Shown one piece after another: positions 1 to 64,000 of a stretch of 64,000 nucleotides of DNA. The DNA comes from an uncultured bacterium (GTDB lineage Bacteria; Patescibacteriota; JABMPQ01; CAVVCK01). Numbering within the stretch: position 1 is the stretch's first letter; each line of letters begins with the position of its first letter. The notes under the pieces are model-generated. The model saw only the letters and a program-made list of their open reading frames with translations. It made no database searches and had not been told where the DNA came from. The position numbers and the translations under genes are program-made. The stretch spans positions 431,656 through 495,655 of the forward strand of contig CAVVCK010000002.1 in assembly GCA_963746775.1 (NCBI GenBank), written 5' to 3'.

Positions 1-399
1 TAATTTATCTTGGCTAAATCCAGGAGCTATCAAAAACATCAAATGATCCATAAATATAAAAATCAAACTAGAAATTACCACTGTAACTAAAAGTAAAATA
101 TTTAATAATGAATTAGCAATTTCCCAAGCTTCATTTTTTTTATCTTTAGATAAATACTTAACAAAAACTGGCACAAAGGCAGATGATAGGGCACCTAATA
201 TTAATAGATTAAAGATAAAATCAGGTATACGAAAAGCAGCATAATAAGCATCTAACATATCTCCAGCTCCAAATTTGGCAGCAAAAAGACGATCTCTTAT
301 TAAGCCTAAAAATCTACTCAATAAAGAGGAAATGCCTAAAATAAAAGCGCCACGAGAAATAGCGGATTTTGATGAAAAATTTTTAAAAAATTTAAACAT
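1..399 (-). CDS. murJ: Lipid II flippase MurJ/MviN, N-terminal fragment (gene starts at 399 and runs off the window start)
   Basis: Translation of the minus strand gives MFKFFKNFSSKSAISRGAFILGISSLLSRFLGLIRDRLFAAKFGAGDMLDAYYAAFRIPDFIFN, a typical MurJ N-terminus. ATG at 397-399. Confidence 0.7.
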   Translation of the reverse strand, partial: MFKFFKNFSSKSAISRGAFILGISSLLSRFLGLIRDRLFAAKFGAGDMLDAYYAAFRIPDFIFNLLILGALSSAFVPVFVKYLSKDKKNEAWEIANSLLNILLLVTVVISSLIFIFMDHLMFLIAPGFSQDKL

Positions 400-417
400 A
401 AATAAAATTATACCTTA

Positions 418-2769
418 TTACTCTTTCTTACCTAACACAAACCCATAAACTTTATCACTGTTTATTTTATCTTCAACCCTAAATGTATTTTGATCTACTT
501 TTAAATTATCTGGATATTGCCAAATTGACTCATAGTCTGAAGGAAATTCTATTTGAGCCTTAAAATTAACCATATTAGGAGTTCCTGGTTGTTTTTGGAC
601 TAATAAACTATGTTTTTCAGCTAATTTACTTCCTAATGATATTTTAAAAGGCAGCTTATATTTTAACACTATTTCTTTTTCTTCTCCTACCTCTAACCCA
701 GAAAAGTTCCCAAAAACTGTCTTACCACTTTCTTCCGTTATACGAGTCTGAGATGGCTCATGAATCACTGTACTATCCTCAATCTCTTTTATTAAAGAGT
801 CGTCCTTTGCATTTCCATCTGCAGGCATTAAAACATTATAAAATTGATTATCAAAGCCAGAAGCATCTATTAAAATACTTCCTTTGGGTACATAGAGCCT
901 GAGATAAGAAACATTCTTAGTTCTAGTCCAAAAATCATTTTTATCACCATTGTGTTTTCTTTTTATTTTAACAGTATTTATGATTGACCCATCTGACTGT
1001 ATCTCGGAATTATAATCTATTCCTTGATCTATCACCTGATCTGTTTTACCTCCTCCAATATTACTTGCTACTAAAGATAAATAGTCTCCTTCTGTCTCCT
1101 TAACTTCCCCTCCCCAACCAAAATCTTTAATTAAATTTTCTAACTCTTCATCGGAAAAGTAAATTAAAATATCTTTCTTATAAAAACTATTTATAAATGC
1201 ATCCAGAACTTCTGGCCACTTATCTTTGTCGACATTAGATATTTTTTCAAAAAATTTTGGAAATAAATCAGCAATAAATTTTTTAGGTTTATTTAATTGC
1301 TTATCGTAATCTATCTCGACTTCTTTTTGAGCTTCGTTGAAAAAATTTTCGGAGGTAACTGTAACATTATAATCAGGCATTTCAATCGGTCCAGTTACTT
1401 TTAATAAATCTTCAAAAACAGAAGCTGTGAAAGTAACTACACCATCAACAGTTGGTCCACCTGCTTTCTCTTGCATTATATTAACTTTTTCAGCTGATGT
1501 TGGAAAATCTAGAAACCAATTAGCATCACGCATATATAACCTGGTTTGTATTAAGCGCATAGCTTCAGGAGCTTTTACATTATCTGTCAGCTGGCCATCA
1601 ATATTATAGGGTCCCTCTATTTTTAAATTGTTAATTTTACCCTCATCCATATCAAAAATACCATAAGTACCAATAAATCCTCCTGTAGCTCTTAACTCAC
1701 GATTGTTTTGAAAAAGTAATAAATATTTACGAGGCTGATTATGACCCAATAACTTTAATATTAAATCTACGTGAGCTGAAAAATATTCTAAGCCTTTTTC
1801 TAATTTAGGAATGCTTGATTTAAGTATTATCACTTGTGATTTATACTCTTCGGGAAAATCTTCTGCTTTTACATCTTCTAAATCAAGATTTGCTTGTTTA
1901 ATATTTTTTTGAGCTAATAAAATGTTTTCATAAGAAGAAGCCAGAGCAGTAGTAAATGATATTTTATTGTAAGAGGGTACTTTTTCGTTATTTTCTCCCT
2001 TAAATTCTGAAAATATATCTTCGGTTTTTGAAAAAGGTTCAAAAGCCTGAGTTAAACATTTAGAAGCATAGGAAACATTGGCACCAGCCTCTAATAATTT
2101 TTCTCCAGAATAAATACTTGATCCGCCAGGTACTTCTCTTAATAAACGAGCTATTATCTCACCTGTTCTGCCTAATTCTGATCCAGCCGCTTCAAAACGC
2201 TCAGCCGCTACATTAAACTTATAAGAAGCGAGATTATAGTCTTTTTCCATTATCGATCCTTCACCTGACATTAAATATTGATAAGCCACATTTGTATCAT
2301 CTAATATTTTGCCTTTTGTCTTAGATAAATTATTATCAACAAAAGCAAACCCTTTAATTGAAGATGTAAAAAATAAAGCAATTATTATAAAGGCAGTAAA
2401 TGATTTTTTTAAAAACAATAGCTTTTTAAATGAAATAAGCCCATTAGTCACTTGGTTAAAATTAAAATTTTTAACCACTGATTTTATAGTATTTAGCAAA
2501 TATTTCAATACTTTATCGTTCTTTCCCTTAAAACTTAAAATACTACTATTTTCTAAGTTTTGATTGGTCGCTCTTTCTGTCCCCTGTAACCTTAAATTAG
2601 ACTGAGTCGATTCATTAAATATTTTGTTTTGCTTATTTATATCAATGCTTCTTTTCTTATATACTTTATTTTTTTGGTCACCAAAATATTCCTGTTTTCT
2701 TTTTATCACTAAAACAGGTTTGATATCTGAGTAAAACCTTTTTTTATTTTTATTTGATTTTTCCTCCAT
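418..2769 (-). CDS. DUF4012-like membrane-anchored protein (N-terminal TM helix, large extracytoplasmic domain)
   Basis: 783-aa ORF. Motif LLFQNNRELRATGGFIGTYG resembles the DUF4012 signature. N-terminal TM segment. Context is next to glycosyltransferases. Confidence 0.55.
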   Translation of the reverse strand: MEEKSNKNKKRFYSDIKPVLVIKRKQEYFGDQKNKVYKKRSIDINKQNKIFNESTQSNLRLQGTERATNQNLENSSILSFKGKNDKVLKYLLNTIKSVVKNFNFNQVTNGLISFKKLLFLKKSFTAFIIIALFFTSSIKGFAFVDNNLSKTKGKILDDTNVAYQYLMSGEGSIMEKDYNLASYKFNVAAERFEAAGSELGRTGEIIARLLREVPGGSSIYSGEKLLEAGANVSYASKCLTQAFEPFSKTEDIFSEFKGENNEKVPSYNKISFTTALASSYENILLAQKNIKQANLDLEDVKAEDFPEEYKSQVIILKSSIPKLEKGLEYFSAHVDLILKLLGHNQPRKYLLLFQNNRELRATGGFIGTYGIFDMDEGKINNLKIEGPYNIDGQLTDNVKAPEAMRLIQTRLYMRDANWFLDFPTSAEKVNIMQEKAGGPTVDGVVTFTASVFEDLLKVTGPIEMPDYNVTVTSENFFNEAQKEVEIDYDKQLNKPKKFIADLFPKFFEKISNVDKDKWPEVLDAFINSFYKKDILIYFSDEELENLIKDFGWGGEVKETEGDYLSLVASNIGGGKTDQVIDQGIDYNSEIQSDGSIINTVKIKRKHNGDKNDFWTRTKNVSYLRLYVPKGSILIDASGFDNQFYNVLMPADGNAKDDSLIKEIEDSTVIHEPSQTRITEESGKTVFGNFSGLEVGEEKEIVLKYKLPFKISLGSKLAEKHSLLVQKQPGTPNMVNFKAQIEFPSDYESIWQYPDNLKVDQNTFRVEDKINSDKVYGFVLGKKE

Positions 2770-2800
2770 TGTTTTTGTTTTGCTTTTAAAATTATATCAC

Positions 2801-2840
2801 AAATACGTAGGGGTTCAAAATTTTGAACCCCTACGTATTT
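2801..2840. terminator. Perfect 18-bp palindrome AAATACGTAGGGGTTCAAAATTTTGAACCCCTACGTATTT, likely terminator after the GT4 gene
   Basis: Inverted repeat read directly from the sequence. It lies between two co-oriented genes. Confidence 0.5.
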
Positions 2841-2858
2841 GTAAATTATGTTTCATAT

Positions 2859-3995
2859 TTATTTTACATTTTCATAAATTTTTTGTGTCTCCTTCGCACA
2901 ATCTATCCAATTAAACTTTTTTATCTGTCTATAACCGTTATTAATCATATTATTTCTTAGTTGCTTATCTTTTAAAACTTTTTCGATATTTAAAACTATA
3001 TCTTCCCTATCTTTAGAATTAAAATATATTGCCGCCCTACCCAATATTTCAGGTAAAGAAGAAGTATTAGACGATATAACCGGTAAACCAAAACTCATTG
3101 CTTCTAGTCCTGGCAAACCAAAGCCTTCTATAAATGAAGGAAAAATATAAAGACTAGCTTTGGTATATAAATAAGCTAAATCTTTCTGGGAAGCAAAACC
3201 AAAAAATACTATTGAATTATCATGTAAAAGTCCTGTGCTATAAGCATCTTGTTTTAATCTTTTATAAAAATAATCTTCTTTCCCAATTAAAACTAGCTGG
3301 TGTGAAAAATTATTTCTTTTTTTAAATTCTTTGTAGGCCTCAATCATTCCTTCTAAGTTTTTATGAGGATAAGCATTGCCTACATACAAAATATAAGGCT
3401 TGGTTATTTTATGCTTTTCTAAAAATCCCGGCTCCGGAATGGATAACTGCCCACTCTCTACTCCGTCACAAGCCTCATAAGTAACTTCTACTTTATCTGA
3501 TCTTATTTTAAAATAACTTATCAAATCTTTTTTGGTAAATTCCGAAACCGTAATAACCTTTTTCGCTCTTCTAACAGCTGAATTAATAGCTAACTTATAG
3601 CCCAAATATTTAAATTTATACAATAATGGCCCTAAGGTAGTTGCCCTTTTAGTTGGAAATCTTAATAAAATTAAATCATGAATAGTAACTACGAAATCCC
3701 CTCGATATAATACTGGCACATTAAAATGAGGAAAATGCATCAAGTCAATCTTGTGCTCTTTTATCAATTTAGGCATTTTTAATTGTTCATCTAACGAATA
3801 CCATTTTAAATCAGCAACTATCTTTTCAAAATTTTCATTTTCAGGAATATATTCATCAAAATTTTCTTGGCGTAAAAAAATAATATACTGATTTGTTCTA
3901 TCAACTTTTTCTAAATTCTTTATTAATTTTTCTGTATAACGTCCCAGGCCTTTACCTTTAGGGCCGTAAAAGCGAGCATCTATTCCAATACGCAT
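2859..3995 (-). CDS. Glycosyltransferase family 4 (GT4)
   Basis: N-terminus MRIGIDARFYGPKGKGLGRYT and C-terminal EGFGLPGLEAMSFGLPVI motif are typical of GT1/GT4 retaining glycosyltransferases. Confidence 0.85.
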   Translation of the reverse strand: MRIGIDARFYGPKGKGLGRYTEKLIKNLEKVDRTNQYIIFLRQENFDEYIPENENFEKIVADLKWYSLDEQLKMPKLIKEHKIDLMHFPHFNVPVLYRGDFVVTIHDLILLRFPTKRATTLGPLLYKFKYLGYKLAINSAVRRAKKVITVSEFTKKDLISYFKIRSDKVEVTYEACDGVESGQLSIPEPGFLEKHKITKPYILYVGNAYPHKNLEGMIEAYKEFKKRNNFSHQLVLIGKEDYFYKRLKQDAYSTGLLHDNSIVFFGFASQKDLAYLYTKASLYIFPSFIEGFGLPGLEAMSFGLPVISSNTSSLPEILGRAAIYFNSKDREDIVLNIEKVLKDKQLRNNMINNGYRQIKKFNWIDCAKETQKIYENVK

Positions 3996-4164
3996 AATAG
4001 AATAAATATAATTAGTATCAAAATTCCTAATTTCTAATAAAATTTTTAATATCCAATGACAAATTATTTTTGAAATTTGACATTTGGATTTTTATTAGGA
4101 ATTAGAAATTGGTAATTGGAAATTAAAACACTGTATTACATAAAACAATATTAGTATAATCCTA
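3996..4164. repeat. Family-1 intergenic inverted-repeat element (GGAATTAGAAATTGGTAAT words)
   Basis: Arms AAAATTCCTAATTTCTAATAAAA and TTTTATTAGGAATTAGAAATTGG flank a nested palindrome ATCCAATGACAAATT...AAATTTGACATTTGGAT. The words are shared with five other loci. Confidence 0.6.
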
Positions 4165-5304
4165 TTACTTTTTATCTTCAAGCACACTTAACACGCTCTT
4201 TGCACATTCTTCCCATCTAAACTCCTTCACTCTCCCTAATCCTTTATTAATCAACCTTTGTCGCAAATTTTTATCAACTATTCCATTATAAACACCCAAA
4301 GCCAAATCATCAATATTATAAGGATCAATCAACAAAGCTGCATCTTGACATACTTCCGGTAAAGAAGAAACAAAAGAAGTTACTACCGGCACTCCACAAG
4401 CCATCGCCTCTAGTGCCGGAAAACCAAAGCCTTCATAAAAACTAGGATAAACAAATAATTTGGTTAAATTATATAAATAAGGCTTATCTTCTTCTTCTAT
4501 AAATCCTGGAAAAATTATATCTTTTTTATATTTTGATTTTTCCCAATTTTCAAATATCTTTTTATAGCACCAAGCTTTCTCCCCCGCAATAACTAATTTA
4601 TTATTAATTTTATTCTGGTCTCTTAATTTTTCATAAGCAGATATAAGCCCTACAATATTTTTGCGCGGCTCTATTGATCCTAGTGATAAAATAAAATCTT
4701 TTGGTAAATTATATTTTTTTCTAATTTCTTCCAATTTATTGTCGTTATTACAAACCTTTAAATTCTCATTTATTCCAGAATATATTATCCTGATTTTTTC
4801 TTCCGAAATGCCATATGTTAAAACTAGGTCATCTTTAGTAGCTTCTGATACTGCAATAATGTAATCATTGTCTTTAGCTAATTTCTTGGGGTTTACCACT
4901 CTATGCCAGAGTCTTCTCTTTAATGAGTAGAAATGGGAATAATGAGAAAAGGCTAAATCATGGAAAGTAATAATGTTTTGGCAATTTTTATCTAATGAAT
5001 AAAAAGAAATATTTGGTGCAAAGAATATATCACAATCTAAGATTTTACTTATTTTGGGATAGTTAAATAAAACAAAAGACAAATTTAATAATTTATTAGG
5101 TATTTTTGTTTTTTTTATCTCTACATTAGGAAAATCAAAGGCCTTATCTATATCAAAGGAAGGACCCTTAAATGAATTAAAAAAAAGCTTATATTGATTT
5201 TCTTGATCAATTTTAAAAAGATTAGTTAGAAGATTCAGGGTATAACCCTCTACTCCTGTTCTTTTACCTTCAGATAACATGCGAATATCTATACCTATTT
5301 TCAT
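4165..5304 (-). CDS. Glycosyltransferase family 4 (GT4)
   Basis: MKIGIDIRML N-terminus and EGFGFPALEAMACGVPVV motif. Confidence 0.85.
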   Translation of the reverse strand: MKIGIDIRMLSEGKRTGVEGYTLNLLTNLFKIDQENQYKLFFNSFKGPSFDIDKAFDFPNVEIKKTKIPNKLLNLSFVLFNYPKISKILDCDIFFAPNISFYSLDKNCQNIITFHDLAFSHYSHFYSLKRRLWHRVVNPKKLAKDNDYIIAVSEATKDDLVLTYGISEEKIRIIYSGINENLKVCNNDNKLEEIRKKYNLPKDFILSLGSIEPRKNIVGLISAYEKLRDQNKINNKLVIAGEKAWCYKKIFENWEKSKYKKDIIFPGFIEEEDKPYLYNLTKLFVYPSFYEGFGFPALEAMACGVPVVTSFVSSLPEVCQDAALLIDPYNIDDLALGVYNGIVDKNLRQRLINKGLGRVKEFRWEECAKSVLSVLEDKK

Positions 5305-5358
5305 TTATTTTTAGCTAATTTATCTTATTATATTAAATAAATATTTTATATTCAACAT

Positions 5359-5390
5359 AAATAGCCTAAATATGAATATTTAGGCTATTT
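5359..5390. other. Perfect inverted repeat AAATAGCCTAAATAT-gaa-TATTTAGGCTATTT (hairpin)
   Basis: Seen directly. It is followed by a T-rich run on the plus strand. Confidence 0.4.
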
Positions 5391-5414
5391 TAAACTATTT
5401 TTCACAAAAAAACC

Positions 5415-5444
5415 TTGACATTATTACTATTATGTGTTATCCTT
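5415..5444 (+). promoter_or_regulatory. Sigma70-like promoter candidate (TTGACA, ~17 bp, TGtgTTATCCT) facing the GC-rich RNA region
   Basis: TTGACA at 5415-5420. Weak -10 with a TG extension. Orientation matches the downstream plus-strand structured region. Confidence 0.3.
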
Positions 5445-5489
5445 TATTGTTTGTTCATTTACAAAATTTCCTTTTCTCTTTATAGCCCT

Positions 5490-5960
5490 AAAATTTAAGG
5501 CTTTAATGAGGAAAGGAGGTAGCATGAGTAGCTACCCGAGTGGGTTTGTCTAACAATAGGCAAAAATGCGAACCAGACCAAGATTCGACGGGGCGTCGAG
5601 GTCTGGTTGAACTTATTTTCCCCGTTAAACCTCTAACTGACAGAAGAAAGGAGGTTAACCCTGATTAAATCAGATTATGGCATGACGGCTTGCCATTTTC
5701 TGAAGAGCAAGAATAACCGTCAAACCCCCTGCATATTAAGGAGGTAAAATGCAGGTACACAAACGCTGGTTAGCAATGCTAACTAGCGCGATCTGAGAAA
5801 ACGCCACTCAGATCGTACAGAGGCGGTTCCCTGGGAGTTACCGCCGGGCGAAAAACTCCCAAACGGCCACGCTCAAGGCCACACCGAGACAGGCGATCTC
5901 GGCATTGAGCACAGGGGGCAAGCACCACATCGATCTTTTGCTTCGCCCCCACCCTTTTCA
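5490..5960 (+). ncRNA. GC-rich structured RNA candidate of unknown class (tmRNA-like D-loop motif, but not a canonical tmRNA or RNase P)
   Basis: About 55% GC against a ~30% background. No ORF longer than 62 aa. Pseudoknot-capable stems GGCGG(5822-5826)/CCGCC(5841-5845) interleave with GGGAGTT(5833-5839)/AACTCCC(5854-5860). Several nested hairpins. Motif GATTCGACGGGG. Three AAGGAGGT-ATG mini-ORFs. A promoter-like site lies upstream and a terminator downstream. Confidence 0.45.
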
Positions 5961-5993
5961 GAAAATATAATTAAATTGTATTTTGTGAAAATT

Positions 5994-6022
5994 AAAAAAT
6001 CACGCCTTAGGCGTGATTTTTT
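5994..6022. terminator. Bidirectional rho-independent terminator AAAAAATCACGCC-ttag-GGCGTGATTTTTT
   Basis: Perfect GC-containing stem with A/T tracts on both sides. Confidence 0.65.
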
Positions 6023-6048
6023 ATTATCTATTATTTTATTCAAAGTAC

Positions 6049-6069
6049 AGACAGGTTTCAAACCTGTCT
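6049..6069 (-). terminator. Hairpin AGACAGGTT-tca-AACCTGTCT immediately after the stop of the Wzz-like gene
   Basis: 9-bp perfect stem, 5 nt downstream of the stop at 6074. Confidence 0.45.
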
Positions 6070-6073
6070 TACC

Positions 6074-6688
6074 TTATTCTTCTTCCTTCAAATATTCTCT
6101 AAAAAATGCCAACCCCAAACCAATAAATATACCACCCAATAAACCAAACGCACCTACCAAATAAGGGTTATATTTTTTTAAAGTAATAATGGGTTCATCC
6201 GCTTCTACAGAAAACGAACTGTTACCTTCAGCATTTATTTCTAGAGTTTCAACTTTTTTCTTAGTCTCCTCTACTAAGGCTTTAGATAATTTACCCACCA
6301 CATCTCTATTGCTATTATTTAACCTCACGTCTATTAAATGAGAAGATAATTGCTTTGTCTTAACTTTTTTAGCTTCTTGATAAGCATCGCTCATTTTATC
6401 TTCTAAACCTGCTTCTTTGTAAACTAGGATTATAACTTCTGGAGTCTCAAGCCAACCGGTAATAGTATTGCTTAAATATTCAGCTGCCTGAATTGAATAA
6501 TAATTATCATACTGAAAATCTTCTGTTTTTTCTCTTTCAACTCTATGAATAGTCATTAAGATTGAGGCGTCAAAGCTGTCTTTTTGTAAAAACCCTAAAA
6601 TTAAAGATAAAGCTCCACATAAAACCCCTATAATTATAATAAATTTAATTTTTTCTTTTAGCACTTTAAAATAATCCTTTAAGTTCAT
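6074..6688 (-). CDS. Wzz/CpsC-like polysaccharide chain-length determinant (PCP family)
   Basis: 204 aa with an N-terminal TM (IIIIGVLCGALSLILGF), a periplasmic coiled segment and a C-terminal TM (LVGAFGLLGGIFIGLGLAFF). Confidence 0.6.
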   Translation of the reverse strand: MNLKDYFKVLKEKIKFIIIIGVLCGALSLILGFLQKDSFDASILMTIHRVEREKTEDFQYDNYYSIQAAEYLSNTITGWLETPEVIILVYKEAGLEDKMSDAYQEAKKVKTKQLSSHLIDVRLNNSNRDVVGKLSKALVEETKKKVETLEINAEGNSSFSVEADEPIITLKKYNPYLVGAFGLLGGIFIGLGLAFFREYLKEEE

Positions 6689-6785
6689 AAGTTTATGTTG
6701 TTTAAATATTGTTAATTATAAATTTAGACATTGGACATTTATTCGCCATTCAGATTCCTTAATTCTTAATTTTTAACAAATTACA

Positions 6786-7904
6786 CTAACTATATGTGCT
6801 TCTAATTTTCTCTTGGTATTTACTATACTCTTCTTCCACATAATTCTTAATCTTTTCTTTAAATAATTCAATATCATATTGCTTGGCATGTTCTCTAATC
6901 GCTTCTGGATCATATTTTTCCGCATCAAATTCTCTAATCTTATCAACTAATTTCCAAGGAGTTTGTTCGTCAAAAAATTCTCCTGTTATCCCTTCTTTAA
7001 TAGTCTCCCTGGCTCCGCCTTTGCGTAAAGCTATAACCGGCCTGCCCGATGCCATAGCTTCTACGGCCGATATGCCAAAGTCTTCTTCCTGAGGATATAT
7101 CAAAGCTCGGCAAGATGATAAATATTTGCTTTTTTCCTCATCACTTAATGGTCCTAGAAATTCTATATTTTTCTTGGCTTTTTTCTTTAAATTGTCATAC
7201 TCTTCTCCCGTACCAATTATTTTTAAAGGATATTCTAAGGCGTTAAAAGCTTCGACAGCCAAATCAACACGCTTATATGGCCTAAGCCTGGATACAATTA
7301 AAAAGTAATCCCCCACACTTTTAGAAACATAAAATTTATCCGTTTCAACTGGAGGATAAATAATATCACTTTCTTTCCCATAATATTTTTTAATTCTATG
7401 AGCTACAGTTTTGGAATTAGCAATATATTTGTCTACTCTATCAGCTGCCACCCTATCCCATTGCCTTATTCTATTTAAAACTAAAGGGAGCATTCTTTTA
7501 ATAACTGCCGGCTGTTTTAGTTCTTCTGTATAGCTATGCGTATCATTCCATAAATACCTAGTTGGTGAATGGCAATAACTAATATGTAGCGTATCCGGCT
7601 GTACAATCACGCCCTTCGAATAAGCTGAGCTATCAGATAAAACCACATCATAGCCTGATAGATCTAATCTTTCGATTGCAGCTGGCATTAAACTTAAATA
7701 CCATTTATATTGGCCGGATCCTCCGGGTAATTTTTGAATAAAGGAAGTTCTAATATCCATATCTTCAAAAAGCCCCCTAGTCTCTTTCTTGTCATAAGTT
7801 AGAGTATAGACTGGGGCCTTAGGATATAGCTCGTGGAATATTTCTAAAACTTTTTCTGCTCCACCAACTTGGTTTAGAAAATCATGTACTAAGGCAACCT
7901 TCAT
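6786..7904 (-). CDS. Glycosyltransferase family 4 (GT4)
   Basis: MKVALVHDFLNQVGGAEKV N-terminus and EDFGISAVEAMASGRPVIA motif. Confidence 0.85.
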   Translation of the reverse strand: MKVALVHDFLNQVGGAEKVLEIFHELYPKAPVYTLTYDKKETRGLFEDMDIRTSFIQKLPGGSGQYKWYLSLMPAAIERLDLSGYDVVLSDSSAYSKGVIVQPDTLHISYCHSPTRYLWNDTHSYTEELKQPAVIKRMLPLVLNRIRQWDRVAADRVDKYIANSKTVAHRIKKYYGKESDIIYPPVETDKFYVSKSVGDYFLIVSRLRPYKRVDLAVEAFNALEYPLKIIGTGEEYDNLKKKAKKNIEFLGPLSDEEKSKYLSSCRALIYPQEEDFGISAVEAMASGRPVIALRKGGARETIKEGITGEFFDEQTPWKLVDKIREFDAEKYDPEAIREHAKQYDIELFKEKIKNYVEEEYSKYQEKIRSTYS

Positions 7905-7973
7905 AGGTTAGATATTAGTTAGTAGTTAGTGGTGATTAGTAGATTCTACTCATCACAAACTACTCACTACAAA

Positions 7974-9353
7974 CTAATACGCTGCCCTCCCTATTATCAC
8001 AATCACCAACGTTCTAAAAAATATTTGTAAATCTAATTTTAGTGACCAATTTTCAATATAATAAGTATCTAGTTTTACTTCATCATCAAATTCTAACTCT
8101 GCTCCTCCGCTTACTTGGGCCATACCAGTCATACCAGGTTTAATAGCTAAAACTTTCTTATGCCATTTCTGGTATTGAGCTACTTCTTCTGGCTCATGAG
8201 GACGTGGTCCAACTAAACTCATTTCATTTCTTAATACATTAAAGAATTGTGGTAATTCGTCAATACGAGTTTTTCTTAAAATTCTACCCACTTTGGTAAT
8301 TCTAGGATCATCTTTCATTTTGAATAAAGGCCCTTTACGTTCACTGTATTTTAATAATTTCTTTTTCATTTTGTGGGCATTTTCAACCATGGAACGAAAT
8401 TTATACATCTGAAATTCATTTTTATTACCTACTCTCTTTAGTTTAACAAAAACAGATCCCTTAGAACCAAGCTTGATTACGATTGCTACAATTAGGAAAA
8501 GTGGTGAAAATATTATTATTCCAATTAATGAACCAATAATGTCTAGAGATCTTTTTAAAATTCTTCCCCAACCATCCAATGGTGTTCTTTTAAGCTCGAC
8601 TAAAGGAAATCCAGCTAGAGGCCTGACATCTATATTAGTTGCCTGAGTACCAAAAAAATCAGGAACGTACTTAAAGTCAATCTTTGCCTCATCAGCAAAA
8701 TCTTTTATTTCTAAAGTTTTACTTTTGGATATTTTAGAATCTGTCTGGATAATTTCATCAATTCCTTTACTTTTGCTTATTTTCCCTAAAGAGCCCATAA
8801 CTGAATCATTATACTCTTTGATATGTGCTACAACTATATAGCCTGATAAAGGTTTTTCGAAATTGCGAATTAAGTGTTTGCTAGCTGATCCATTGCCAAT
8901 CAATACTACTCTGTAAACACCAATTCCATATTTATATAATCTTCTTTTTATAACACGAATTATAGACCGACCAAAGATAACAAATATAATTGACAGCAAC
9001 CAAGTCACAATAATTAAAAATCTAGATGAAAAAAGTTCAGCTCTTAAAAATATATAAAAAGAAAAAATAGCTACACAAACAGTAACTCCTATAAAAGCAC
9101 CGTACAAATCATCAATAAATCTCCTTTTGGATATTTTATAAAATCCTAATATAGCAAATACAAGAAGACAAAAAGGTGCAGCAACTAATATTAGCAGTAA
9201 ATATTTTGATAAAGATAAATCAAATAATATTGGTCTGACTTCTGTAAAATAATTGGTAAAACGTAAAAAATAAGAAGCAAGAGCTGCTAATAGTATCATT
9301 AAAAAATCTAACGGTAAAAGCACAACTGTAAAAAATAATTCCGATTTTTTCAT
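7974..9353 (-). CDS. Polyprenyl-phosphate sugar phosphotransferase (WbaP/EpsL-like initiating 'bacterial sugar transferase')
   Basis: N-terminal TM helices. C-terminal KFRSM...DELPQFFNVLRNEMSLVGPRP catalytic motif. Confidence 0.85.
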   Translation of the reverse strand: MKKSELFFTVVLLPLDFLMILLAALASYFLRFTNYFTEVRPILFDLSLSKYLLLILVAAPFCLLVFAILGFYKISKRRFIDDLYGAFIGVTVCVAIFSFYIFLRAELFSSRFLIIVTWLLSIIFVIFGRSIIRVIKRRLYKYGIGVYRVVLIGNGSASKHLIRNFEKPLSGYIVVAHIKEYNDSVMGSLGKISKSKGIDEIIQTDSKISKSKTLEIKDFADEAKIDFKYVPDFFGTQATNIDVRPLAGFPLVELKRTPLDGWGRILKRSLDIIGSLIGIIIFSPLFLIVAIVIKLGSKGSVFVKLKRVGNKNEFQMYKFRSMVENAHKMKKKLLKYSERKGPLFKMKDDPRITKVGRILRKTRIDELPQFFNVLRNEMSLVGPRPHEPEEVAQYQKWHKKVLAIKPGMTGMAQVSGGAELEFDDEVKLDTYYIENWSLKLDLQIFFRTLVIVIIGRAAY

Positions 9354-9431
9354 ATATTAAATAATTGACCGCAAACTCTTTATTAGTACAGACAAGTTTA
9401 AAACTTGTTTCTTCATTATTAACTTTAAATA

Positions 9432-9882
9432 GGCAGGCTATAAGCCGAATTCTGTCTCATCCGCCATAGATTAACAGCGAAGGCGGATTGCCTTCATTGA
9501 AAACTACGGCGAATACTATGATCATCTATCTAGCCTTACTATTACTAGCAAGGTCATGCTTTTTATAAATTACACCAGATGGGGTTTACCCTATTATAAT
9601 GTTACCATTATAACCTGTGAGCTCTTACCTCACTCTTTTCACCATTGCCTGCCATAGCCTATAAAGGCGACGGCTGGCTGTATATGTCTCTGTGGCACTT
9701 TCCCTCACCCTATCTAGAAGATAGAGTGCAATTGCCGTTAGCAATCACCTTGTTTCAAAGTCCCAAGGATTAATAGAAAATCCTATGAGGTTTTTCTACT
9801 CTCGAATCCATAAGCTCTGAGGTGTTCGGACTTTCCTCCCCTTATTATTATATAAATAATAAGAAGCGATCATAAACCTGCC
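9432..9882 (-). ncRNA. rnpB: RNase P RNA, bacterial type A
   Basis: Minus-strand motifs GGGGAGGAAAGTCCGAAC (P4 5' strand), GGTGAAAAGAGTGAGGTAAGAGCTCAC (J11/12-P12 region) and GACAGAATTCGGCTTATAGCCTGCC (P4 3' strand/P1). The 5' GGCAGG pairs with the 3' CCTGCC. Confidence 0.85.
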
Positions 9883-10010
9883 TACTATAATAATAAAATA
9901 GCAAAGAAATTTATGCTATTATTAAAGTGGATTGGCTTATAACAAGCAATTTAGATAATATGTGAAAATTTTAACTACTCATATTATACTTATTTTAAGT
10001 CTTTTGTCAA

Positions 10011-10931
10011 CTATAACGATCCTTTTTTTCTATATAAATACACAATTGTTACAATCACAGCTAATAGAACACCGAAAATTAACCAAACAATCATAGAATT
10101 ATGAGCAAAAGGAAGACCTTCAATGTTCATGCCGTAAATTCCAGATAAAAGAGTTAGGGGTAGCAAAGATACAGAAATAATTGTTAATAATTTCATTATT
10201 TCGTTAGTCTTCAAGGAAACAATACTTTCATTAGTTTCAAATAAGCCATCTGAAATATTTTTATAATCATCCAAAATAGTCCAAACCTTCTCTAAATAGT
10301 CCCTAATATCATCAAAATATACTATATATTCTCTTCTTAAAATAAAATCTTTCTTAGAATGAGATAAACTATCAATTATAAATTTTTCCATACTCACGGT
10401 TCTCCTTATATCAAGAATTATTCTCCTAGCAAAAGCCAGCTCCTCAATAGTTTCTTTGTCTGCTTTTCTATCATAAATTTCTTCTTCTACGTTTGATACA
10501 AATTTACTTAATGATTTTAAACTTTCTGAATAATATGTTTTAAAAAGTGGGTCTAAAATTTTATAAAGTAAATAGCCTGATCCTCGGTTAGATAATTTCT
10601 TTTTATAATTATCACTTTTAGCAACTTTCAAAAATAAATTTTGGACAATATCAATTTTATTTTTTTGAATAGTTATTAAATAATTCTGTCCTACAAAAAT
10701 ATTTAATTCTAAATTTTTAAGCTTATTTTTTATAATTTGCGGAAAGTTTAAGATTGAAAAAATATAATGCTTATAAACATCAACTTTAGGAGGTTGCTTT
10801 TCTCCTAAAACATCCTGAATATCTAATTGATGAAATTGAAAATTTTCTTCTAGATAGTTAATGTCTTCATCTTGAGGATCAATAATATTTACCCAGTTAA
10901 TATTTCCAATTTTTGTAGATTTTAGAGCCAT
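10011..10931 (-). CDS. corA: Magnesium/cobalt transporter CorA
   Basis: 306 aa with two C-terminal TM helices and the GIYGMNIEGLP (GMN) signature. Confidence 0.8.
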   Translation of the reverse strand: MALKSTKIGNINWVNIIDPQDEDINYLEENFQFHQLDIQDVLGEKQPPKVDVYKHYIFSILNFPQIIKNKLKNLELNIFVGQNYLITIQKNKIDIVQNLFLKVAKSDNYKKKLSNRGSGYLLYKILDPLFKTYYSESLKSLSKFVSNVEEEIYDRKADKETIEELAFARRIILDIRRTVSMEKFIIDSLSHSKKDFILRREYIVYFDDIRDYLEKVWTILDDYKNISDGLFETNESIVSLKTNEIMKLLTIISVSLLPLTLLSGIYGMNIEGLPFAHNSMIVWLIFGVLLAVIVTIVYLYRKKGSL

Positions 10932-10935
10932 ATTT

Positions 10936-11370
10936 TTATTTCTTTAAGGCTTTATCTAAAACTAAATTTACCAGCCTGTCAGCTTCTTTATTTTTTTCTC
11001 TTCTTATATGTTTAAAAGTAACGGATTTAAAGCCCAAAGTCAAATTATGTATTTTGATAAAAAGCGGCTCTAAGTTCTTGTCTTTTACTCTATACTCTCT
11101 GTTCAGTTGTTTTACTACTAATTCACTATCTAAATAGCATAAAACCTCTATGGCTTTAAGCTTCTTTGCTCTTTCTAAACCTAAAATTAAAGCCCTGTAT
11201 TCTGCCTGATTATTTGTATTTATACCAATGTACTGTCCAATTTTAGCAATTATTTTTCTTTTAGAATTATAAACAACCGCCCCACAACCTGCTGGTCCTG
11301 GGTTACCTCTTGATCCTCCGTCTGAAAATATTATTAGTTTTTGGTTTTTCATAAATAAATACACTACCAA
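10936..11370 (-). CDS. rnhA: Ribonuclease HI
   Basis: DGGSRGNPGPAGCGAV N-terminal motif. Conserved catalytic Asp/Glu pattern. Confidence 0.85.
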   Translation of the reverse strand: MVVYLFMKNQKLIIFSDGGSRGNPGPAGCGAVVYNSKRKIIAKIGQYIGINTNNQAEYRALILGLERAKKLKAIEVLCYLDSELVVKQLNREYRVKDKNLEPLFIKIHNLTLGFKSVTFKHIRREKNKEADRLVNLVLDKALKK

Positions 11371-11442
11371 CCCTGGATATGATTGGTTTTTTAAATTTTA
11401 TTACTTTTATTTTAACTCAAAATTTATAAACACACAAACTGC

Positions 11443-11475
11443 TTGACTTGATAATTGAAAGTAATATTATACTAA
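11443..11475 (+). promoter_or_regulatory. Sigma70-like promoter candidate for the antiporter gene (TTGACT, ~17 bp, ATTATAct)
   Basis: TTGACT at 11443-11448. An AT-rich -10-like hexamer follows. The site is in a divergent intergenic region. Confidence 0.3.
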
Positions 11476-11531
11476 TTAATATCTAACTTTTTTCAGATAT
11501 TTTTTATTTATTTAATTTTAAAAACAAAAGG

Positions 11532-13067
11532 ATGAAAAAACTAAAACAATTAGTAAATCTAGACAATTTCTCTAAATTATGGAGAGGAAAAGTTGCTTTT
11601 CTAATAGTCTTAGCAGCTTTAGTGATTGTTCCTATGGTTTCTGCTTCAAATAATGATGAGGTAGATAAAAATAAAGAAGAAATAACTTCAGAAAAATCTA
11701 CGGAGAACAATAATCAAGAAGTAATAAATGAAGAAAAAAACAATCAAGAAGCTGGTACCAATGAAGGAGAAGAGAGTACTGCTAGTAATACTGCTTCTAC
11801 TTTTCTCTGGATTGCTGTCATCTTGATTGCTGCTAAATTAGCTAGTTTAGTGGAAAGATTTGGCCAACCCTCTGTTTTAGGTGAACTTGTTATTGGCGTA
11901 GTTTTAGGTAATTTAGTTCTTTTGGGTTTAAATATCTTCGAACCTATTAAAGAAAATGAAATTATAGCTTTCTTAGGCGAACTTGGTGTAGTAATTTTGC
12001 TGTTCCAGATAGGACTAGAATCAAATATTCAGAAAATGAAACAAGTAGGATTTCGTGCTTTCCTAGTAGCAGTCGTTGGTGTAGTATTACCCTTTGTAAT
12101 GGGTTATTTTATAGGACCAATACTTTTACCTGGTTTAACTAATAATGCTTACTTATTTTTAGGTGCTGCCCTAACCGCTACTTCAGTTGGTATTACTGCT
12201 CGTGTCTTTCAAGATTTAGGTAAATTAAAAATTCCCGAAGCACAAATTGTGCTTGGTGCGGCCGTTATTGATGATGTCTTGGGTTTAATTATACTTGCCG
12301 TAGTATCAGCCATGGCAACATTGGGTGCTGTGAGTATAGGTATGATATCCTGGATTGCAGCCAAGGCTGTTTTATTCTTAGTCGGCGCTATTGTTTTAGG
12401 TCAGCTACTTGCACCTAGAGTTGGAAAATTATTTTCCAAAATACATACCGGAGTAGGTATGAAATTCACCTTAGCCATTTCTTTCGGCTTAATCTTCGCC
12501 TACTTAGCTCAGGAAATTGGCTTAGCTCCTATAGTTGGTGCTTTTGCTGCAGGTTTAGTACTTGATCCTGTCCACTTTAAATATTTTAAAGATCCTAAAG
12601 TTGTTACTGATGTTAAAAAATGTGTTGAAAGCTGTGATGCTAGCTTAAAAGAAAAAGTATTGAAAACAATTGAACCACATGCTCATCGTCATATAGAGGA
12701 TATTATTGAACCCGTTGGTTTTTTATTAATCCCTATCTTTTTCGTCATGACTGGCATGGCTGTAAAAATTGAAACTTTATTCAATTTGCCGGTATTATTA
12801 GTAGCCTTAGGAATCACCGTTGTTGCTTTTGTAGGTAAAATTTGTGCTGGCTTAGCCGCTGGTAAGGTAAATAAAGCCTTAGTCGGCTTTGGTATGATAC
12901 CTCGAGGAGAAGTTGGACTTATTTTTGCTGCCATTGGTAAATCTATTGGCGTAGTTAATGATGAAGTATATTCAGTTATTGTTATTATGGTTATCTTTTC
13001 TACCTTATTTACTCCTCCCATTCTTACCTATCTCTTAAAGAAATATAAAGAACCAAAAGAAGCTTAA
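11532..13067 (+). CDS. Cation:proton antiporter (CPA family Na+/H+ or K+/H+ exchanger) with an acidic low-complexity N-terminal extension
   Basis: 511 aa with more than 10 TM helices and a sodium/hydrogen-exchanger-like membrane core. It is the only long plus-strand gene in the window. Confidence 0.7.
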   Translation: MKKLKQLVNLDNFSKLWRGKVAFLIVLAALVIVPMVSASNNDEVDKNKEEITSEKSTENNNQEVINEEKNNQEAGTNEGEESTASNTASTFLWIAVILIAAKLASLVERFGQPSVLGELVIGVVLGNLVLLGLNIFEPIKENEIIAFLGELGVVILLFQIGLESNIQKMKQVGFRAFLVAVVGVVLPFVMGYFIGPILLPGLTNNAYLFLGAALTATSVGITARVFQDLGKLKIPEAQIVLGAAVIDDVLGLIILAVVSAMATLGAVSIGMISWIAAKAVLFLVGAIVLGQLLAPRVGKLFSKIHTGVGMKFTLAISFGLIFAYLAQEIGLAPIVGAFAAGLVLDPVHFKYFKDPKVVTDVKKCVESCDASLKEKVLKTIEPHAHRHIEDIIEPVGFLLIPIFFVMTGMAVKIETLFNLPVLLVALGITVVAFVGKICAGLAAGKVNKALVGFGMIPRGEVGLIFAAIGKSIGVVNDEVYSVIVIMVIFSTLFTPPILTYLLKKYKEPKEA

Positions 13068-13084
13068 ATAAAATTAATTATCAT

Positions 13085-13116
13085 AAAAGCCCAGCATTTT
13101 GTAGCTGGGCTTTTTA
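13085..13116. terminator. Bidirectional rho-independent terminator AAAAGCCCAGC-attttgta-GCTGGGCTTTTT
   Basis: GC-rich 11-bp stem between convergent genes, with flanking A/T tracts. Confidence 0.7.
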
Positions 13117-13137
13117 AATTATTTTATTATCATTATT

Positions 13138-13827
13138 TTATATCTCTATTACTGCCACTGGGTTCCCTTCTTTCTCTTCTATTGTAACTTTCTTAATAAT
13201 AACATCATTAACAGGTTTATCATTGCTATTAGTTGGAGTCTCTGAAATTGCTTCAACTACATCCATTCCTTCAATTACTTTACCAAAAACAGCATGCTTA
13301 CCATCAAGCCAAGGTGTACCTTCCTTGGCATCTATTATAAAAAATTGGCTACCGCCAGTATTAGGTCCGGCATTGGCCATCGAAATTGATCCATATTCAT
13401 TAATCAAACTCTCATCAAATTCATCTGGAATGACCCAAGTACTCTCATCATTAGGGTCACCATAACTTTCGTGATATTTGGCGGCATGTCCACCCGTACC
13501 ATTTTTATTAGTAAAATCTCCTCCTTGAATCATAAAATCATTAATTATTCTGTGGAAAGGTGCACTATTGTATTTTCCAGCGCGAGCGAGATCTATAAAA
13601 TTTTGGGATGTTACAGGAGCCTTATCTTTATATAATTCAAGCTTTATCGTGCCAGCGATTTTATTTACCTCTTTTTCTGTTTCCATGTTATTTTCTTTTA
13701 AATTATTATTTATGTTTTTTGTACCCCCTACTACTTCCCCACTTATATTATTGTCACTACCACATCCAGCCGTAATTAAAGCAAATGAAAATAATAGAAT
13801 AATACTAAAAATTAATTTCTTTTTCAT
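13138..13827 (-). CDS. Cyclophilin-type peptidyl-prolyl cis-trans isomerase, lipoprotein
   Basis: Lipobox LITAGCGSD. Cyclophilin core FHRIINDFMIQGGDFT. Confidence 0.85.
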   Translation of the reverse strand: MKKKLIFSIILLFSFALITAGCGSDNNISGEVVGGTKNINNNLKENNMETEKEVNKIAGTIKLELYKDKAPVTSQNFIDLARAGKYNSAPFHRIINDFMIQGGDFTNKNGTGGHAAKYHESYGDPNDESTWVIPDEFDESLINEYGSISMANAGPNTGGSQFFIIDAKEGTPWLDGKHAVFGKVIEGMDVVEAISETPTNSNDKPVNDVIIKKVTIEEKEGNPVAVIEI

Positions 13828-13850
13828 GATTTTTATTACTTAATAATTAT

Positions 13851-13930
13851 TTTATAAAACCATCCGCTTTATCCGCCAAATCCGCTAATCCGTAAACAAT
13901 AGATAACGGATTAGGCGGATTATTGCGGAT
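13851..13930. repeat. Family-2 palindromic element (ATCCGC/GCGGAT words, REP-like)
   Basis: CCGCTTTATCCGCCAAATCCGCTAATCCGT ... ACGGATTAGGCGGATTATTGCGGATAAGCGG form an imperfect ~30-nt inverted repeat. The same core is seen at 45172, 50854 and, degenerate, at 29610. Confidence 0.65.
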
Positions 13931-13944
13931 AAGCGGAAAATATA

Positions 13945-14484
13945 TCAACGAGTCTTGTAATTCATGTTCATTATTTCTAAAAATTTTATAAATACTTGTG
14001 CTGTTACTTTAACATCACCTAAAGCTCTATGTCTATCTTCTTCTTGTATCCCTACCCCCATTCTCCTCGCTACAACATCCAAGTTGTGGCTCCTCTCATA
14101 GGGAAATAATTTTCTAGACAAATTAAGGGTACATACGAATTTTGGAATTGGCAAATTAATTCCGCAAAGATTAATCTCCGCTTGTAAAAATTTTTTATCA
14201 AAAGAAGCATTGTGGGCAACTAAAGCACTATCTCCAACGAATCGTAAAAACTTAGGTAATACTTTATACATCGTAGGCTTATTCTCAACCATTTCATCAG
14301 TTATACCATTTACTGCTGAAGCACTAAGAGATATAGGCCTTTCCGGATTAACCAGAGCTTCAAATTTTTCATTAGTTATTTTGCCATCAACTATTTTTAT
14401 AGCTGCCATTTCAATGATACGATCTCCTTGATCGGGACTTAAACCCGTGGTCTCTGTATCAAAAATTGTATACATTCTTCTCAT
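13945..14484 (-). CDS. DnaQ-like 3'-5' exonuclease (DNA polymerase III epsilon family)
   Basis: MYTIFDTETTGLSP (Exo I motif). DEDDh-family layout. Confidence 0.75.
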   Translation of the reverse strand: MRRMYTIFDTETTGLSPDQGDRIIEMAAIKIVDGKITNEKFEALVNPERPISLSASAVNGITDEMVENKPTMYKVLPKFLRFVGDSALVAHNASFDKKFLQAEINLCGINLPIPKFVCTLNLSRKLFPYERSHNLDVVARRMGVGIQEEDRHRALGDVKVTAQVFIKFLEIMNMNYKTR

Positions 14485-14488
14485 TTTT

Positions 14489-15100
14489 TTATTTTTCTTC
14501 TATAAAATATTTCTTTAAGTCTTTTCTACTCTTCATTTCAGGTAGACAATTATCTATGAAGTTTTTGTAAGTATAATTCTTATGTGGGAATTGGCTTAAA
14601 ACTATCTCTTTATTACATAAAGTCCCTGATCTTTGATTTACATAGTCTAGATAGTTAGACCAAGGATATTTATTGAGGTTATGGGTTATTTTGTGTAGTT
14701 TAGGATTTAGATTAATGTAGGCAGAGAGCCAGAGAAGATATTCGTTGGAGTTAATGCGGATGGATTTGAAGCGGTCCTGGAATAATATACCGGATTTATC
14801 ATGTTTTTTATTAAAATAAATGGTATAGCTCGTTCCTAACCTATACATAAATTCTGAAATAGCATTATCTGACGTTTGTTTTAATATGAAATGATAATGA
14901 CTAGGATTTAGGCAGTAGGCTATAAATTCTACTCCCAAAGACTCAGCCTTTTTCAGAAAGGCTGAGTCTTGAGATTTTAAGCTTCTTATGGTTTTAATAA
15001 AGCGAATATAATCTCTTGTTTCTAAAAAAATATTTCTTTTATCTACACCACGGTTGTAGATATGATAATACTCGTTATTAGAAAATATAGTCCTCCTCAT
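14489..15100 (-). CDS. IS200-like/RAYT-type HUH tyrosine-transposase-domain protein
   Basis: YHIYNRGV...YCLNPSHYHFIL (HuH motif)...GILFQDRFKS matches the Y1 transposase/REP-associated tyrosine transposase fold. Confidence 0.6.
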   Translation of the reverse strand: MRRTIFSNNEYYHIYNRGVDKRNIFLETRDYIRFIKTIRSLKSQDSAFLKKAESLGVEFIAYCLNPSHYHFILKQTSDNAISEFMYRLGTSYTIYFNKKHDKSGILFQDRFKSIRINSNEYLLWLSAYINLNPKLHKITHNLNKYPWSNYLDYVNQRSGTLCNKEIVLSQFPHKNYTYKNFIDNCLPEMKSRKDLKKYFIEEK

Positions 15101-15109
15101 GAAGAATTA

Positions 15110-16846
15110 TTACTTAGCCTTCCTAAAATCAACTACCCTAATTTGCAAATTTTTCTTCCCATTCCATTCATTACAATCAATTTCAAAAATAATATCTATT
15201 TCATTGCCAAGCTCTTTTAATTTACCATTTTTAATATTAAAATATACACCTTCAATTTGCCCTTTATTATTTTGATCATTTAAAATTAATTTTAAATGAT
15301 CCCGCCTTTTACCAATTCTATCAAAACTCATTACCAATACTTTATGAGATATAAATAAAGGTTTTTCATTATTAGCACCATATGGCTTTAATTTTTCTAG
15401 CTCATTATAAAAATCCCAATTGATATTTTTTAAATCAATCTCTGCTTCTATATTTATTTTAGGTATTAAATCTTCTTCGCTTAGTTTTTCTTCAGCAATT
15501 TTATTAATTTTTTCAGAAAATTTATCTAAATTTTCATTTTCTAAAGTACAACCAGCCGCTCCTTTATGCCCACCAAACTCTAATAATAAATCCGAGCAAT
15601 CATTTATAGCCTCAATAATATTAAAGCTTGGAATACTACGAGCAGAGCCAGCACTCTCCTTCTCTCCTCGCGTTAAGACAAAACTTGGCCTAAAATATTC
15701 CTCGCAAATCTTAGAAGCTACTATACCCATCACTCCTAATGGCCAACCTTCTTTATTAGCTATTAAAACTTTCTTTGATAAATCTAATTCTTTCTTAATT
15801 TCCCTAAAAATTTGGTCCGTTATTCGCTGTCTTTTCCTATTAGATAATTCTAGTTGATAAGATAGAAGCTTCGCAATGCCATAAGATTCTGTGGCTAATA
15901 ATTTATAGGCAGCATTAGCATGATCTAGACGTCCTGCCGAATTAATACGTGGAGCTAAATAGAAACCTACTCCAAAACTATCAACCTTGAGTAAATCTAC
16001 TTGAGCAGACTTAGCTAGAGCTTGAAATCCCTGCCTTTTGGACTTAGATAATACTTTTAATCCTTCTTGCACTAAAATTCTATTTTCACCTGTCAGAGGC
16101 GAGCAATCAGCTATTGTCCCTACCGCTACTAAATCTAATAAACTTTTTTCAAATTCTTCTTGTAGTTCCTTATTTTCCTTAAATTCTGTATTAGTTTTTT
16201 TAATTATTTCAGACCTAAAAATTGCTTGAGCTAATTTAAAAACAATTCCTACTCCAGATAGTTCTTTATAGGGATATTCATCCTTTCCTTGTTTAGCATT
16301 AACAATTATATAATCATCAGAAAATTCTTCCGACAAATGATGATGATCAAAAACAATTACATCTACTCCCTTTTCTTTAGCATAATCAATTTCGAGCTTA
16401 TTCGCTACCCCACAATCACAAGTAACAATCAATTTTATATCTTTTTTAATTAACCAATCTATCGCTTTTTTATTTAACCCATATCCCTCACGCGCCCTAT
16501 CTGGAATATACAATTGCCCGGATAAACCCAAAACTTTCTTAAATATTTCTGTTAAAACGAGAGAAGAAGTTACTCCATCAGCGTCATAATCGCCATATAT
16601 CCCTACTCTCTCTTTATTATCCATAGCTTTTCCAATTCGCTCCAGGGCCCTATCCATATCTTTAAATAAAAATGGATCATATAAATCAGAATATTTTAAA
16701 TTATAAAACTTATCGATTTTATCTTTTGTATCAATTTTTCTATTAAATAGTAATTGTAAAATAGTAGAATTATATTGAGAAAAGTGAGAAATAAATTCCT
16801 GAGGTGCTTTTTCTAATATATTCCATTTTTTTGAAATTTCAGACAT
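15110..16846 (-). CDS. recJ: Single-stranded-DNA-specific exonuclease RecJ
   Basis: DHH motifs (GIYGDYDADGVTS, DHH) and a DHHA1 region. 578 aa. Confidence 0.85.
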   Translation of the reverse strand: MSEISKKWNILEKAPQEFISHFSQYNSTILQLLFNRKIDTKDKIDKFYNLKYSDLYDPFLFKDMDRALERIGKAMDNKERVGIYGDYDADGVTSSLVLTEIFKKVLGLSGQLYIPDRAREGYGLNKKAIDWLIKKDIKLIVTCDCGVANKLEIDYAKEKGVDVIVFDHHHLSEEFSDDYIIVNAKQGKDEYPYKELSGVGIVFKLAQAIFRSEIIKKTNTEFKENKELQEEFEKSLLDLVAVGTIADCSPLTGENRILVQEGLKVLSKSKRQGFQALAKSAQVDLLKVDSFGVGFYLAPRINSAGRLDHANAAYKLLATESYGIAKLLSYQLELSNRKRQRITDQIFREIKKELDLSKKVLIANKEGWPLGVMGIVASKICEEYFRPSFVLTRGEKESAGSARSIPSFNIIEAINDCSDLLLEFGGHKGAAGCTLENENLDKFSEKINKIAEEKLSEEDLIPKINIEAEIDLKNINWDFYNELEKLKPYGANNEKPLFISHKVLVMSFDRIGKRRDHLKLILNDQNNKGQIEGVYFNIKNGKLKELGNEIDIIFEIDCNEWNGKKNLQIRVVDFRKAK

Positions 16847-16896
16847 TCAATATAATTAATAACATGACTCATACTATCATAAATTTCCATATATGC

Positions 16897-16922
16897 AAAA
16901 AAGAGCATCCTGCTCTTTTTTT
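16897..16922. terminator. Bidirectional terminator AAAAAAGAGCA-tcc-TGCTCTTTTTTT
   Basis: Perfect stem with T/A tracts. It lies downstream of the ROK kinase gene. Confidence 0.6.
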
Positions 16923-16932
16923 AAATTTATAC

Positions 16933-17847
16933 CTATCTAGCTAACTCCGCCGCCCCCACAACACCTGCATCTTTACCCAGCTTTGCTTTTTTAATTTCTA
17001 TCTTTCTCTTTTTAAAAAATACATTTTTGGTCGTTTCTTTCTTGGCTAATCTAAAAAGTAATTCAGATTTTCCTAAGCCCCCGCCAATTACTATTAAATC
17101 AGGATCTAAAATATTTACTAAATTAGAAATGCCCACGCCTAGATATTCGCCTGCATTTTGATATATCTTATAAGCTACACTTTTTGTACCTTTATCCATA
17201 GCTTCTTTTTCAATCTCTAAAGCGCTCTTCTTTTGTTTAGTTTTTTTATAATATTCATTTTCAATACTAGTACCAGAAGCATAGGCCTCCAGACAGCCTT
17301 CCTGCCCACAGCTGCATTTCCTACCACCATATTTAACAATCATATGCCCAGGTTCAGAAGCAAAGCCCTGCCCTTGATACATTTGTCCATTCAAAATTAA
17401 TCCTCCGCCCACCCCTGTACCCAAAGTAATCCCCACCACGCTGGAAAAACCCTTGCCTGCTCCATAAGTAGCTTCTGCTAAAGTAAAACAATTAGCATCA
17501 TTAGCTATTTTTACTGTAATTTTTTTACTTTTTTTAAATTCAAAACCAAGCTTGCTTTCTAGTGTCTTGGCTACTGGAATATTTTTCCAGCGGGAAATAT
17601 TGGGTGAATGCACAATTATACCAGTCTTTGAATCTATCTGACCAGCAATACCAACCCCAATTTTTTCTATTTTATCTACCTTTAATTTTTTAAAACCGGC
17701 AATTATTTCATCTAACAAATGCTGAAAACTCTGCGTATTTTCAGTCTGAAATTCCACTTTGGAAACTAATTTACCGCTATTATTAACTAATCCCATAGCC
17801 GTTTTTGTGCCTCCTACATCAATGCCAATTGTATTGTTTTGTATCAT
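16933..17847 (-). CDS. ROK-family glucokinase
   Basis: IGIDVGGTKTAMGLV ATPase motif. ROK zinc motif CSCGQEGCLE. Confidence 0.7.
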   Translation of the reverse strand: MIQNNTIGIDVGGTKTAMGLVNNSGKLVSKVEFQTENTQSFQHLLDEIIAGFKKLKVDKIEKIGVGIAGQIDSKTGIIVHSPNISRWKNIPVAKTLESKLGFEFKKSKKITVKIANDANCFTLAEATYGAGKGFSSVVGITLGTGVGGGLILNGQMYQGQGFASEPGHMIVKYGGRKCSCGQEGCLEAYASGTSIENEYYKKTKQKKSALEIEKEAMDKGTKSVAYKIYQNAGEYLGVGISNLVNILDPDLIVIGGGLGKSELLFRLAKKETTKNVFFKKRKIEIKKAKLGKDAGVVGAAELAR

Positions 17848-18246
17848 TTATATATTGTTTATCGTTTTTTTTAATTCTACTAAAACCTCATCAACTACTT
17901 TTTCTACCTTATTTATATCTTCTCTAGTAGTTTTTGCTTTAAGCCCAAAATCTTTACTTTGAAACTCCTTAGCACATGCCTCAATGTCTGCTTGAATTTC
18001 TTCTGAAATATCTAATTCCCCCCTTTTGGCATAATCTAATATTACAGCCAAACCACCCGTTACAGCAGTAAACCATCCTTTTTGTAATTTGTATCTTGTT
18101 TGAGAAGTATCAGAATGAACAATTTTTCCCGGATCTTCATCGCTCCACATTTTCAACCTTTCTAACATTGGTATAATCTTAGTTCTTATAGCCTCTGGAA
18201 TCTTATTTGATAAATCAGGATTTTCTTCAAATCTTCTCTCGGTCAT
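17848..18246 (-). CDS. Hypothetical protein
   Basis: 132-aa ORF overlapping ackA by 4 nt (18243..18246). No recognised family. Confidence 0.4.
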   Translation of the reverse strand: MTERRFEENPDLSNKIPEAIRTKIIPMLERLKMWSDEDPGKIVHSDTSQTRYKLQKGWFTAVTGGLAVILDYAKRGELDISEEIQADIEACAKEFQSKDFGLKAKTTREDINKVEKVVDEVLVELKKTINNI

Positions 18247-19310
18247 TTTATTTTATTAATTATTTGTTTAGCGATTTGTAATTCTTCATCCGTCTCCACC
18301 GCCTCAACCTTAATTCTTCCCAAAAAAGGTAACCCTTCACATATAACTCCCCTCGTTCTTTCATCTCCTGACCCAATAGAGCCCGTAAAAATCAATACAT
18401 CCGATCCGCCCAATTCTGCATAATATGCTCCAATATATTTTTTAACTCGTAGGCAAAACATATCAAAAGCAAGCTTGGCCGTTTTATCTCCTTCTTCTAC
18501 CCTATTTAAAACTTTCAACCAATCTTTCTCGCCACATATCCCATATACTCCACTTTCAAAATTTAACATTTTATCTATTTCATCAACATCCAAATTTTCT
18601 TTTCTTTGTAAATAGGTAATCACCCCCGGATCAATATCTCCTGATCTGCTCATCATCATTAATCCTTCCATAGGTGTAAACCCCATAGAAGTATCTACTG
18701 CCTTGCCACCTAACGATGCCGTTATTGAACATCCCCCACCAAGATGACATGATATAATCTTTAAATCTTCAGCTACTGTTTTGGTCTGTTGATCCTTGAT
18801 CTCTGATCCTTGATTACTCTCAATCATCTTGCTCACCACATAATTATGCGACAACCCATGAAATCCATACCTTCTCACATCAAATCTCCCCGGTATCGCA
18901 TATCTATACACTTTCTCTTCTAAATCTTTATAAAAAGCGGTATCAAAACAGGCATAATTTGAAACATTTGCTAATAAATTTATGGCTGCCTCTATTCCCA
19001 TTAAATTAGCTGGATTATGTAATGGTGCTAATTCATTATATTTTTCTAATTCTTTTAAATTTTCAGCTGTTATTTTAGTAGTTTCTACAAATTCCTCGCC
19101 TCCGTGCACAACACGATGCCCTACTATCTTAATACGCTCCAAATCACCTATCTCTTTCAGGGCAATCTCTAAAGCCTCTTTATGATCCTTAACTTCTTCT
19201 CCAATATTTTGAATATAGCCAAATTTTTCTTCTTTTAAATCTCCACTGTTAAAAAATTTATATTTCAAGGAAGTGGAGCCGGAATTTATAATTAATATTT
19301 TATCTTTCAT
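18243..19310 (-). CDS. ackA: Acetate kinase
   Basis: MKDKILIINSGSTSLKYKFF N-terminus. ASKHA-fold motifs. Confidence 0.85.
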   Translation of the reverse strand: MKDKILIINSGSTSLKYKFFNSGDLKEEKFGYIQNIGEEVKDHKEALEIALKEIGDLERIKIVGHRVVHGGEEFVETTKITAENLKELEKYNELAPLHNPANLMGIEAAINLLANVSNYACFDTAFYKDLEEKVYRYAIPGRFDVRRYGFHGLSHNYVVSKMIESNQGSEIKDQQTKTVAEDLKIISCHLGGGCSITASLGGKAVDTSMGFTPMEGLMMMSRSGDIDPGVITYLQRKENLDVDEIDKMLNFESGVYGICGEKDWLKVLNRVEEGDKTAKLAFDMFCLRVKKYIGAYYAELGGSDVLIFTGSIGSGDERTRGVICEGLPFLGRIKVEAVETDEELQIAKQIINKIK

Positions 19311-19447
19311 TTATTTCTTAATTAATCGATTTTTTAATTATAACATAAATCTTGTCTTAAAAAAAGAAAATACCGATATTTTAGCTTAATATAGGCATTT
19401 ATAGTAATATAACTATTATAAAAAATTTATTCCCTAATTTAAAAATT

Positions 19448-19726
19448 CTAAAAACTTCTTTCTTCGAATACTTCTTTTTTCAATTCTTCTATCTGCCTAA
19501 ATAATTCTTTGGCTTCTTCTACTGATAATTCTCCCTTGACCTGCCTTGCAATAATCTTTTGTCTTAAAGAAATAAAATATTCTCTCCCAAAAGCTTCTTT
19601 TCCTTTATTTGGATCTTGTTTTCTAAGTTCTTCTAACACCTTAGACATTTTGTCTTGTGTTTTAGCTCTCTTTAATTTTTCTTCTGCCAAATTTATTACT
19701 TCTGCTCCTTCTGATCTCTCATTCAT
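19448..19726 (-). CDS. Hypothetical small coiled-coil protein
   Basis: 92-aa charged ORF. No recognised family. Confidence 0.35.
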   Translation of the reverse strand: MNERSEGAEVINLAEEKLKRAKTQDKMSKVLEELRKQDPNKGKEAFGREYFISLRQKIIARQVKGELSVEEAKELFRQIEELKKEVFEERSF

Positions 19727-19730
19727 ATTT

Positions 19731-20312
19731 TTATATTATTAATTTCCCATAATCCCCTAGCCCTACATCAGCTGCATTCCCCTCATCCGTATCCATTTGA
19801 AAAGATAAACTGAATTTAGGGTGAATACGCACAATAACATCTTTAAAAATTAAAGCACGAGAACCAGTTATCTCCACTGATACTCTCTGCTTAGCTTCCA
19901 ATCCAAATTGCTTTGCTTCATCTGGAGATATATGTATATGACGCATAGCACAAATCAATCCTTTATCTAATTTTATTTCTCCTTTTGGACCTTTTACTAA
20001 TATGCCAGGTGTACCAATAATATCACCAGATACTCTGACCGGTGGAATATCGCCTAGTTTTCTGCCATCAGTTATAGAAACTTCTACCTGACTAAATAGA
20101 CGGCAGGGTCCAATCACCCTGACATTTTTAATTTCTCCCTTGGGACCAACTATATCAACTACCTCTTTAGATGCATATTGTCCTGGCTGAGATAATTCTT
20201 TTAGCGGTGATATTTTATATCCTTTGCCAAAAAGCTTCTCAACATTTTCCTGAGTTAAGTGGATATGGCGAGCAGATATTTCGACGGGAACTTTGTTGTA
20301 TGTATTTTTCAT
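19731..20312 (-). CDS. pduL: PduL-type phosphate acyltransferase (phosphotransacetylase function)
   Basis: Two PduL repeats, each with the xxRHIH signature (VEISARHIHLT and ICAMRHIHIS). Adjacent to ackA. Confidence 0.75.
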   Translation of the reverse strand: MKNTYNKVPVEISARHIHLTQENVEKLFGKGYKISPLKELSQPGQYASKEVVDIVGPKGEIKNVRVIGPCRLFSQVEVSITDGRKLGDIPPVRVSGDIIGTPGILVKGPKGEIKLDKGLICAMRHIHISPDEAKQFGLEAKQRVSVEITGSRALIFKDVIVRIHPKFSLSFQMDTDEGNAADVGLGDYGKLII

Positions 20313-20355
20313 ATTTTTTTCGTAGGAGCAAAACAGTGTTCTACTCCTACATTAG

Positions 20356-21912
20356 TTATATATATTCTAAAAGATTTGTCCCCGTCATCTCTTCCGGCTT
20401 ATCTAATCCCATCAAACTCAATACGGTAGTCGTCACATCAGTTAAAATCCCAATAGGTAATAATAAACTTAAATCTTCCAACTTGCCTTGCCCTTTTTTA
20501 TTATTTGAAATAGCTATAAAAGGCACCGGATTTACCGTATGCTCTTTATTTATTTCGCCATTTATCAAATTAATCATAATATCAGCATTACCATGATCGG
20601 CAGTAATTATGACATTGCCATCTTTTTCTAAAATTTTTGGCATAACTTTACTCAAACACTTGTCTATCGTCTCTATACCTTTTATGGCTGCCTGTAAATT
20701 TCCGGTATGACCTACCATATCTGAATTAGCATAATTAATTAGGGTAAAATCATGTTCTCCTTTTTCTATATCTTCTAAAACTTTATCCGTTACTTCTAAA
20801 GCACTCATTTCTGGCTTCTTATCATATGAATCTACTTGTGGTGAAGGAATTAACATTCTATCTTCACCCTTAAATGGATCAATACGACCACAGTTAAAAA
20901 AAACAGTTACATGGGCATATTTTTCTGTTTCAGCAATACGTAATTGTTTTAAATTATTTTTACTCACCACTTCACCTAAAACATTATTTATTTTGTTTTC
21001 TGTAAATACAATTTTTACTGGCAAGCCTTCGTCATATTTAGTCATGCAGACAAAATATAGATTAGGGATTAGTTCCCTCTTAAATCCATCAAACTCCGGA
21101 GAAGTTATGGCTCTGGTTATTTGTTTGGCTCTGTCAGACCGGAAATTAAAAAATATTACCGCATCATTAGCTGATATTTTACCGTCAACTCCTTTTATTA
21201 CTACCGGCTCTAGCTCTTCATCATAAATATTTCTTTTATAAGAATCTTCTATGGCTTCTTTAGTGTTTTTACTCTCTCTGCCTTCTCCTAAAACCATAAC
21301 GCGATAAGCTTTCTCTACTCTCTCCCACCTATTATCACGATCTAAAGCATAAAACCTACCAGAAATTGTAGCAATTTTACCAACTCTTAATTTTTTAATT
21401 TTTTGCTCTAGCTCTAAAATAAAATCTTTGGCAGAATCTTTGGGCGTATCACGGCCATCAGTAAAAGCATGAATATAAACGTTCCTAACTTTTTCCTTTT
21501 TTGCTAATTCTAAAAGTGCATATAAATGTCTGCTGTGGCTATGAACCCCGCCAGGACTTACTAATCCCATTAGGTGTAAAGAAGAGTTATTTTTTTTAAC
21601 ATGCTCAATAGCACCTATTAAAGCTTTATTGGTAAAAAAAGACTTATCTTGAATAGCTTTATCTATTTTAGGCAATTCTTGATACATTACCCTACCTGAT
21701 CCCAAGTTCATATGCCCCACTTCCGAATTGCCAAATTCAAATTTAGGCAAGCCTACTTCTTCTCCGGAAGCTTGTAATAAAGCATGTGGGTAATCGCGAA
21801 TCAGGCTATCAAAAAAAGGCTTTTTGGCTCGAGCTACCGCATTTCCTTCGTGCATGGGAGCTATGCCAAAGCCATCTAGAACTATTAAGATTGTAGGTTT
21901 AATATTTGACAA
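20356..21912 (-). CDS. gpmI: 2,3-bisphosphoglycerate-independent phosphoglycerate mutase
   Basis: ILIVLDGFGIA N-terminus. 518 aa, iPGM family. Confidence 0.9.
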   Translation of the reverse strand: MSNIKPTILIVLDGFGIAPMHEGNAVARAKKPFFDSLIRDYPHALLQASGEEVGLPKFEFGNSEVGHMNLGSGRVMYQELPKIDKAIQDKSFFTNKALIGAIEHVKKNNSSLHLMGLVSPGGVHSHSRHLYALLELAKKEKVRNVYIHAFTDGRDTPKDSAKDFILELEQKIKKLRVGKIATISGRFYALDRDNRWERVEKAYRVMVLGEGRESKNTKEAIEDSYKRNIYDEELEPVVIKGVDGKISANDAVIFFNFRSDRAKQITRAITSPEFDGFKRELIPNLYFVCMTKYDEGLPVKIVFTENKINNVLGEVVSKNNLKQLRIAETEKYAHVTVFFNCGRIDPFKGEDRMLIPSPQVDSYDKKPEMSALEVTDKVLEDIEKGEHDFTLINYANSDMVGHTGNLQAAIKGIETIDKCLSKVMPKILEKDGNVIITADHGNADIMINLINGEINKEHTVNPVPFIAISNNKKGQGKLEDLSLLLPIGILTDVTTTVLSLMGLDKPEEMTGTNLLEYI

Positions 21913-21953
21913 TATGTTTATTTTATGATTTTATTAAATTACAGGAGGTAAAA

Positions 21954-22079
21954 GTGGCGAAGATATATTACTCAAAACAAAAGGCCGAGAGAAGAGGGGC
22001 TGCTGCTGGATTAGCAATAGGAATTTTTTTCTTTTTATTTTTGTTAATAGCACTAACACCTAACCACTTGTTCTTTTAG
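21954..22079 (+). CDS. Small single-TM peptide (41 aa), candidate
   Basis: SD CAGGAGGT 6 nt before GTG. MAKIYYSKQKAERRGAAAGLAIGIFFFLFLLIALTPNHLFF. A terminator hairpin follows. Confidence 0.3.
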   Translation: MAKIYYSKQKAERRGAAAGLAIGIFFFLFLLIALTPNHLFF

Positions 22080-22142
22080 AGAGTTTGTATGTCAATTACT
22101 CTCTTAAAATCAGAAAACATAATTATTTGTGTTTTGTGGTTT

Positions 22143-22168
22143 ATCCCCCACCATTTATGGTGGGGGAT
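22143..22168. terminator. Hairpin ATCCCCCACCA-ttta-TGGTGGGGGAT between the small plus ORF and eno
   Basis: GC-rich 11-bp stem with T-rich plus-strand tail. Confidence 0.6.
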
Positions 22169-22172
22169 TTTA

Positions 22173-23432
22173 TTATTTTAGCAGATTCTCAATTTCCATT
22201 AACCTATTATACTTAGCAATTCTTTCTCCTCTTGATAATGATCCCGTTTTTATAAATCCTGCTCCGGTACCAACTGCAAGGTCAGATATAAAAGTATCAG
22301 TGGTCTCCCCTGATCTGTGAGATATAATTGCTTTAAAACCAGCATCAAAAGCTTTTTTAATACACTGCAGAGTTTCAGTTACAGATCCAATTTGATTTAA
22401 TTTTATTAAAATAGAATTGGCTAATTTTTTCTCAATTCCCATCTCCAACCTCTTCATATTGGTAACAAATAAATCATCACCAACAATTTGAATTTTGTCA
22501 CCCAATCTTTTCGTCACCTTCTGCCAACCTTCGAAATCATCTTCATCCAAAGGATCTTCTATAGATAAAAATGGATATTTTTCAACCCAATCAGCATACA
22601 TTAAAACTAATTGTTCTGCATCTAGAGTTTTATCTTGAGCTTTAAAGTAATAATTTTTAGACTCCTTCTTATAAAATTCAGAAGCGGCAGCATCTATAGC
22701 TAGCATAATATCACTACCTGCCTTGTATCCTGCTTTTTCAATTGCTTCTATTATATATCCAAGAGCTTGATCATTATTTTCTAGGCTAGGAGCATAACCA
22801 CCTTCATCACCTACAGTTGTAGTATAGCCTGCTTGTTTTAAAATTTTACCTAAACTATGAAATACCTCAGCGCCTTGTCTTAGGCGCTCAGCAAAAGACT
22901 CTGCTTGAGGCATAATCATATATTCCTGAATATCTAAACCTGAATCAGCATGTGCTCCTCCATTAACAATATTCATTTGAGGATAAGGAAGACTATATTC
23001 AGCACTACCACCTATTTTTTCAAAATTCTCTTTTACATATTCATAGGGCTCTAGTCCTTTTGATTTGGCAACTGCATTAAATATAGCTAGCGATACTCCC
23101 AGGATTGCATTGGCGCCTAGCTCGGATTTGTTTTCTGTCCCATCTAAATCTATCATTATTTTATCTACCTGTGCATGATCTGAAACATCTTGGTTTATCA
23201 ATGCTTTTAATATTTTTGTATTTACATTTTCACAAGCTTTAAGTGTTCCCTTGCCACCATATCTATTGGAATCACCATCACGAAGTTCTAGGGCTTCATG
23301 AGTACCCGTAGATGCGCCTGATGGTACTAAACCTAAACCTTCCGTTCCGTCTTCTAGTATAGCTTTTACTTCTACAGTTGGATTGCCGCGTGAATCTAAG
23401 ATTTCACGAGCTTTTAATGTTTTTAATTTCAT
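22173..23432 (-). CDS. eno: Enolase
   Basis: [15 protein letters not shown]-terminal signature. 419 aa. Confidence 0.92.
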
Positions 23433-23517
23433 TATGTTTTATATTAATTTATGTAGTACCAACCCCTCCTGGTTGGTTTTCTAAACATACCAGCCTAAAG
23501 AGGCTGGTACTACTTTT

Positions 23518-24699
23518 TTATTTATCATTCAAGGCTGCAATTCCTGGTAGTTCCTTCCCTTCCAAAAACTCCAACATCGCTCCGCCACCAGTCGATACAA
23601 AGGTTAATTTTTCCTCTAAACCTAAGCTTCTAACCAAATCAAGTGTCTCCCCCCCACCAATAATACTTTTAGCATTGCTGTTTGCTACAGCCTGGGCTAT
23701 TTCATAAGAACCTTTGGCAAATTCTGGAACTTCAAAAAGCCCCATGGGACCATTCCAAATTACCATATTTGAATAATTTATAATTTCTTTATATTGAGCA
23801 ATGGTCTTTGGTCCAATATCTAGAATCATTTCAAAGTCTTTTAAATCTGTCCCATTTGAAATCCTAGATTTAGCGTTTTCATTTGGACTGCTAGCTACAA
23901 TATAATCTTGAGGCATATATAATTTATTCTCCCCTTCTTCTAGATATGGTAATAATTTTTTTGCCTCAAATGCCATTTCTCTCTCTACTTTAGATTTGCC
24001 AACATTCTGTCCTTTTTCTATAAGAATATTATTAACCAAAGCTCCACCTAATAAAACTTTCTCTGCTAGCTCTAATAATTTTTCAATAACTTTAATTTTA
24101 GTAGAAATTTTAGCTCCACCTATTAAACAAACCAAAGGATGTTCCGGATTTCTTAAAATATTAGATAAATTATTAATTTCTTCTTCCATTAATAATCCGG
24201 CTACAGCTGGTATAAATTTTGTTACTCCTTCAGTTGAAGCATGAGCCCGATGAGCTGTCCCAAAGGCATCATTAACATAAATATCAGCTAAGCTTGCTAG
24301 TTTCTTGGCAAATTCTGGATTATTTTCTTCTTCCTCAGCATGAAATCTTAAATTTTCTAGTAAAACAATGTCTCCTTTCTGCATACCGGCTACCTCAGTT
24401 TCTACTTCTTCTCCGATACAATCACTTAACATTAGAACTGATTCATTTAGTAAGGTTGATAAATATCTGGCTACTGGTTCTAATCTTAATTCTTCTACTA
24501 TTTTTCCTTTTGGTTTTCCTAAATGAGACATTAAAATAATTCTGGCTCCTTGTTCTATTAAATATTTAATAGTAGGTAATGCTTTTACAATTCTAGTATC
24601 ATCACTTACTTTTCCCTCCGAGGTTAGAGGCACATTAAAATCCACACGCATTAATACTTTTTTGCCCCTAATGTCGATGTCTTTTATTGTTTTTTTCAT
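23518..24699 (-). CDS. pgk: Phosphoglycerate kinase
   Basis: RVDFNVP motif and GGGA...NGPMG motifs. 393 aa. Confidence 0.92.
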   Translation of the reverse strand: MKKTIKDIDIRGKKVLMRVDFNVPLTSEGKVSDDTRIVKALPTIKYLIEQGARIILMSHLGKPKGKIVEELRLEPVARYLSTLLNESVLMLSDCIGEEVETEVAGMQKGDIVLLENLRFHAEEEENNPEFAKKLASLADIYVNDAFGTAHRAHASTEGVTKFIPAVAGLLMEEEINNLSNILRNPEHPLVCLIGGAKISTKIKVIEKLLELAEKVLLGGALVNNILIEKGQNVGKSKVEREMAFEAKKLLPYLEEGENKLYMPQDYIVASSPNENAKSRISNGTDLKDFEMILDIGPKTIAQYKEIINYSNMVIWNGPMGLFEVPEFAKGSYEIAQAVANSNAKSIIGGGETLDLVRSLGLEEKLTFVSTGGGAMLEFLEGKELPGIAALNDK

Positions 24700-24764
24700 T
24701 TTTTAAAGTTAGAATTTTAAATTTAGAATCTAGCTATTTTATTCTATATTCTACATTATAAATT

Positions 24765-25019
24765 CTACATTCCTTCAATCTCTTTTATTTTAACATAAGG
24801 ACCGCTAATTTGGCTAATTTCTACTTTAGAACCGCTCAAAACTGTCCCTTTACTTAATAATTTAATATTAAATTTCAAATTAGAAGGTAGAATAGTTTCT
24901 CCATGCTCAGAAATTTTTCCCAAGCCAATTTTAATATTAGTAATTTTTTTTAAGCCATTTTTTCTGGCATACTCTTTTATATCCCGAACTATTTTGTCTG
25001 CTGCATGTAGGTCGTGCAT
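24765..25019 (-). CDS. HypA-like hydrogenase nickel-insertion protein, N-terminal domain only (no zinc finger)
   Basis: MHDLHAADKIVRDIKEYARKNG resembles the HypA MHE(L/M)S(L) N-terminus. There are no cysteines, so the Zn-ribbon is absent. Confidence 0.4.
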   Translation of the reverse strand: MHDLHAADKIVRDIKEYARKNGLKKITNIKIGLGKISEHGETILPSNLKFNIKLLSKGTVLSGSKVEISQISGPYVKIKEIEGM

Positions 25020-25060
25020 AAAATCAATATAACATTAAAACAATATAATTAAATAACAAT

Positions 25061-25429
25061 TTATTTTTTATTATCTATACTTTTTCCTAAAGTTTTCAGT
25101 TCTGTCCAAAGCATAACACCTATTTCATCGGCTAATTTTAAAGCAATAATGTAATCTTCTTTTTTTATATAATTCTCATTTAAAGAGAAATAGAGAAGGT
25201 ACTTAGACTCTTTTAATGATCCATAAGATATTTCAAGAAAATTCAACTGGACAGCTCTTTTCCTTCTAGCAAAACCTTCAATATAATTAAGTATCACCGA
25301 GAGTAATGATCTTCTTATCTATGAAACAACTCCATATAATTCTGCCTTTGGATATCCCCTGGTTAATTTATACATTGAATGAACATATTCATCCATTTTT
25401 AATTTTAACTCATCTTGAAACTTAGGCAT
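25061..25429 (-). CDS. Four-helix-bundle (TIGR02436/Avd-like) protein gene interrupted by an in-frame TAG at 25319-25321
   Basis: Continuous frame MPKFQDELKLKMDEYVHSMYKLTRGYPKAELYGVVS-TAG-IRRSLLSVILNYIEGFARRK...DEIGVMLWTELK. The stop sits where the family has a conserved Gln (..LTSQLRRA..). Confidence 0.55.
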
Positions 25430-25466
25430 TTGTTATTTTGTTCTTGTGTTATCTTGTTATTTTGGC

Positions 25467-26735
25467 TTAATGTACCGAACACGTAATACAAGGATCATAA
25501 GCTCTGATCATCATTTTTATTTTCCTTGTTCTTTCTTCTTCTGTCAAATTTAGAACTCTTGATAAATATTGTTCTAAATCTCTTTCCATATTAGATATTA
25601 GTTGCGCTGTTGGTGTAATAATATTTAGTTTAGTAATCTTTCCCTTGCTACTTATTCCATAGGCATGATAAAGCGTTCCCCGAGGCGCTTCTATCGCTCC
25701 TACTCCGTAGCCTTCTTTCACTTTATAATCTGTAGCTATATTTTTCAAATCTGATTTTAAAACTTTTTCTAATAATTTTATACTTTCTTCAATACTATCA
25801 ATAATTTCAATCATTTGCGCTAAAATATTGTAAAAAGAATTACAAGAAGGCAATATAATACCCGATTTTTTTAATAATTTTTGCGCTTCTCTGTTTAATT
25901 TTTCATGATTAATATTAAGCCGGGCCAGTGCCCCTACCATAATTTCTTTATCGTTTTTCTTAACCCTCTTAACTGCTTCATAGGGCAATTGAATTTCTTC
26001 TATATTATTTTCAAATTTATCTGGTGAAATATTTAATCCTTTCGTTGATACTACGCTACCATCATATATTGAATATTCCTTTTTATTGCTCAAAGCTACA
26101 TATTCCGTCTCCCGACTAAAGCCTGGATATTTTAATTTGCTAAAAAATTCTCCTAGAATTGCAGCTTCTTTTAATATCTGACCACTTTGTTTTAGTAATT
26201 TCTCTACTTTAGATCGATTTGGTGCTACTCTAAAACCTCCTATTTTGCCAGACACAGGATGTATTGATCTTCCACCAAAAACATGAATCAGCTCATTACC
26301 ATATTCTCTAATGGACAAAGCTAGCTTAGTATATTCTGGAAATTGTTTAATTAAAGTAGAAGCTTCTGAAATATCAAAGAAATCTGATAGAGATAAAAAA
26401 TAAATATGCAGTGTATGGCTTTGAATAAATTGGCCCAGCATTAAAATTTTACGCATTATAACTGCATCTTCGGGAATTTTAACGTCTAAAGCTGATTCAA
26501 CGGCTTTTAGCGCAGTTAAGTAGTGAACAACCGGACATACTCCGCAAATACGAGCTGAAATATTAGCTGCTTCTTCAAAATTCCTGCCTACCATTATTCT
26601 CTCAAAAAGCCTAATGCCCATTATTACTTCAAAGCGAGCTTTTTGAACATTACCATTAACAATATCACCAATAAATCCAGCATGGCCTTCAATTTTGTCT
26701 ATTTGATTAATTTTAATTGTTCTTTTATTACTCAT
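25467..26735 (-). CDS. [NiFe] hydrogenase large (alpha) subunit, group 3b-like
   Basis: N-terminal RICGVCPVVH (L1) and C-terminal DPCITCSVH (L2). The protein ends at the His, with no C-terminal extension. Confidence 0.85.
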   Translation of the reverse strand: MSNKRTIKINQIDKIEGHAGFIGDIVNGNVQKARFEVIMGIRLFERIMVGRNFEEAANISARICGVCPVVHYLTALKAVESALDVKIPEDAVIMRKILMLGQFIQSHTLHIYFLSLSDFFDISEASTLIKQFPEYTKLALSIREYGNELIHVFGGRSIHPVSGKIGGFRVAPNRSKVEKLLKQSGQILKEAAILGEFFSKLKYPGFSRETEYVALSNKKEYSIYDGSVVSTKGLNISPDKFENNIEEIQLPYEAVKRVKKNDKEIMVGALARLNINHEKLNREAQKLLKKSGIILPSCNSFYNILAQMIEIIDSIEESIKLLEKVLKSDLKNIATDYKVKEGYGVGAIEAPRGTLYHAYGISSKGKITKLNIITPTAQLISNMERDLEQYLSRVLNLTEEERTRKIKMMIRAYDPCITCSVH

Positions 26736-27478
26736 TGTTTTTTTAATTTTTCAATTTTTACTCCATAAACTTCCATCATTTCATAAATCTCTTTCTCACT
26801 CACCCTATCTTTCAATGCTTTAATTATATTTTCCCAGTTAGCCTCTTTCAAAAATCCTCTACAACCATAGCACTCTAACCCACCAGATAAACAAGCAGCA
26901 CCACATCCTCCAGCTGTAGCCGGTCCCAAGCATGGCTTTCCTTCTTGTAATAAGCATTTATAACCATTTATTTGGCACTCATAACAAACTGGCCTTTGGA
27001 TATTCTTAGGATTACGGCCAGCTAGCAGCATATATACTATTCTCAAGAAATCTTTATTATCAATAGGACAGCCCAGCACTTCATAATCAACTTTAACGAC
27101 TTCTTTAACTGATTCTACTTTATAATCTTCCACTTCCTTTGGTCTTTCGTAAACAAATTTAGGCTTCACTAATTTAGGATGATAATTTTTCATTTTCTGC
27201 ACTCCCCCATGAGTAGCGCAAGTACCCAGCGCTATTAAAATCTTACTTCGTCCGCGAATACTTTTTAAAAATTTAAATTGTTCATCTAATAATGGAGTAC
27301 CTTCTACAAAGACAATATCATAGTTGCCTTCCTCGGGTAGTTCTTCAATCAAATGAAATTCTGCCAAATCAATTCTTTTAGTTAATTCTAAAAATTTCTC
27401 ACCTAAATCTAGGATAGCAAATTCACATCCCTCACAGCATGTTAAGCTTACTATCCCTACTTTTGGTTTCTTAGTCAT
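26732..27478 (-). CDS. [NiFe] hydrogenase small (delta) subunit, group 3-type
   Basis: GIVSLTCCEGCEFAI proximal-cluster motif. ATGA overlap with the large subunit gene. Confidence 0.8.
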   Translation of the reverse strand: MTKKPKVGIVSLTCCEGCEFAILDLGEKFLELTKRIDLAEFHLIEELPEEGNYDIVFVEGTPLLDEQFKFLKSIRGRSKILIALGTCATHGGVQKMKNYHPKLVKPKFVYERPKEVEDYKVESVKEVVKVDYEVLGCPIDNKDFLRIVYMLLAGRNPKNIQRPVCYECQINGYKCLLQEGKPCLGPATAGGCGAACLSGGLECYGCRGFLKEANWENIIKALKDRVSEKEIYEMMEVYGVKIEKLKKQ

Positions 27479-27510
27479 AAAAAGATAAAAATTTTAAAAC
27501 ATTAAAACAA

Positions 27511-27870
27511 TTATTTTGAATCTTTGATATTTTTTATTTCAGTCCAAAGCAGAGCACCTATTTCATCTGCTAATTCCATTCCCTTTTTATATTGATTTTC
27601 GTTAATAAATCCTTCCATTAAAGAAAAATGTAAAAGATATTTAGTTTCTTTCAATAATCCATACGACATCATTGAAAAATTTCTCTGATTACCCTTATTA
27701 AATCTTGCAAAACCTTCTATATAATTAAGTATTACTGACAATGAAACTCGTTTAAGTTAAGAAACTATACCGAATAATTCTTCTTTTGGAAAATTGTATG
27801 ATATCTTATAGCAATAATGAGCATATTGATCCATTTTCTTTTTCAATATTTCTCTATAATTCTCTTTCAT
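27511..27870 (-). CDS. Four-helix-bundle (TIGR02436/Avd-like) protein gene interrupted by an in-frame TAA at 27757-27759
   Basis: Continuous frame MKENYREILKKKMDQYAHYCYKISYNFPKEELFGIVS-TAA-LKRVSLSVILNYIEGFARFNK...DEIGALLWTEIK. Paralog of 25061..25429, with the stop at the identical aligned position. Confidence 0.55.
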
Positions 27871-27905
27871 TAATTTTGTTCTCGTGCTCTAGTGTTTTAA
27901 TGTTT

Positions 27906-28652
27906 TTATAATCCTATATTCGCCAACCCTACACTATACCCATTCCACTTATTCAAATTCATCACTTGCAAATCACTCAACTTATCACAAGCCCAAAACC
28001 AGTGCATGGAGACAAAGTCTCCTATTTTTATATTTTCAATAAACTTCTTATTATTAAATTTAAAATATATATCTTTATTTTCTAAATTTCCAAAGATAAA
28101 CTGATTATCTTTAAATATTAAAGGCCTATATTTTATTTCTAATTTTCCAGATTTTATTTTTAAAACACGTGTAGGCAATATTAAACATTCATTAATAGTC
28201 TCCAAAGTATGCTCTACTGGATAATAACCTGTTCGCTTGGGAATATTCAGCACATGAAAGCTATGATGAGGCTTCGCTCCCATCGGAATCTTACCAATTA
28301 CCTTCTCTGCCATTTTCATTTTAAACTTTTTCTTCAAGTTCTGCTTATCAATCAAATAACTATAGAAATTATTCATAGAAACATTATTCAGAAGATCATT
28401 CCCTATCCAATAAGCTTCACTAACTTTAGAATTAAGTGGATCTGAAATATGACTAGCATCAGCAATTAATTTTAAATAAGGATACATAGTCTGAAATTCA
28501 GCTAAAATCTCTTCTAACCCTTTATCTTGCTGATTCTGAGATACATATTCAAAAAGATTGCTATTCTTATCACCTCCGCAATACTGCAGCTTATTAGGAC
28601 TAAAGGCATAACGAGCTGCAATCAACATTCCATTATACGATAGGTTTTCCAT
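27906..28652 (-). CDS. Hypothetical protein
   Basis: 248-aa ORF, no family recognised. Overlaps the upstream DMT transporter gene by 20 nt. Confidence 0.4.
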   Translation of the reverse strand: MENLSYNGMLIAARYAFSPNKLQYCGGDKNSNLFEYVSQNQQDKGLEEILAEFQTMYPYLKLIADASHISDPLNSKVSEAYWIGNDLLNNVSMNNFYSYLIDKQNLKKKFKMKMAEKVIGKIPMGAKPHHSFHVLNIPKRTGYYPVEHTLETINECLILPTRVLKIKSGKLEIKYRPLIFKDNQFIFGNLENKDIYFKFNNKKFIENIKIGDFVSMHWFWACDKLSDLQVMNLNKWNGYSVGLANIGL

Positions 28653-29553
28653 GTAATTGTTTTTGATCTTCTAGTTTCTCTCTAAATTTCCAAAACAAAA
28701 CTACTCCCACTAAAATTATTAACGCTCCCAATATTTTATCTAACGACAATTTATGAGTTACAAAAGTAGCGTTTAAAAATGTTGTAATTGGTGAAGCTAA
28801 TACTAAAACCGAAGCTGTCACCGTCACTGGCAATTTCTTCAAAGCACTATACCAAGTAATTACATACCCGCCTAAAAATAGTGAGACCAATAATATCCAA
28901 GCCATTTGATTAGAGCTTAAATCTAGCAAACCTCCCATATTCCCTGTAAATAATAAAAATAAAACTAAAATAATTGATCCAAAAAACATTCTGCCCCAAG
29001 CTAGGACCATCGAATCAATATTCTTTAGAGCAATTTTGGCAATAATATTTTCCGCAGCCCATAAAAGCGTGGCTATCAATATTAAAATTTCAGCGTACCC
29101 GAATTTCAGTCCAGAAAAGCCTTCAAAAATTACATTGCCTGTTAATAAAATTCCCAAAGCTATAAATTGCAATTTACTTAGCTTCTCTTTTAAAATCGGA
29201 AAGGCTAGGATAGCCACCCAAATAAATAAAGTTTTATGTATAAATGAGGCAGATACTGGAGAGGTAAGGCTTAAGCCTTGGAAAAACAATAAAAAAGGAA
29301 CGCTGCCACCTATTAAGCCTATTAAGCTTAATTTCAGCCAGTCTTTTTTACTTAATAATTTTAATTTCTTAAAAATAAAAGGAGTTAGAACTATTAATGT
29401 CAAAAATAGAGCAACTACTACATTTTTCAAGGTCGTATATTGAAAAGCATTTTTACCTAAAGCCTGCATGCCAAATTTATTAAAAAAATTGGCTAAGCCA
29501 GAGATGACGGCCGTTGCTAGGACTAAATAGAATCCTTTTTGAATATTGATCAT
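28633..29553 (-). CDS. DMT-superfamily (EamA-like) transporter
   Basis: 306 aa with ~10 TM helices in two EamA-like halves. Confidence 0.7.
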   Translation of the reverse strand: MINIQKGFYLVLATAVISGLANFFNKFGMQALGKNAFQYTTLKNVVVALFLTLIVLTPFIFKKLKLLSKKDWLKLSLIGLIGGSVPFLLFFQGLSLTSPVSASFIHKTLFIWVAILAFPILKEKLSKLQFIALGILLTGNVIFEGFSGLKFGYAEILILIATLLWAAENIIAKIALKNIDSMVLAWGRMFFGSIILVLFLLFTGNMGGLLDLSSNQMAWILLVSLFLGGYVITWYSALKKLPVTVTASVLVLASPITTFLNATFVTHKLSLDKILGALIILVGVVLFWKFREKLEDQKQLHGKPIV

Positions 29554-29609
29554 TTTTTTGTTAATACAAATTACAAATTAAACAATTATCTACACTATTC
29601 TGTTTTTGA

Positions 29610-29670
29610 CCTGCTTATCTGTAATATTTAAAAAGCGGACTTAGCGGATTTTAGCAGATACGCGGAAAAA
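29610..29670. repeat. Family-2 palindromic element, degenerate copy
   Basis: CTGCTTATCTGTAAT...AGCGGACTTAGCGGATTTTAGCAGATACGCGGAAAAATAT shares the GCGGATT..GCGGAAAA core with 13851-13930. Confidence 0.45.
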
Positions 29671-29729
29671 TATATTATTTAATATTTTTATTTTACTACT
29701 TATAGAGCCTTGGTGCAATGTTGAAAAGT

Positions 29730-29936
29730 TTATTTATTACTAAAAATATCCATAATTTCCTCAGCCTCTTTCCTGAAAACCTTTTTTATAGCCAAATTAG
29801 CATTATGTAAAATGTAATCTCCCACTTTAAGATTTTTTAACATACTAATATTAACTTCTAATTTATTCTTTTTATCTTGAATTAGAGCTATTTCTCCTTT
29901 AATTTTTAATATTTTAGCAGGATAGGTTAGACACAT
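29730..29936 (-). CDS. hypC: HypC/HupF-family hydrogenase maturation chaperone
   Basis: MCLTYPAKILKIKGE N-terminus (essential Cys2) and GDYILHNANLAI C-terminal motif. 68 aa. Confidence 0.7.
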   Translation of the reverse strand: MCLTYPAKILKIKGEIALIQDKKNKLEVNISMLKNLKVGDYILHNANLAIKKVFRKEAEEIMDIFSNK

Positions 29937-29937
29937 T

Positions 29938-32232
29938 TTATTCTTCTTTTAGTTTATATAAGTAATATTCTCCTTCATGGGCTACTAGATCCATGTGTTT
30001 GTTTTTAAATTTTATCACCCTTTTGTAATTATCTAAAGTAAAATTAGCATATTCTTGTGAGCCATTTTCTTGTTTAGCCCACAATATTCTTTCCGAAATA
30101 TTTTCCGTATACCCTCTCCAAATAAAATATCTTATGTTAAAATTTTTTAATACTCGGATAACATGTTCCTCAGTATTATTTTTTAATAAATAACTAATAT
30201 ATAATAAATAATGATCTTGTATATAACGGTTATTAGAGTTATCTATATAATAACCCCTTGCTTGATCTAATCCCCAAATCATTTCTTTATTATCTAAATT
30301 ATTATTTAAATATTCTGACATTAAATACAATTTATCTCTCGATATACTCGGATCTGGTGAATATAGAGACATATAATTTATTCTTTTGTTAAATTGTAAA
30401 TTTCCAATTGTAATTATCCAGATCGATAAGAATGTATATAAAAATAATTTTAGGTATTTATTTCTTGTAAAAAATATTTGACTCAATAAAACAAAAAATA
30501 AAACATACAATGAAATAGCATACCAGATAACAACATGTCCTATATAAACCCAACCGAAATATAGAATAATAGTAGCAAACAATAGTAAAATAAATTCCCT
30601 TTTCAATTTCCTATAAAATATATTCTTTATATAATAAAATATTATAACTGGAGCAAAAAGAATAAATGTAAAACCTATGTTTAACGCATCAGAAATATAT
30701 TTTTTATTTCCTATATAAGTAATATCAAAAGGTATATTTAAAAAATAACTCAAATCCTTTTTTTGTTTATCATCCCATATCAAGTAAGCTTCATTTCTCA
30801 TCTCATTAACTATATATTTTTGTGAATCTCGACCTAAAGTATCATAAAAAGATTGTTTTGAAGCTAACTTCTCACTTAAAATTGGGTCAATCGGGTTACC
30901 GCTAAATTTAATATTTCTGACAAACCATGGCAACATAAAAATAAATATTATTAATCCCCAAATAAAAAAATATTTTACTTTTATTTTATTTCTAATTATT
31001 TGTACTAGAAAAAATATTACCAACGGAACAATATACCATGTTAGAAAAAAATATTTTAACCCGGCCGCGATACCACAGAAAACACTAAAAATAATTAAGT
31101 CTTTTATTTTTCTTTTTTTTAGATAGTTTATAAAAGAACAATAACTGATCAATGTATAAAAAACAAAAATCATTTCTATTTTATGGTCTTCTAAATTTTG
31201 AAAAAATATTACAGGCAATGTTAAATAGGCAATAATAGCATAAACGCCACCCTTTAATTTATTTTTTCTAAAGAAATAATAAATGCATAAAACAATTAAT
31301 AAAGTAAAAATAAAAATAAGCGCTAAAGTTATTTGGAAGTTAAAAAGTAAATATCCTAAAGTAAATAACATTTCTCCATTTTGAGGAAAACCATAATAAA
31401 TCCAATAAGGAAAATTTACTATCCCATGATTCTCAACGAAAATCTTAGGATAAGTTAAATAGGAAATGAAAGCATCAAAACCAGAAGGAAATTGCTGAAA
31501 TATACCCGAAATATCAATTCCTAAAATCACAGGAATAATTAAAAAAATACCTTTTCCAAATAAAGTTAATTTTTTGAGTTCATAAAAATTATTTTTATCT
31601 TTAAAATAAGTCCACAATTCTATAATTTCTTTATAAGTAACAAAGGTTACAATAATCATTAAAACATAAGCAATAATTCTATAATATAAACCAAACATTC
31701 CTAAAAAATACACAATAAACATTAAAGCACCAAATCCTAGAGCACAAGAAAATAAAAACTTTTCTAAAAAAAAGCTAGTTTTATATTTAAATATTTTTAA
31801 TGTTTTACAACCTAAAGAAAAAGATATTAAAAATATCCAGGAAACTAAAATAATAGTAATTATATCATTACCAATAACGCCTAAATTATAAGAAGATCTA
31901 GCATAAATCCAGATAATCCATAAAAATGTAAAAAAATATAAAGACAAAGGCAAATAATATACAGGTATTTTTAAATCATTTATCTTATTTTTAAGTCCTT
32001 TTCTGCTTATTGACATAAAGTCTTTAATTTTTTTGCTTGGCCAAAAAATAATTAAAACTATTTTAAACAAAGCTAAAATATTAGCTATAAGTAAAGCAAA
32101 AGTAACAAACAAAGCTACTGATGATATAAATGCTTCTCCATAGTTAGGAAAACTATAAAAATAATAAACTATTACAACAATTCCCCACATCAGGAATAAT
32201 CCTGCAAAAATTTTTGAATAATATTTTTTCAT
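29938..32232 (-). CDS. Large polytopic membrane protein (more than 15 TM), possible GT-C/YfhO-like glycosyltransferase
   Basis: 764 aa, extremely hydrophobic, with a C-terminal soluble domain. Function not assignable from sequence alone. Confidence 0.4.
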   Translation of the reverse strand: MKKYYSKIFAGLFLMWGIVVIVYYFYSFPNYGEAFISSVALFVTFALLIANILALFKIVLIIFWPSKKIKDFMSISRKGLKNKINDLKIPVYYLPLSLYFFTFLWIIWIYARSSYNLGVIGNDIITIILVSWIFLISFSLGCKTLKIFKYKTSFFLEKFLFSCALGFGALMFIVYFLGMFGLYYRIIAYVLMIIVTFVTYKEIIELWTYFKDKNNFYELKKLTLFGKGIFLIIPVILGIDISGIFQQFPSGFDAFISYLTYPKIFVENHGIVNFPYWIYYGFPQNGEMLFTLGYLLFNFQITLALIFIFTLLIVLCIYYFFRKNKLKGGVYAIIAYLTLPVIFFQNLEDHKIEMIFVFYTLISYCSFINYLKKRKIKDLIIFSVFCGIAAGLKYFFLTWYIVPLVIFFLVQIIRNKIKVKYFFIWGLIIFIFMLPWFVRNIKFSGNPIDPILSEKLASKQSFYDTLGRDSQKYIVNEMRNEAYLIWDDKQKKDLSYFLNIPFDITYIGNKKYISDALNIGFTFILFAPVIIFYYIKNIFYRKLKREFILLLFATIILYFGWVYIGHVVIWYAISLYVLFFVLLSQIFFTRNKYLKLFLYTFLSIWIITIGNLQFNKRINYMSLYSPDPSISRDKLYLMSEYLNNNLDNKEMIWGLDQARGYYIDNSNNRYIQDHYLLYISYLLKNNTEEHVIRVLKNFNIRYFIWRGYTENISERILWAKQENGSQEYANFTLDNYKRVIKFKNKHMDLVAHEGEYYLYKLKEE

Positions 32233-32299
32233 AAAACTATAAATAAATAACCCTACTCCTTAAAGCAGGGTCATTTATATTTTAATTATTTTAGTTATA

Positions 32300-33124
32300 T
32301 TAAATCACCCCCTCAATCCCTCTCAACTGCTCCCAACTAAATACCGGCCCATCCTTACAGACATAATAAGGACCAACAGCACAATGTTCACATACCCCAA
32401 TACCACATTCCATACGACGCTCCAGGGATAAATAAATATTTTCATCTTGAAAACCTTTTTCTTTTAATTTATCTATGACAAATTTACACATAATGGGCGG
32501 CCCGCAAACTAAGGCTACACCAGAAGCATCTGTTTCTTGCTGATCAAATAAAGCTGTGATTAAACCTATATTACATTTTACTCCTGAAATATTTTCTTCC
32601 CTACCTTTATCCAAAGTAATACTTATTTCTATATTCTTGCACCAATCATCAATTTCATCTTTAAATATTAATTCCTCCTTATCCCTGGCTCCATAAAATA
32701 CCTGCATATTGCTAGATTTGGCGCTACAATAGGACTTAATTAGGGATCTAAAGGGAATAATGCCAATTCCACCAGCAACAATTAAAACTTTTTTATTATT
32801 AATTTTATCTATTGGCCAACCATTGCCATAAGGTCCTCTAATGCCAACTGTATCACCTACTTTCATAGTGTGCATTCTCTTAGTCAATTCTCCCACTTTA
32901 CGGATACAAATCTCTATATATTTTTTATCATAAATAGATCCACAATAAGCAAAAGGAGCTTCATTAAAACCAGGAATGGATAACTCTAAAATTTGCCCCG
33001 GACTAAACTGAAAATTTTTTCTATATTTTCTATTTTCAAATCTTAATTTATAGAGATTGATAGTATCGTTTTCCTTCTTTATACTTATTATTTTTGCTTT
33101 TTCTGTTTGGTATTGGTTTTGCAT
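32300..33124 (-). CDS. Hydrogenase gamma subunit-like FAD/NAD(P)-binding oxidoreductase with a C-terminal [2Fe-2S] motif
   Basis: FNR-like fold (VLIVAGGIGIIPFRS). C-terminal CGIGVCEHCAV cluster motif. Typical partner of group 3b hydrogenases. Confidence 0.7.
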   Translation of the reverse strand: MQNQYQTEKAKIISIKKENDTINLYKLRFENRKYRKNFQFSPGQILELSIPGFNEAPFAYCGSIYDKKYIEICIRKVGELTKRMHTMKVGDTVGIRGPYGNGWPIDKINNKKVLIVAGGIGIIPFRSLIKSYCSAKSSNMQVFYGARDKEELIFKDEIDDWCKNIEISITLDKGREENISGVKCNIGLITALFDQQETDASGVALVCGPPIMCKFVIDKLKEKGFQDENIYLSLERRMECGIGVCEHCAVGPYYVCKDGPVFSWEQLRGIEGVI

Positions 33125-33281
33125 TTTTTAAACTAATTATGAAATTAATGTCCTTGTAGATATTACTTCTAGCTAGATTAATAGCCTCAAATCTACTTCT
33201 TATGTATATTTTTTGATTTTTTTCTAAACGTTTTGAAATGTAATACTTTATATTGAGTTGTTATTTTTTCACTAAGTACCT

Positions 33282-33310
33282 TTGACTATATTAACATAAT
33301 ATGATATAGA
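33282..33310 (+). promoter_or_regulatory. Sigma70-like promoter candidate (TTGACT, 17 bp, TATAGA) upstream of the small plus-strand ORF
   Basis: TTGACT 33282-33287 and TATAGA 33305-33310 with a 17-bp spacer. SD AAGAGGAGG follows before the ATG at 33342. Confidence 0.35.
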
Positions 33311-33341
33311 TAAACGTCAGACAAAAGAGGAGGACGACGCA

Positions 33342-33623
33342 ATGGCTGCGTTCGAAACTATAAAAGTACCTAGTATCGACCAAATTACAATGGCCTTCGC
33401 AACACGAAAGGAAGAAAAACGCTACGTTTTTTTTCAGGTCCGTAATATTAGAGATATAACAAAAAAAGTAATAGAATTAAGAGTAATAGTTGAAGCCATT
33501 AGCCGCGATAAAACACGGCTGAATCTGGTTATAAAAGGTACTGCTATTATTTATGGCAGAATTCGTAAGGTACTTTGTAGCTTTAACACGCTCTCTCGGA
33601 CAGGTAGCATTGTTACTACATAA
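33342..33623 (+). CDS. Hypothetical small basic protein (93 aa), opposite strand, inside the hydrogenase cluster
   Basis: Strong SD (AAGAGGAGG 7 nt upstream), a promoter-like site, locally elevated GC. No recognised family. Confidence 0.45.
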   Translation: MAAFETIKVPSIDQITMAFATRKEEKRYVFFQVRNIRDITKKVIELRVIVEAISRDKTRLNLVIKGTAIIYGRIRKVLCSFNTLSRTGSIVTT

Positions 33624-33710
33624 CCCCCTCGTTCTTTCCCTTTCATTTTATATTATTTCCTTCTATATATCCTCAATATAGGACAAAGTTGATTTTAATG
33701 ACCAAAGGAA

Positions 33711-34688
33711 TTATTTATCCTCTAAAATCTCCTTCAAAACCTCGCTTATTTCAATCCCCACCGGACAAACTCTAGAACACCTCCCACAACCCACACAACC
33801 GGAAATACCAAATTTATCAGGAGTTCTGACAAATTTGTGGGTATACCAATAATATATTCTTTCCTCGGTAGAATTTAAAAATTTATGATTACCGGCCACT
33901 TCTGAAAATTCATGATAAAAACAAGCATCCCAACATCGAACTCTCTCACCTTCGTCTTCTTCTAAACTCGGCCTATCATCTATTCTAAAACAATAGCAAG
34001 TAGGACAAGCTAGGGTACATTTACCACATTCTATACATCTCTTACCCAGCTCTTCCCATACTTTCTTATTATATCCTTTTTTCATTTTCTCTCTAATTTT
34101 CAACATTATAGGATCTTGGCCTTCCTCTTTTATTGGTCCTGCAAACTGAATATGATTATAATTCCTATAACCAAATTCTTCTAGTATTCTCTGCCCTTTT
34201 TCTGATCCGGTGAATACTTCATACAAATCTCCATGCTTTTCTAAAAATATATCAAATCGAACATGCTCCAAAATATGTTCTTCAAAATTTTCTAAGAATA
34301 TTTTAAAAGATTTACTATCTTTATTATTTGAACTACCTTGACCAATAACTATAATATTTCTCCTTCTCGTTTGATAATTTAAATCTTTTTCAAAAACATG
34401 GTCATACAAATTTAGAGCTTTTAAATCAAAAATGGTCATACCCAAAGCTATGGTTGGTTTCAGATTAAGTTTACCCTCTTCCAAATTACTACCCTTATAT
34501 TTAAATAAAGTTTCACACGGGGGTAGAAATAATTTTTTAAAATTTTTTCTGGCAACGGCGCCATTTAAAACAATATCTTGATAATCTTTGACATAGCCTA
34601 AGTCAAGGCCATCAGGTGCAAGTGGGGCGTATATTTTATGGGTTTCTAATAAATATTTTATTAGCTCTTTTAATTTTGTTTTTGTCAT
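33711..34688 (-). CDS. Hydrogenase beta subunit-like 4Fe-4S ferredoxin-domain protein
   Basis: CIECGKCTLACPTCYCF and CVGCGRCSRVCPVGI cluster motifs. Sulfhydrogenase beta-like. Confidence 0.7.
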   Translation of the reverse strand: MTKTKLKELIKYLLETHKIYAPLAPDGLDLGYVKDYQDIVLNGAVARKNFKKLFLPPCETLFKYKGSNLEEGKLNLKPTIALGMTIFDLKALNLYDHVFEKDLNYQTRRRNIIVIGQGSSNNKDSKSFKIFLENFEEHILEHVRFDIFLEKHGDLYEVFTGSEKGQRILEEFGYRNYNHIQFAGPIKEEGQDPIMLKIREKMKKGYNKKVWEELGKRCIECGKCTLACPTCYCFRIDDRPSLEEDEGERVRCWDACFYHEFSEVAGNHKFLNSTEERIYYWYTHKFVRTPDKFGISGCVGCGRCSRVCPVGIEISEVLKEILEDK

Positions 34689-34764
34689 AATATTTTATAA
34701 AGCACCAAACTACAAATAACAAATTCTAAAGTAGTTTTAATTTTTGTAATTTGTGTATTGTTTG

Positions 34765-35550
34765 TTATTTTGTATTTGCTTTTTGAGATTTAATTTCATC
34801 AGTTCTCTCAATCACCTTTACAAAATCCTCTGCCTTTAAACTTACTCCTCCCCCCAACACACCATCAGCATCTTCTTTTGCCATGAATTCTTCAATATTA
34901 TCTGGCGTAACGCTGCCTCCATACAAAATTCTAACTTTATTTGATATCCCTGCACTATATCTTTCAGCAATAATTTTTCTAATTAGTTGTAATACCTTTT
35001 CTGCATCTTCTCCTGTAGCAGCCTTGCCAGTACCTATAGCCCAAACAGGTTCATAGGCTATAATTGTTTTTTCGATTTGTTCTTTATTCAAACCGCTAAT
35101 AGCAGCCTCTAATTGATTCTGAATTATTTTATTAGTTTTATTCTCTTTTCTTTCTTCTTCTTTTTCCCCCACGCATATCACAGGAATTAAATTATTTTTA
35201 AAAGCTGATTTAGCCTTTTTGTTTACCTCCTCATTTTTCTCGCCAAAAATATGTCGCCTTTCAGAATGACCTAAAATTACATAATAACAGCCTATTTCTT
35301 TTATTTGTGCTCCGGATACTGCTCCAGTAAAAGCACCTTTATCTTCAAAATACATATCCTGTGCTCCTAGCTTTATATAGTCAGGCTTTATTTTGGATAC
35401 TTCAAATAAATGAGGATAAGAAGGGCAGACCGCTATTTCAACATTGCCCTTAAAATCAAAAAGTGAATCCCTTAAATCTGTAATTAATTTTAAACTTTCA
35501 GATAAATTTAGTTGCATTTTCCAGTTACCCATAATAAGTGGTTTACGCAT
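34765..35550 (-). CDS. tpiA: Triosephosphate isomerase
   Basis: MRKPLIMGNWKMQLN N-terminus. AYEPVWAIGTGKAAT active-site loop. Confidence 0.9.
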   Translation of the reverse strand: MRKPLIMGNWKMQLNLSESLKLITDLRDSLFDFKGNVEIAVCPSYPHLFEVSKIKPDYIKLGAQDMYFEDKGAFTGAVSGAQIKEIGCYYVILGHSERRHIFGEKNEEVNKKAKSAFKNNLIPVICVGEKEEERKENKTNKIIQNQLEAAISGLNKEQIEKTIIAYEPVWAIGTGKAATGEDAEKVLQLIRKIIAERYSAGISNKVRILYGGSVTPDNIEEFMAKEDADGVLGGGVSLKAEDFVKVIERTDEIKSQKANTK

Positions 35551-35685
35551 ATGATTGTAGAAATTAATTATTTAAAAATTTGATATTTGCAATAGAAACT
35601 TGGAATTAGAAAATAGTTATATACTAATTTCATTTTTCCAATTTCCATTACCAATTTCTAATATCCAAACAGCTATTTTCAATTA
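35551..35685. repeat. Family-1 intergenic inverted-repeat element
   Basis: TTGGAATTAGAAAATAG ... CCAATTTCCATTACCAATTTCTAATATCC. Confidence 0.55.
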
Positions 35686-36189
35686 TTATTTTAAAGAATC
35701 AATTGAAATTCCTACTCCTCTTGTTACTAACACAACTATTATTCCAGCAAACATAAGTCCAATAAAAATTAAAGGTAATGCTTTCTTAGCTGGTATACCA
35801 AAAACAAAAGAGGCTAGTGCTCCGCTCCACCCACCTGTTACAGGTAAAGGTATAGCTACAAAAGCGATTAAGGCTAGCGCTCCCCATTTTTCAAATTTTT
35901 CCGTGTGTTTTTTTCTAGTCTTTTCAAAAAGCCAATTAAATATTTTATTAAATATCTTAAATTTAGCCATCAAAAATTTGGAAACTGGTTCTAAAAATAA
36001 TAATATAATAGCCACAATCAGAGTATTTCCTAAAACTGAATAAAAATAAGCCCAATACCAAGACATATTATAAACAGTAATAGCAATTGGAATTGATGCG
36101 CGAAGTTCTCCTATAGGAATCATGGCAATCAGAAGGGTCGCTAATTCCTCGGGAAAATTTTGGAATAATGAAATATAGTCTAGATGCAT
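35686..36189 (-). CDS. Small membrane protein, putative small multidrug export family (COG2426-like)
   Basis: 167 aa with four TM helices. PIGELR and PLPVTGGWSGA motifs. Confidence 0.45.
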   Translation of the reverse strand: MHLDYISLFQNFPEELATLLIAMIPIGELRASIPIAITVYNMSWYWAYFYSVLGNTLIVAIILLFLEPVSKFLMAKFKIFNKIFNWLFEKTRKKHTEKFEKWGALALIAFVAIPLPVTGGWSGALASFVFGIPAKKALPLIFIGLMFAGIIVVLVTRGVGISIDSLK

Positions 36190-36218
36190 TTATATTATTT
36201 TGTTCTTGTGTTATGTTG

Positions 36219-36959
36219 TTATTTTGAACTTTTATACGCTCCTGTCCAAAGCCACCATCTAACTTTGAATAAATCTTTGAATACGCTTAAATAAGAAGAT
36301 AAATTTACCTTGCTACCTGCCATATCATGCCAAGTAACAGGTTCTTCAGCTATCTTATATCCAAATTTGCGAGCAAGTGCCAATATTTCTATATCAAATC
36401 CCCAACCACCTAATTTTTGTACGTTGAAAATTTTATCAACCGCGCTGGCACTAAATAATTTAAAACCACATTGAGTATCATAAATTCCAGGTACTGCCAC
36501 TATTTGAATTAAGATATTACCCATCTTGCCTGCAAGCTCTTTATACCAAGGCTGTGCTTTATCTAATTTGGCTCCCCTGGTATCACGCGATCCAATCACT
36601 ACATCATAACCTTTATCAATTTGTGGCCAAAAATGATCTAATTCATTAATCTTAGTAGCATTATCTGCATCCATAAACATCACATATTGTCCCTGTGCTT
36701 TTAGAAATCCTTTTTTAACTGCTCCACCTTTACCAGGCACTCCTGGTCCTAAATCTAGGAGATTTAAATTAGCAATATTTTGTTTTTCCCTTTCAATAAT
36801 TTTATCAGTATTATCAGTACAATTATTGGCAATAACCATTATTTCATAACTATAATTTTGCCTTTTTAAATATTCATCAACTGATTTTAAGGTTGGAACT
36901 ATTCTTTCACCTTCATTATAGGCCGGAATTACTACGGAAAGTTTTATTTGATCTGGCAT
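36219..36959 (-). CDS. GT2 polyprenol-phosphate glycosyltransferase (DPM1/GtrB-like)
   Basis: LSVVIPAYNE. DAD motif (FMDADNA). 246 aa. Confidence 0.8.
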   Translation of the reverse strand: MPDQIKLSVVIPAYNEGERIVPTLKSVDEYLKRQNYSYEIMVIANNCTDNTDKIIEREKQNIANLNLLDLGPGVPGKGGAVKKGFLKAQGQYVMFMDADNATKINELDHFWPQIDKGYDVVIGSRDTRGAKLDKAQPWYKELAGKMGNILIQIVAVPGIYDTQCGFKLFSASAVDKIFNVQKLGGWGFDIEILALARKFGYKIAEEPVTWHDMAGSKVNLSSYLSVFKDLFKVRWWLWTGAYKSSK

Positions 36960-37076
36960 TTGTTTTTTTATTCCCCTCCTTTAATAAGGAGGGGTAGGGG
37001 AGGTTTCGTGGGTACAAAAATACTGTTATTTTATCCACGGAATCCCTCTTAATCTCCCCTTATTAAAAGAGGGAAA
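36960..37076 (-). promoter_or_regulatory. Structured leader with SD-sequestering hairpin upstream of the GT2 gene
   Basis: On the mRNA strand, CCCCTCCTT-attaa-AGGAGGGG holds the only SD-like AGGAGG (about 15 nt before the ATG). Two further GC stems (CCCTCTT/AAGAGGG and CGTGG/CCACG) fit within 117 nt. Confidence 0.3.
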
Positions 37077-37478
37077 TTATATTTTATCTAAATACGCTTG
37101 TAATATATAATAAGCTGCCATCTGATCTTTATCAATGTTGTTAGCAATTTCCCCATTCTTAATCAATTTTTCTGCTTCAACTGTAGTTAACCTCTCGTCT
37201 GCTAATATTATTTTAACATTAATATTATTTTTTAGAAAATCACTAAACCTTTTAACTTTTTCTACTTGTATTCCCACCTCTCCAGATAACATAAAAGGAT
37301 TACCAATAATAATCTCTTCTACATTTTCTTTCTGACAAATTTCTTTTATTTGGCTAAAAATATACTTCTTACCCCTATTTTCTAGAGTTTTATAGGGTTT
37401 GGCAATAACTTGAGATTCATCCGACATAGCCAGACCAATACGGACATCACCAAAATCGATTGATAAAATTCGAGACAT
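37077..37478 (-). CDS. ruvX: Holliday-junction resolvase-like YqgF/RuvX
   Basis: MSRILSIDFGDVRIGLAMSD N-terminus. Confidence 0.8.
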   Translation of the reverse strand: MSRILSIDFGDVRIGLAMSDESQVIAKPYKTLENRGKKYIFSQIKEICQKENVEEIIIGNPFMLSGEVGIQVEKVKRFSDFLKNNINVKIILADERLTTVEAEKLIKNGEIANNIDKDQMAAYYILQAYLDKI

Positions 37479-37644
37479 ATTTTTTTATAACCAATTTACT
37501 AAGAAACAAGATACAAACAAATTTCAATTTCTAAATAATCAATAATCAAGCATTTTGTAATTTAGGATTTGCAATTTGTTTGCAGTTTGTATTTTTTTAT
37601 TTGAGGTTTGTTTGGTTTATTACATTTTGTATTCTTGTATCTTT

Positions 37645-38391
37645 CTAATTTATTGTTAATATTTCATACCCTCCATCAACCACCGCCACCGTATGTTCAA
37701 AATGCGCTGATAAACTTCCATCTTTAGTTACAAATGTCCAGCCATCATCAAATAATTTTACCTCATAGCTACCGATATTTACCATGGGTTCAATCGCAAT
37801 TACCATTCCTTTCTTTAACATCGGACCCCTACCTTTGACTCCAAAATTGGGAATTTGTGGATCTTCGTGAACTGCCCGACCTACTCCATGTCCAACTAAT
37901 TCTCGCACCACAGAATAACCATTTGCTTCCACATAAGATTGTACTGCATTGCCAATATCACCTACTTTACTTCCTGGTCTGACTTGATCAATGCCTAAAT
38001 TCAAAGAATCCCTAGTTACATTAATTAATTTCTCCGCTTCTTTAGAAATATTTCCTACCCCTATAGTTCTTGCCATATCAGTAAAATAATCTTTGTAACA
38101 CAAACCAAAGTCTATACCGATAATATCACCATCTTCTAAAATTTCATCTCGAGGAATACCATGAACCACTTTGTCATTTACAGATGTGCAAACACTGGCT
38201 GGATAGCCTCTATATCCCCTGAATGATGGCTTAGCCCCATATTCTTCTGTTAATTGAGTAGCTTTATTATCTATATCTATAGTTGCTATTCCCGGAACTA
38301 CCATTTCCTCCAATTCATCCATTACACTGGCTAAAATCTTGCCCCCTTCTCTAATTAATTCTATTTCTTTATCAGATTTTATTATTATCAT
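37645..38391 (-). CDS. map: Methionine aminopeptidase type I
   Basis: IIKSDKEIELIREGGKI. Metal ligands HGVG and E-containing motifs. Confidence 0.9.
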   Translation of the reverse strand: MIIIKSDKEIELIREGGKILASVMDELEEMVVPGIATIDIDNKATQLTEEYGAKPSFRGYRGYPASVCTSVNDKVVHGIPRDEILEDGDIIGIDFGLCYKDYFTDMARTIGVGNISKEAEKLINVTRDSLNLGIDQVRPGSKVGDIGNAVQSYVEANGYSVVRELVGHGVGRAVHEDPQIPNFGVKGRGPMLKKGMVIAIEPMVNIGSYEVKLFDDGWTFVTKDGSLSAHFEHTVAVVDGGYEILTIN

Positions 38392-38432
38392 ATTTTCAAA
38401 ATTAAGAAAGCCACTTTAATGGCTTTCTTTTT

Positions 38433-39107
38433 TTATATATATTCCTGTAAATTTCTTAAAATCTCATTTTGTACTTCCTGTTGATCATTCTCACCATTTA
38501 TAGTAATTAATGCACCTTTCTTTCTATACATTTCAAGTACTGGGTCCAAATCTTTATGTCCCCATTCTAATCTTTTTTTAATCATTTCTGGCTGATCATC
38601 TTCTCTCATAATTAGCTCCACTTCATTACAACTTTTGCATTTCTGACTTTTACTGCCATTAGAAATATAAATTTCTTTACAAGCCGGACAAATTCTTCTT
38701 CTTGATAATCTTTTAATAGCCTCGGTATCAGATATTTTTATATGTAAAACTAATAGATTATATTTTTCAATACCTATTTCTTCTAATATTTTATCTAAAT
38801 TTTCTGCCTGAATCAATGTCCTTGGGAAACCATCCAAAACTACATTAGAATCATCTTTTACTTCTAAAATTTTCTCTTTTAATAATTTTGTGGAAATATG
38901 ATCTGGGACTAATTCACCTTTTATATTTATTATTTCATTGATTTTCCTGCCTAATTCAGTATCGCTAGCTGCTTCAGTTCTTAACATATCGCCCATTACT
39001 AAATAGGTATAATCTATTTTATCTCTAAGCATTTTTGCTTGAGTACCCTTTCCTGAACCAGAAAGACCGGAAAGGATGATGAATAAAGGCTTTTTTGTTT
39101 TAGACAT
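38433..39107 (-). CDS. adk: Adenylate kinase (zinc-lid type)
   Basis: P-loop LSGLSGSGKGTQA. Lid CPACKEIY...CKSC. Confidence 0.88.
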   Translation of the reverse strand: MSKTKKPLFIILSGLSGSGKGTQAKMLRDKIDYTYLVMGDMLRTEAASDTELGRKINEIINIKGELVPDHISTKLLKEKILEVKDDSNVVLDGFPRTLIQAENLDKILEEIGIEKYNLLVLHIKISDTEAIKRLSRRRICPACKEIYISNGSKSQKCKSCNEVELIMREDDQPEMIKKRLEWGHKDLDPVLEMYRKKGALITINGENDQQEVQNEILRNLQEYI

Positions 39108-39323
39108 TTTTTCTATATATAAATATAATTATGTATTTAATTACATTTTAAATTTCTAATACCTAATATCCAATTTCTAATAAAATTTCCAATGATTGAA
39201 TGTCTAATTGAACATTAGTAATTTGTCATTTTCTTGGAAATTGTTAATTGGTAATTGAGAATTATAAAATAAAAATTTACACAAACATTCAAAAAATCAA
39301 ATAGTTTCTATTAACACTCAAAT
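39108..39323. repeat. Family-1 intergenic inverted-repeat element
   Basis: AAATTTCTAATACCTAATATCCAATTTCTAATAAAATTTCCAATG ... TTGGAAATTGTTAATTGGTAATTGAGAATT. Confidence 0.55.
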
Positions 39324-40604
39324 TTAATAAAAACTTTCATAATCTCTCATCACTAATTGCGACTCAATTTGCTTTACAGTTTCCAAGACAACACTTACTA
39401 CAATTAATATACCTGTACCACCAATAGTTAATCCCGGAATATTAAATACTCCTTGTACTATAAATGGTAAAACAGCTACAAAACCTAAAAACAAAGCTCC
39501 AGCTAGAGTTATTCTACTTAGTGTTTTTTGTAAATATTCCGAAGTTAATCGTCCCGGTCTGATACCTGGCACAAAACCTCCTTGTTTTTGAATATTTTCA
39601 GAAATATTTTTTGGATCAAAGGTAACTGCAGTATAGAAATATGTAAAGAAAAACACTAAAATAAAATATAATACTCCATAAAATATTTGGTTCTGGAACA
39701 AATCAACAATATTTTGAGAAATAGTTTTAAGTAAGTTATTATCCGAATTTACAAAAAAATTACCTACCATGCCAGGGAAGATCATAATTGATAAGGCAAA
39801 AATAATTGGAATAACACCAGCTTGATTAACTCGAAGCGGCAAATGCGTAGAAGTTCCTCCATACATTTTCATACCTCTTACTCTTCTAGCATAGTTTATG
39901 GGTATATTTCTTTGTCCTTCGGTAATAAAAACAATACCAGCAATAACTATAACGGCGATAGCTGCGAAAATACCCATATTAAATACTTTAGAAGCATCAA
40001 AATCTACCAAAGCCTGTTGGATAGCTTTAGGAATACTAGATACAATACCAGCAAATATTATCAAAGACACTCCATTACCTATTCCTTTCTCGGTAATAAG
40101 CTCTCCTAACCACATTAGAAATATAGTACCACCAGCTAAAGTAATTATGGTTGTAATTAATTGAAAGATAGATAATTCTCCTAAGATATTTTGTCCTGCC
40201 CTTTGCAATAAATTGATCATAGCATAAGCCTGTAAGCAAGCTAGGGGAACGGTCAGGTATCTAGTTATCATATTGATCTTACGCCTACCAACTTCTCCTT
40301 CTTCTTTCTGTAACTTTTCTAACCTAGGAACAACCATAACGAGTAGCTGCATTATAATTGAAGCAGTAATATAAGGACCAACACCCAAGGCTACTACAGA
40401 AAAATTTTTCATGCCTCCTCCAGAAAACATATTCAATAGACCCAATATTTGATTACTTTGAAAAAAATTTTTAAGGTTTTCAATATCTACTCCAGGAACA
40501 GGAATATGTGCTCCTAATCTGAAGACTACTAACAAAGAAAAAACAAAAAATATCTTTTTTCTAAGATCTTTTATACTAAATATTTGTAATATTTTTTTCC
40601 ACAC
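39324..40604 (-). CDS. secY: Preprotein translocase SecY
   Basis: 426 aa, 10 TM. Conserved SecY plug and ring motifs (GIMPYITASIIMQLL-like). Confidence 0.9.
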   Translation of the reverse strand: MWKKILQIFSIKDLRKKIFFVFSLLVVFRLGAHIPVPGVDIENLKNFFQSNQILGLLNMFSGGGMKNFSVVALGVGPYITASIIMQLLVMVVPRLEKLQKEEGEVGRRKINMITRYLTVPLACLQAYAMINLLQRAGQNILGELSIFQLITTIITLAGGTIFLMWLGELITEKGIGNGVSLIIFAGIVSSIPKAIQQALVDFDASKVFNMGIFAAIAVIVIAGIVFITEGQRNIPINYARRVRGMKMYGGTSTHLPLRVNQAGVIPIIFALSIMIFPGMVGNFFVNSDNNLLKTISQNIVDLFQNQIFYGVLYFILVFFFTYFYTAVTFDPKNISENIQKQGGFVPGIRPGRLTSEYLQKTLSRITLAGALFLGFVAVLPFIVQGVFNIPGLTIGGTGILIVVSVVLETVKQIESQLVMRDYESFY

Positions 40605-40663
40605 TATGATTAAAAGTTAAACGTAGGTCATTAAATGTATAAATAATTTTAAACAGATTCGTT

Positions 40664-41377
40664 TTATTCTTTTGGCTTACTCTTATTAACATCACTGCCT
40701 TTTGACACACACCACCACCAAAAGTTAAACCTTTCACTACCATCAGGTTCAGGTATTAATCTTTGCCGAGCTTCATTTATTAAATATATATAATTTTTTC
40801 TCCCATTCTTGGCTATATTTTCTTCCATAGCATGATCATAATCAAGGATACTTAAATATTGTTTGGCATGAATATCCATTTTAGAAGCTTTTGCTCCTGC
40901 TTGCCATCTACCTAGCCATACCTCCATTTCCCTATAGAAATATTCAACTTTATTTCTCTCTTTCATCATCATTATAATGTCTTCCTTGGAATCATTACCC
41001 ATATTCTCAATATACATTTTATATTTTTCGAAACTATCATCTAAATAAACTCTGATATAATCTACAATTTCATCTATTCTAATCTCATCAAAAATATCAT
41101 ACAATTTTTTATAAAGTTCACTCGCTTCTTTTTTTCTAGTATCAAATTCTTCTTTGTTTATTACTTTATTGGGAATACCGTGTAATTTAACAAAATAATC
41201 AAATTCATTGCTTAACTTTTGCCCTAAATATAAACATTCCGGTAACTCTTTATATTCTAAAGAAGCACTTGAAATATTTTGTTTTAAATCTAATATTGTT
41301 TCAAGTATCAATAGCCAGTCTTTTTTTATCTGGCTCAGCTCTTCATCGGATAAAATCTTTTTTCCGACTGTGTACAT
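40664..41377 (-). CDS. Hypothetical protein inserted between rplO and secY
   Basis: 237-aa soluble, Trp-rich C-terminus (FNFWWWCVSKG). No recognised family. Confidence 0.45.
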   Translation of the reverse strand: MYTVGKKILSDEELSQIKKDWLLILETILDLKQNISSASLEYKELPECLYLGQKLSNEFDYFVKLHGIPNKVINKEEFDTRKKEASELYKKLYDIFDEIRIDEIVDYIRVYLDDSFEKYKMYIENMGNDSKEDIIMMMKERNKVEYFYREMEVWLGRWQAGAKASKMDIHAKQYLSILDYDHAMEENIAKNGRKNYIYLINEARQRLIPEPDGSERFNFWWWCVSKGSDVNKSKPKE

Positions 41378-41438
41378 GGATTAGATGTTATATATGAGAT
41401 ATTAAATGTTAGACTTATAAACACCTACATTTAATAAT

Positions 41439-41930
41439 TTAAGATGCTTTTTTGCTTTTTGAAGCTTTTCTTTCTTTTTTCTTTAATTCAATCTTCTTAA
41501 TTTCACCGCCAGCTTTTTTTATTTTATCTTCTGCACTTTTGGAAAAACTATCTACTTCAACTATTAATTTTTTATCTATATTACCTTCTCCTAAAATTTT
41601 TACTTTTATCTTAAGATTATCAATTAAACCAACTTTCAACAGATTCTCTTTACCTACATTATCACCGTCTTTAAACTTTTTTGCAAGACTAGCTATATTA
41701 ATAATTTCAGGTTTTTCGAAAATTGATTTAAAGCCTCTTTTCTTTGGGATTTGTGAAATTAAGCGAGTTCTGCCACCTTCAAAACCAGGCTTTCTCTTTG
41801 AACCTGATCTTGCTTTCTGACCTTTCATGCCTCTAGCAGAATAGGTACCTTTTCCAGAACCTAGTCCACGACCAACTCTTTTCCCCTTTCTTTTTATACC
41901 TTTGCTTGGTTTTAAATCATTTAATTTCAT
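41439..41930 (-). CDS. rplO: 50S ribosomal protein L15
   Basis: MKLNDLKPSKGIKRKGKRVGRGLGSGKGTYSARG. Confidence 0.9.
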   Translation of the reverse strand: MKLNDLKPSKGIKRKGKRVGRGLGSGKGTYSARGMKGQKARSGSKRKPGFEGGRTRLISQIPKKRGFKSIFEKPEIINIASLAKKFKDGDNVGKENLLKVGLIDNLKIKVKILGEGNIDKKLIVEVDSFSKSAEDKIKKAGGEIKKIELKKKERKASKSKKAS

Positions 41931-41956
41931 ATTTTAAGCTAATAATTATTTAAGTA

Positions 41957-42562
41957 TTATTTCTCAGTCTTTTGTAGTTTCTTAACATTCTTATCTATAG
42001 TTTTATTATCAACGCTAGAGGAACCATTCACTGATTTTTCTTTTTTAAGAAAATATGGAGCAATTTCTCTTAAGCCCTTGCCTCTCCCATCAGCAATTTC
42101 TTGAGGACTCCTAATATTACCTAGTATTTTAATAGCGGCTGTAACATTATTGATCTTATTATTAGAACCTAACATTTTTCCTGAAATATTTTTAATTCCT
42201 GCTAACTCCAAAACAGATCTGACAGCACCACCAGCGATAATACCAGTACCCTCGCTAGCAGGCATTAAAATAATTTTTGCACCTTTATATCTACCTTCAA
42301 CTTTATATGGAATCGTACCATTTACAACCGAAATATTAATTATTTTCTTTTTTGCTTGTAGAACTGCTTTCGATATTGCACCTGAAACATCATTACCTTT
42401 AGCAATGCCTATACCAACTCTGCCTTTTCTATCACCAATACAAATACAAGCTCTAAACCTAAATCTCTTTCCACCAGAAACAACTCTAGATACCCTAGCT
42501 AAATCAACTAGCTTTTGATCAAATTCTGGTTTTTTATCTCTTCTTTTTGAAAATTTCCTCAT
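41957..42562 (-). CDS. rpsE: 30S ribosomal protein S5 (with C-terminal extension)
   Basis: LVDLARVSRVVSGGKRFRFRA core. Confidence 0.9.
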   Translation of the reverse strand: MRKFSKRRDKKPEFDQKLVDLARVSRVVSGGKRFRFRACICIGDRKGRVGIGIAKGNDVSGAISKAVLQAKKKIINISVVNGTIPYKVEGRYKGAKIILMPASEGTGIIAGGAVRSVLELAGIKNISGKMLGSNNKINNVTAAIKILGNIRSPQEIADGRGKGLREIAPYFLKKEKSVNGSSSVDNKTIDKNVKKLQKTEK

Positions 42563-42577
42563 AAAATTATTTAATCT

Positions 42578-42955
42578 TTAAAATTTTAACCCACCAGATC
42601 GAGCACCTTCAGCAAAAGCTCTAACTCTTCCTAAATATCTATATCCACCTCTATCAAATACAACTTCAACAATTTTTTTATCCTTAGCTTTCTTGGCAAT
42701 TAATTCTCCTAATTTTTTTGCTTTTTCGGTTTTATTTAACTTCTCGCTTTTTAATTCTTTATCTAAAACTGAAACTAGTGTTTTGCCATCTTCATCATCA
42801 ATGATCTGTGCGTAATTATTCATATTACTTTTGAAAAAAGATACTCTGGGTCTTTTGGCAGTACCAAAAACTTTACTTCTAATTCTAGTATGTCTTTTTA
42901 TTCTCTTTAATTTTTTAATCTTAGCTTGCTTTGTCTTCTTAAATCTTATTTTCAT
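42578..42955 (-). CDS. rplR: 50S ribosomal protein L18
   Basis: [17 protein letters not shown]-like core. C-terminal [23 protein letters not shown]. Confidence 0.9.
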
Positions 42956-43058
42956 TTTTTCTATACTAATTATTACGATGCTAATATACTAATGCATACG
43001 AATCATACGAATGAATTATTAGTATAATTAGTATTCATTCGTATATTTGTATCGCCTA
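42956..43058. repeat. Family-3 intergenic palindromic element (CGATGCTAATATACTAAT ... ATTAGTATTCATTCGTATA)
   Basis: Shares words with 52765-52856 and 55499-55586. Internal inverted repeat ATACGAAT/ATTCGTAT. Confidence 0.55.
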
Positions 43059-43598
43059 TTATGCTTCAGAAGCTGTAGCTTTTTTACCCTCTTTCTTTCT
43101 AACATGTTCATCAATATATCTAATCCCTTTACCTTTATATGGTTCAGGCGATCTCACTTCTCTTATTTCAGCGGAAATTTGCCCTACGAGCTGCTTATCA
43201 ATCCCTGAAATAATAATAATGTTTTTCTCAACTTTAAATTCAATTCCTGCTGGAGCCTCAATTTCTACTGGATTAGTATAACCAATTGTTATAACTAGCT
43301 TTTTACCTTGAATTTGCGCTTTATAACCAACACCAACAATTTCTAATTTCTTTTCAAAACCACGGACAACCCCTTCTACTAAATTACTAACAAGCTGCCT
43401 ATATGTACCCCACATGGCTTTCATTGCTTTATTCTTTAATGATACAATAATTTGTGAATCTTTCTTTTCAATTCCAACATTAGGATTTAAATCTAGTTTC
43501 AATTCTCCTTTTGGTCCTTTGCAAATAATATTGCTCTCTGTAATTTTTATTTCTACCCCTTCTGGAATTGTAATTGGTAGTTTTCCTATTCTAGACAT
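43059..43598 (-). CDS. rplF: 50S ribosomal protein L6
   Basis: MSRIGKLPITIPEGV. Confidence 0.9.
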   Translation of the reverse strand: MSRIGKLPITIPEGVEIKITESNIICKGPKGELKLDLNPNVGIEKKDSQIIVSLKNKAMKAMWGTYRQLVSNLVEGVVRGFEKKLEIVGVGYKAQIQGKKLVITIGYTNPVEIEAPAGIEFKVEKNIIIISGIDKQLVGQISAEIREVRSPEPYKGKGIRYIDEHVRKKEGKKATASEA

Positions 43599-43615
43599 AT
43601 TTTAAAAATATTCGT

Positions 43616-44005
43616 TTAATAAATATAACAAACAACTTCTCCGCCTAAATTATTCTTTTTAGCATTTTTATTAGTCATTAAGCCCTTGGAAGTTGAGATA
43701 ATAGCTACTCCCAAACCATTTAATACATTTGGCAGATTAGCTTTATTTACATAAATTCTTTGTCCTGGTTTGCTTATTTTTCTAATCTTTTGGATTATTG
43801 ATCTTTTTTGTGAATCGTATTTCAATTCTAAAATAATTTCTTTAGGAAATTTATCTTTTACTTTAATAGACTTAATATATCCTTCTTCTTTTAAAATTTT
43901 AGCTAAAGAATTTTTTTCTTTAGACATAGGAATAGAAACCACAGCCAGTTTTGCATTCTGGGCGTTTCTAATTCTGGTTAACATGTCAGATATTGGATCG
44001 GTCAT
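43616..44005 (-). CDS. rpsH: 30S ribosomal protein S8
   Basis: MTDPISDMLTRIRNAQ. Confidence 0.9.
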   Translation of the reverse strand: MTDPISDMLTRIRNAQNAKLAVVSIPMSKEKNSLAKILKEEGYIKSIKVKDKFPKEIILELKYDSQKRSIIQKIRKISKPGQRIYVNKANLPNVLNGLGVAIISTSKGLMTNKNAKKNNLGGEVVCYIY

Positions 44006-44074
44006 ATTTATTCTTTAAAAACATTAAACTTTAAATATAAAACTATAAGAAAAAACAACTACTATTCTTAACTT

Positions 44075-44266
44075 TTACCAACTAGATTTTTTAACACCAG
44101 GAATTTCTCCGTTTGATGCTAGCTCACGAAAATGAATTCTGCAAACACCATATTTTCTCATATAACCATGAATTCTGCCACAACCAGGAATTTTACACCT
44201 ATTTATTTTTCTAGTGCTAAACTTTGGTTTTTTTTCTGCTTTTGCAATTAATGCTGTTCTAGCCAT
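44075..44266 (-). CDS. rpsN: 30S ribosomal protein S14, zinc-binding type Z
   Basis: 63 aa. [25 protein letters not shown]. Confidence 0.88.
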
Positions 44267-44277
44267 ATTTTATTTAA

Positions 44278-44820
44278 TTATTCTTTTTTCTTAAATGGAA
44301 ATCCATATAATTCTAATAACTTCTTTACTTCTTCGTCTTTCTTAGCATTGGTTGTTATACATACTTCCAACCCATAAACCCTCTCTACATCGCTTGAACC
44401 TACTTCTGGAAAAACAGTGTGCTCCTTGAATCCTATGGAATAATTGCCAGATCCATCAAAACTTTTAGTAGATATACCTCTAAAATCTCTAACACGAGGA
44501 AATACTACATTGATTAACTTATTCAAAAATTCATACATATATTCTCCGCGCAAAGTTACTTTTAATCCTATTACTTGTCCTTCTCTTATAGAAAAACCAG
44601 ATATAGCTTTTTTTGCTGTAGTTTTAACTGGAGCTTGTCCTGTAATTTTTTTAATAGTCTCAATTACCTCATCAATATATTTAGTTTCTTTTAAAAATGG
44701 TCCAAGTCCAACATTTACAGTTACTTTCTTAATATTAGGTACTTGTAGATTATTTTTAAAACCAAACTTTTCCTTCATTTTCGGTACTATTTCTTTTTTG
44801 TATCTTTCCTTTAATGTCAT
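44278..44820 (-). CDS. rplE: 50S ribosomal protein L5
   Basis: MTLKERYKKEIVPKMKEKFGFKN. Confidence 0.9.
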   Translation of the reverse strand: MTLKERYKKEIVPKMKEKFGFKNNLQVPNIKKVTVNVGLGPFLKETKYIDEVIETIKKITGQAPVKTTAKKAISGFSIREGQVIGLKVTLRGEYMYEFLNKLINVVFPRVRDFRGISTKSFDGSGNYSIGFKEHTVFPEVGSSDVERVYGLEVCITTNAKKDEEVKKLLELYGFPFKKKE

Positions 44821-44829
44821 AAATATTTA

Positions 44830-45153
44830 CTAAATTACGTTTTTACATTTTTTACAAATTCTTGTCTTCTTTTTATCTTGAATCTTTGTTCCAACTCTTA
44901 CTGGTTTATTGCACTTTGAACAAAATATCATAGCGTTAGAGCTAGATATAGGCGCATTAAATTCAATTCTCTCACCTTTTTCCTTGCCTTTTCTTTGCTT
45001 TAAATGTTTGTACATCTTATTTACACCTTCAACTACAACTTTGTTATTTTCAGAAAATATCTGCAAAACTTTGCCTTTTTTACCTCTATCTTTTCCATTA
45101 ATAACTACTACTATATCGTCTTTTTTTATCTTCATAATATTTATACTTAACAT
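44830..45153 (-). CDS. rplX: 50S ribosomal protein L24 with C-terminal Cys4 zinc-ribbon-like extension
   Basis: MKIKKDDIVVVINGKDRGKKGKVLQI KOW core. C-terminal CSKCNKPV...CKKCKNVI. Confidence 0.85.
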   Translation of the reverse strand: MLSINIMKIKKDDIVVVINGKDRGKKGKVLQIFSENNKVVVEGVNKMYKHLKQRKGKEKGERIEFNAPISSSNAMIFCSKCNKPVRVGTKIQDKKKTRICKKCKNVI

Positions 45154-45171
45154 AAATCATTAACTATGTAA

Positions 45172-45250
45172 TTATCCGCTTTATCCGCCAAATCCGCTAT
45201 ATCCGTAAACTACAAATAGCGGATAAAGCGGATTCTGCGGATAGACGGAA
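45172..45250. repeat. Family-2 palindromic element (ATCCGC words) inserted between rplN and rplX
   Basis: TTATCCGCTTTATCCGCCAAATCCGCTATATCCGTAAAC...TAGCGGATAAAGCGGATTCTGCGGATAGACGG. CCGCTTTATCCGC and GCGGATAAAGCGG are exact reverse complements. Confidence 0.65.
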
Positions 45251-45280
45251 AAAACATACTGATAAATTTTATAATCTACT

Positions 45281-45649
45281 CTATAATACTTCTGGTGCTA
45301 ATGAAATAATTTTCATATAGCCAGCTTTTCTAACTTCACGAGCAATTGGACCAAATATACGACTTCCTTTTGGCTCTTTTCCATCCAATATAACTGCTGC
45401 ATTATCATCAAATCTAACAAAACTACCGTCTGCTCTAGTAAACTCTTTTCTTTGCCTGACAATCACAGCCTTTACTACTTCCTTTTTCTTAACTATACCA
45501 CGAGGTAGAGCTTCTTTTACTGAGGCAACTATAATTTCTCCTATTCCAGCATAAGTTTTTTTATTCCCACCAGGTAGAACTTGAATACACTTAATTACTT
45601 TTGCTCCGGTATTATCAGCTACTATTAGCTTTGTTCCTTTTTGTATCAT
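45281..45649 (-). CDS. rplN: 50S ribosomal protein L14
   Basis: [17 protein letters not shown]. Confidence 0.92.
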
Positions 45650-45658
45650 ATAAATAAA

Positions 45659-45916
45659 TTATTTAACAATTTTTACAACTCTCCATCTTTTATCTCTTGA
45701 TAGGGGCCGACATTCTCTAATTATAACTTTATCTCCTTCATGATATTCATTCTTCTCATCGTGAGCTTTGTATTTTTTAGTTATTTTATATCTTTTCTTG
45801 TATAATCTGTGTGTTTTAAAAGTATCAACTGCTACCACAACAGTTTTATCTGCTTTATCACTTACAATAACACCCGTTAAATTCCTATATATTTTATTAA
45901 CTTTTTTATTATCCAT
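45659..45916 (-). CDS. rpsQ: 30S ribosomal protein S17
   Basis: GVIVSDKADKTVVVAVDTFKTHRLYKK. Confidence 0.9.
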   Translation of the reverse strand: MDNKKVNKIYRNLTGVIVSDKADKTVVVAVDTFKTHRLYKKRYKITKKYKAHDEKNEYHEGDKVIIRECRPLSRDKRWRVVKIVK

Positions 45917-45924
45917 AATTTTAC

Positions 45925-46140
45925 TTATTTACTTTCGTTAGATACTTTTTCTAATAATATCTTTTCTTTCATAATAGTTAAAATTTGACTTATACCTTTC
46001 TTAATTTTATCTACTTTTTTATAATCTTTAACTTGTCTTGAAGCAACTTTAAATCTGACTTCACGCAATTCATTCCTCTGTTCTGCTAAAAGCTTATGTA
46101 ATTCTTTATTAGTCTTTTTTCTTATTTCTTCTACTTTCAT
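45925..46140 (-). CDS. rpmC: 50S ribosomal protein L29
   Basis: MKVEEIRKKTNKELHKLLAEQRNELREVRFK. Confidence 0.85.
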   Translation of the reverse strand: MKVEEIRKKTNKELHKLLAEQRNELREVRFKVASRQVKDYKKVDKIKKGISQILTIMKEKILLEKVSNESK

Positions 46141-46149
46141 TATTTTTAT

Positions 46150-46566
46150 CTATTGTTCTTTTGATACAAACTTAGTTTTAATTGGTAATTTATTGGAAGC
46201 AAGTCTCATTGCTTCTTTAGCAATGTCAAAACTTACACCATCCATTTCAAATACAATTCTGCCCGGTTTTACTGGTACTACATAATGGTCAACTGCGCCC
46301 TTTCCCTTACCCATAGGAACTTCAGCACCTTTCATAGTAACTGGCTTATCTGGAAATATTCTAATCCAGACCTTTCCACCTCTTTGAATAAAACGTGTCA
46401 TTGCTCGCCTAGCTGCCTCAATCTGACGTGAAGTAATCCATTTTTGCTCTAAAGCTTTCAATCCATAAGTTCCAAAATCTAAATTACATCCAGCCTTAGA
46501 TTTACCTTTGGTTCTTCTGGTTCCCTTATGCCATTTTCTATGTTTTACTTTCTTAGGAATTAACAT
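46150..46566 (-). CDS. rplP: 50S ribosomal protein L16
   Basis: [15 protein letters not shown] ... RIFPDKPVT. Confidence 0.92.
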
Positions 46567-46574
46567 ATATATAA

Positions 46575-47240
46575 TTATTTCTTATCCTTATTTTTACTTT
46601 TATTAAAAATCTCACCTTTATAAATCCAAACTTTAATACCTATAATACCATATGTCGTTAAAGCATTGTACTTAGCAAAGTCTACATTAGCGCGCAGCGT
46701 ATGTAAAGGAATTTTTCCTTCGGCTAACCATTCTCTTCTGGCAATATCAACTCCTCCAAGACGTCCAGCTACCATAATTTTAATTCCTTCTACATCCCTT
46801 GCCTGCATTGATTTTTCTATAGCTTTCTTTAAAGCTTTTCTATATGATATTCTTTTTTCTAACTGTTCAGCAATATTTTGGGCAACCAGATTAGCGTTTT
46901 CTTCTGGGTTCTTTATTTCTTTAATATTTATTTCAACTTTAGATTTTTTTGAAGATATAAGCTTCTTAGCATCTTTCTTTAATTCTTCTACCCCTACACC
47001 CGATCTGCCAATAATTATACCTGGTCTAGAAGAATAAATATTAATTTTTACAACTTGTGGACCTCGTTCTATCTGACAATCAGCAACACCAGCATTTTTT
47101 AATTTTTTATTTATAAAATCCTTTAACTTAAGGTCTTCAAGAAAATAATTTCTATATTTTTTGCCATCAGCAAACCACTTAGAATGCCAAGTCTTATTTA
47201 TACCTAAACGAAAACTAATTGGATTTATTTTGTGTCCCAT
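46575..47240 (-). CDS. rpsC: 30S ribosomal protein S3
   Basis: [25 protein letters not shown] domain. Confidence 0.92.
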
Positions 47241-47258
47241 AATAAATTTTTAAAATTA

Positions 47259-47798
47259 TTATACGCTCTTACGTCTAAATATTTTCTTTAATACTCCACC
47301 ATTTCTAGATGGTTTAGTATTTCTTTTATTATTTATATCAAATTTATTTTTCTTCTTATCGTTTCTATTATCTTTATTATCCTTATCATCTTTTTCATTT
47401 TTTAGATTAGTCTGAGTTATGGTTTTTTTATCTTTTACTATACTTTTAGCTTTTTTTTTGCCAGCTACCCTTTCATCTAAAACTAAGGTAACATGCGAAG
47501 TTCTTTTTATTATTGGATTAGCCCTGCCAAAAGCTCTTGGTTTCCATCTCTTCAATACAGCACCTCCATCTACAAAAACCTTACTAATATATAGATTGCT
47601 TTTTTCCATACTATAATTATGTTCTGCTGTAGCTACTGCTGAATTTAATAATTTTAAAATTGGTAAAGATGCTTTTTTTCTTAGATTTTTCAATTGCATC
47701 TCACCTTTTTCTACATCTAATCCCCTAATCAAATCAACTACCAAGCGGCATTTCTGAGGAGACATATGTAAATGTTTTGATTTACTAGTTAATTTCAT
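47259..47798 (-). CDS. rplV: 50S ribosomal protein L22 (with long basic C-terminal extension)
   Basis: L22 core (SPQKCRLVVDLIRG...). C-terminal KD-rich low-complexity tail. Confidence 0.88.
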   Translation of the reverse strand: MKLTSKSKHLHMSPQKCRLVVDLIRGLDVEKGEMQLKNLRKKASLPILKLLNSAVATAEHNYSMEKSNLYISKVFVDGGAVLKRWKPRAFGRANPIIKRTSHVTLVLDERVAGKKKAKSIVKDKKTITQTNLKNEKDDKDNKDNRNDKKKNKFDINNKRNTKPSRNGGVLKKIFRRKSV

Positions 47799-47816
47799 AA
47801 TTATTGAATATCAATA

Positions 47817-48149
47817 TTATTCTTTTTTATCTTTTACTGGAGCAGCAGGTGCTGATTCTTTTACCTTTGCTTCTGCTTCTTCTTCTTTAGCCATTCTGCC
47901 ACCATGTACTACGAATTTCTTAGTAGGTGAAAATTCACCTAATTTATGCCCCACCATTTCTTCTGTTATAAATACAGGAATATGTTCTTTCCCATTATGA
48001 ACACCTAAAGTAAAATTGATCATTTCAGGAAAAATGGTTGATCTTCTAGACCAGGTTTTAATGATTCTTTTATCTCCTGGCTTTAGGTCTTTAATTTTTT
48101 TTAATAACTTAGGATCACAGAATGGTCCTTTTTTAAGTGATCTGGACAT
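47817..48149 (-). CDS. rpsS: 30S ribosomal protein S19 (with C-terminal Ala/Lys/Glu tail)
   Basis: [10 protein letters not shown] ... [10 protein letters not shown]. Confidence 0.9.
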
Positions 48150-48153
48150 AATA

Positions 48154-48996
48154 TTATTTTCTTCTTTTAATAATCAATTTACTTGATCTCTTTTTCTTAT
48201 TTCTTGTCTTAACACCGATGGCTGGCTTACCCCAAGGTGTTTTAGGATGTTTCATACCTATCGGAGTTGATCCTTCACCACCACCATGCGGATGATCAAC
48301 TGGATTCATTGCTTTACCTCTGACGTGCGGTCTAATACCTTTCCATCTTTTTCTACCTGCTTTACCTATCTCTATATTAATATGTTCTACATTACTTACT
48401 TGGCCAACAGTTGCCATACAACTAGATAATATATTTCTTACCTCACCCGAAGAAAGTTTTACCTGGGCATATTTATTCTCTATAGACATTAACTGAACTT
48501 GTGAACCAGCACTTTTGGCTAACTGTGAACCTCTACCAGGGTAAAGTTCTATTTCAGAAATAAATGTACCTGTTGGAATATATTTCATAGGCATTCTATT
48601 ACCTATATTTGCATCTATTTTCTTTTTAGATGATAAAATTTTGTCTCCTACTTTAATTAATTCAGGAGCAACTATATAACTTTTTTTACCATCTTCATAT
48701 TTAATTAAAGCAATAAAAGCGGTCCTATTTGGATCATACTCTAGGGCAATTACTTCTGTAATCTCATCATATCTACTTCTTTTGAAATCAACTATTCTAT
48801 ATCTTCTACTATTACCACCACCTCTGTGTCTCGAAGTAACTCTACCAGTACTTTTACTTCTGCCAGTTTTTTTTCTGGATTTCAATAATAAAGATTTCTC
48901 CGGTTTTTTCTTTGTTAGAACACTATAATCAACCGTTTTCATATAACGTCTCGATGGGGTTGTTGGTTTGTAAGTTTTTACTGACATATCTAACAA
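48154..48996 (-). CDS. rplB: 50S ribosomal protein L2
   Basis: [11 protein letters not shown] signature. Confidence 0.92.
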
Positions 48997-49181
48997 TTAA
49001 TAATTGATAATAAATAATGAAAATGAAATTAGTTATTTAGAAAATAGAAATTTGTAATAGATATTAGAAACTAGAATTACAAATTTCTATTTTCTACTTT
49101 CAATTACCCTTTTCTAGTTTCTGTACATCCAGTTTCATGTAAAATATTTTAAATGTGATCACTTTCAATAACAAATATAAT
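48997..49181. repeat. Family-1 intergenic inverted-repeat element inserted between rplW and rplB
   Basis: TAGAAAATAGAAATTTGTAATAGATATTAGAAACTAGAATTACAAATTTCTATTTTCTA (imperfect palindrome). A 185-nt gap in an otherwise tightly packed operon. Confidence 0.55.
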
Positions 49182-49574
49182 TTATACACCATCATATATC
49201 TGAATCGTCTGTCCTTTAGGTAAAGCTACTATAGCTTTTTTGTAAGTAGATGTCCTGCCTTGTACTTTGCCATATCTTCGCTCTTTTCCACCAACCTTTA
49301 TAGTATTAATACTTATTGGTTTTATTCCATAAACATCTTTAATTGCCTGACTTATTTCTTTTTTATTAGCTTTATTTGATACTATAAAAATATATTTATT
49401 CTCTTCACTTAAATAAGTTGCTTTCTCAGAAATTTGGGGATAAAGTAAAATTTTGTGAGCATTGCTTTCAATTTTAGCTTTCGATTTTTCAACCTTTTTA
49501 GGAGTTTTCTTTTTGCTATCTTTCTTTTTACTATCAACTTTTTCTTCTTTTTTAAATTTATCTAAAATACTCAT
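49182..49574 (-). CDS. rplW: 50S ribosomal protein L23 (with N-terminal Lys-rich extension)
   Basis: LLYPQISEKATYLSEENKYIFIVSNKANKKEI. Confidence 0.88.
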   Translation of the reverse strand: MSILDKFKKEEKVDSKKKDSKKKTPKKVEKSKAKIESNAHKILLYPQISEKATYLSEENKYIFIVSNKANKKEISQAIKDVYGIKPISINTIKVGGKERRYGKVQGRTSTYKKAIVALPKGQTIQIYDGV

Positions 49575-49583
49575 TTTATAAAT

Positions 49584-50216
49584 TTATTGTTTATAATTAT
49601 TTTGCAAATTTTCTACAGCCTGAACAGTCATTAAAAGTGAATCATATTTTAAAATATCATATAAATTTAGACTTTCGGTAGTAGTTAATTTCATCTTAGG
49701 AGCATTCTTAATAGACTTTAATATTGTTTTATCTTGTATTCCTAAAACTACTAAAGCATTTTCATTTTTAACTGGTAATTTATTAATACTTTTTACAAAT
49801 TCCTTAGTGCTAATTTTCTTCATTTTTAATTCATCAACTAAAATCAATTTTTTATCATTTACTTTAGAACTCAGAGTCATGAATAAAGCTTTTTTTCTTT
49901 CTTTCTTGTTAATTTTTTTCTTGAAATTAATATTAGAACTTGGTCCAAAAGTAACACCACCACCAACCCAGATAGGAGATCTATTTGATCCATGACGTGC
50001 TCTGCCTGTACCTTTTTGTTTCCATGGTTTTCTACCACCACCTCTTACTTCACTTCTATCTTTTACGTGTGCTACTACGTTTCTTTTATTGGAAAGATGA
50101 GCAACTACAACCTTATGAATAACTTCTTTTTTTACTTCAATATCAAAAATATCCTTATCTAAATCTAGATCTTTTACTTTCTTACCTTCCATATTGTAAA
50201 CTGTAACTTTCGCCAT
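49584..50216 (-). CDS. rplD: 50S ribosomal protein L4
   Basis: RGGGRKPWKQKGTGRARHGS. Confidence 0.92.
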   Translation of the reverse strand: MAKVTVYNMEGKKVKDLDLDKDIFDIEVKKEVIHKVVVAHLSNKRNVVAHVKDRSEVRGGGRKPWKQKGTGRARHGSNRSPIWVGGGVTFGPSSNINFKKKINKKERKKALFMTLSSKVNDKKLILVDELKMKKISTKEFVKSINKLPVKNENALVVLGIQDKTILKSIKNAPKMKLTTTESLNLYDILKYDSLLMTVQAVENLQNNYKQ

Positions 50217-50217
50217 T

Positions 50218-50832
50218 TTATGATTTTATAAAAACTAAACTTTCTCTAGCACCAGGAATACCACCTTTTAAAATAATTAAATTTTTATCAACATCTAAAT
50301 CTATAACTTCAGAATTTAAGGTTACTTTATCTCCGCCCATTCTACCAGCCATCCTTAAACCTTTTATAACATGTTCAGGATAACCAGCACCGATTGAACC
50401 AGGTTTTCTTAAATCATGTTTGTGACCATGTGTTTTTGGAGATCCATGAAATTTATGTCTCTTAACAACTCCAGCGAATCCCATACCTTTTGATTTAGCA
50501 ATAATTTTCACTTTATCCCCTTTTTCGAAAACATCAACTTTTATTTCTTGTCCTTCTTTAACATCATTCAATTCATCTACTCTTAATTCTCTTAGATATC
50601 TTAATTTGTCTTTTCCTTTTAATGCTTTATTCAAATGTCCTGTTCTTGGTTTATTATTTTTTGCAGTTTCGGAAAAACCAATTTGTAAACTATTATATCC
50701 TTCTTTTTCAACTTTTTTTATTTGGGTAACATAACAAGGTCCAGCAGTAACTAAAGTAACAGGAATAGCTTTCCCTTTTTCGTTATAAATTCTGCTCATT
50801 CCAATTTTTTTTCCTATAATTACTTTATACAT
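50218..50832 (-). CDS. rplC: 50S ribosomal protein L3
   Basis: IIGKKIGMSRIYNEKGKAIPVTLV. Confidence 0.92.
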   Translation of the reverse strand: MYKVIIGKKIGMSRIYNEKGKAIPVTLVTAGPCYVTQIKKVEKEGYNSLQIGFSETAKNNKPRTGHLNKALKGKDKLRYLRELRVDELNDVKEGQEIKVDVFEKGDKVKIIAKSKGMGFAGVVKRHKFHGSPKTHGHKHDLRKPGSIGAGYPEHVIKGLRMAGRMGGDKVTLNSEVIDLDVDKNLIILKGGIPGARESLVFIKS

Positions 50833-50853
50833 AATAAAATAATATTAAATTAA

Positions 50854-50915
50854 TTCCGCGCTATCCGCAAACTAAGTTATTGCGGATGATACGGATAAAG
50901 CGGATTACGCGGATC
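50854..50915. repeat. Family-2 palindromic element (ATCCGC words) in the rpsJ-rplC spacer
   Basis: TTAATTCCGCGCTATCCGCAAACTAAGTTATTGCGGATGATACGGATAAAGCGGATTACGCGGAT. Confidence 0.6.
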
Positions 50916-50932
50916 AATAAATTACGTAAATT

Positions 50933-51100
50933 AATATTTACCTATCAAAAACCGGAAATTTAAGAAGCCAGAAAACATACGCCGGCTTCTAAAATTTCCG
51001 GACCTTGCTTACTTTAAATTTACTAAATAACAATAAAATAATTATTTAGTAAATTCTTTAGCTTATACTTTTAAGTCCCGATTTTAATCGGAACTTTAAT
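50933..51100. other. Three consecutive hairpins in the rpsJ-rplC spacer
   Basis: CCGGAAATTTAAGAAGCC...GGCTTCTAAAATTTCCGG (17/18 bp). TTACTAAATAA...TTATTTAGTAA (11 bp perfect). AAGTCCCGATT-tta-AATCGGAACTT. Confidence 0.5.
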
Positions 51101-51111
51101 TATAAACTATC

Positions 51112-51441
51112 CTACATTTTAATCTCAATATCAACTCCAGCTGGTAAATTCAGATTAGTTAATGCTTCAATAGTATCTGGCTTCGGTTTTAAAATATCAA
51201 TCAATCTTTTATGAATTCTCATTTCAAATTGCTCTCTGGCATCTTTATGAACAAAGGTAGATTTATTAACTGTCTCTACTCTTTTCTCTGTAGGCAGAGG
51301 GACTGGCCCGCAAATCTCCGCCCCAGTTCTCTTGGCTGTTTCTACAATTTGAATAACTGCTTGATCAATTATCTTATGATCAAATGCTTTAATTTTTATT
51401 CTTATTCTTTGGGTTATCTCTTCTTCTTGGTTTTTAGACAT
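51112..51441 (-). CDS. rpsJ: 30S ribosomal protein S10
   Basis: [19 protein letters not shown] ... GPVPLPT. Confidence 0.92.
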
Positions 51442-51468
51442 TTTAATTAAAAGGTACTATTCAATTAA

Positions 51469-52659
51469 TTATTTAATAATTTTAGTAACCACACCAGCTC
51501 CAACCGTCTTGCTACCTTCTCGGATAGCAAACTTTTGTTTTTCTTCCATAGCAATTGGTGCTCCAAGCTTTACATTTAAATTAGCTGTATCACCAGGCAT
51601 AACCATTTCTGTACCTGCGGGTAATTCTACTTCTCCTGTTACATCAGTAGTTCTGAAATAAAATTGTGGCTTATATCCTTTAGCGAAAGCTGTATGTCTT
51701 CCACCTTCTTCTTTAGTTAGAGCATAAATTTCTGCTGAAAATTCAGTATGAGGAGTAATTGTCCCCGGTTTAGCTAAAACTTGACCTCGCTCTACATCTT
51801 CTTTCTTTGTTCCACGAAGCAGAATACCTGCGTTATCACCTGCTTGGCCTTCATCTAATTGTTTATTAAACATTTCAATTCCTGTCACAACTGTCTTTGG
51901 AGTATCTTTAAGACCAACTATTTCAACTTCATCATTTAAATTAACTTTTCCTCGCTCAATTCTACCAGTCACAACTGTACCACGTCCTTCAATTGAGAAA
52001 ATGTCTTCGATTGGCATTAAGAAAGGTTGATCAACATCTCTTTTTGGTTCTGGAATATATGAATCTAACTTTTCGAATAATTCTAAAATTGGTTTAGCAT
52101 CATCACCTGTTGGATTTTCTAAAGCTTTTAGAGCCGAACCACGAATGATGGGTATTTCATCGCCAGGATATTCATATTTTTTCAATAAATCTCTTACTTC
52201 CTCTTCAACTAAATCAACTAATTCAGGATCATCAACCTGATCAACTTTATTCAAAAATACAATAATAGAAGGGACACCAATTTGATGAGCTAATAAAATA
52301 TGTTCTCTCGTTTGAGGCATGGGACCATCAGTAGCAGAGACTACTAGAATTGCACCGTCCATTTGAGCAGCACCTGTAATCATATTTTTAATATAATCAG
52401 CATGGCCTGGACAATCAACGTGGGCGTAATGTCTTTTTTCAGTCTCATATTCACAGTGAGCAGTAGCAATAGTAATTCCTCTTTCTCTCTCTTCAGGTGC
52501 GGCGTCAATTTGATCAACTCCTTTTTCCTGAGCTTTTCCTTTACCAGAAGCATTTAAAACTTTAAGCATAGCGGCTGTTAGCGTAGTTTTACCATGGTCA
52601 ACATGACCAATTGTACCAACATTAATGTGAGGTTTTCCTCTTTCAAATTTATCTGCCAT
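51469..52659 (-). CDS. tuf: Elongation factor Tu
   Basis: [19 protein letters not shown]. 396 aa. Confidence 0.95.
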
Positions 52660-52764
52660 TTTTTTATTTTTAGTTAATAGTTATATAAAATATTAGTTTA
52701 TATTATAGCTGTAAATTTACTTATGTCAAATGTTTTTTGGGCTTTTTCACAGTATTAATATACC

Positions 52765-52856
52765 AATTTATGCGAATTATACGAATAAATACTTGATTAG
52801 TATTATTAATATCAATTAGTATGCTTATCTCGAGTATTTTCGAGAGATTAGCATCG
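52765..52856. repeat. Family-3 intergenic palindromic element
   Basis: TATGCGAATTATACGAATAAATACTTGATTAGTATTATTAATATCAATTAGTATGC...GATTAGCATCG. Confidence 0.5.
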
Positions 52857-52861
52857 AAATA

Positions 52862-53191
52862 TTAGAAATCATCATCTAGATCTTCATATAGATATTGGGT
52901 TTCATTTTTTAAATCTTCATCAGTAGAATCGCCTGTTAAAAAATGATCATCTAGATTTTTTTCCTCTTCATTTTGACTAGCGTGCCAAATAGCTATATCT
53001 TTATTGATTTTCTCTACTAATTCTTCTTTAGACATTTCTCCTATAAAAACATTTTCTGAATTAGAGACTATTTTCTTATATTCCTTAATATCCATTAATA
53101 CATATGAGGGTTTACCTTCTTCTACAATAATATACTTACCACTAGAATTTTTTAATAGATCAATAATTTCGGAAAAATCTTTTGAATTCAT
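52862..53191 (-). CDS. Small acidic protein with Phd/YefM-antitoxin-like N-terminal domain, inserted between fusA and tuf
   Basis: N-terminus YIIVEEGKPSYVLMDIKEYKKI resembles the Phd/YefM fold. Highly acidic C-terminus (EDLDDDF). No cognate toxin adjacent. Confidence 0.4.
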   Translation of the reverse strand: MNSKDFSEIIDLLKNSSGKYIIVEEGKPSYVLMDIKEYKKIVSNSENVFIGEMSKEELVEKINKDIAIWHASQNEEEKNLDDHFLTGDSTDEDLKNETQYLYEDLDDDF

Positions 53192-53392
53192 AAAATTATG
53201 TTAAATTATTTATATTATTTCTTTTATTGTAATCTATCAATAAAGACAAATCTAATATAAATATTGAAATATATAGAAACTTATTGAAATTCACAGAAAT
53301 TAATTGTTGTTTACCATGTACTCAGAAAAACAACAACGAATTTCCTATACTTCGACAAACTCAGCACAAGATTTCTATTAATTTCTAAGTTT

Positions 53393-55498
53393 CTATTTCT
53401 TTTCATCTTCTCCAATAATTTCTTTAGCGACATTGCCTGGAACTTGCTCATATTTCTCGAATTCCATTGTATAATTAGCTCGTCCTTGAGTTAGAGATCG
53501 TAGTGAAGTTGAATATCCGAACATGGAAGCTAAGGGTACAAAAGCTTTGATAACTTTCATATTTGTTCTATCAGTCATTTCTTGAATCTGCGCTCTTTTT
53601 GAATTTAGATCACCTACTACATCACCCATTGATTTTTCTGGAGTAAGTACTTCGACTCTCATTACTGGTTCGAGTAAAACTGGATTAGCTTTTTTAACAC
53701 CACTACGGAAAGCCATAGATCCAGCTATTTTAAAGGCAGCTTCTGAAGAGTCAACATCATGATAAGAACCATCATATAAAGTTACTTTTACATCTATAAC
53801 CGGATAACCAGCTAATACTCCATTATCAGATGCTTCTTTGGCTCCTTTACCAACTGGCTGTATATATTCTTGAGGAATAACTCCTCCTTTTATTTCATTA
53901 ACAAATTCAAAACCCTTACCTCTTTCCTGAGGTTCAAGTCTTAACCAAACATGACCGTATTGTCCACGTCCTCCTGATTGCTTAATATATTTTCCTTCAA
54001 CTTCTGTAGCAATTGTTATTGCTTCTTTATAAGCTACTTGCGGTTTGCCTACTGTTGCTTCTACTTTAAATTCTCTCTTCATGCGATCAACTAAAACATC
54101 TAAATGAAGCTCTCCCATACCAGCTATGATTGTCTGCCCAGTATCCTCATCAGTTTTAACTCGAAAAGTAGGATCTTCTTCAGCTAATTCTCTAAGTGCA
54201 TGAGCCATTTTTTCTTGATCTGCTTTAGTCTTTGGTTCAATAGCAACTGATATAACCGGCTCAGGAAAAGTAATTTTTTCTAATATTATAGGATTATCTT
54301 CATCACATAAAGTATCACCAGTCGTTGTACCTTTTAAACCTACAATAGCAGCAATATCACCAGTATATACTTCTTTAATTTCTTCTCTTTTATTGGCATG
54401 CATACGCACAATTCTACTAACCCTTTCTTTCTTGCCAGTTGAAGCATTAAGGATATATGATCCAGCTTTTAATACTCCCGAATAAACTCTGAAAAATATT
54501 AATTTACCAACAAAAGGATCTGTGGCTACTTTAAAAGCAAGCCCGGCAAATGGTTCGTTATCATCTGTTTTTCTAATTATCTCTTTTTCTTCGTCGTGAA
54601 CATCGCAGCCATGAGCTGGTGGAACATCTAATGGCGAAGGAAGTAAATCAACTACAACATCGAGTAATTTTTTTATAACAGCTTTTCTACCATCACCGCC
54701 AAGTACTGGATAATATTCTCCAGAAATAACACCCTTGCGCATTGCTCTTTTATATTCATCTACGGATATTTCTTGGCCATCTAGAAATTTTTCCATAACC
54801 TTATCATCAGCTTCTACAATTATTTCTAACATTTCATTTCTATATTTCTCACAAATTTCTTTCATATCTTCTGGAATTTCTTTTGCTTCAGATAATTCTA
54901 AACCATCTGTACCTTCAGTATAATAAGCCTTCATTTCTAGTAAATCAACTAAGCCTTTGATATCTTCTCCTTGACCAATCGGTAACATTATAGGAAAAGC
55001 TTTATTGCTTAATCTTTCTTTAATAGAATCTAGAGATCTATAAAAATCTCCACCAACTAAATTCAATTTATTTAAAAAACATATTCTGGGAACTTTATAT
55101 TTATCAGCTTGATGCCAAACTGTTTCCGATTGTGGTTCAACACCCATTTTACCATCAAATATTACTACTGCACCATCTAAAACTCGCAGTGATCTTTCCA
55201 CTTCCACAGTAAAATCAACATGACCTGGTGTATCAATAATATTTATACGATGTTCGTTTTTTTCTTTTAAATTAGTCGGAGACCAAAAACAAGTCGTAGC
55301 TGCCGAAGTGATAGTAATACCTCGCTCTCTTTCTTGTTCCATCCAATCCATAGTAGCTTCACCTTCATGAACTTCACCAATTTTATAAGAAATTCCAGTG
55401 AAATATAAAATACGCTCTGTGACTGTGGTTTTTCCAGCATCAATATGAGCGATTATTCCTATATTTCTTATTTTTTCGAGTGGATATTGTCTTGGCAT
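53393..55498 (-). CDS. fusA: Elongation factor G
   Basis: [21 protein letters not shown]. 701 aa. Confidence 0.95.
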
Positions 55499-55586
55499 AT
55501 TTTCGATACTAATATACTAATTTATACGAATTATACTAATACAAAATTATTCGTATTATTAGTATTCATTCGTATATTGGCATCGA
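55499..55586. repeat. Family-3 intergenic palindromic element between rpsG and fusA
   Basis: CGATACTAATATACTAATTTATACGAATTATACTAATACAAAATTATTCGTATTATTAGTATTCATTCGTATA. Confidence 0.55.
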
Positions 55587-56054
55587 TTATCTTGCATAGT
55601 GTGCAAAAGCCTTATTGGCTATAGCCATTCTATGAACATCCTCTTTCTTTTTAACAGCACTACCTAAACCTTTGGAGGCTTCGATAATTTCAGAAGCTAA
55701 TTTTTGAGCCATAGGCTGACCCTTTTTGCCTCTAGCAACTTCAAGCATCCAGCGCATAGCTAGGGTGTTTTTGCGACTACCTCTAACTTCAAAAGGTATT
55801 TGGTAATTAGCTCCACCAATTCTGCGACCTTTAATTTCTAGTGTTGGAGAAACATTTTTCATGGCTTGATTAAAAACTGACATAGGATCTTTTTTGGTTT
55901 TCTCTGCTACAATATCAAAAGCATCATAAATTATAGATACAGCTACTGATTTCTTGCCACCTTTCATAATATGATTAATAAATTTGCCTATTAAAGCATT
56001 TTTATGTTTTGGATCTAGATATTCTTCTCTTTTATATACTTGTTTTTTTCGCAT
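55587..56054 (-). CDS. rpsG: 30S ribosomal protein S7
   Basis: KFINHIMKGGKKSVA ... conserved S7 core. Confidence 0.92.
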   Translation of the reverse strand: MRKKQVYKREEYLDPKHKNALIGKFINHIMKGGKKSVAVSIIYDAFDIVAEKTKKDPMSVFNQAMKNVSPTLEIKGRRIGGANYQIPFEVRGSRKNTLAMRWMLEVARGKKGQPMAQKLASEIIEASKGLGSAVKKKEDVHRMAIANKAFAHYAR

Positions 56055-56139
56055 AATATTAGGGTTTAATTATTAAAGAATAGGGTGTAGAATTTTATTA
56101 ATTACTGACTACTAACTATTCTCTATTCCCTTAAAAAAA

Positions 56140-56610
56140 TTATTTACTTTCTTCTTTAGGAACTTCGGCAGGCGCTGCCTTCTTCTTGGCTCCCTTACTG
56201 CTTTTATCTAATTTAGCACCATATAGACTTCTTCCCTGTTTTCTGCCATCTACACCGCCTGTATCAAGCGGTCCACGAACAATATGATATTTAACACCGG
56301 GCAAATCTTTTACTCTACCACCACGGACAAGTACTACAGAGTGTTCTTGTAAATTATGACCTTCTCCTGGAATATAGGCAGTAACTTCCGTACCATTAGT
56401 AAGTCTGACACGAGCAATCTTTCTTAGAGCAGAGTTTGGCTTCTTAGGAGTCATAGTGGTTACTTTCATACAAACTCCTCTTTTGAAAGGATTGCCAGTT
56501 TTTACAAATTTCTTTTTAATTTTATTAAAATCACGCTGCAGTGCAGGTGACTTGGGTTTTCTCTTAACAGTTTTTCTTCTTCTCTTTACTAATTGATTAA
56601 TAGTTGGCAT
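56140..56610 (-). CDS. rpsL: 30S ribosomal protein S12 (with C-terminal extension)
   Basis: [13 protein letters not shown] ... [10 protein letters not shown]. Extra C-terminal ~30 aa, Lys/Ala-rich. Confidence 0.92.
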
Positions 56611-56999
56611 TTATAGTTATAAATAAAAAAATATCTATATAAATAGATAGAAATTATATTAATTTCCTTTATCAATACTTATTATAGTAAGCAAAAAAAA
56701 GATGTCAAATGAATTTAATAAATTAGTTATTAGGAAATAGATATTATAAGATTATTTATCAAATAAAACCGAATAATCTTATTTAAAAAATAGAAACTGG
56801 CTATATAGAAAATAGAAATTGGTAATAGAAATTAGAAAAATTGAAAATAGTTATGATATAATTCAAATGAAACAAAAGCTATTTTCTAATTTCCAATTAC
56901 TATTACTATCTTCCAATTTCTAAATAGCTAATTTCAATTTCATTTTTTAAAATCTCTGATTTCATATGATATTCAATTATTAGATATTATTTCCCACAT
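56611..56999. repeat. Family-1 intergenic inverted-repeat element (largest copy) upstream of rpsL
   Basis: Left arm TAGAAACTGGCTATATAGAAAATAGAAATTGGTAATAGAAATTAGAAAAATTG. Right arm CTATTTTCTAATTTCCAATTACTATTACTATCTTCCAATTTCTAAATAG. Confidence 0.6.
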
Positions 57000-57410
57000 T
57001 TGCATTTATTCTTTATTTCGTATTATAATTACTCTATGCAAATAAACATCCTAAAAAGCAAAAATCTCCAGCAATCCACATCTGAAATTACTAGAGACAT
57101 TTTTGAAGTATTTTCTATTTTTTATTTAATTTTATTATTAGTAAATCAAATAAAAATAGGCTTTGTGAGTGATTTCTTAAATTTAAATCATATCTTAATA
57201 ATTGTTGTAGTCTCAGGACTTTTATCTCTCTGGAAAGAAAAATTAGAAGTGGGCAATAGAGATTATGTTTTTATTGTAATTTTGGCTCTGCTTGGAGCTA
57301 TGGCTATATTCTATAAAACTTCTATCTTCGGAAATTTTAAAGCTTCTATTTTCGCTTTCTTGAGTTTTGTTTTTATTATTTTAGTTTTATTTTTTTTATT
57401 AAAGAAGTAA
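57000..57410 (+). CDS. Hypothetical small membrane protein (3-4 TM), plus strand
   Basis: 136-aa hydrophobic ORF, divergent from rpsL. No family recognised. The true start may be the internal Met (MQINIL). Confidence 0.35.
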   Translation: MHLFFISYYNYSMQINILKSKNLQQSTSEITRDIFEVFSIFYLILLLVNQIKIGFVSDFLNLNHILIIVVVSGLLSLWKEKLEVGNRDYVFIVILALLGAMAIFYKTSIFGNFKASIFAFLSFVFIILVLFFLLKK

Positions 57411-57463
57411 ATTGTTTTGCATTAAAAAAGACTGCACAAGAGCAATCTTTTTTTATTTATTAT

Positions 57464-58489
57464 TTAATAACCAATAGCTTGCCACTGTATTTCAGCCTCA
57501 GCAGGATAAGTAGAGCTACTCCAGTATACCCTAAAAGTATCACCATCTACTCGACTTATATATAAATTACCCAATTCACTTTCAGTTAATGTAGGATTAT
57601 TTTGACTGGTTGTTACATTATAGCTCGTATTACTTGTAAAAAAATTAGATGGTAATTCAATGGTATCAGAACAGCCCGCGATTACTGGGCAACCTGCTCC
57701 CCCTGAGGCACTAACATTAGCTACTCCGACTATTATTTTACTTGGATAAGGGTTAGGATTAGGCGTAGTTAAATTTGTATCAGAACCACTATCAGTACTA
57801 TAATAAACAGCATTTTCATTAGATACATCCACTCCATCTACATCACCACTCACGGTTAAATTACTTATACTTAAATCATCATCCACCCTCAACGTCACCT
57901 CTCCACTTGTTCCTCCGCCAGATAATCCTGTTCCAGCAGTAATTCCGGTAATATCACCTCCATTTACCCATTCTAAAGCCTCTCCATTATAGGATAGTAC
58001 TTGATTAGTTGAAGCAGCATTAGTAGTAGCTAGGTTATTAGTATGAATTACTCCTGTTCCTAACAAATTACCTACAGTTACCTCACCAGCAAAATAGGCA
58101 TCTTTCCACTGATTATCTTCCGTCCCTATATCGTTAACATTATTTAGAGCAGGCATTAGCGTATCGGCTATCTTTAAAGGCATATCATCAGCTGTTCCTT
58201 TAGAAGGCCCTCTCCAAATCATACCATCTACTCTTAAGTCATCACCCATAGTCAGAGGAACACTACCTGCTGAATTATTAATCATGGTACCATTGAAAAA
58301 AGTTACTCCGCCTTCGCCGGTAGTTTTACCAATGTAAGCAGAATCAAACCTGGCAGTACCATTAACTGTTAGATCCTCGTTGTAGGTAATAGTTTGAGCT
58401 GGTTGAAGATCGGTAGCGGGGGAAGCAGAGGCTAGATCCACCAAAGCGAAGATGCCTAAAATTGTTAGGAAAGGCAATAGTTTTTTCAT
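57464..58489 (-). CDS. Secreted Gly/Thr/Asn-rich repeat protein (signal peptide), paralog of the downstream gene
   Basis: Signal peptide MKKLLPFLTILGIFALVDLASA. Conserved N-domain ...DDLRVDGMIWRGPSKG..DMPLKIADT..NDIG..N.WK.AYFAG.VTVG shared with the 58526..60526 protein. Confidence 0.55.
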   Translation of the reverse strand: MKKLLPFLTILGIFALVDLASASPATDLQPAQTITYNEDLTVNGTARFDSAYIGKTTGEGGVTFFNGTMINNSAGSVPLTMGDDLRVDGMIWRGPSKGTADDMPLKIADTLMPALNNVNDIGTEDNQWKDAYFAGEVTVGNLLGTGVIHTNNLATTNAASTNQVLSYNGEALEWVNGGDITGITAGTGLSGGGTSGEVTLRVDDDLSISNLTVSGDVDGVDVSNENAVYYSTDSGSDTNLTTPNPNPYPSKIIVGVANVSASGGAGCPVIAGCSDTIELPSNFFTSNTSYNVTTSQNNPTLTESELGNLYISRVDGDTFRVYWSSSTYPAEAEIQWQAIGY

Positions 58490-58525
58490 TTTCTAAAGAA
58501 TTATTAATATTTCCTATATTATCAC

Positions 58526-60526
58526 TTATTGCAAACTGAGCAAAGTCATAATTTTACATTCCTCTTGATCACAAGACTCTAACGCTTTACCAAAAATAGA
58601 ATTTCTTCTTTCTTCGTTTTCTTTTAAGATAGATTTTAGCCCATCAAAATCACTAGCCTCATCAGTATCGCGTAAAGTAAATTTCATTGCATATCCTTCT
58701 CGAGAGGAGGTTGTTAATAGATCTCCGATTTCTATATTACCATTTTCGTTGATAACTTTTGTCGGAATTCTACCCGCCAAGGTAATTGGTGCCAAATTTT
58801 CGGGCATTTCATAATCTGCATCTAGACCTCCTAAACTACTAAAATTATTTGATTCTCCATCGAAATTAAAAGAAATGTTAGGAGTAGTACTCACTACGCC
58901 AATTACTCTTTTATCATAAGATGTATTAGTATGACCAACTTTTACATTGTCTACTAAAACAACTACGTCTCCTTTTTCTAGTTTTTTATTCGTAGAAAAT
59001 CCTTCAGCAAGATCATAGGCAGCTCCATCAACCCCGGTATCATATGATATAGTACCGTCGCCAACATCTGGACAACCAGCTCCAGGATTATTGCTTGGAT
59101 CATCTACACAAAGTCCGCCAAAAACTGCAAATACACCTTCTCTATTATTTTCGCATAATGTTGAAGATGGATTACACTTATCTCCACCCCAACTATAACT
59201 TTTATCTCCACTTGTAGTAGCTCCATAGCCAGTTGATATAGCATATTCTCCAGTAGCACTGCCACGACCCAAAACAGCTGAGTAATCACCACTTGCCAAA
59301 GCATCATATCCTAAAGCCATAGAATAATCACCTATATTACTATTATCCCACTGAACACTGTCTACATATCCTGCTCTAAAAGCAGATTTTCTGGGATACC
59401 ATAATAATTTTGTAGCTTCACCAGAAGCTTCCAAGGTTGTAGCTGTACCATAATCACCTTGGGCCACTATCATGCCATCATCATAAATAGTTGTTCCGCC
59501 GTCTGTAGCATCTCCATATCCCCCACCCACAGAAGCAGTTCCAGTTACACCCAGTATTCCACCTAATGAAGTATTTCCACCAGCTAAAAAATTTCCATCT
59601 AAAAACAAGCTCCCGGTATCATAGATAGTAACTCCCGTAGATCCATACCCTCCGCCAACAGTTAAATTGCTAGATGCAATTACGTTACCTGTCAAAGCAC
59701 TTATTCCACCTACTGTCAACATCCCTCCTGTAGTAAGAGAACTTGCCGATAAAGCTCCATTAGCATTGATACCGCCCGTGGTGTCATAAATTGTTACCCC
59801 GCTATCACCAAATCCACCAGCGATATCAATATCAGTTCCATCATTATAAATTAAACTAGAAGCTTCCCAACCATTTGATCCATATCTTATCGTTTGGCCA
59901 GAAGTTCCCGCAGGTAAAATACCTCCGTCACTAGTTCCATCTCCATCTGAAGAACCTGTTATGGGTATCCAGGTAAATTGGCCATTTTGATTATAAGATA
60001 ATACCTGGCCAGCAGTTGCACTATTAGTTACATTAAGATTTTCTTCATTAATAATGTTTGCTCCTTCTAAATCTCCAACTGTTACTGCCCCGGCAAAATA
60101 ACCATTTTTCCATCTATTTGTAGTCGAACCAATATCATTAATATCAGTCATAGTTGGAATCATGGTATCAGATATTTTAAGGGGCATACCATCGGAAATA
60201 CCTTTGGATGTTCCTCTCCATATTTCACCATCAATACGGACATCATCTCCAAACGTTACTGGTATATTACTAATTCCATTATCATCTAAAGAAGAATTGA
60301 CAATTGTATGGTCGGCAAAAATAACACCGCCCAGATGCATGCCCTCGTAAAAATAACTTGCTCTGCCGGCACTTACAGCACTATCGGTTCTTAACCTTTC
60401 TCCGTAAATAACATCTTCGGCCGGTTGAATTTCCTCCGCAGTAGATGCCTTGGAAATATTTATATTGAAAAAGCAAAAAACAATCGCTAGAAATAAAATA
60501 ACTGCAAATTTAGCTATTTTAATCAT
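58526..60526 (-). CDS. Secreted Gly/Thr-rich beta-helix-like repeat protein with Cys-containing C-terminal domain (adhesin or tail-fibre-like)
   Basis: Signal peptide MIKIAKFAVILFLAIVFCFFNINISKA. N-domain paralogous to 57464..58489. Long GG.G/TT repeats. The DNA is locally GC-richer (~40%+) than its surroundings. Confidence 0.55.
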   Translation of the reverse strand: MIKIAKFAVILFLAIVFCFFNINISKASTAEEIQPAEDVIYGERLRTDSAVSAGRASYFYEGMHLGGVIFADHTIVNSSLDDNGISNIPVTFGDDVRIDGEIWRGTSKGISDGMPLKISDTMIPTMTDINDIGSTTNRWKNGYFAGAVTVGDLEGANIINEENLNVTNSATAGQVLSYNQNGQFTWIPITGSSDGDGTSDGGILPAGTSGQTIRYGSNGWEASSLIYNDGTDIDIAGGFGDSGVTIYDTTGGINANGALSASSLTTGGMLTVGGISALTGNVIASSNLTVGGGYGSTGVTIYDTGSLFLDGNFLAGGNTSLGGILGVTGTASVGGGYGDATDGGTTIYDDGMIVAQGDYGTATTLEASGEATKLLWYPRKSAFRAGYVDSVQWDNSNIGDYSMALGYDALASGDYSAVLGRGSATGEYAISTGYGATTSGDKSYSWGGDKCNPSSTLCENNREGVFAVFGGLCVDDPSNNPGAGCPDVGDGTISYDTGVDGAAYDLAEGFSTNKKLEKGDVVVLVDNVKVGHTNTSYDKRVIGVVSTTPNISFNFDGESNNFSSLGGLDADYEMPENLAPITLAGRIPTKVINENGNIEIGDLLTTSSREGYAMKFTLRDTDEASDFDGLKSILKENEERRNSIFGKALESCDQEECKIMTLLSLQ

Positions 60527-60683
60527 TTTTTTTATTTTTATTTTTGTTTTAAATATTTTTAAAGATATTTATACTCTTGCTTATATTATAGCAAATTATA
60601 GCCTTGCGGTCAATATACAAACCAAAAGTTATCCCCTGTTATCTTTATACCACCTAACAAATCTTTCTATCCCTTTTTCTATA

Positions 60684-61628
60684 CTAACCTTTCGGTCTAT
60701 ATCCTAATAATCTCCTTGATTTACTTATATCGGCATAAGTTTTTCCCACATCACCTGGTTGCATAAGCATTTTTTTAATTTTAGCTGATTTCCCTACTGC
60801 CTTCTCTATTACTTCTATAAAATATTTTAACTTAACTGTTTTGGAATTACCTAAATTAAATATTTCATAAGTACTCTTATTTTCCCCTACATAATTCATG
60901 GCTAAAATAATGCCACTTACAATATCATCTACATAAGTATAATCTCTAAAAGTATTTCCATCTCCATACATCTGTATCTCTTTGCCCTCAGAAATTAATT
61001 TGGTAAATTTATAAGGAGCCATATCCGGCCGACCACAAGGTCCGTAAACTGTAAAAAATCGTAAACAAGCTGTATTAATTTTATATAAATGATGATAAGT
61101 ATAGCATATTAATTCACCTGCCTTTTTAGTAGCGGCATAAGGAGATATGGGTTTATCTACTCTATCACTCTCAGAAAATGGTACTTTGTTATTATTACCA
61201 TAAATAGATGAAGAAGAAGCAAAAATAAAATTTTTAACTTTATATTTTTTAGCTAATTCTAGAAGATTGACAGTTCCTATAATATTTATCTGGTGGTAAA
61301 GCAATGAATTTTCAATAGAAGGTCGCACTCCTGCTCTAGCGGCCAAATGAATAATTATATCTATTTTATTACTTTTGAAAATCTTATCTAAACCTGCTAA
61401 GTTGCATATGTCCTCTTTATATAATATAAAATTTTTATTATCCAAAAATTCTTCAATATTTTCTTTTTTGAATTTTGGGTTATAATAACTATTTCCGCCT
61501 CTTTCGGCAGATGCGCCGCCAGAGGCACAAAAGTCATCCACACAGATGACTTTTTTATTTTGCTTTAATAATTTTTTAATCAAGTGGCTGCCAATAAAAC
61601 CAGCGCCACCAGTAACTAGAATAAACAT
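60684..61628 (-). CDS. NAD-dependent epimerase/dehydratase family protein (UDP-sugar epimerase-like SDR)
   Basis: VTGGAGFIGSHL Rossmann motif. YAATK catalytic YxxxK. Confidence 0.8.
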   Translation of the reverse strand: MFILVTGGAGFIGSHLIKKLLKQNKKVICVDDFCASGGASAERGGNSYYNPKFKKENIEEFLDNKNFILYKEDICNLAGLDKIFKSNKIDIIIHLAARAGVRPSIENSLLYHQINIIGTVNLLELAKKYKVKNFIFASSSSIYGNNNKVPFSESDRVDKPISPYAATKKAGELICYTYHHLYKINTACLRFFTVYGPCGRPDMAPYKFTKLISEGKEIQMYGDGNTFRDYTYVDDIVSGIILAMNYVGENKSTYEIFNLGNSKTVKLKYFIEVIEKAVGKSAKIKKMLMQPGDVGKTYADISKSRRLLGYRPKG

Positions 61629-61676
61629 ATATAATTATTATTCTAAATTCTAAATACAAGATACTATATACAGATT

Positions 61677-62969
61677 TCAAATTCTTCCTACTCCACTATA
61701 CTTAAACCCTAATTTTCTCATTTTCTCTGGATCCAAAATATTTCTACCATCAATAATATTTGGTTTCTTCATTAATCTTTTAATTTTCTTATAATCAAGT
61801 TTCTGAAATTCTGTCCAATCAGTAGCAATTACTAAGGCTTCAGCTTTTTCGACCGCTTCATAAGGATTCTGACAAAATTTTACATTTTTATCTTTTAAAA
61901 CTACTTGAGAATTTTTAGTTGCTTGAGCATCATAAGTTGAAATAGAAGCTCCAATATCAGACAGCATTTTAATAATATCAATCGCCGCTGATTCTCTAAT
62001 ATCATCAGTGTCTTTTTTAAAAGCAAGACCTAGTACACATACCTTTCTTTCTTTTAAATTATTGAAAAGATCTTCTAATTTATCAATAATTAAAGTTCTT
62101 TGTCTATTGTTTACTTCAATTACTGATTTTATAAGTTTAAAATCATAGCCATTTGTGCCGGCAATTTGATTGAGAGCATTTACATCCTTGGGGAAACAAG
62201 AACCGCCATAACCAATACCAGCTTTCAGAAAATCCATGCCAATTCGCTTATCCATTCCCATACCGCGAGCTACATCTTCTACATCAGCTCCAACCTTTTC
62301 ACAAATATTAGCAATTTCATTAATGAATGAAATCTTTGTAGCTAAAAAAGCATTTGAGGCATATTTAGTCATTTCAGACGATTCAACTGTAGTCGTTACT
62401 TTTGGATAATCAATAGGTTCATACACTCCCAGCATTATATCTCGAGCTTTATTTGTTCTAGTGCCAAAAACTATTCTGTCAGGTTTTAGAAAATCTTTGA
62501 CAGCCGAACCTTCTCTTAGAAACTCTGGATTAGAAACAACATCAAATTTACCTTTGTAATATTTGGAAATTATCTTTTCTATTTTTTGAGCTGTTCCAAC
62601 TGGCACAGTGCTTTTATTTACAATCACTTTATAATTATTCATATTCTTGGCAATTTCTTTGGCAGCCGCTTCTACATAAGTTAAATCTGCCCTACCATCT
62701 TTCCTGGAAGGAGTACCAACGGCAATAAAAATAACTTCACTATTTGGAATAGTATTTTTATATGAAGTTGAAAAAGATAGTCTTTTATTTTTCTGCTCTT
62801 CTAAAATTAATTTTCCTAGTCCTGGCTCATAAATAGGAACCTTGCCGCTTTTATATAAATCTATTTTTTCTTGATCTATATCGAGATTAATAACCTTGTG
62901 GCCTATTTTAGCTAGACAAGCTCCAGTAACTGAGCCAACGTAGCCGGTACCTATGATTGCGATGTTCAT
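61677..62969 (-). CDS. ugd: UDP-glucose 6-dehydrogenase
   Basis: MNIAIIGTGYVGSVTGACLA. Catalytic GGSCFPKD. Confidence 0.88.
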   Translation of the reverse strand: MNIAIIGTGYVGSVTGACLAKIGHKVINLDIDQEKIDLYKSGKVPIYEPGLGKLILEEQKNKRLSFSTSYKNTIPNSEVIFIAVGTPSRKDGRADLTYVEAAAKEIAKNMNNYKVIVNKSTVPVGTAQKIEKIISKYYKGKFDVVSNPEFLREGSAVKDFLKPDRIVFGTRTNKARDIMLGVYEPIDYPKVTTTVESSEMTKYASNAFLATKISFINEIANICEKVGADVEDVARGMGMDKRIGMDFLKAGIGYGGSCFPKDVNALNQIAGTNGYDFKLIKSVIEVNNRQRTLIIDKLEDLFNNLKERKVCVLGLAFKKDTDDIRESAAIDIIKMLSDIGASISTYDAQATKNSQVVLKDKNVKFCQNPYEAVEKAEALVIATDWTEFQKLDYKKIKRLMKKPNIIDGRNILDPEKMRKLGFKYSGVGRI

Positions 62970-63163
62970 ATATTATACTATTAGTTTATTGAAATATTAA
63001 TTCTACTACCAAAACTTTAAATTACTGAAATTGGCTGTATAGAAATTAGATATTGGTAATAAAAAGTGGAAAATGGATAAATATAACCTAGGTAAAATAA
63101 TATCTAATTTCTAACTTCTAATTTCCATCACTATTTTCCAATTTCTATATAATTAATTTCTGA
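62970..63163. repeat. Family-1 intergenic inverted-repeat element
   Basis: AATTGGCTGTATAGAAATTAGATATTGGTAATAAAAAGTGG ... TATCTAATTTCTAACTTCTAATTTCCATCACTATTTTCCAATTTCTATA. It shares GGCT(A/G)TATAGAAA(A/T)TAG with 56778. Confidence 0.6.
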
Positions 63164-64000
63164 CTAAATATATTTTCCTAAATCCTCAACTTTATCCTTC
63201 TCTTCCCAAGGAAATCCTTCACCTTCTCTGCCGAAATGCCCATAGGCTGCTGTTTTTTTATAAATTGGTCGCTCTAAATCCAGTGTTTTAATAATTCCTG
63301 AAGGGGTTAAATCAAAATTATTTCTGATAATTTCTACCAATTTTTCTTCACTTACTTTCCCAGTACCAAATGTTTCCGCCATAATTGAAATAGGTTCCGG
63401 ATAACCAATAGCATAAGATAATTGCACCTCGCAGGTATCAGCTAAGTCGGCAGCTACAATATTCTTAGCAATATAGCGTGCCATATAGGCTCCGGATCTA
63501 TCTTGTTTATTAGGACCTTTACCAGAGAAACAGCCACCGCCATGCGCTCCACGTCCGCCATAGGTATCAACTATAATCTTTCTGCCCGTAAGTCCAGTAT
63601 CAGCATGAGGACCACCTTCAACAAATCTGCCTGTTTCGTTAACATAATATCTGGTTTTTTCATCAATATAATCCTTGCAAATAGGTTTTATTACTTGCTC
63701 AATCACATCTTCTCTTACCTTTTTTAAATCAATATCTCCATCGTGCTGAGCGGCAATAACCACAGCCTCAACTCTGACTGGTTTTTCATCTTTATATTCT
63801 ACTGATACTTGAGATTTACCGTCTGGTCGCAAATACGATATTTCATTTGTTTTTCTTGCATCTGCTAATTTACGAGTAAGCCTATGAGCTAACATAATTG
63901 GCAGAGGCATAAGCTCTGGTGTTTCTTTACAGGCAAATCCAAACATCATACCTTGATCACCAGCTCCCATGGCCTGATGAGGACTTTTCCCTTCTTCCTC
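63164..64000 (-). CDS. metK: S-adenosylmethionine synthetase, C-terminal ~280 aa (5' part beyond window end)
   Basis: [26 protein letters not shown]-like [18 protein letters not shown]. The frame continues open to position 64000. Confidence 0.88.

Follow-up and report, generated by a model that had tools for sequence, protein, structure and literature searches.

The three imperfect palindromes in the str and spc ribosomal operons of the window (i.e., the whole 64-kb stretch of DNA analysed here) are best explained, at a probability of roughly 0.7, as non-autonomous MITE-like derivatives of a compact mobile element that is widespread in the Patescibacteria (CPR). They belong to an intergenic family that shares its ends with a gene-bearing form, occupies polymorphic sites, clusters by genome and includes decay intermediates of the gene-bearing form. 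Of the readings offered by a first-pass annotation of the same DNA (RNA processing or attenuation sites, mimics of r-protein autoregulatory structures, or MITEs), only the last survives. The element lies within the most essential operons of CPR genomes, tiny and densely packed as these are, and its sequence is near-identical across classes.

Three palindromes in the ribosomal operons

Exactly three copies of one imperfect palindrome were found in the window, at 42976-43054, 52750-52856 and 55504-55585, roughly where the first-pass annotation had placed them; their limits could be refined from the sequence, and the flanking gene names given earlier were backed by Pfam matches. Copy 1 (42976-43054; nhmmer 63 bits, E 1.1e-18) is a gene-less element in the rplF|rplR spacer, 4 nt past the rplF stop and with the rplR ATG 20 nt beyond its other end. 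Its outer ends read CGATGC...GTATCG (i.e., CGATGCTAATATAC ... GTATATTTGTATCG), its left arm consists of the units ATACTAAT, ATACGAAT and ATACGAAT, and its right arm of ATTAGTAT, ATTAGTAT and ATTCGTAT. An extra ATACTAAT unit lies just outside the left end (42963-42970), and the surrounding stretch (42960-42975, within the 20 nt separating copy 1 and the rplR ATG) is possibly a remnant of an older or tandem end of the element, judging from its sequence; terminal segments are likewise duplicated in two other loci (L002 and L070).

Copy 3 (55504-55585; 61 bits, E 4.5e-18) is also gene-less and takes up 82 of the 88 nt of the rpsG|fusA spacer, from 1 nt past the rpsG stop to 5 nt before the fusA ATG. 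Its outer ends are CGATAC...GCATCG (in full, CGATACTAATATAC ... GTATATTGGCATCG), and the copy is also present in a Logan contig (L001, 99.97% identical). Copy 2 (52750-52856; 33 bits, E 2.5e-9), located between a Phd-like ORF and tuf and starting 5 nt past the stop of the former, is decayed: its left end is degenerate (CAGTAT-TAATATACCAAT-TT-ATGCGAAT, vs. ATTAGCATCG at the right end), and comparison with the family consensus revealed a 22-nt insert in the right arm (52825-52846; TTATCTCGAGTATTTTCGAGAG, a small hairpin) in place of the last ATTCGTAT unit.

The palindromes noted earlier are real, and the matches lie far beyond chance (nhmmer E 1e-18, 5e-18 and 3e-9 for copies 1, 3 and 2). The shared 20-mer ATTAGTATTCATTCGTATAT occurs twice exactly (vs. 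0.01 expected), CTAATATACTAATNNATACGAAT has five matches at up to three mismatches (vs. 0.01 expected), and seven of the eight occurrences of ATACGAAT (vs. 1.7 expected) fall inside the three copies. Moreover, a profile built from unrelated genomes matched the 64 kb at these three places and nowhere else, the next match having an E-value of 4.9. AT-rich composition, earlier named as a possible source of the similarity, does not explain it. The supposed restriction to str/spc spacers holds for all three copies in the window, but it is marginal (p about 0.04, since 26 of the 74 window junctions fall in that region) and does not hold for the family as a whole.

Either strand of copies 1 and 3 folds as a long imperfect hairpin (-22.5 to -24.8 kcal/mol, z -3.2 to -5.0), with values of -24.1 kcal/mol (z -3.2) for copy 1 on the mRNA strand and -23.9 kcal/mol (z -4.3) for copy 3, whereas the fold of copy 2 was no different from that of shuffled sequences (z about -1.8). 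In TIGR arrays, which are associated with CPR, units of about 36 nt that contain box C/D motifs are repeated in tandem next to a tas gene (10.64898/2026.09.09.750476). This candidate was rejected, as the unit period in the window is 9-10 nt and the three copies show no visible box C/D motif; in addition, no Nop-domain family was found among the Pfam matches of the adjoining ORFs.

Distribution of the family and the regulatory RNA reading

To sample short copies, one exact 22-nt arm pattern served as the seed, and taxon labels are those of the depositors. The pattern retrieved 95 stretches from about 71 assemblies, and real elements are present in about 64 of these; nearly all of the element-bearing assemblies are titled as Patescibacteria lineages, with a GC content of 26-55%. 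In total, 135 elements were counted in the retrieved loci, so that the copies, far from being confined to the window, are abundant in other genomes, while zero matches to the family were obtained in 2.9 million viral contigs. The short element measures 80-110 nt and is almost always intergenic, apparent copies inside ORFs being mostly N-terminal over-extensions of the ORF. It usually lies a few nt from stop and start codons, at co-directional (81 elements), convergent (13) or divergent (13) junctions. Its 140 flanking proteins match 186 Pfam families, most neighbours being unrelated genes, and the junctions used in other genomes include rplE|rplX, rplX|rplN, rplB|rplW, tuf|rpsJ and rplJ|rplL.

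Identity is higher within genomes (0.80) than between them (0.71; 0 of 2000 permutations as high), i.e., the copies cluster by genome. One MAG contains nine copies in four loci, and a 99%-identical pair was found at different loci of one MAG. The family thus has the features of a MITE in being short, non-coding and bounded by terminal inverted repeats (79-107 nt for the window copies, with ends CGATRC-YAATATAC / GTATATTRGYATCG), and in occurring as multiple copies at unrelated, polymorphic sites (three in 64 kb, the copies within MAGs, and the filled and empty sites described below). The 18 consensus stem pairs are nearly invariant and show no covariation (covariation term -0.2); what is conserved is the sequence and not the structure. 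A conserved T/G asymmetry between the arms was discarded as a meaningful signal, being partly a product of the seeding pattern. Among the other repeat families of the window, families A and B gave no match in a regex search of 178 CPR loci, and the ATCCGC family pattern was dropped after more than 120 non-specific matches.

These data bear on the proposal that the palindromes are cis-regulatory RNAs of r-protein operons, i.e., an RNase III site, an attenuator or an autoregulatory mimic. The stable mRNA-strand hairpins of copies 1 and 3, which end 20 and 5 nt short of the following start codon, would fit such a role, as would the recurrence of elements by translation genes (rplJ|rplL three times, tuf, and the spc/S10 genes of L022). 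Against this stand the lack of covariation and the unrelated genes that most copies adjoin, and comparison with Rfam at gathering and relaxed thresholds yielded only chance miRNA-like hairpin matches. The transcribed orientation of all window copies, which the first-pass annotation had noted, is uninformative, since the family shows no orientation preference (25 one way and 21 the other at 46 co-directional junctions). Neither is the junction conserved: in three relatives with an S7 protein at least 90% identical (L097, L098 and L099), the rpsG|fusA copy is absent and a different insert takes its place. The stems are A/U-rich, and none of the five terminator-like sites in 42500-56700 falls in a copy, which argues against an intrinsic terminator or attenuator; a promoter and terminator scan of the copies likewise revealed nothing above shuffle level. 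Finally, a perfect tuf promoter (TTGACA-16-TATAAT) is located at 52729-52702 on the minus strand, and, because copy 2 lies upstream of it, this copy is probably outside the tuf transcript. A cis-regulatory RNA as the primary function is therefore largely refuted, and we regard this reading as very improbable.

A GxxExxY nuclease gene between the same arms

The long form of the element measures about 445-520 bp, and its arms flank one gene encoding a PD-(D/E)XK protein of 129-136 aa that belongs to the "GxxExxY" family (PF13366/TIGR04256). The two arms of the full element are inverted, about 45 nt long, and each end in (CG)CGATRC-YAATATAC; each comprises three to four direct repeats of the 8-mer ATRCKAAT at a spacing of 9-10 nt, and the ATG of the nuclease gene sits within a left-arm unit. 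Such genes lie between arms in L055, L094, L038, L050 and L089. When 80 metagenome loci were retrieved by the protein alone, the 5′ arm was present in 71, the 3′ arm in 69 and both arms in 62, so that the short form does have a longer coding counterpart with the same ends, as a MITE would, albeit one whose protein is not a recognised transposase. No nuclease gene was found within the 64-kb window itself.

Family membership is well above threshold (53-73 bits vs. a cut-off of 22 for Pfam, and 47-70 bits vs. a cut-off of 35 for NCBIfam). The catalytic D...E-x-K is kept, with D68, E78 and K80 invariant in 42 homologs, and an AlphaFold2 model (pLDDT 86) has the PD-(D/E)XK fold. A fold search yielded only generic PD-(D/E)XK neighbours (Cas4, lambda-exo-like and Hjc proteins), which do not decide the mechanism. 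By sequence, the nuclease has no real relative in the PDB; PADLOC made no defence-system assignment, and the only PHROGs match was a family of unknown function. GxxExxY proteins form at least 6281 clusters and are listed as function unknown, and we found no earlier description in the literature of the element, of its link with GxxExxY or of a role for this family.

Gene-bearing copies are strongly co-oriented with their neighbours, both upstream (59 of 67, p 1e-10) and downstream (65 of 70, p 2e-14). Gene-bearing and gene-less copies with the same arms are often found side by side (L134, L172, L140 and L055), and several loci hold intermediates of decay: a 20-aa C-terminal remnant is retained between the arms in L033, 72 aa are retained in L007 where L135 has an intact element, and N-terminal remnants persist in L009 and L091.

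Insertion sites and routes of spread

Only two clean pairs of filled and empty sites were obtained. In the first, a 481-nt element in L101 is opposed by TAA-9 nt-ATG in L130 and L137; in the second, 77 nt in L007 is opposed by TAA-TTTT-ATG in L135, the flanks of L007 also differing by 13 nt and two codons. Both indicate precise insertion into stop-to-start gaps of 4-9 nt. Neither a target-site duplication, as would be sought in a MITE, nor a clear target motif was detected in 92 flank pairs or in these two comparisons. The empty site opposite the L101 element contains no palindrome at all, which shows that the long form is able to enter a naive site.

We infer that the nuclease is the mobilising enzyme, which would recognise the unit arrays and cut at or near their ends or at a cruciform formed by the arms. 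Host repair or recombination would then set the segment into a stop/start gap of a few nt without duplicating the target, and loss of the gene would leave a palindrome of 80-110 nt that keeps the cis sites and could still be multiplied in trans. The window copies would in this scheme be passengers of the str and spc operons, with copies 1 and 3 co-transcribed as hairpins of about -24 kcal/mol and probably tolerated because they have no U-tract terminator and the host does not rely on Shine-Dalgarno sites, which an insertion could displace. Counting against this explanation, the 64-kb window contains no nuclease gene; in addition, we know of no stand-alone PD-(D/E)XK nuclease that catalyses strand transfer, which, together with the absence of a target duplication and of a clear target motif, leaves the integration chemistry unaccounted for.

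The polymorphism also bears on whether the ATRCKAAT boxes form an operator or nucleoid-protein site with helical spacing, selected locus by locus and unrelated to mobility. Their 9-10 nt spacing and near invariance across very different GC contents would suit such a binding array. It is nevertheless highly unlikely in view of presence or absence at orthologous sites, the near-identity of copies from unrelated loci within one genome, a nuclease gene embedded between the arms, and an inconsistent position relative to promoters or gene classes.

Bacterial MITEs of transcribed intergenic regions, i.e., Correia/NEMIS (Neisseria), ERIC/IRU (enterobacteria), RUP and BOX, resemble the present elements in being imperfect palindromes (about 80-150 nt) bounded by terminal inverted repeats, in their many copies per genome, and in lying between genes inside operons as co-transcribed hairpins at strain-variable positions. 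In contrast, the partner with shared ends here encodes a 130-aa PD-(D/E)XK nuclease in place of a DDE transposase, the arms are 8-mer arrays, the family extends across an entire superphylum instead of being limited to one genus or family, and no target-site duplication was seen, whereas Correia elements duplicate TA. The Rickettsia palindromic elements are likewise AT-rich palindromic repeats (about 100 nt) of a small, reduced genome, but these are typically in-frame insertions inside coding genes, unlike the intergenic elements described here, and to our knowledge have no partner gene.

Free-standing homing endonuclease genes, such as seg/mob of T4-like phages or the gene of I-Ssp6803I (a PD-(D/E)XK enzyme), share with the long form a co-oriented small nuclease gene wedged between conserved genes, presence or absence between relatives (L101 vs. 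L130 and L137) and the lack of a target duplication. Conversely, the present elements occupy many non-homologous sites of one genome, the structural similarity of the nuclease to I-Ssp6803I is negligible (Foldseek E 0.22, TM 0.27), and we know of no homing endonuclease genes with array-type terminal inverted repeats or MITE-like progeny. The likeness does raise the reverse order of events, in which the palindrome is primary and spreads by some other route, and the GxxExxY gene, as a parasite acting like a homing endonuclease, would cleave gene-less palindromes at their centre and be copied into them by means of the homologous arms. The shared arms of adjacent gene-bearing and gene-less copies would agree with this, as would the co-orientation of the gene with host operons, the other insertions taken up by the loops (L059, L012, L031 and window copy 2), the lack of a target duplication, and the altered L007 flanks, which resemble co-conversion. 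We consider it unlikely, as the partial genes between arms are what decay of long copies predicts, the empty site opposite the L101 element has no palindrome to cut, and the independent spread of the short form is left without explanation.

A further point against the favoured explanation is the very high conservation across classes at 26-55% GC, with which selection for a host function would be compatible as well. Among known systems, the REP/REPIN repeats with their RAYT (REP-associated tyrosine transposase, of the Y1 HUH family, PF01797) are comparable. As in that system, a small gene lies between inverted repeat copies, and the repeat is dispersed as intergenic hairpin doublets with genome-specific subfamilies. 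The arms and a single-copy nuclease could accordingly form a vertically inherited, long-maintained and host-beneficial system that is not purely selfish, the benefit perhaps being mRNA stabilisation, operon punctuation or nucleoid organisation. Occurrence in many CPR classes, among which a common consensus can be recognised, the lack of viral matches and the location within essential, highly expressed operons are in line with this idea. However, REP sequences differ between species, unlike the repeat conserved here across classes, the partner protein yields only PF13366/TIGR04256 and no Y1 HUH signature, and positions differ between relatives; such a resident system appears improbable next to MITE-like derivation from the long form.

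More speculatively, and at somewhat below even odds, GxxExxY proteins at large may serve as mobility nucleases for very small prokaryotic mobile elements that form a class not recognised so far. Inverted arrays of 7-9 nt units would bound such elements, which would shed MITE-like palindromes and slip into operon gene gaps of a few nt without target duplication; the family studied here would be their pan-Patescibacteria branch, and the other palindromic unit-array families crowding the window spacers could have the same origin. If the nuclease does mobilise the element, this would be a first function for GxxExxY and a way for MITEs to form with no transposase, and it would account for much of the repeat content between genes in CPR genomes. 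The element would also provide a ready marker for variation between strains and might yield a compact insertion tool for organisms that are very hard to manipulate. Other GxxExxY subfamilies have arm units of their own, i.e., CACTGAT (L085), CACAGAT (L095) and CRCRGAGGA, the last of these in the cultured Bacteroides finegoldii, which offers a system for testing the mobility of GxxExxY elements.

The three copies in the window and their setting

Nearly all genes of the window (~31% GC, from a source contig of 547,535 bp) lie on the minus strand, with the order by Pfam being rpsL, rpsG, fusA, a weak Phd/YefM-like ORF, tuf, rpsJ ... rplF, rplR, rpsE, rplO, secY. L15 directly follows S5 with no L30 between them, which is a CPR hallmark. 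An SD-like 4-mer was found at –20 to –4 in only 2 of 75 window ORFs, and translation initiation in this organism appears, judging from the sequence, to be SD-independent. The sole Rfam family above gathering score in the window was the bacterial class A RNase P RNA (9425–9885, minus strand, 166 bits), and no tRNA genes were found within the 64 kb.

The three family-3 palindromes reported by the first-pass annotation proved to be real, their shared words being far above chance, and a profile built solely from other genomes matched these three copies and nothing else in the window. Their refined limits are 42976–43054 (copy 1, rplF|rplR), 52750–52856 (copy 2, Phd-like ORF|tuf; decayed, with a 22-nt insert) and 55504–55585 (copy 3, rpsG|fusA). 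Copies 1 and 3 fill their spacers almost entirely and fold into long imperfect hairpins on both strands, while the fold of copy 2 is not distinctive. A promoter/terminator scan revealed no terminator features in copies 1 and 3, and both must be co-transcribed with their operons. A perfect sigma-70 promoter (TTGACA-16-TATAAT; 52702–52729, minus strand) was located ~36 nt upstream of tuf, with its –35 box 20 nt downstream of copy 2. The 109-aa Phd/YefM-like ORF between fusA and tuf (52862–53191) gave a sub-threshold antitoxin match (24.9 bits vs. a cut-off of 29.8) with no evident toxin partner, and is preceded by a 201-nt spacer (53192–53392).

Distribution of family-3 elements

An exact scan with TAATATACYAATNNATRCGAAT over one genome per species yielded 95 stretches from about 71 assemblies (26 to 55% GC), nearly all titled Patescibacteria (i.e., Saccharibacteria, Parcubacteria groups, Magasanikbacteria, Doudnabacteria and Woesebacteria); a handful were isolated chance matches. 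A profile search of the scanned loci identified 135 elements with the consensus cgCGATRC-TAATATACTAAT-nc-ATRCGAAT-kATACnAAT-(variable loop)-ATTCGTAT-cATTAGTAT-nc-ATTyGTATATTGGyATCGcg, the stem pairs of which are invariant and show no covariation. No match was found in the viral collection, nor in Rfam, a comparison suggested by an earlier reading of the copies as possible r-protein autoregulatory mimics.

The elements are nearly always intergenic, often only a few nt from the flanking stop or start codons, at co-directional (81), convergent (13) or divergent (13) junctions, and most of 12 apparent in-ORF cases reflected ORF over-extension. The elements showed no preferred orientation relative to transcription (25 vs. 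21). The confinement to str/spc spacers initially proposed was marginal in the window (p about 0.04) and does not characterise the family as a whole. Neighbouring genes vary widely (140 flanking proteins with matches to 186 Pfam families), and across genomes there was never one fixed junction, with translation-gene junctions recurring somewhat (three cases at rplJ|rplL, others at tuf and at several S10/spc junctions of locus L022).

In three other loci, half-arms were seen in frame inside long ORFs (L023 7330–7375, L043 1358–1398 and L064 1313–1354; translation ...DTNIRMHANDTN...), and these may represent fused genes or cases in which the arm provides the start codon. Moreover, at about 8 of 303 element ends, in several lineages, TAAGCGAAGCG(N0-3)ATG follows the element and gives the downstream gene its start codon (L002 ~175–192, L007 2923–2937, L041 ~1805–1822, L070, L087 ~591–612, L020 and L081); in L007 the N-terminus is altered compared to the empty site in L135.

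A nuclease gene between the arms, and evidence for mobility and a derived short form

In five loci, two half-elements enclose a 129–136 aa ORF belonging to PF13366 (PDDEXK_3) and TIGR04256 (GxxExxY), a family listed as function unknown (PMC3424549). Its ATG lies inside a ATGCGAAT unit of the arm, and the ACGAAT/ACTAAT units encode T-N repeats at the nuclease N-terminus. When 80 GxxExxY loci were retrieved from metagenomes by protein alone, the 5′ arm was present in 71, the 3′ arm in 69 and both in 62. The D...E-x-K catalytic residues are invariant among homologs, and an AlphaFold2 model (pLDDT 86) predicts a minimal PD-(D/E)XK fold, with Cas4, lambda-exonuclease-like enzymes and Hjc as closest solved structures (TM about 0.4–0.5). 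At least 6281 clusters match the nuclease, the named ones as "GxxExxY protein", and it was not assigned to any catalogued defence system. Gene-bearing copies are strongly co-oriented with their upstream (59 of 67) and downstream (65 of 70) neighbours, whereas gene-less copies lack this bias, suggesting that the nuclease gene relies on host operons for read-through.

Comparable arms also flank more distant GxxExxY genes, i.e., inverted arrays of CACTGAT (L085) or CACAGAT (L095) units. In the cultured gut bacterium Bacteroides finegoldii (L301, NZ_OY725952.1), the gene sits between radA and a FAD-dependent protein gene, within 30-nt inverted arms (1425–1454 and 1867–1896 of L301; 90% complementary) of three 9-nt CRCRGAGGA units each, the same architecture as the family-3 long form. 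The Treponema saccharophilum gene lies between 16-nt inverted repeats, and two other examples, on plasmids, had no flanking repeats of this type. The arm-flanked architecture is thus common in the protein family, though not universal.

Filled and empty sites were found for both forms. A 481-nt element in L101 is absent from L130 and L137 (TAA-AATATATCT-ATG; flanks 86–90% identical), and a 77-nt element in L007 is absent from L135 (TAA-TTTT-ATG); no target duplication was visible at these two sites or in 92 flank pairs. Stages of gene loss were also present: the long element is intact in L135 where the L007 gene is truncated, just 20 C-terminal codons remain between the arms in L033, and N-terminal nuclease fragments are left in L009 and L091. 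Element identity was 0.80 within genomes vs. 0.71 between them (reached in 0 of 2000 permutations), 26 of 48 copies had their nearest neighbour in their own genome, and one MAG carried two copies 99% identical with different flanks. Conservation at the same junction was not borne out, relatives with ≥90% identical S7 having a different 115-nt insert at rpsG|fusA.

The window copies are gene-less family-3 members, and no nuclease gene lies within the 64 kb. We consider it probable (roughly 70%) that they are MITE-like derivatives which the GxxExxY nuclease mobilises in trans, by an enzymology that we infer. A homing-type variant of this explanation seems unlikely, and a REPIN-like one equally so. 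A MITE with a coding partner is a familiar kind of system. Not known for such systems are a partner enzyme of this type, ends built as arrays, insertion lacking target duplication, and conservation across a whole superphylum; a literature search returned no description of the element and no role for GxxExxY.

Other repeats and structures in the window

A non-coding stretch of some 390 nt (5480–5872), GC-rich within a 31% GC genome, folds on the minus strand at –144 kcal/mol (z –7.0), and Rfam gave no match to it even at E≤1. The stretch contains three anti-SD-like ACCUCCUU motifs; taken on the plus strand, the same three sites are AAGGAGGU sequences with ATG and tiny ORFs after them, an arrangement that contrasts with the near absence of SD motifs in the window genes.

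Paired, G/C-richer hairpins of the CCCCTCCTTTAATAAGGAGGGG type occur at 36960–37076 and in two other loci (L097 1363–1480 and L098 1083–1202); such an element occupies the rpsG|fusA spacer of close relatives in place of the family-3 copy. A second palindromic family, with ATCCGC/GCGGAT units at ~9-nt spacing (13858–13940, 29640–29700, 45165–45262 and 50850–50925), lies in spacers including rplX|rplN and rplC|rpsJ, and had no regex match in other CPR loci. A third, with AGAAATTGG / CCAATTTCT-type units, is found at 3996–4164, 35551–35685, 39108–39323, 48997–49181, 56750–56940 and 63010–63163, and an element resembling it is nested within a family-3 element in L059.

Follow-up and report, generated by a model that had tools for sequence, protein, structure and literature searches.

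The 64-kb window, by which we mean the whole stretch of DNA analysed here, carries six copies of a non-coding repeat of 106-144 bp, each built as an imperfect palindrome, and these copies fall into two families, 1A (copies b, d, e and f) and 1B (copies a and c). There is about an even chance, in our judgement, that both families are non-autonomous DNA elements of the foldback or MITE-like type. Their behaviour resembles that of small selfish mobile elements and not that of promoters or RNA switches, and mobility is favoured by their homology, hairpin potential, periodicity, spread, gain or loss at orthologous sites and the relocation of sister hairpin families, all of which were observed. The imperfect palindromes had been recognised in a preliminary description of this DNA as a single family; the shared vocabulary of words on which that description relied is real, but the single family is not.

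The window has a GC content of about 31% and nearly all its genes lie on the - strand. It contains the ribosomal-protein operons str, S10 and spc, followed by secY-adk-map-ruvX and more genes, and the closest named relatives of its SecY come from Patescibacteria or Parcubacteria-group MAGs. Five of the six copies are located between co-directional genes, inside or beside the ribosomal-protein operons. Copy b (35559-35680, forward on the - strand, 1A profile E 3.3e-21) fills the spacer between the Sm_multidrug_ex and TIM genes, beginning 5 nt past the stop codon and ending 8 nt before the ATG. Copy d (49025-49136, also forward on the - strand, 1A profile E 1.2e-18) is found in the rplW-rplB spacer and has perfect 21-nt arms at 49038-49058 and 49076-49096. 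The other two 1A copies are forward on the + strand: copy e (56792-56935, 1A profile E 3.7e-21), which has the best hairpin among the six and lies in a divergent region between rpsL (- strand) and an ORF of 124 aa (+ strand), and copy f (63026-63161, 1A profile E 8.1e-21, inverted repeat 63027-63160), which begins 2 nt past a stop codon between a metK-like gene and a UDP-glucose dehydrogenase gene, both flanks being assigned by Pfam.

The two 1B copies are listed without strand. Copy a (4020-4125, 1B profile E 1.6e-15) is flanked by two GT4 glycosyltransferase genes; its inverted repeat (4022-4063 / 4069-4110) runs from a C-word arm through an apical CCAATGACAAAT...ATTTGACATTTGG to a G-word arm. 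Copy c (39148-39265, 1B profile E 2.4e-14) occupies the secY-adk spacer. L006, an independent assembly that came from a different sequencing run, matches the window at 100% identity along 11.8 kb in which loci b and c are included, and thus these two copies are not assembly artefacts. No tRNA or tmRNA gene is present in the 64-kb window, so that an association of the elements with such genes is not seen. Some positions given previously had to be corrected: the locus delimited at 56611-56999 does hold an element, but only 56792-56935 belongs to it, the rpsL promoter within the locus being a separate feature, and the example strings placed at 56778 and 63030 start at 56799 and 63033.

The repeats at all six loci are real and exceed chance expectation. 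With at most one mismatch, the word TAGAAATTGG occurs 32 times, compared with 13.2 +/- 3.6 times in shuffled sequences (0 of 100 shuffles reached 32), and the matches concentrate at the six loci. Long inverted repeats were detected by a repeat finder at four of them (4022-4110, 49038-49096, 56808-56913 and 63027-63160), that at 49038-49096 being a perfect repeat of 21 nt. Moreover, when compared with 200 dinucleotide shuffles, all cores but one have far better folds, at z values from -3.5 to -7.3 (sense/antisense: a, -5.4/-3.9; b, -5.2/-1.9, the first value being that of the - strand; d, -3.5/-4.6; e, -6.6/-7.3; f, -3.5/-4.0). The exception is copy c, whose core (39140-39265) gave z values of only -1.4/-1.8 against the same number of shuffles; this copy is decayed and its hairpin is no longer significant.

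Pairwise Smith-Waterman alignment gave z values of 9-26 among b, d, e and f, of 7 for a with c, and of only 1.7-4.6 between the two families, all against dinucleotide shuffles that do not keep the heptad words, the significance being therefore in part that of a shared vocabulary. None of 12 control spacers was comparable (score at most 42). The caveat is answered, though only in part, by position-specific features and by a 1B profile built independently, from other genomes only: this profile recovered copies a and c and no other full-length match in the window, with a single partial match inside copy b (E 3.6e-4). A blastn search across the window gave no additional strong copy. Similarity due to AT-rich composition only, the condition under which the repeats were to be dismissed, is thus not what was found, even if part of the resemblance remains one of vocabulary.

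The elements have 18-23% GC and stop codons in all six frames of every copy. The unit of their arms is a degenerate heptad, T-(A/G)-G-A-A-A-(A/T), arranged head to tail in tandem, with its complement on the opposite arm. Although the heptads are not perfect, the lag-7 autocorrelation is 0.44-0.59 in all six copies, compared with 0.35 in control spacers, and a second peak occurs at lag 14. In 1A the G-words are on the 5' arm and in 1B the C-words are, and the two topologies are not interconvertible by reverse complementation. The four 1A copies of the window align end to end with sharp boundaries, as TGAAAYTGGCTRTATAGAAA ... loop ... TTTCTAAATARYTAATTTCA, and have terminal inverted repeats, TGAAAYTRGCT... 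/ ...AGCYARTTTCA. Special words follow one another in a set order in the elements, GAAAWTRGTTRT / AYAACYAWTTTC being terminal and GGTAAT / ATTAC central. The four 1A copies are present in both orientations, two on each strand, at unrelated junctions. The boundaries of these four copies, and those of about 12 copies of 1B from GC-richer genomes, showed no consistent direct repeat that could represent a target-site duplication, and a TA duplication of 2 bp would escape notice in AT-rich flanks.

Since heptad arms can pair in several registers, base pairs were counted on an explicit symmetric structure. Over 14 copies of 1A, 77% of the cells pair in the symmetric register and 30-53% when the register is slid; RNAalifold on the same copies returned a weak consensus (-4.3 kcal/mol) with the register off by one heptad. 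Covariation was 0.077, compared with 0.094 in column shuffles, no compensatory change being seen among the 14 copies, and the mismatches of the stem fall repeatedly on R and W of the heptad. Thus, the 1A arms are conserved as words and not by compensatory change.

Words that are kept without covariation suit recognition by a protein, and in this respect the earlier proposal of regulator-binding arrays gains from the data, but no candidate protein was identified for it. A specific form of this idea is that the arms are bound by a conserved DNA-binding protein of Patescibacteria, one that polymerises in a 7-bp register and has possible uses in nucleoid organisation, segregation or regulation, in which case the hairpin potential may be a by-product of inverted arrays. 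The heptad core is kept while R and W vary independently on the two arms, the position-specific order of words is conserved, and a single consensus with star-like similarity extends across distant lineages, as would be expected of such a host signal. A precedent exists in the ribbon-helix-helix omega protein of pSM19035, which binds contiguous WATCACW heptads, direct or inverted, with 7-10 per site. Like the omega arrays, the elements consist of contiguous direct and inverted 7-bp units kept as words rather than as base pairs; unlike them, they use another word and are chromosomal and dispersed, and no cognate protein was identified for them. We nevertheless consider a host cis-element unlikely, in view of the empty sites, the unrelated word families and the exchange of hairpins described below.

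The location of most copies between co-directional genes raises the question of a role in RNA, namely as RNase III sites, 3' or 5' stabilisers or attenuators that punctuate polycistronic mRNA. Long near-duplex stems would suit RNase III, folding of the full spacers favours the sense strand by 6-12 kcal/mol at copies a, b and c, and 1B copies end about 9 nt before start codons. However, when 53 hairpins between co-directional genes were taken together, the sense and antisense strands folded equally well (Wilcoxon p 0.58), and G:U asymmetry, examined over the same 53 hairpins as a test of an RNA role, showed no bias. A scan of the whole window with the Rfam 15 gathering thresholds found RNase P only, and in the intervals 56600-57470 and 34600-39400 nothing was detected at E<=1 in any element. 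The elements lack the T-run and the short GC-rich stem of an intrinsic (Rho-independent) terminator, and ordinary terminators with a GC stem and a U-tract are used elsewhere in the window.

The position of copy e is also difficult to reconcile with RNA punctuation. The rpsL promoter, a sigma-70-type TTGACA-16-TATAAT with 12/12 consensus matches (56708->56681, - strand), sits outside the element, with copy e on one side and the start codon of rpsL (ATG at 56610) on the other. On the other flank there is a plausible hydrophobic ORF of 124 aa, known from its translation (57036-57410, + strand), whose promoter-like sites are downstream of copy e. Because it lies between these divergent promoters, copy e is probably untranscribed, which would also agree with a host cis-element acting on DNA. 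A placement of copy e between a terminator and a promoter was considered and rejected, as the terminator-like site (57098->57064) is inside the plausible + strand ORF. The lack of strand bias and of covariation, the occurrence in both orientations and the position of copy e point to the DNA level rather than to RNA, and together with the dispensability of the sites in relatives they make operon punctuation quite improbable.

It had also been suggested that the elements are promoter cassettes, their AT-rich arms and TTGACA boxes serving as internal promoters. The boxes reported in the copy at 4001-4135 (copy a) do exist, as TTGACA / TGACAA at its apex, and there is one weak promoter-like match within copy e (+ strand, 56833-56862). 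Nevertheless, the TTGACA of copy a has no properly spaced -10, promoter-like matches in 48000-64000 number 73 against 73.1 in shuffled sequences, and the perfect rpsL and tuf promoters are outside the elements. Copy b, moreover, fills a stop-to-start spacer within an operon. We therefore regard promoter cassettes as highly improbable.

Comparison with loci from genomes whose SecY is 90-94% identical showed that the elements can be absent from orthologous positions. In the relative L001 the rplW-rplB spacer has 14 bp instead of the 185 bp of the window, the secY-adk spacer 32 bp instead of 216 bp and the map-ruvX spacer 2 bp instead of 166 bp, confirming the earlier remark that the elements inflate spacers between tightly packed genes; over 21 kb of L001 no family-1 copy was found. 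The secY-adk spacer is also empty in L122 and L123 (31 bp), and in the outgroup L126 it has 58 bp and no element. On the other hand, an orthologous 1B copy is present at secY-adk in L002 and L124, copy c being 78% identical to L002 6180-6294, and in L124 a GC-rich hairpin is nested within one arm of the 1B copy. According to SecY identity the empty L001 nests among filled genomes, which therefore implies loss or independent gain. The empty sites of the relatives indicate that, at these junctions, the elements are probably dispensable, and they argue against both a host cis-element and RNA punctuation.

The strongest evidence comes from pairs of nearly identical genomes. Two that are 95% identical, L015 and L026, have entirely different hairpins or spacers at four junctions, differing up to the ATG, and this swapping of hairpins for unrelated ones is hard to expect of a host signal. 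In another pair of 95% identical genomes, L186 carries the complex hairpin TTGATAATTGTTAATTGGATAATAGG...CAATTAATAAA between rplW and rplB and L206 carries it between rplB and rpsS, with its end exactly at the ATG in both. Likewise, the CCCCTCC...GGAGGGG hairpin that the window has between ruvX and GT2 (36960-37076) is found between GT2 and Sm_multidrug_ex in L002. Direct relocation is thus demonstrated for sister hairpin families, and not for 1A or 1B.

Replacement of whole spacers, as in L015 and L026, could also come about without mobility, if slippage expanded heptanucleotide repeats and intrastrand template switching copied the arm, so that the hairpins would turn over in place. The strong 7-nt periodicity is in line with such local generation, as are the one-armed array at rplW-rplB of L206, the long pure arrays of L028 and L066 and the fact that neither target-site duplication nor transposase was found. 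Heptamers are over-represented in bacterial intergenic regions, sometimes as inverted pairs, and vary in close relatives, known examples being GGGAATC in Xanthomonas, GGGGAYT in Nostoc/Anabaena and the STRR heptamers of Calothrix (PMC4692102). The window elements share with these simple repeats the 7-nt intergenic unit, a similar type of word (GGRAATY), the inverted stem-loop pairing of some of them and the variability between close relatives (PMC4692102). They differ from them in their degenerate heptads, fixed architecture, non-repeat termini and dispersed homologous copies, and they have no G-quadruplex potential because their words are AT-rich. Non-repeat features and word order that are kept between unrelated loci and lineages, independent profiles that recover exactly the window copies and an identical complex element at two junctions (L186 and L206) all tell against generation in place, which appears distinctly unlikely to us as the main source of the elements.

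The distribution of the elements was followed in a collection of species-representative genomes with the pattern TAGAAATTGGTAAT(N)DGAAATT, 21-22 nt long, which matched in more than 115 genome stretches at least, mostly from Patescibacteria among the matches listed. No match was found among 2.9 million viral contigs, and carriage by phages was accordingly rejected. Patescibacteria-type names are borne by 56 of the 119 listed matches, the labels being those of the records. A further 32 are labelled 'Gammaproteobacteria', 'Bdellovibrionales' or 'Pseudomonadales', labels assigned by third parties, and those of them that were checked had a CPR-like gene order or 95% identity to a Moraniibacteriota contig. 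Among the remaining listed matches, some are due to chance in coding sequence and others are genuine heptad arrays or hairpins, from Bacteroidales, a Planctomycetaceae isolate, Chloroflexia and further groups. Hairpins contain 95 of the 119 listed matches; 53 of the hairpins are between co-directional genes, 11 between divergent and 10 between convergent ones. The 1B matches nearly fill their spacers, the median gap being 6.5 nt on the side of the stop codon and 9 nt on that of the start.

The copies from other genomes were located by means of a word of 21-22 nt, which biases them towards the consensus; their flanks, which lay outside the search pattern, show the 1A and 1B architectures of the window nonetheless. 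The 1A architecture of about 125 nt, with the same word order, occurs in Levybacteria, Liptonbacteria and several other MAGs, with a mirrored ATTAC on the 3' arm and terminal GTTRT / AYAAC. Outside the window, 1B consists of a C-arm AATTTCYAATTTCTAATATCTAATTTCCAAT, a variable apex, which often has CCAATGAC / GTCATTGG or AATGTCAAA / TTTAGACATT, and a G-arm TTAGAAATTAGAAATTGGTAATTAGAAATT. Some junctions are occupied even in distant lineages: secY-adk in L029 and L108 (SecY 60% identical), rplW-rplB in L025 and L183, fusA-tuf in L031 and rpsG-fusA in L079. This recurrence could mean function rather than tolerance. Similarly, the 1A copies of the window have 73.9% mutual identity and 73.0% (up to 82%) identity to copies of other lineages found through the consensus-biased word. 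A recent burst inside the genome does not leave such a pattern, which would fit a conserved functional consensus.

This identity pattern stands against the MITE-like reading, as does the fact that neither target-site duplications nor a related transposase were found. No transposase was found among the flanking and unannotated ORFs of the window that were scanned, and when the 1,178 ORFs of the 115 listed loci were clustered all against all, no family was present at more than 11 of the 115 loci; the most-shared families, inspected by eye, are housekeeping ones (glycosyltransferases, NusB, Mur ligase and DnaK). The proposal of mobile elements, which was already part of the preliminary description, is on the other side sustained by homologous copies with inverted ends in both orientations, by filled and empty sites and by the relocation of sister hairpins. 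A star-like consensus across distant lineages combined with fast turnover of sites is explained well by no simple model.

If 1A and 1B are MITE-like, they would act at the DNA level as long imperfect palindromes, entering or replacing the very short stop-to-start spacers of Patescibacteria genomes, which are among the smallest and most tightly packed in bacteria. Their movement would be catalysed in trans, by a protein encoded elsewhere for which the heptad arrays or the hairpin would be the recognition site. Copies may persist because genes stay unbroken, the stops in three frames on both strands being in keeping with this, and they would later be lost through deletion, presumably having no required function for the host.

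Known MITE and foldback elements include the Correia elements of Neisseria, Nezha of cyanobacteria and FB of Drosophila, the last of which has long inverted ends made of short tandem repeats. The window elements resemble them in size (106-144 bp), in being non-coding, multi-copy and intergenic, in that the whole element is a hairpin, in the use of both orientations, in presence or absence between relatives and in nested insertions, seen in L105, L124 and L206. The differences are that neither target-site duplication nor parent insertion sequence was found, that the arms are heptad arrays instead of unique inverted repeats, that the consensus is common to very distant lineages and that spacers are often replaced from stop to start and not simply interrupted.

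REP and REPIN sequences offer a second parallel. REPINs are intergenic hairpin doublets of about 100 nt, without target-site duplication, that are moved in trans by RAYT proteins (IS200/IS605-like Y1 transposases) encoded by a single-copy gene located elsewhere. The elements have in common with them the hairpins in intergenic positions of operons and the lack of visible target-site duplication, and mobilisation in trans in the manner of REPINs would explain why a transposase is missing nearby. In contrast to REPs, they have no 5' GTAG-type tetranucleotide with a palindrome of about 20 nt, and their arms are heptad arrays of 25-56 nt that contain no short palindrome. No RAYT gene was found in the 64-kb window or in the 8-20-kb element loci.

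A more far-reaching reading, which we regard as tentative and rather improbable, is that the hairpins are cis-sites of an undescribed mobility or recognition system found throughout Patescibacteria, in which a conserved trans-acting protein would read arrays of T-R-G-A-A-A-W. Such a system would insert, replace or exchange entire intergenic spacers, exactly from stop to start codon, with neither target-site duplication nor linked transposase; alternatively, the hairpins would be a host signal, for instance arrays bound by a protein during segregation or DNA uptake, Patescibacteria being competence-dependent organisms. An undescribed system would explain both a consensus of about 125 nt kept over ancient lineages and the turnover in 95%-identical genomes. 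In the searchable literature, examined by topic and by sequence words, no account of the elements was found, and the longer words have zero occurrences.

A last candidate among described systems are the TIGR arrays, as the elements might encode guide RNAs of the TIGR stem-loop kind, scattered over the genome and used by a Tas (Nop-domain) protein. TIGR arrays occur in CPR bacteria and have variable palindromic stems that ordinary repeat finders miss, features in which the window elements are similar, and they are tandem, lie beside tas genes and have two spacers per loop with box C/D (PMC12045711; 10.64898/2026.09.09.750476). An unannotated ORF of 341 aa (57464-58489) near copy e might have been thought of as a Tas candidate, but Pfam, NCBIfam and PDB sequences gave no match to it. 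Each copy stands by itself at a separate locus, with no tandem units and no tas neighbour, none has in its loop a pair of 8-12-nt spacers with box C/D on their flanks, and the apical CCAATGAC / GTCATTGG of 1B is a plain Watson-Crick stem. The anatomy of the elements thus largely refutes this possibility, which we consider extremely improbable.

Whichever reading applies, hairpin repeats of about 100-200 bp are found inside the most conserved operons (str, S10 and spc) and are exchanged between 95%-identical genomes. If they are selfish, they would represent a widespread class of mobile DNA, built from heptads and undescribed in the searchable literature, with a mobilising enzyme to find; if they are bound by a conserved protein, they would belong to a regulatory or chromosome-organising system common to the radiation. 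In practical terms, the elements are strain markers that evolve fast, short-read assemblies can be broken or misled by them, and they can be confused with CRISPR- or TIGR-like repeats or with promoters. They also provide a connection to the heptameric repeats of bacteria such as Xanthomonas and Nostoc, whose excess is unexplained.

Hairpins of this general kind extend beyond family 1. A metagenome scan with RplB, which returned only relatives that are 52-60% identical and hence gave no closer pair of filled and empty sites for copy d, served as an unbiased survey of CPR genomes. In its 69 loci the rplW-rplB spacer has a median of 10 nt; ten of the spacers reach 60 nt or more, and most of these ten contain hairpins that belong to different word families. 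Among the intergenic regions of at least 60 nt in this survey, 67 of 140 contain long simple hairpins, of which 21 are strongly periodic, mostly with a period of 7 (12 hairpins) or 8 (7 hairpins). Unrelated word families with periods of 7, 8 and 9 coexist within one genome, an observation that speaks against the arms being sites of a single host protein.

The hairpins at a given junction can differ between close relatives. At the Sm_multidrug_ex-TIM spacer, where the window has a type 1A copy of family 1 (the heptad-repeat hairpins), the relative L001 carries at 14523-14632 a relative of another family, built from ATATACGAATGAATACTAAT... words. A GC-richer hairpin of 117 bp, TTTCCCTCTTTTAATAAGGGGAG...CCCCTCCTTATTAAAGGAGGGGAA, occupies ruvX-GT2 in the window (36960-37076) but the next junction, GT2-Sm_multidrug_ex, in the relative L002 (9114-9230), and in either genome the site without it is an empty spacer of 5-29 bp. 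The map-ruvX spacer measures 166 bp in the window versus 2 bp in L001. In two pairs of other Patescibacteria-type loci, L015 with L026 and L186 with L206, the coding DNA is approximately 95% identical, yet the intergenic hairpins at shared junctions are wholly unlike. Nested hairpins, with a second hairpin lying within a first, were found in L206 (3900-4020), L124 (4003-4233) and L105.

The window itself contains several hairpin families besides family 1. The second repeats every 9 nt and is made of ATCCGC / GCGGAT words (13828-13944, 45154-45280 and 50833-50905); its word CGGATAAAGCGGAT occurs four times, its copies are much more similar to each other than those of family 1, and two of them are housed in ribosomal-protein operons. 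The third family, of ATATACGAATGAATACTAAT... words, is present at 42956-43058, in the rplR-side spacer, and at 55499-55586, in the rpsG-fusA spacer. Period-7 hairpins with different words (ACAAACAAAT / ATTTGTTTGT, plus GTAGTGAGTAGTTTGTGATGAGTAG) are located at 37479-37644 and 7905-7973.

The AT-rich heptad words of family 1 were also observed in other phyla. In the cultured planctomycete Planctomycetaceae SH248 (53% GC) they form a hairpin of about 90 nt (L117, 1625-1723), in a Chloroflexia contig of 54% GC (L086) they lie within a hairpin of GAGATCG words, and in two Bacteroidota MAGs (L028 and L066) they make up long pure tandem arrays. A gene order like that of Patescibacteria was found in 'MAG TPA_asm' records labelled as uncultured Gammaproteobacteria or Bdellovibrionales (L009, L025, L026, L029, L032, L108 and others), and L026 is 95% identical to the Moraniibacteriota contig L015. 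The taxon labels of these records look unreliable.

Perfect TTGACA-16-TATAAT promoters are present on the minus strand upstream of rpsL (56681-56708) and of tuf (52702-52729), and canonical sigma-70 promoters thus appear to be in use in this genome. No Shine-Dalgarno-like GGAGG was found in the short spacers preceding genes (for example 35551-35558 and 48997-49024 in the window and 1232-1245 in L001), and the distance from the end of a hairpin element to the start codon is 0-10 nt. Together, these sequence features suggest that translation initiation in this clade may be independent of Shine-Dalgarno pairing.

Divergently from rpsL, a plausible ORF (57036-57410, plus strand) encodes a strongly hydrophobic protein of 124 aa, whose 136-aa TTG-start form had no Pfam match; this plausible ORF would take up the greater part of what looks like an 853-bp 'intergenic' gap beside rpsL. 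Within the str operon, a 109-aa ORF between fusA and tuf (52862-53191, minus strand) gave a weak match to the Phd/YefM antitoxin (E 1.8e-5), under the Pfam cut-off. Between rplO and secY the clade has a conserved gene of about 237-240 aa belonging to no Pfam family (window 40664-41377, minus strand; L001 9196-9912; L002 4071-4796), and a DJ-1/PfpI gene present in relatives between rpsE and rplO is absent from the window.

RpsL (56140-56610) has 156 aa, of which about the last 20 lie outside the bacterial S12 model, RplW (49182-49574) has 130 aa with an N-terminus longer by about 37 residues, and the RNase P RNA (9425-9885) has 461 nt versus the 367 positions of its model. The S-adenosylmethionine synthetase ORF (63164-63970, minus strand) is only 268 aa long, possibly owing to a frameshift or a split gene, with the central and C-terminal domains matched and the N-terminal one not; the window edge lies 30 nt upstream.

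Follow-up and report, generated by a model that had tools for sequence, protein, structure and literature searches.

Organization and base composition of the locus

The analysis of a 64,000-nucleotide stretch of DNA from an uncultured member of the Patescibacteriota (the window, by which the whole of the analyzed stretch is meant) reveals two neighboring genes for fiber-like proteins on the minus strand (Table 1). An initial annotation had described them as tandem secreted repeat-protein paralogs, and this is borne out: both open reading frames are present, their products align with 42% identity across ~210 N-terminal residues (BLASTP, E 2e-45), and both open with Sec-type signals. The surrounding order of metK, UDP-glucose dehydrogenase, epimerase, fibers, S12, S7, and EF-G is kept in the genome carrying P0002, an ortholog of the large protein with 52% identity at 100% coverage.

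Table 1. Features of the fiber locus (positions in the window; aa, amino acid positions in the encoded protein)
Feature	Position	Strand	Basis or remark
A-run / 12-bp hairpin / U-run	57424..57453	.	Between the convergent small fiber and membrane-protein genes
Small paralog gene, 341 aa, including stop	57464..58489	-	36 nt downstream of the large gene
C-terminal head of small protein, aa 206-341	57467..57874	-	P0035 comparison; ends ...WQAIGY; C267, C273
Junction motif DITGITAGTGLSGGGTSGEVTLRVDDD, aa 179-205, breakpoint of C-terminal exchange	57875..57955	-	PHROG match, P0031
N-module of small protein, aa 23 to ~178	57956..58423	-	Conservation across 67 sequences
Signal peptide of small protein, aa 1-22	58424..58489	-	Read from sequence; predicted cleavage between ASA and S
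Large paralog gene, 666 aa, including stop	58526..60526	-	Open reading frame; ortholog P0002
Peptidase_G2-like intramolecular chaperone / autocleavage domain (putative), aa 505-666	58529..59014	-	Profile, AF2, Foldseek
Cys-containing neck, aa 446-504	59015..59191	-	Cys positions; ends at predicted cleavage site between Y504 and D505
YadA-head-like beta-roll repeats, aa ~365-445, LWYPRKSAFRAG...NIGDYSMALGYDALASGDYSAVLG	59192..59434	-	Pfam PF05658
Gly-rich fiber shaft, aa ~196-360	59447..59941	-	Translation; approximate boundaries
N-module of large protein, aa 28 to ~195	59942..60445	-	Cap and stalk motif
Signal peptide of large protein, aa 1-27	60446..60526	-	Read from sequence; predicted cleavage between SKA and S
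Sigma-70-like promoter, TTGACC-17-TATAAT with extended TG	60585..60613	-	Consensus match alone

The two fiber genes probably form one operon. The candidate promoter lies ~60 nt ahead of the start codon (ATG at 60526); its hexamers match the consensus at 11 of 12 positions, in a region where the number of promoter-like sites does not exceed that in shuffles. The hairpin beyond the small gene (-13.7 kcal/mol, z = -4.9; 0 of 200 shuffles fold equally well) is likely a bidirectional intrinsic terminator.

As had been remarked from the letters alone, the locus is less AT-rich than its neighbors: 500-nt windows reach a GC content of 0.38-0.43, compared with 0.20-0.35 to either side, and the window as a whole is at 0.314. 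This excess arises wholly at codon positions 1 and 2: GC2 of the locus reaches 0.47 against a background of 0.323±0.046 (~+3 SD), while GC3 of the two fiber genes (0.235 and 0.206) stays at the background of 0.211±0.038. The raised GC follows from the richness of the fibers in Gly, Ser, Thr, and Ala, and the large protein is indeed as rich in Gly, Thr, and Ser as had been claimed (G 14.6%, S 9.3%, T 8.9%). The initial annotation had itself noted that amino acid bias alone might explain the composition, which is what the codon positions indicate. Taking the rise as the sign of a foreign segment therefore fails on GC3 at background level, a gene order kept in a distant relative, and the absence of phage genes nearby.

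Domain architecture of the two proteins

Both proteins start with a classical AxA, Sec-type signal. In the large protein, hydropathy peaks at 3.4 over aa 9-20; in the small protein, A22 is at least 90% conserved (alignment A1) and AF2 places a helix at aa 4-20. Across the family, a small-x-small motif precedes the QP dipeptide by 5-7 residues in 97 of the 101 members that have the QP motif.

The signal is followed by an N-module that keeps its N-terminal position, behind a hydrophobic signal with an AxA-like site, throughout the family. The common N-domain suggested earlier, including the quoted pattern IWRG..SKG..MPLKI.DT...DIG..N.WK..YFAG.VTVG, is real, but it spans ~170-190 residues instead of ~100. 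In the large protein, it consists of a Patescibacteria-specific cap (IQPA...GGV.F...RIDG) and then a stalk motif (MPLKISDTMIPTMTDINDIGSTTNRWKNGYF); in small-protein numbering, Q29, P30, G54, G61, V62, R86, D88, and G89 are invariant in 67 sequences. AF2 models the N-module of the small protein at pLDDT 76-90 without regular secondary structure, i.e., as an extended chain, and the monomer model gave no significant structural match. As a whole, the N-module matched nothing in Pfam, NCBIfam, or PDB in single-sequence searches. Its place in no curated family speaks against the earlier alternative that the homologs are ordinary conserved cell-wall proteins, and the region (~aa 25-190) lends itself to definition as a new domain family that could also serve as a marker.

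The stalk motif, which forms the second half of the N-module, matches the AS12 gp42 tailspike (6eu4, E 6.4e-5) and the P-SCSP1u fiber (E 3.3e-3). Giant proteins contain 5-15 copies of its unit; six of them were scanned against Pfam, and two matched the terminal part of PF12219, the endosialidase stalk domain. Endosialidase K1F, the T5 pb1 L-shaped fiber, and AS12 gp42 have triple-beta-helix stalks matured by Peptidase_S74 (PF13884) and share with this family the motif P..N.(Y/N)DLGs...RW..Y, the presence of PF13884 at the end of paralogs and homologs that have this N-module, and a layout of constant N-terminal end, variable tip, and cleavable chaperone. The window proteins differ from them in carrying signal peptides and in having no PF13884 match in either protein (Pfam), and their stalk motif lies near the N-terminus, whereas in the phage proteins it lies just before the cleavage site.

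Behind the N-module, the large protein continues into a shaft with three repeats of the GG(G/F)(Y/G)xSGVTIYDT... type, also present in P0003, P0041, and P0018, for which AF2 confidence is low. Two stretches within aa 399-423 then match PF05658 (YadA_head) at 30.2 bits in the full protein and 32.4 bits as a fragment (gathering score 25), and aa 402-432 are modeled by AF2 as short, regular strands. This likeness extends to the YadA-family trimeric autotransporter adhesins, which are likewise elongated, adhesin-like surface proteins, as the presumably trimeric large protein would be. However, that family has a YadA_anchor beta-barrel, whereas the large protein has none (Pfam) and ends in a G2-like domain, without an outer-membrane context; the fibers are therefore not trimeric autotransporter adhesins. 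The constant, anchoring end is C-terminal in the YadA family, whereas the putative anchoring end of the fiber family is N-terminal. Patescibacteria are not known to have an outer membrane. Middle and C-terminal building blocks are also shared with the "tail fiber domain-containing proteins" (NCBI naming) that are cell-encoded in Bacteroidota and other bacteria; these combine YadA_head with Peptidase_S74, and several of them (P0015, P0019-P0028) are homologs of the YadA region. In our comparison, these did not align to the N-module, and they carry S74 where the large protein has a G2-type domain; we found no tested function for them in the literature.

The end of the large protein agrees with the Cys-containing globular domain expected from the initial annotation: cysteines lie at 451, 458, 473, and 485 in the neck, where AF2 confidence is low, and at 652 and 657 in the C-domain, and aa 501-666 are modeled at pLDDT 90-98. 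In nearly every one of ~100 homologs, this C-domain extends to the final residue. It opens with D505-L-A-E508, which aligns on the DFAE of phi29 gp12 (D692..E695), and many alignments of the domain start exactly at D505. In 87 sequences, conservation of the D, A, and E of this D-x-A-E motif is 90% or higher at each position, while the P1 residue is Tyr here, variable in the family, and Ser in phi29 (S691); 3suc, the uncleaved "pre-mature" gp12 entry, has Q at the Glu position. Searched against PDB, the alignment profile finds gp12 at E 1.7e-5 (6qz9) and 1.1e-4 (3suc). This is further strengthened by Foldseek, whose top PDB matches for the AF2 model are 3suc (E 9.8e-5) and 3gqh (E 2.2e-4), both at probability 1.0, followed by trimeric phage capsid cement proteins; the TM of 0.54 for 3gqh is normalized to the target, the query-normalized value being low (0.28) and the rmsd 11-13 Å. 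PF11962 is precomputed on five homologs and matched by 12 of the 87 aligned ones (best E 1.6e-8), while the large protein itself has no PF11962 match even at E<=1 (Pfam). The link to Peptidase_G2 runs through homologs and profiles, and the domain appears to be a divergent branch of Peptidase_G2, not a clean member.

The closest known counterpart is phi29 gp12, the pre-neck appendage or tailspike (PF11962; PDB 3GQ7-3GQK, 3SUC, 6QZ9). The two share a beta-stranded domain at the extreme C-terminus behind a trimeric fiber or helix, in addition to the aligned D-x-A-E and the best structural match of the model. They differ in that gp12 is a virion part with a pectate-lyase-like beta-helix as its body, whereas the large protein is cellular and Sec-exported, with a body of YadA-head repeats and Gly-rich fiber, and has neither the Ser at P1 nor a Pfam match of its own. 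The C-domain of gp12 is an autochaperone that is removed by cleavage after folding (PMC3357383, PMC4690869). On the strength of homology, motif, and model, we interpret the C-domain of the large protein as a phi29-gp12-type autochaperone, for which autocleavage is predicted by analogy. Under this assignment, self-cleaving chaperones of the phi29 type (G2) would also occur in a cellular protein exported via Sec. This also raises a mechanistic question: gp12 cleavage and maturation reportedly require ATP, which the extracellular space does not offer, so that maturation of an exported fiber would have to differ if this need is general.

That the two proteins are ordinary secreted repeat proteins whose phage likeness is convergent, low-complexity similarity is a view to which the Gly/Ser/Thr-rich composition and the lack of significant hits in single-sequence searches of PDB, NCBIfam, and cultured phages lend something. 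It is nevertheless highly improbable, given that the matches fall in non-repetitive regions with recognizable motifs (D-x-A-E, GDLLTTS, GYAMKA, GKALE, and P..N.NDLG...RW..Y), that the high-confidence C-domain model has gp12 as its best structural match, and that the twelve homologs noted above reach the Pfam G2 family.

Exchange of tips and distribution of the family

The small protein has no recognizable chaperone domain, and its C-terminal head, modeled by AF2 with low confidence, gave no PDB match. Matches to Gp53-like_C (PF21882) are weak, at 16.1-18.8 bits versus a gathering score of 24.9, and occur in four of six homologous tips (best E 0.0024). PHROG 38058, "tail fiber protein," matches aa 152-218 (E 5.7e-7), across the junction motif that is also found in P0043, P0045, P0037, and P0040. 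P0031, from another assembly, is identical to the small protein over aa 1-205 and unrelated thereafter, its tip resembling that of the paralog P0043. Conversely, the heads of the small protein and P0035 share 71% identity, while their N-terminal parts reach only 47% over 83 residues. Behind the same N-module, homologs terminate in different domains (S74, G2, gp53-like, or "TYTYTEPY"), PF13884 being present in P0045, P0037, P0038, and P0047. Compared at the sequence level, the tips are thus modular and mosaic behind a constant N-module, and this mosaicism is found between seemingly closely related assemblies.

Among 1.84 billion representative clusters, 579 match the N-module, which occurs almost solely in Patescibacteria MAGs and in a few MAGs with other taxonomic labels. 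Most members are ~230-370 aa long. The family is often multi-copy per genome, with tandem arrays of up to six in a row and at least six loci in one MAG. No N-module relative was found among the 2.9 million viral contigs of IMG/VR, and cultured phages returned only matches at E~0.1; relatives of the C-domain number at least 392 in viral contigs.

This distribution bears on the possibility that the genes are virion tail fibers of a phage integrated beside the str operon, as a prophage or its remnant. The G2 chaperone, the stalk motif, and the PHROG tail-fiber match are phage-like parts, NCBI names homologs "tail fiber domain-containing protein," and a transposase gene (rve) is present at the related locus L001. 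However, virion proteins are assembled in the cytoplasm without the Sec signals that both proteins have, GC3 equals that of the host background, no further phage gene was found among the scanned window ORFs or the flanks, the remaining window consisting of core genes, and the N-module is missing from the viral sequences searched. Because the flanks are core genes and the array keeps its place between the same genes in a relative of ~50% protein identity, the locus is not foreign or prophage DNA. A phage virion tail fiber in a prophage was accordingly rejected as a candidate, on the conserved core flanks, the signal peptides, and the absence of the N-module from viral contigs. The prophage reading is already largely refuted and stands as a very remote prospect, and the locus appears to be cellular and vertically inherited.

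Proposed role of the fibers

Little is established about the means by which ultrasmall CPR/Patescibacteria locate partner cells and stay attached to them, and type IV pili are the main factor known to have been implicated so far. Our preferred reading, with a probability of roughly 0.6, is that both genes encode Patescibacteria-specific, Sec-exported fibers resembling phage receptor-binding proteins, with the following trimer and tip mechanism. The chains would be exported via Sec, and the signal peptide would be cut ~5-7 residues ahead of the invariant Q-P. Three chains would then form an intertwined fiber, as suggested by homology to the obligate trimers of the YadA head, the triple-beta-helix stalk motif, and the G2 chaperone. 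In the 666-aa protein, the phi29-gp12-type chaperone (aa 505-666) would nucleate folding from the C-terminus and then cleave itself between Y504 and D505, using D505/E508, which would expose the mature tip. The N-module, as the constant end, may dock every paralog on one shared cell-surface structure, and the variable, recombining C-terminal parts may serve as ligand-binding tips. For trimerization, cleavage, and surface location, this scheme draws on homology. With a genome of ~0.55 Mb, the organism would most likely use the fibers to recognize the surfaces of partner or host cells or to adhere to them.

The fiber proteins are thereby candidates for binding other cells, and concrete ones with regard to partner attachment, being abundant per genome, secreted, built from receptor-binding-protein parts, and mosaic at their tips. 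More specific envelope roles gained no support. A pilus tip is opposed by the lack of a pilin-type signal and of conserved pilus neighbors (PilB-like in 4 of 76 loci), sortase anchoring by the lack of an LP.[TSA]G motif and of a hydrophobic segment beyond aa 40, and an S-layer protein by the lack of SLH or another anchor domain (Pfam, NCBIfam), although some S-layer-associated role keeps a low probability.

A structural variant of the envelope role would make the fibers part of an S-layer or cell wall without partner recognition, tip variation being immune- or phage-evasion drift of the coat. The proteins are secreted, Gly/Thr/Ser-rich, and multi-copy, genes for sugar nucleotides and glycosyltransferases lie near, and exposed coats are commonly hypervariable. 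Set against this are the small size of most members (~230-370 aa), the absence of SLH or any other known S-layer or cell-wall-binding domain, and the exchange of cassettes behind a constant N-module in combination with tailspike chaperones, a hallmark of receptor-binding proteins and not of a lattice-former; we consider such a coat unlikely.

The search for anchors found no LPxTG, second TM segment, SLH, LysM, or conserved partner gene, and the fibers could simply be released, acting at a distance from the producer as fibers, enzymes, or toxins of the depolymerase or bacteriocin type. Phage relatives of G2/S74-matured proteins are often depolymerizing tailspikes (PMC4690869). However, neither protein has a detectable catalytic, beta-helix depolymerase, or toxin domain, no conserved immunity-like partner gene accompanies them, and the strict conservation of the N-module versus the variable tips argues for docking. 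Release of this kind seems quite unlikely.

The suggestion of a domesticated phage tail-fiber-like module found support in the G2-type C-domain, the stalk motif, S74 in homologs, and YadA-head repeats above the Pfam threshold. A more far-reaching and tentative proposal, which we would place well short of even odds, is that Patescibacteria domesticated the receptor-binding logic of phages, as a Sec-exported recognition system borne by the cell, with a lineage-specific docking N-module, absent from viruses, that would fit exchangeable fibers to a single conserved surface structure, tips swapped between paralogs and strains at the junction motif ...TAGTGLSGGGTSGxVTL..., and G2/S74 autochaperones that fold the fibers outside the cell before self-cleaving. 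If true, tip exchange would set the host cells to which an episymbiont can attach. That cells can domesticate a trimerization and self-cleavage module of phage tailspikes has a precedent in MYRF/MrfA, membrane transcription factors of eukaryotes that contain an S74 ICA domain so acquired (PMC3742443, PMC8326128). These differ from the fibers in using S74 and not G2, in belonging to another kingdom, and in serving the release of a transcription factor.

Two paralogs with secretion signals in a core-gene context

The initial annotation described two tandem genes for secreted paralogous proteins, and both reading frames were recovered on the minus strand at exactly the coordinates it had assigned to them (see the table), separated by a gap of 36 nt. 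The paralogy was borne out by BLASTP of the large against the small protein, which gave 42% identity across 210 N-terminal residues (E 2e-45) and no similarity beyond that region. The secretion signals are likewise present as a hydrophobic stretch followed by a small-x-small site in each protein (SKA|S and ASA|S); neither carries a further hydrophobic segment beyond the signal that could serve as a second TM segment, an SLH domain or an LPxTG motif. The local rise in GC content was also reproduced (0.38-0.43 at the locus against 0.20-0.35 around it, 500-nt windows), while its use as a mark of foreign origin failed. When GC was computed per codon position over 63 ORFs of the window, GC3 of the two genes (0.235 and 0.206) lay at the background level (0.211±0.038), and the excess was found at position 2 (0.47 against 0.323±0.046) and slightly at position 1 (0.47 against 0.429±0.058). 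This is the effect expected of Gly/Ser/Thr/Ala-rich proteins (Gly makes up 14.6% of the large protein), and the foreign-DNA reading was ruled out.

Coordinates of the two fibre genes, their parts and other features
Feature	Position	Remarks
Large fibre protein gene	58526-60526 (-)	666 aa
Small fibre protein gene	57464-58489 (-)	341 aa
N-module	~aa 25-190	follows the signal peptide
N-module, second half	~aa 100-175	stalk unit
Gly-rich repeats	large protein, ~aa 235-350	GGGYGSTGVTIYDTG type, read from translation
Four-Cys neck	large protein	between YadA-head repeats and C-domain
C-terminal globular domain (C-domain)	large protein, aa 505-666	
-35/-10 match	60613-60585	5' of large gene; 11/12 plus TG
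A-run/12-bp hairpin/U-run	57424-57453	3' of small gene; -13.7 kcal/mol, z = -4.9
Multi-pass membrane protein gene	57036-57410 (+)	124 aa
Homolog of the membrane protein	L001 (contig of the related organism), 14838-15212	
Putative ribosomal-protein operons	~36-53 kb	short ORFs
Bacterial class A RNase P RNA	9425-9885 (-)	166 bits
NiFeSe_Hases ORF	25467-26735 (-)	Pfam, nickel-dependent hydrogenases
PMT_2-like glycosyltransferase	29938-32232 (-)	764 aa; GC 0.231, GC1 0.27
uvrA and S74-type paralog	L004 (Logan contig), 98-4522	
Pro/Ala-rich proteins	L004, 7986-10184	
M23 peptidase and paralog	L003 (paralog locus), 8422-9954	

The array is flanked on one side by rpsL, rpsG and fusA and on the other by genes for an NAD-dependent epimerase and UDP-glucose 6-dehydrogenase and by metK. 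In a related organism, a 1.05-Mb contig shows the same order: metK, the dehydrogenase, the epimerase, three tandem family members (692, 463 and 300 aa), S12, S7 and EF-G follow one another; this organism encodes a full-length ortholog of the large protein (P0002, 52% identity). The remaining scanned ORFs of the window are housekeeping genes (glycosyltransferases, RecJ, iPGM, a NiFe-hydrogenase subunit, an Na/H exchanger), the short ORFs look like ribosomal-protein operons, judged by position and order, and no phage gene was found among the ORFs scanned. The fibre locus is cellular and vertically inherited. The promoter match and the hairpin, which lies between convergent genes and resembles an intrinsic terminator acting in both directions (the built-in scan for terminators made no call there), together suggest that the two genes would form an operon. 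The membrane protein encoded convergently with the array has no Pfam match, and in the related genome a close homolog likewise converges on the array. It could be a mere conserved-order neighbour, or there could be a functional link, such as a role as membrane partner.

No conserved operon-like partner or anchor gene emerged among 717 neighbours in 76 loci, in which uvrA, NHL-repeat proteins, an FtsX-like permease and an O-antigen-ligase-like protein recurred. In 16 of the 76 genome loci, uvrA and a family member are no more than ~6 kb apart, and on L004, which derives from the window's own sample, uvrA lies immediately upstream of P0045, an S74-type paralog, ahead of groES/groEL. Pro/Ala-rich proteins, one of them Ser/Thr-kinase-like, are encoded at the far end of that contig, and since their composition looks different from that of the AT-rich remainder, L004 may be a chimeric assembly. 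At L003, a secreted M23 peptidase with fused FG-GAP repeats is encoded immediately upstream of the paralog P0043, an arrangement that would bring a fibre together with a cell-wall hydrolase.

A conserved N-module in Patescibacteria

Roughly 80 database homologs share the N-module region, always right behind the signal peptide (subject start aa 20-60). An alignment of 67 sequences gave the consensus LQPA..ITYNEDLTVNGT.RF.S.YIG..G.GGVTFFNGTIIN...PVTFGDDVRIDG.IWRG..KG..DD.PLKI.DT..P...N.ND.G....W...Y, with Q29, P30, G54, G61, V62, R86, D88 and G89 invariant. The motif [LIVM]QP[AS] occurs inside the first 110 residues in 101 of 167 family proteins, with a hydrophobic segment just ahead of it in 100 of these 101 and a small-x-small site 5-7 residues ahead in 97. 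This pattern speaks for cleavage by signal peptidase I and for a conserved mature N-terminus.

Single-sequence searches of Pfam, NCBIfam and the PDB with the N-module returned no match, and neither phmmer with both proteins against the PDB nor the NCBIfam search found anything. When 1.84 billion cluster representatives were searched exhaustively with HMMER, 579 proteins matched the N-module at E<=1e-3 and 257 did so at E<=1e-10. A genome scan in which each species was represented once, and whose results did not include the window's own genome, found 81 relatives, nearly all in Patescibacteria MAGs (Parcubacteria, Kerfeldbacteria, WWE3, Doudnabacteria and Saccharibacteria labels), with a few in MAGs labelled Gammaproteobacteria, Pirellulales, Ignavibacteria or archaeon; a metagenome scan gave only five short contigs. 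The N-module is conserved and almost confined to Patescibacteria MAGs, where multiple copies per genome are common (at least six loci in MAG JTS-AC97) and tandem arrays reach six genes.

The module falls into two halves. The first, a "cap" bearing LQPA and GGVTFFNG, has no known match. The second bears the stalk motif D.liP...N.(N/Y)DlG....rW...Y, which the family profile search located in the gp42 tailspike of Acinetobacter phage AS12 (6eu4, E 6.4e-5), in the fibre of cyanophage P-SCSP1u (E 3.3e-3) and, weakly, in the T5 L-shaped fibre. This unit is repeated 5-15 times in giant proteins, two of the six scanned against Pfam matching PF12219, the endosialidase stalk domain, at its end. Three giant proteins, P0262, P0292 and P0326 (1730-2806 aa), repeat the motif 9-15 times and look like very long fibres made of the stalk unit; P0262 and P0292 have no Pfam match. 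AlphaFold2 modelled aa 30-145 of the small protein at pLDDT 76-90 with regular secondary structure absent, a chain that may represent one strand out of an intertwined trimer. For a fibre that seems to be intertwined, a monomer model is uninformative, and the fold search with this model against the PDB and BFVD gave nothing significant, the top non-significant PDB matches being tailspikes, endosialidases and T4 gp34.

Phage-type shafts, a putative chaperone domain and mosaic tips

The building blocks outside the N-module are of phage type. In the small protein, the N-module is followed by the junction motif ITAGTGLSGGGTSGEVTLRVDDD, a region with a match to PHROG 38058 ("tail fiber protein", E 5.7e-7). 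The 136-aa head, which ends in WQAIGY, had no match in the PDB and was modelled at low confidence; four of six homologous heads scored sub-threshold for Gp53-like_C (16-19 bits against 24.9).

In the large protein, the Gly-rich part is followed by YadA-head repeats (30.2 bits, Pfam threshold 25). A search with the C-domain returned 101 homologs, five with precomputed PF11962 (Peptidase_G2), and the domain reaches the last residue in nearly all of them. In an 87-sequence alignment, D505, A507, E508, GDLLTTS, GYAMKA, GKALE and a terminal LQ are nearly invariant, and 12 of the 87 members match Peptidase_G2 (best E 1.6e-8). The large protein itself stays below the match level of that model, so we describe its C-domain as probably a divergent domain of the G2 type and not as a clean member of the family. 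The alignment profile matched the pre-neck appendage gp12 of phi29 in the PDB (6qz9, 1.7e-5; 3suc, 1.1e-4), with the family's DlAEeF aligned to SDFAEYFE of gp12; counted along this alignment, S691|D692 and E695 of gp12 correspond to Y504|D505 and E508. The G2-type domain carries a conserved cleavage motif. At the Glu position, 3suc, a "pre-mature" crystal form, has Gln. The C-domain of gp12 has been described as an autochaperone required for trimer folding and later cleaved off (PMC3357383, PMC4690869). Modelling was restricted to aa 341-666, as the full-length alignment misaligned the N-module, and gave pLDDT 90-98 across aa 501-666; the best PDB fold matches were again 3suc (9.8e-5) and the gp12 C-terminal fragment 3gqh (2.2e-4), followed by trimeric phage capsid cement proteins. 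Given this fold match and the specific motifs, a chance low-complexity resemblance to phage parts is highly improbable.

The two modules differ in their viral occurrence. The C-domain has at least 392 relatives in IMG/VR, many alignments beginning exactly at D505, whereas no N-module relative was confirmed in its 2.9 million viral contigs, and tblastn of both modules against 50,697 phage genomes gave matches at E~0.1 only (PA5oct-like virion proteins, the P-HM1 fibre). A prophage remnant would account for phage-type parts, but it was ruled out by the core-gene context, the conserved gene order, the signal peptides and this lack of confirmed viral N-modules, and we assign it next to no weight.

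Among the homologs, at least four unrelated C-terminal types follow one N-module: a Peptidase_S74 ending (P0045, P0037), the G2-type ending (this locus, P0002), the WQAIGY head (this locus, P0035, P0042) and an "...ITYTYTEPY" domain (P0031, P0043, P0040). P0031, from a 547,309-bp contig (that of the window proteins measures 547,535 bp), is identical to the small protein at residues 1-205 and then unrelated, its tip resembling that of the paralog P0043; we infer that it is an allele at this locus. P0035 shares 71% identity with the small protein in the tip, and its N-part aligns at 47% over 83 residues only. The tips are mosaic, and incongruence of this kind between domains is the pattern shown by receptor-binding proteins that recombine. 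In the short-read assembly of run ERR11571143, the contig carrying the large gene (ERR11571143_4359233) ends 26 nt into the small gene, which suggests a repeat (signal-peptide/N-module DNA in common with the paralog P0090) or strain heterogeneity there.

Candidate recognition fibres and other features of the window

Beyond the architecture, the functional reading draws on homology. The proteins would assemble as trimers, the G2-type domain would release itself by cleavage at Y504|D505, the N-module would dock the fibres onto a conserved surface structure, and the tips would bind ligands on other cells, making the family concrete candidates for cell-cell recognition in CPR. That the same exported, mosaic-tipped proteins are envelope or S-layer components without a recognition role is unlikely, and a released fibre, enzyme or toxin is slightly less plausible still, an enzyme or toxin being opposed by the failure to find a catalytic domain. 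NCBI names the S74-bearing homologs "tail fiber domain-containing protein", and cell-encoded tail-fibre-like proteins are therefore of a known kind. A literature search on tail fibers in Patescibacteria, CPR or Saccharibacteria found no description of the family, and three aspects appear to be new: the Patescibacteria N-module as defined here, its occurrence together with a G2-type chaperone in one protein exported by Sec, and the cassette exchange.

Across the whole window, the minus strand carries nearly all genes, with negative GC skew throughout; ARAGORN found no tRNA genes in the 64 kb. The RNase P RNA measures 461 nt against a 367-position model and accordingly carries insertions of ~90 nt. 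The hydrogenase-like ORF lies on a contig of ~0.55 Mb. Many glycosyltransferase and sugar-nucleotide genes are present, and the PMT_2-like (dolichyl-phosphate-mannose-type) enzyme, which has the lowest GC of the window ORFs, might glycosylate surface proteins such as Ser/Thr-rich fibres.
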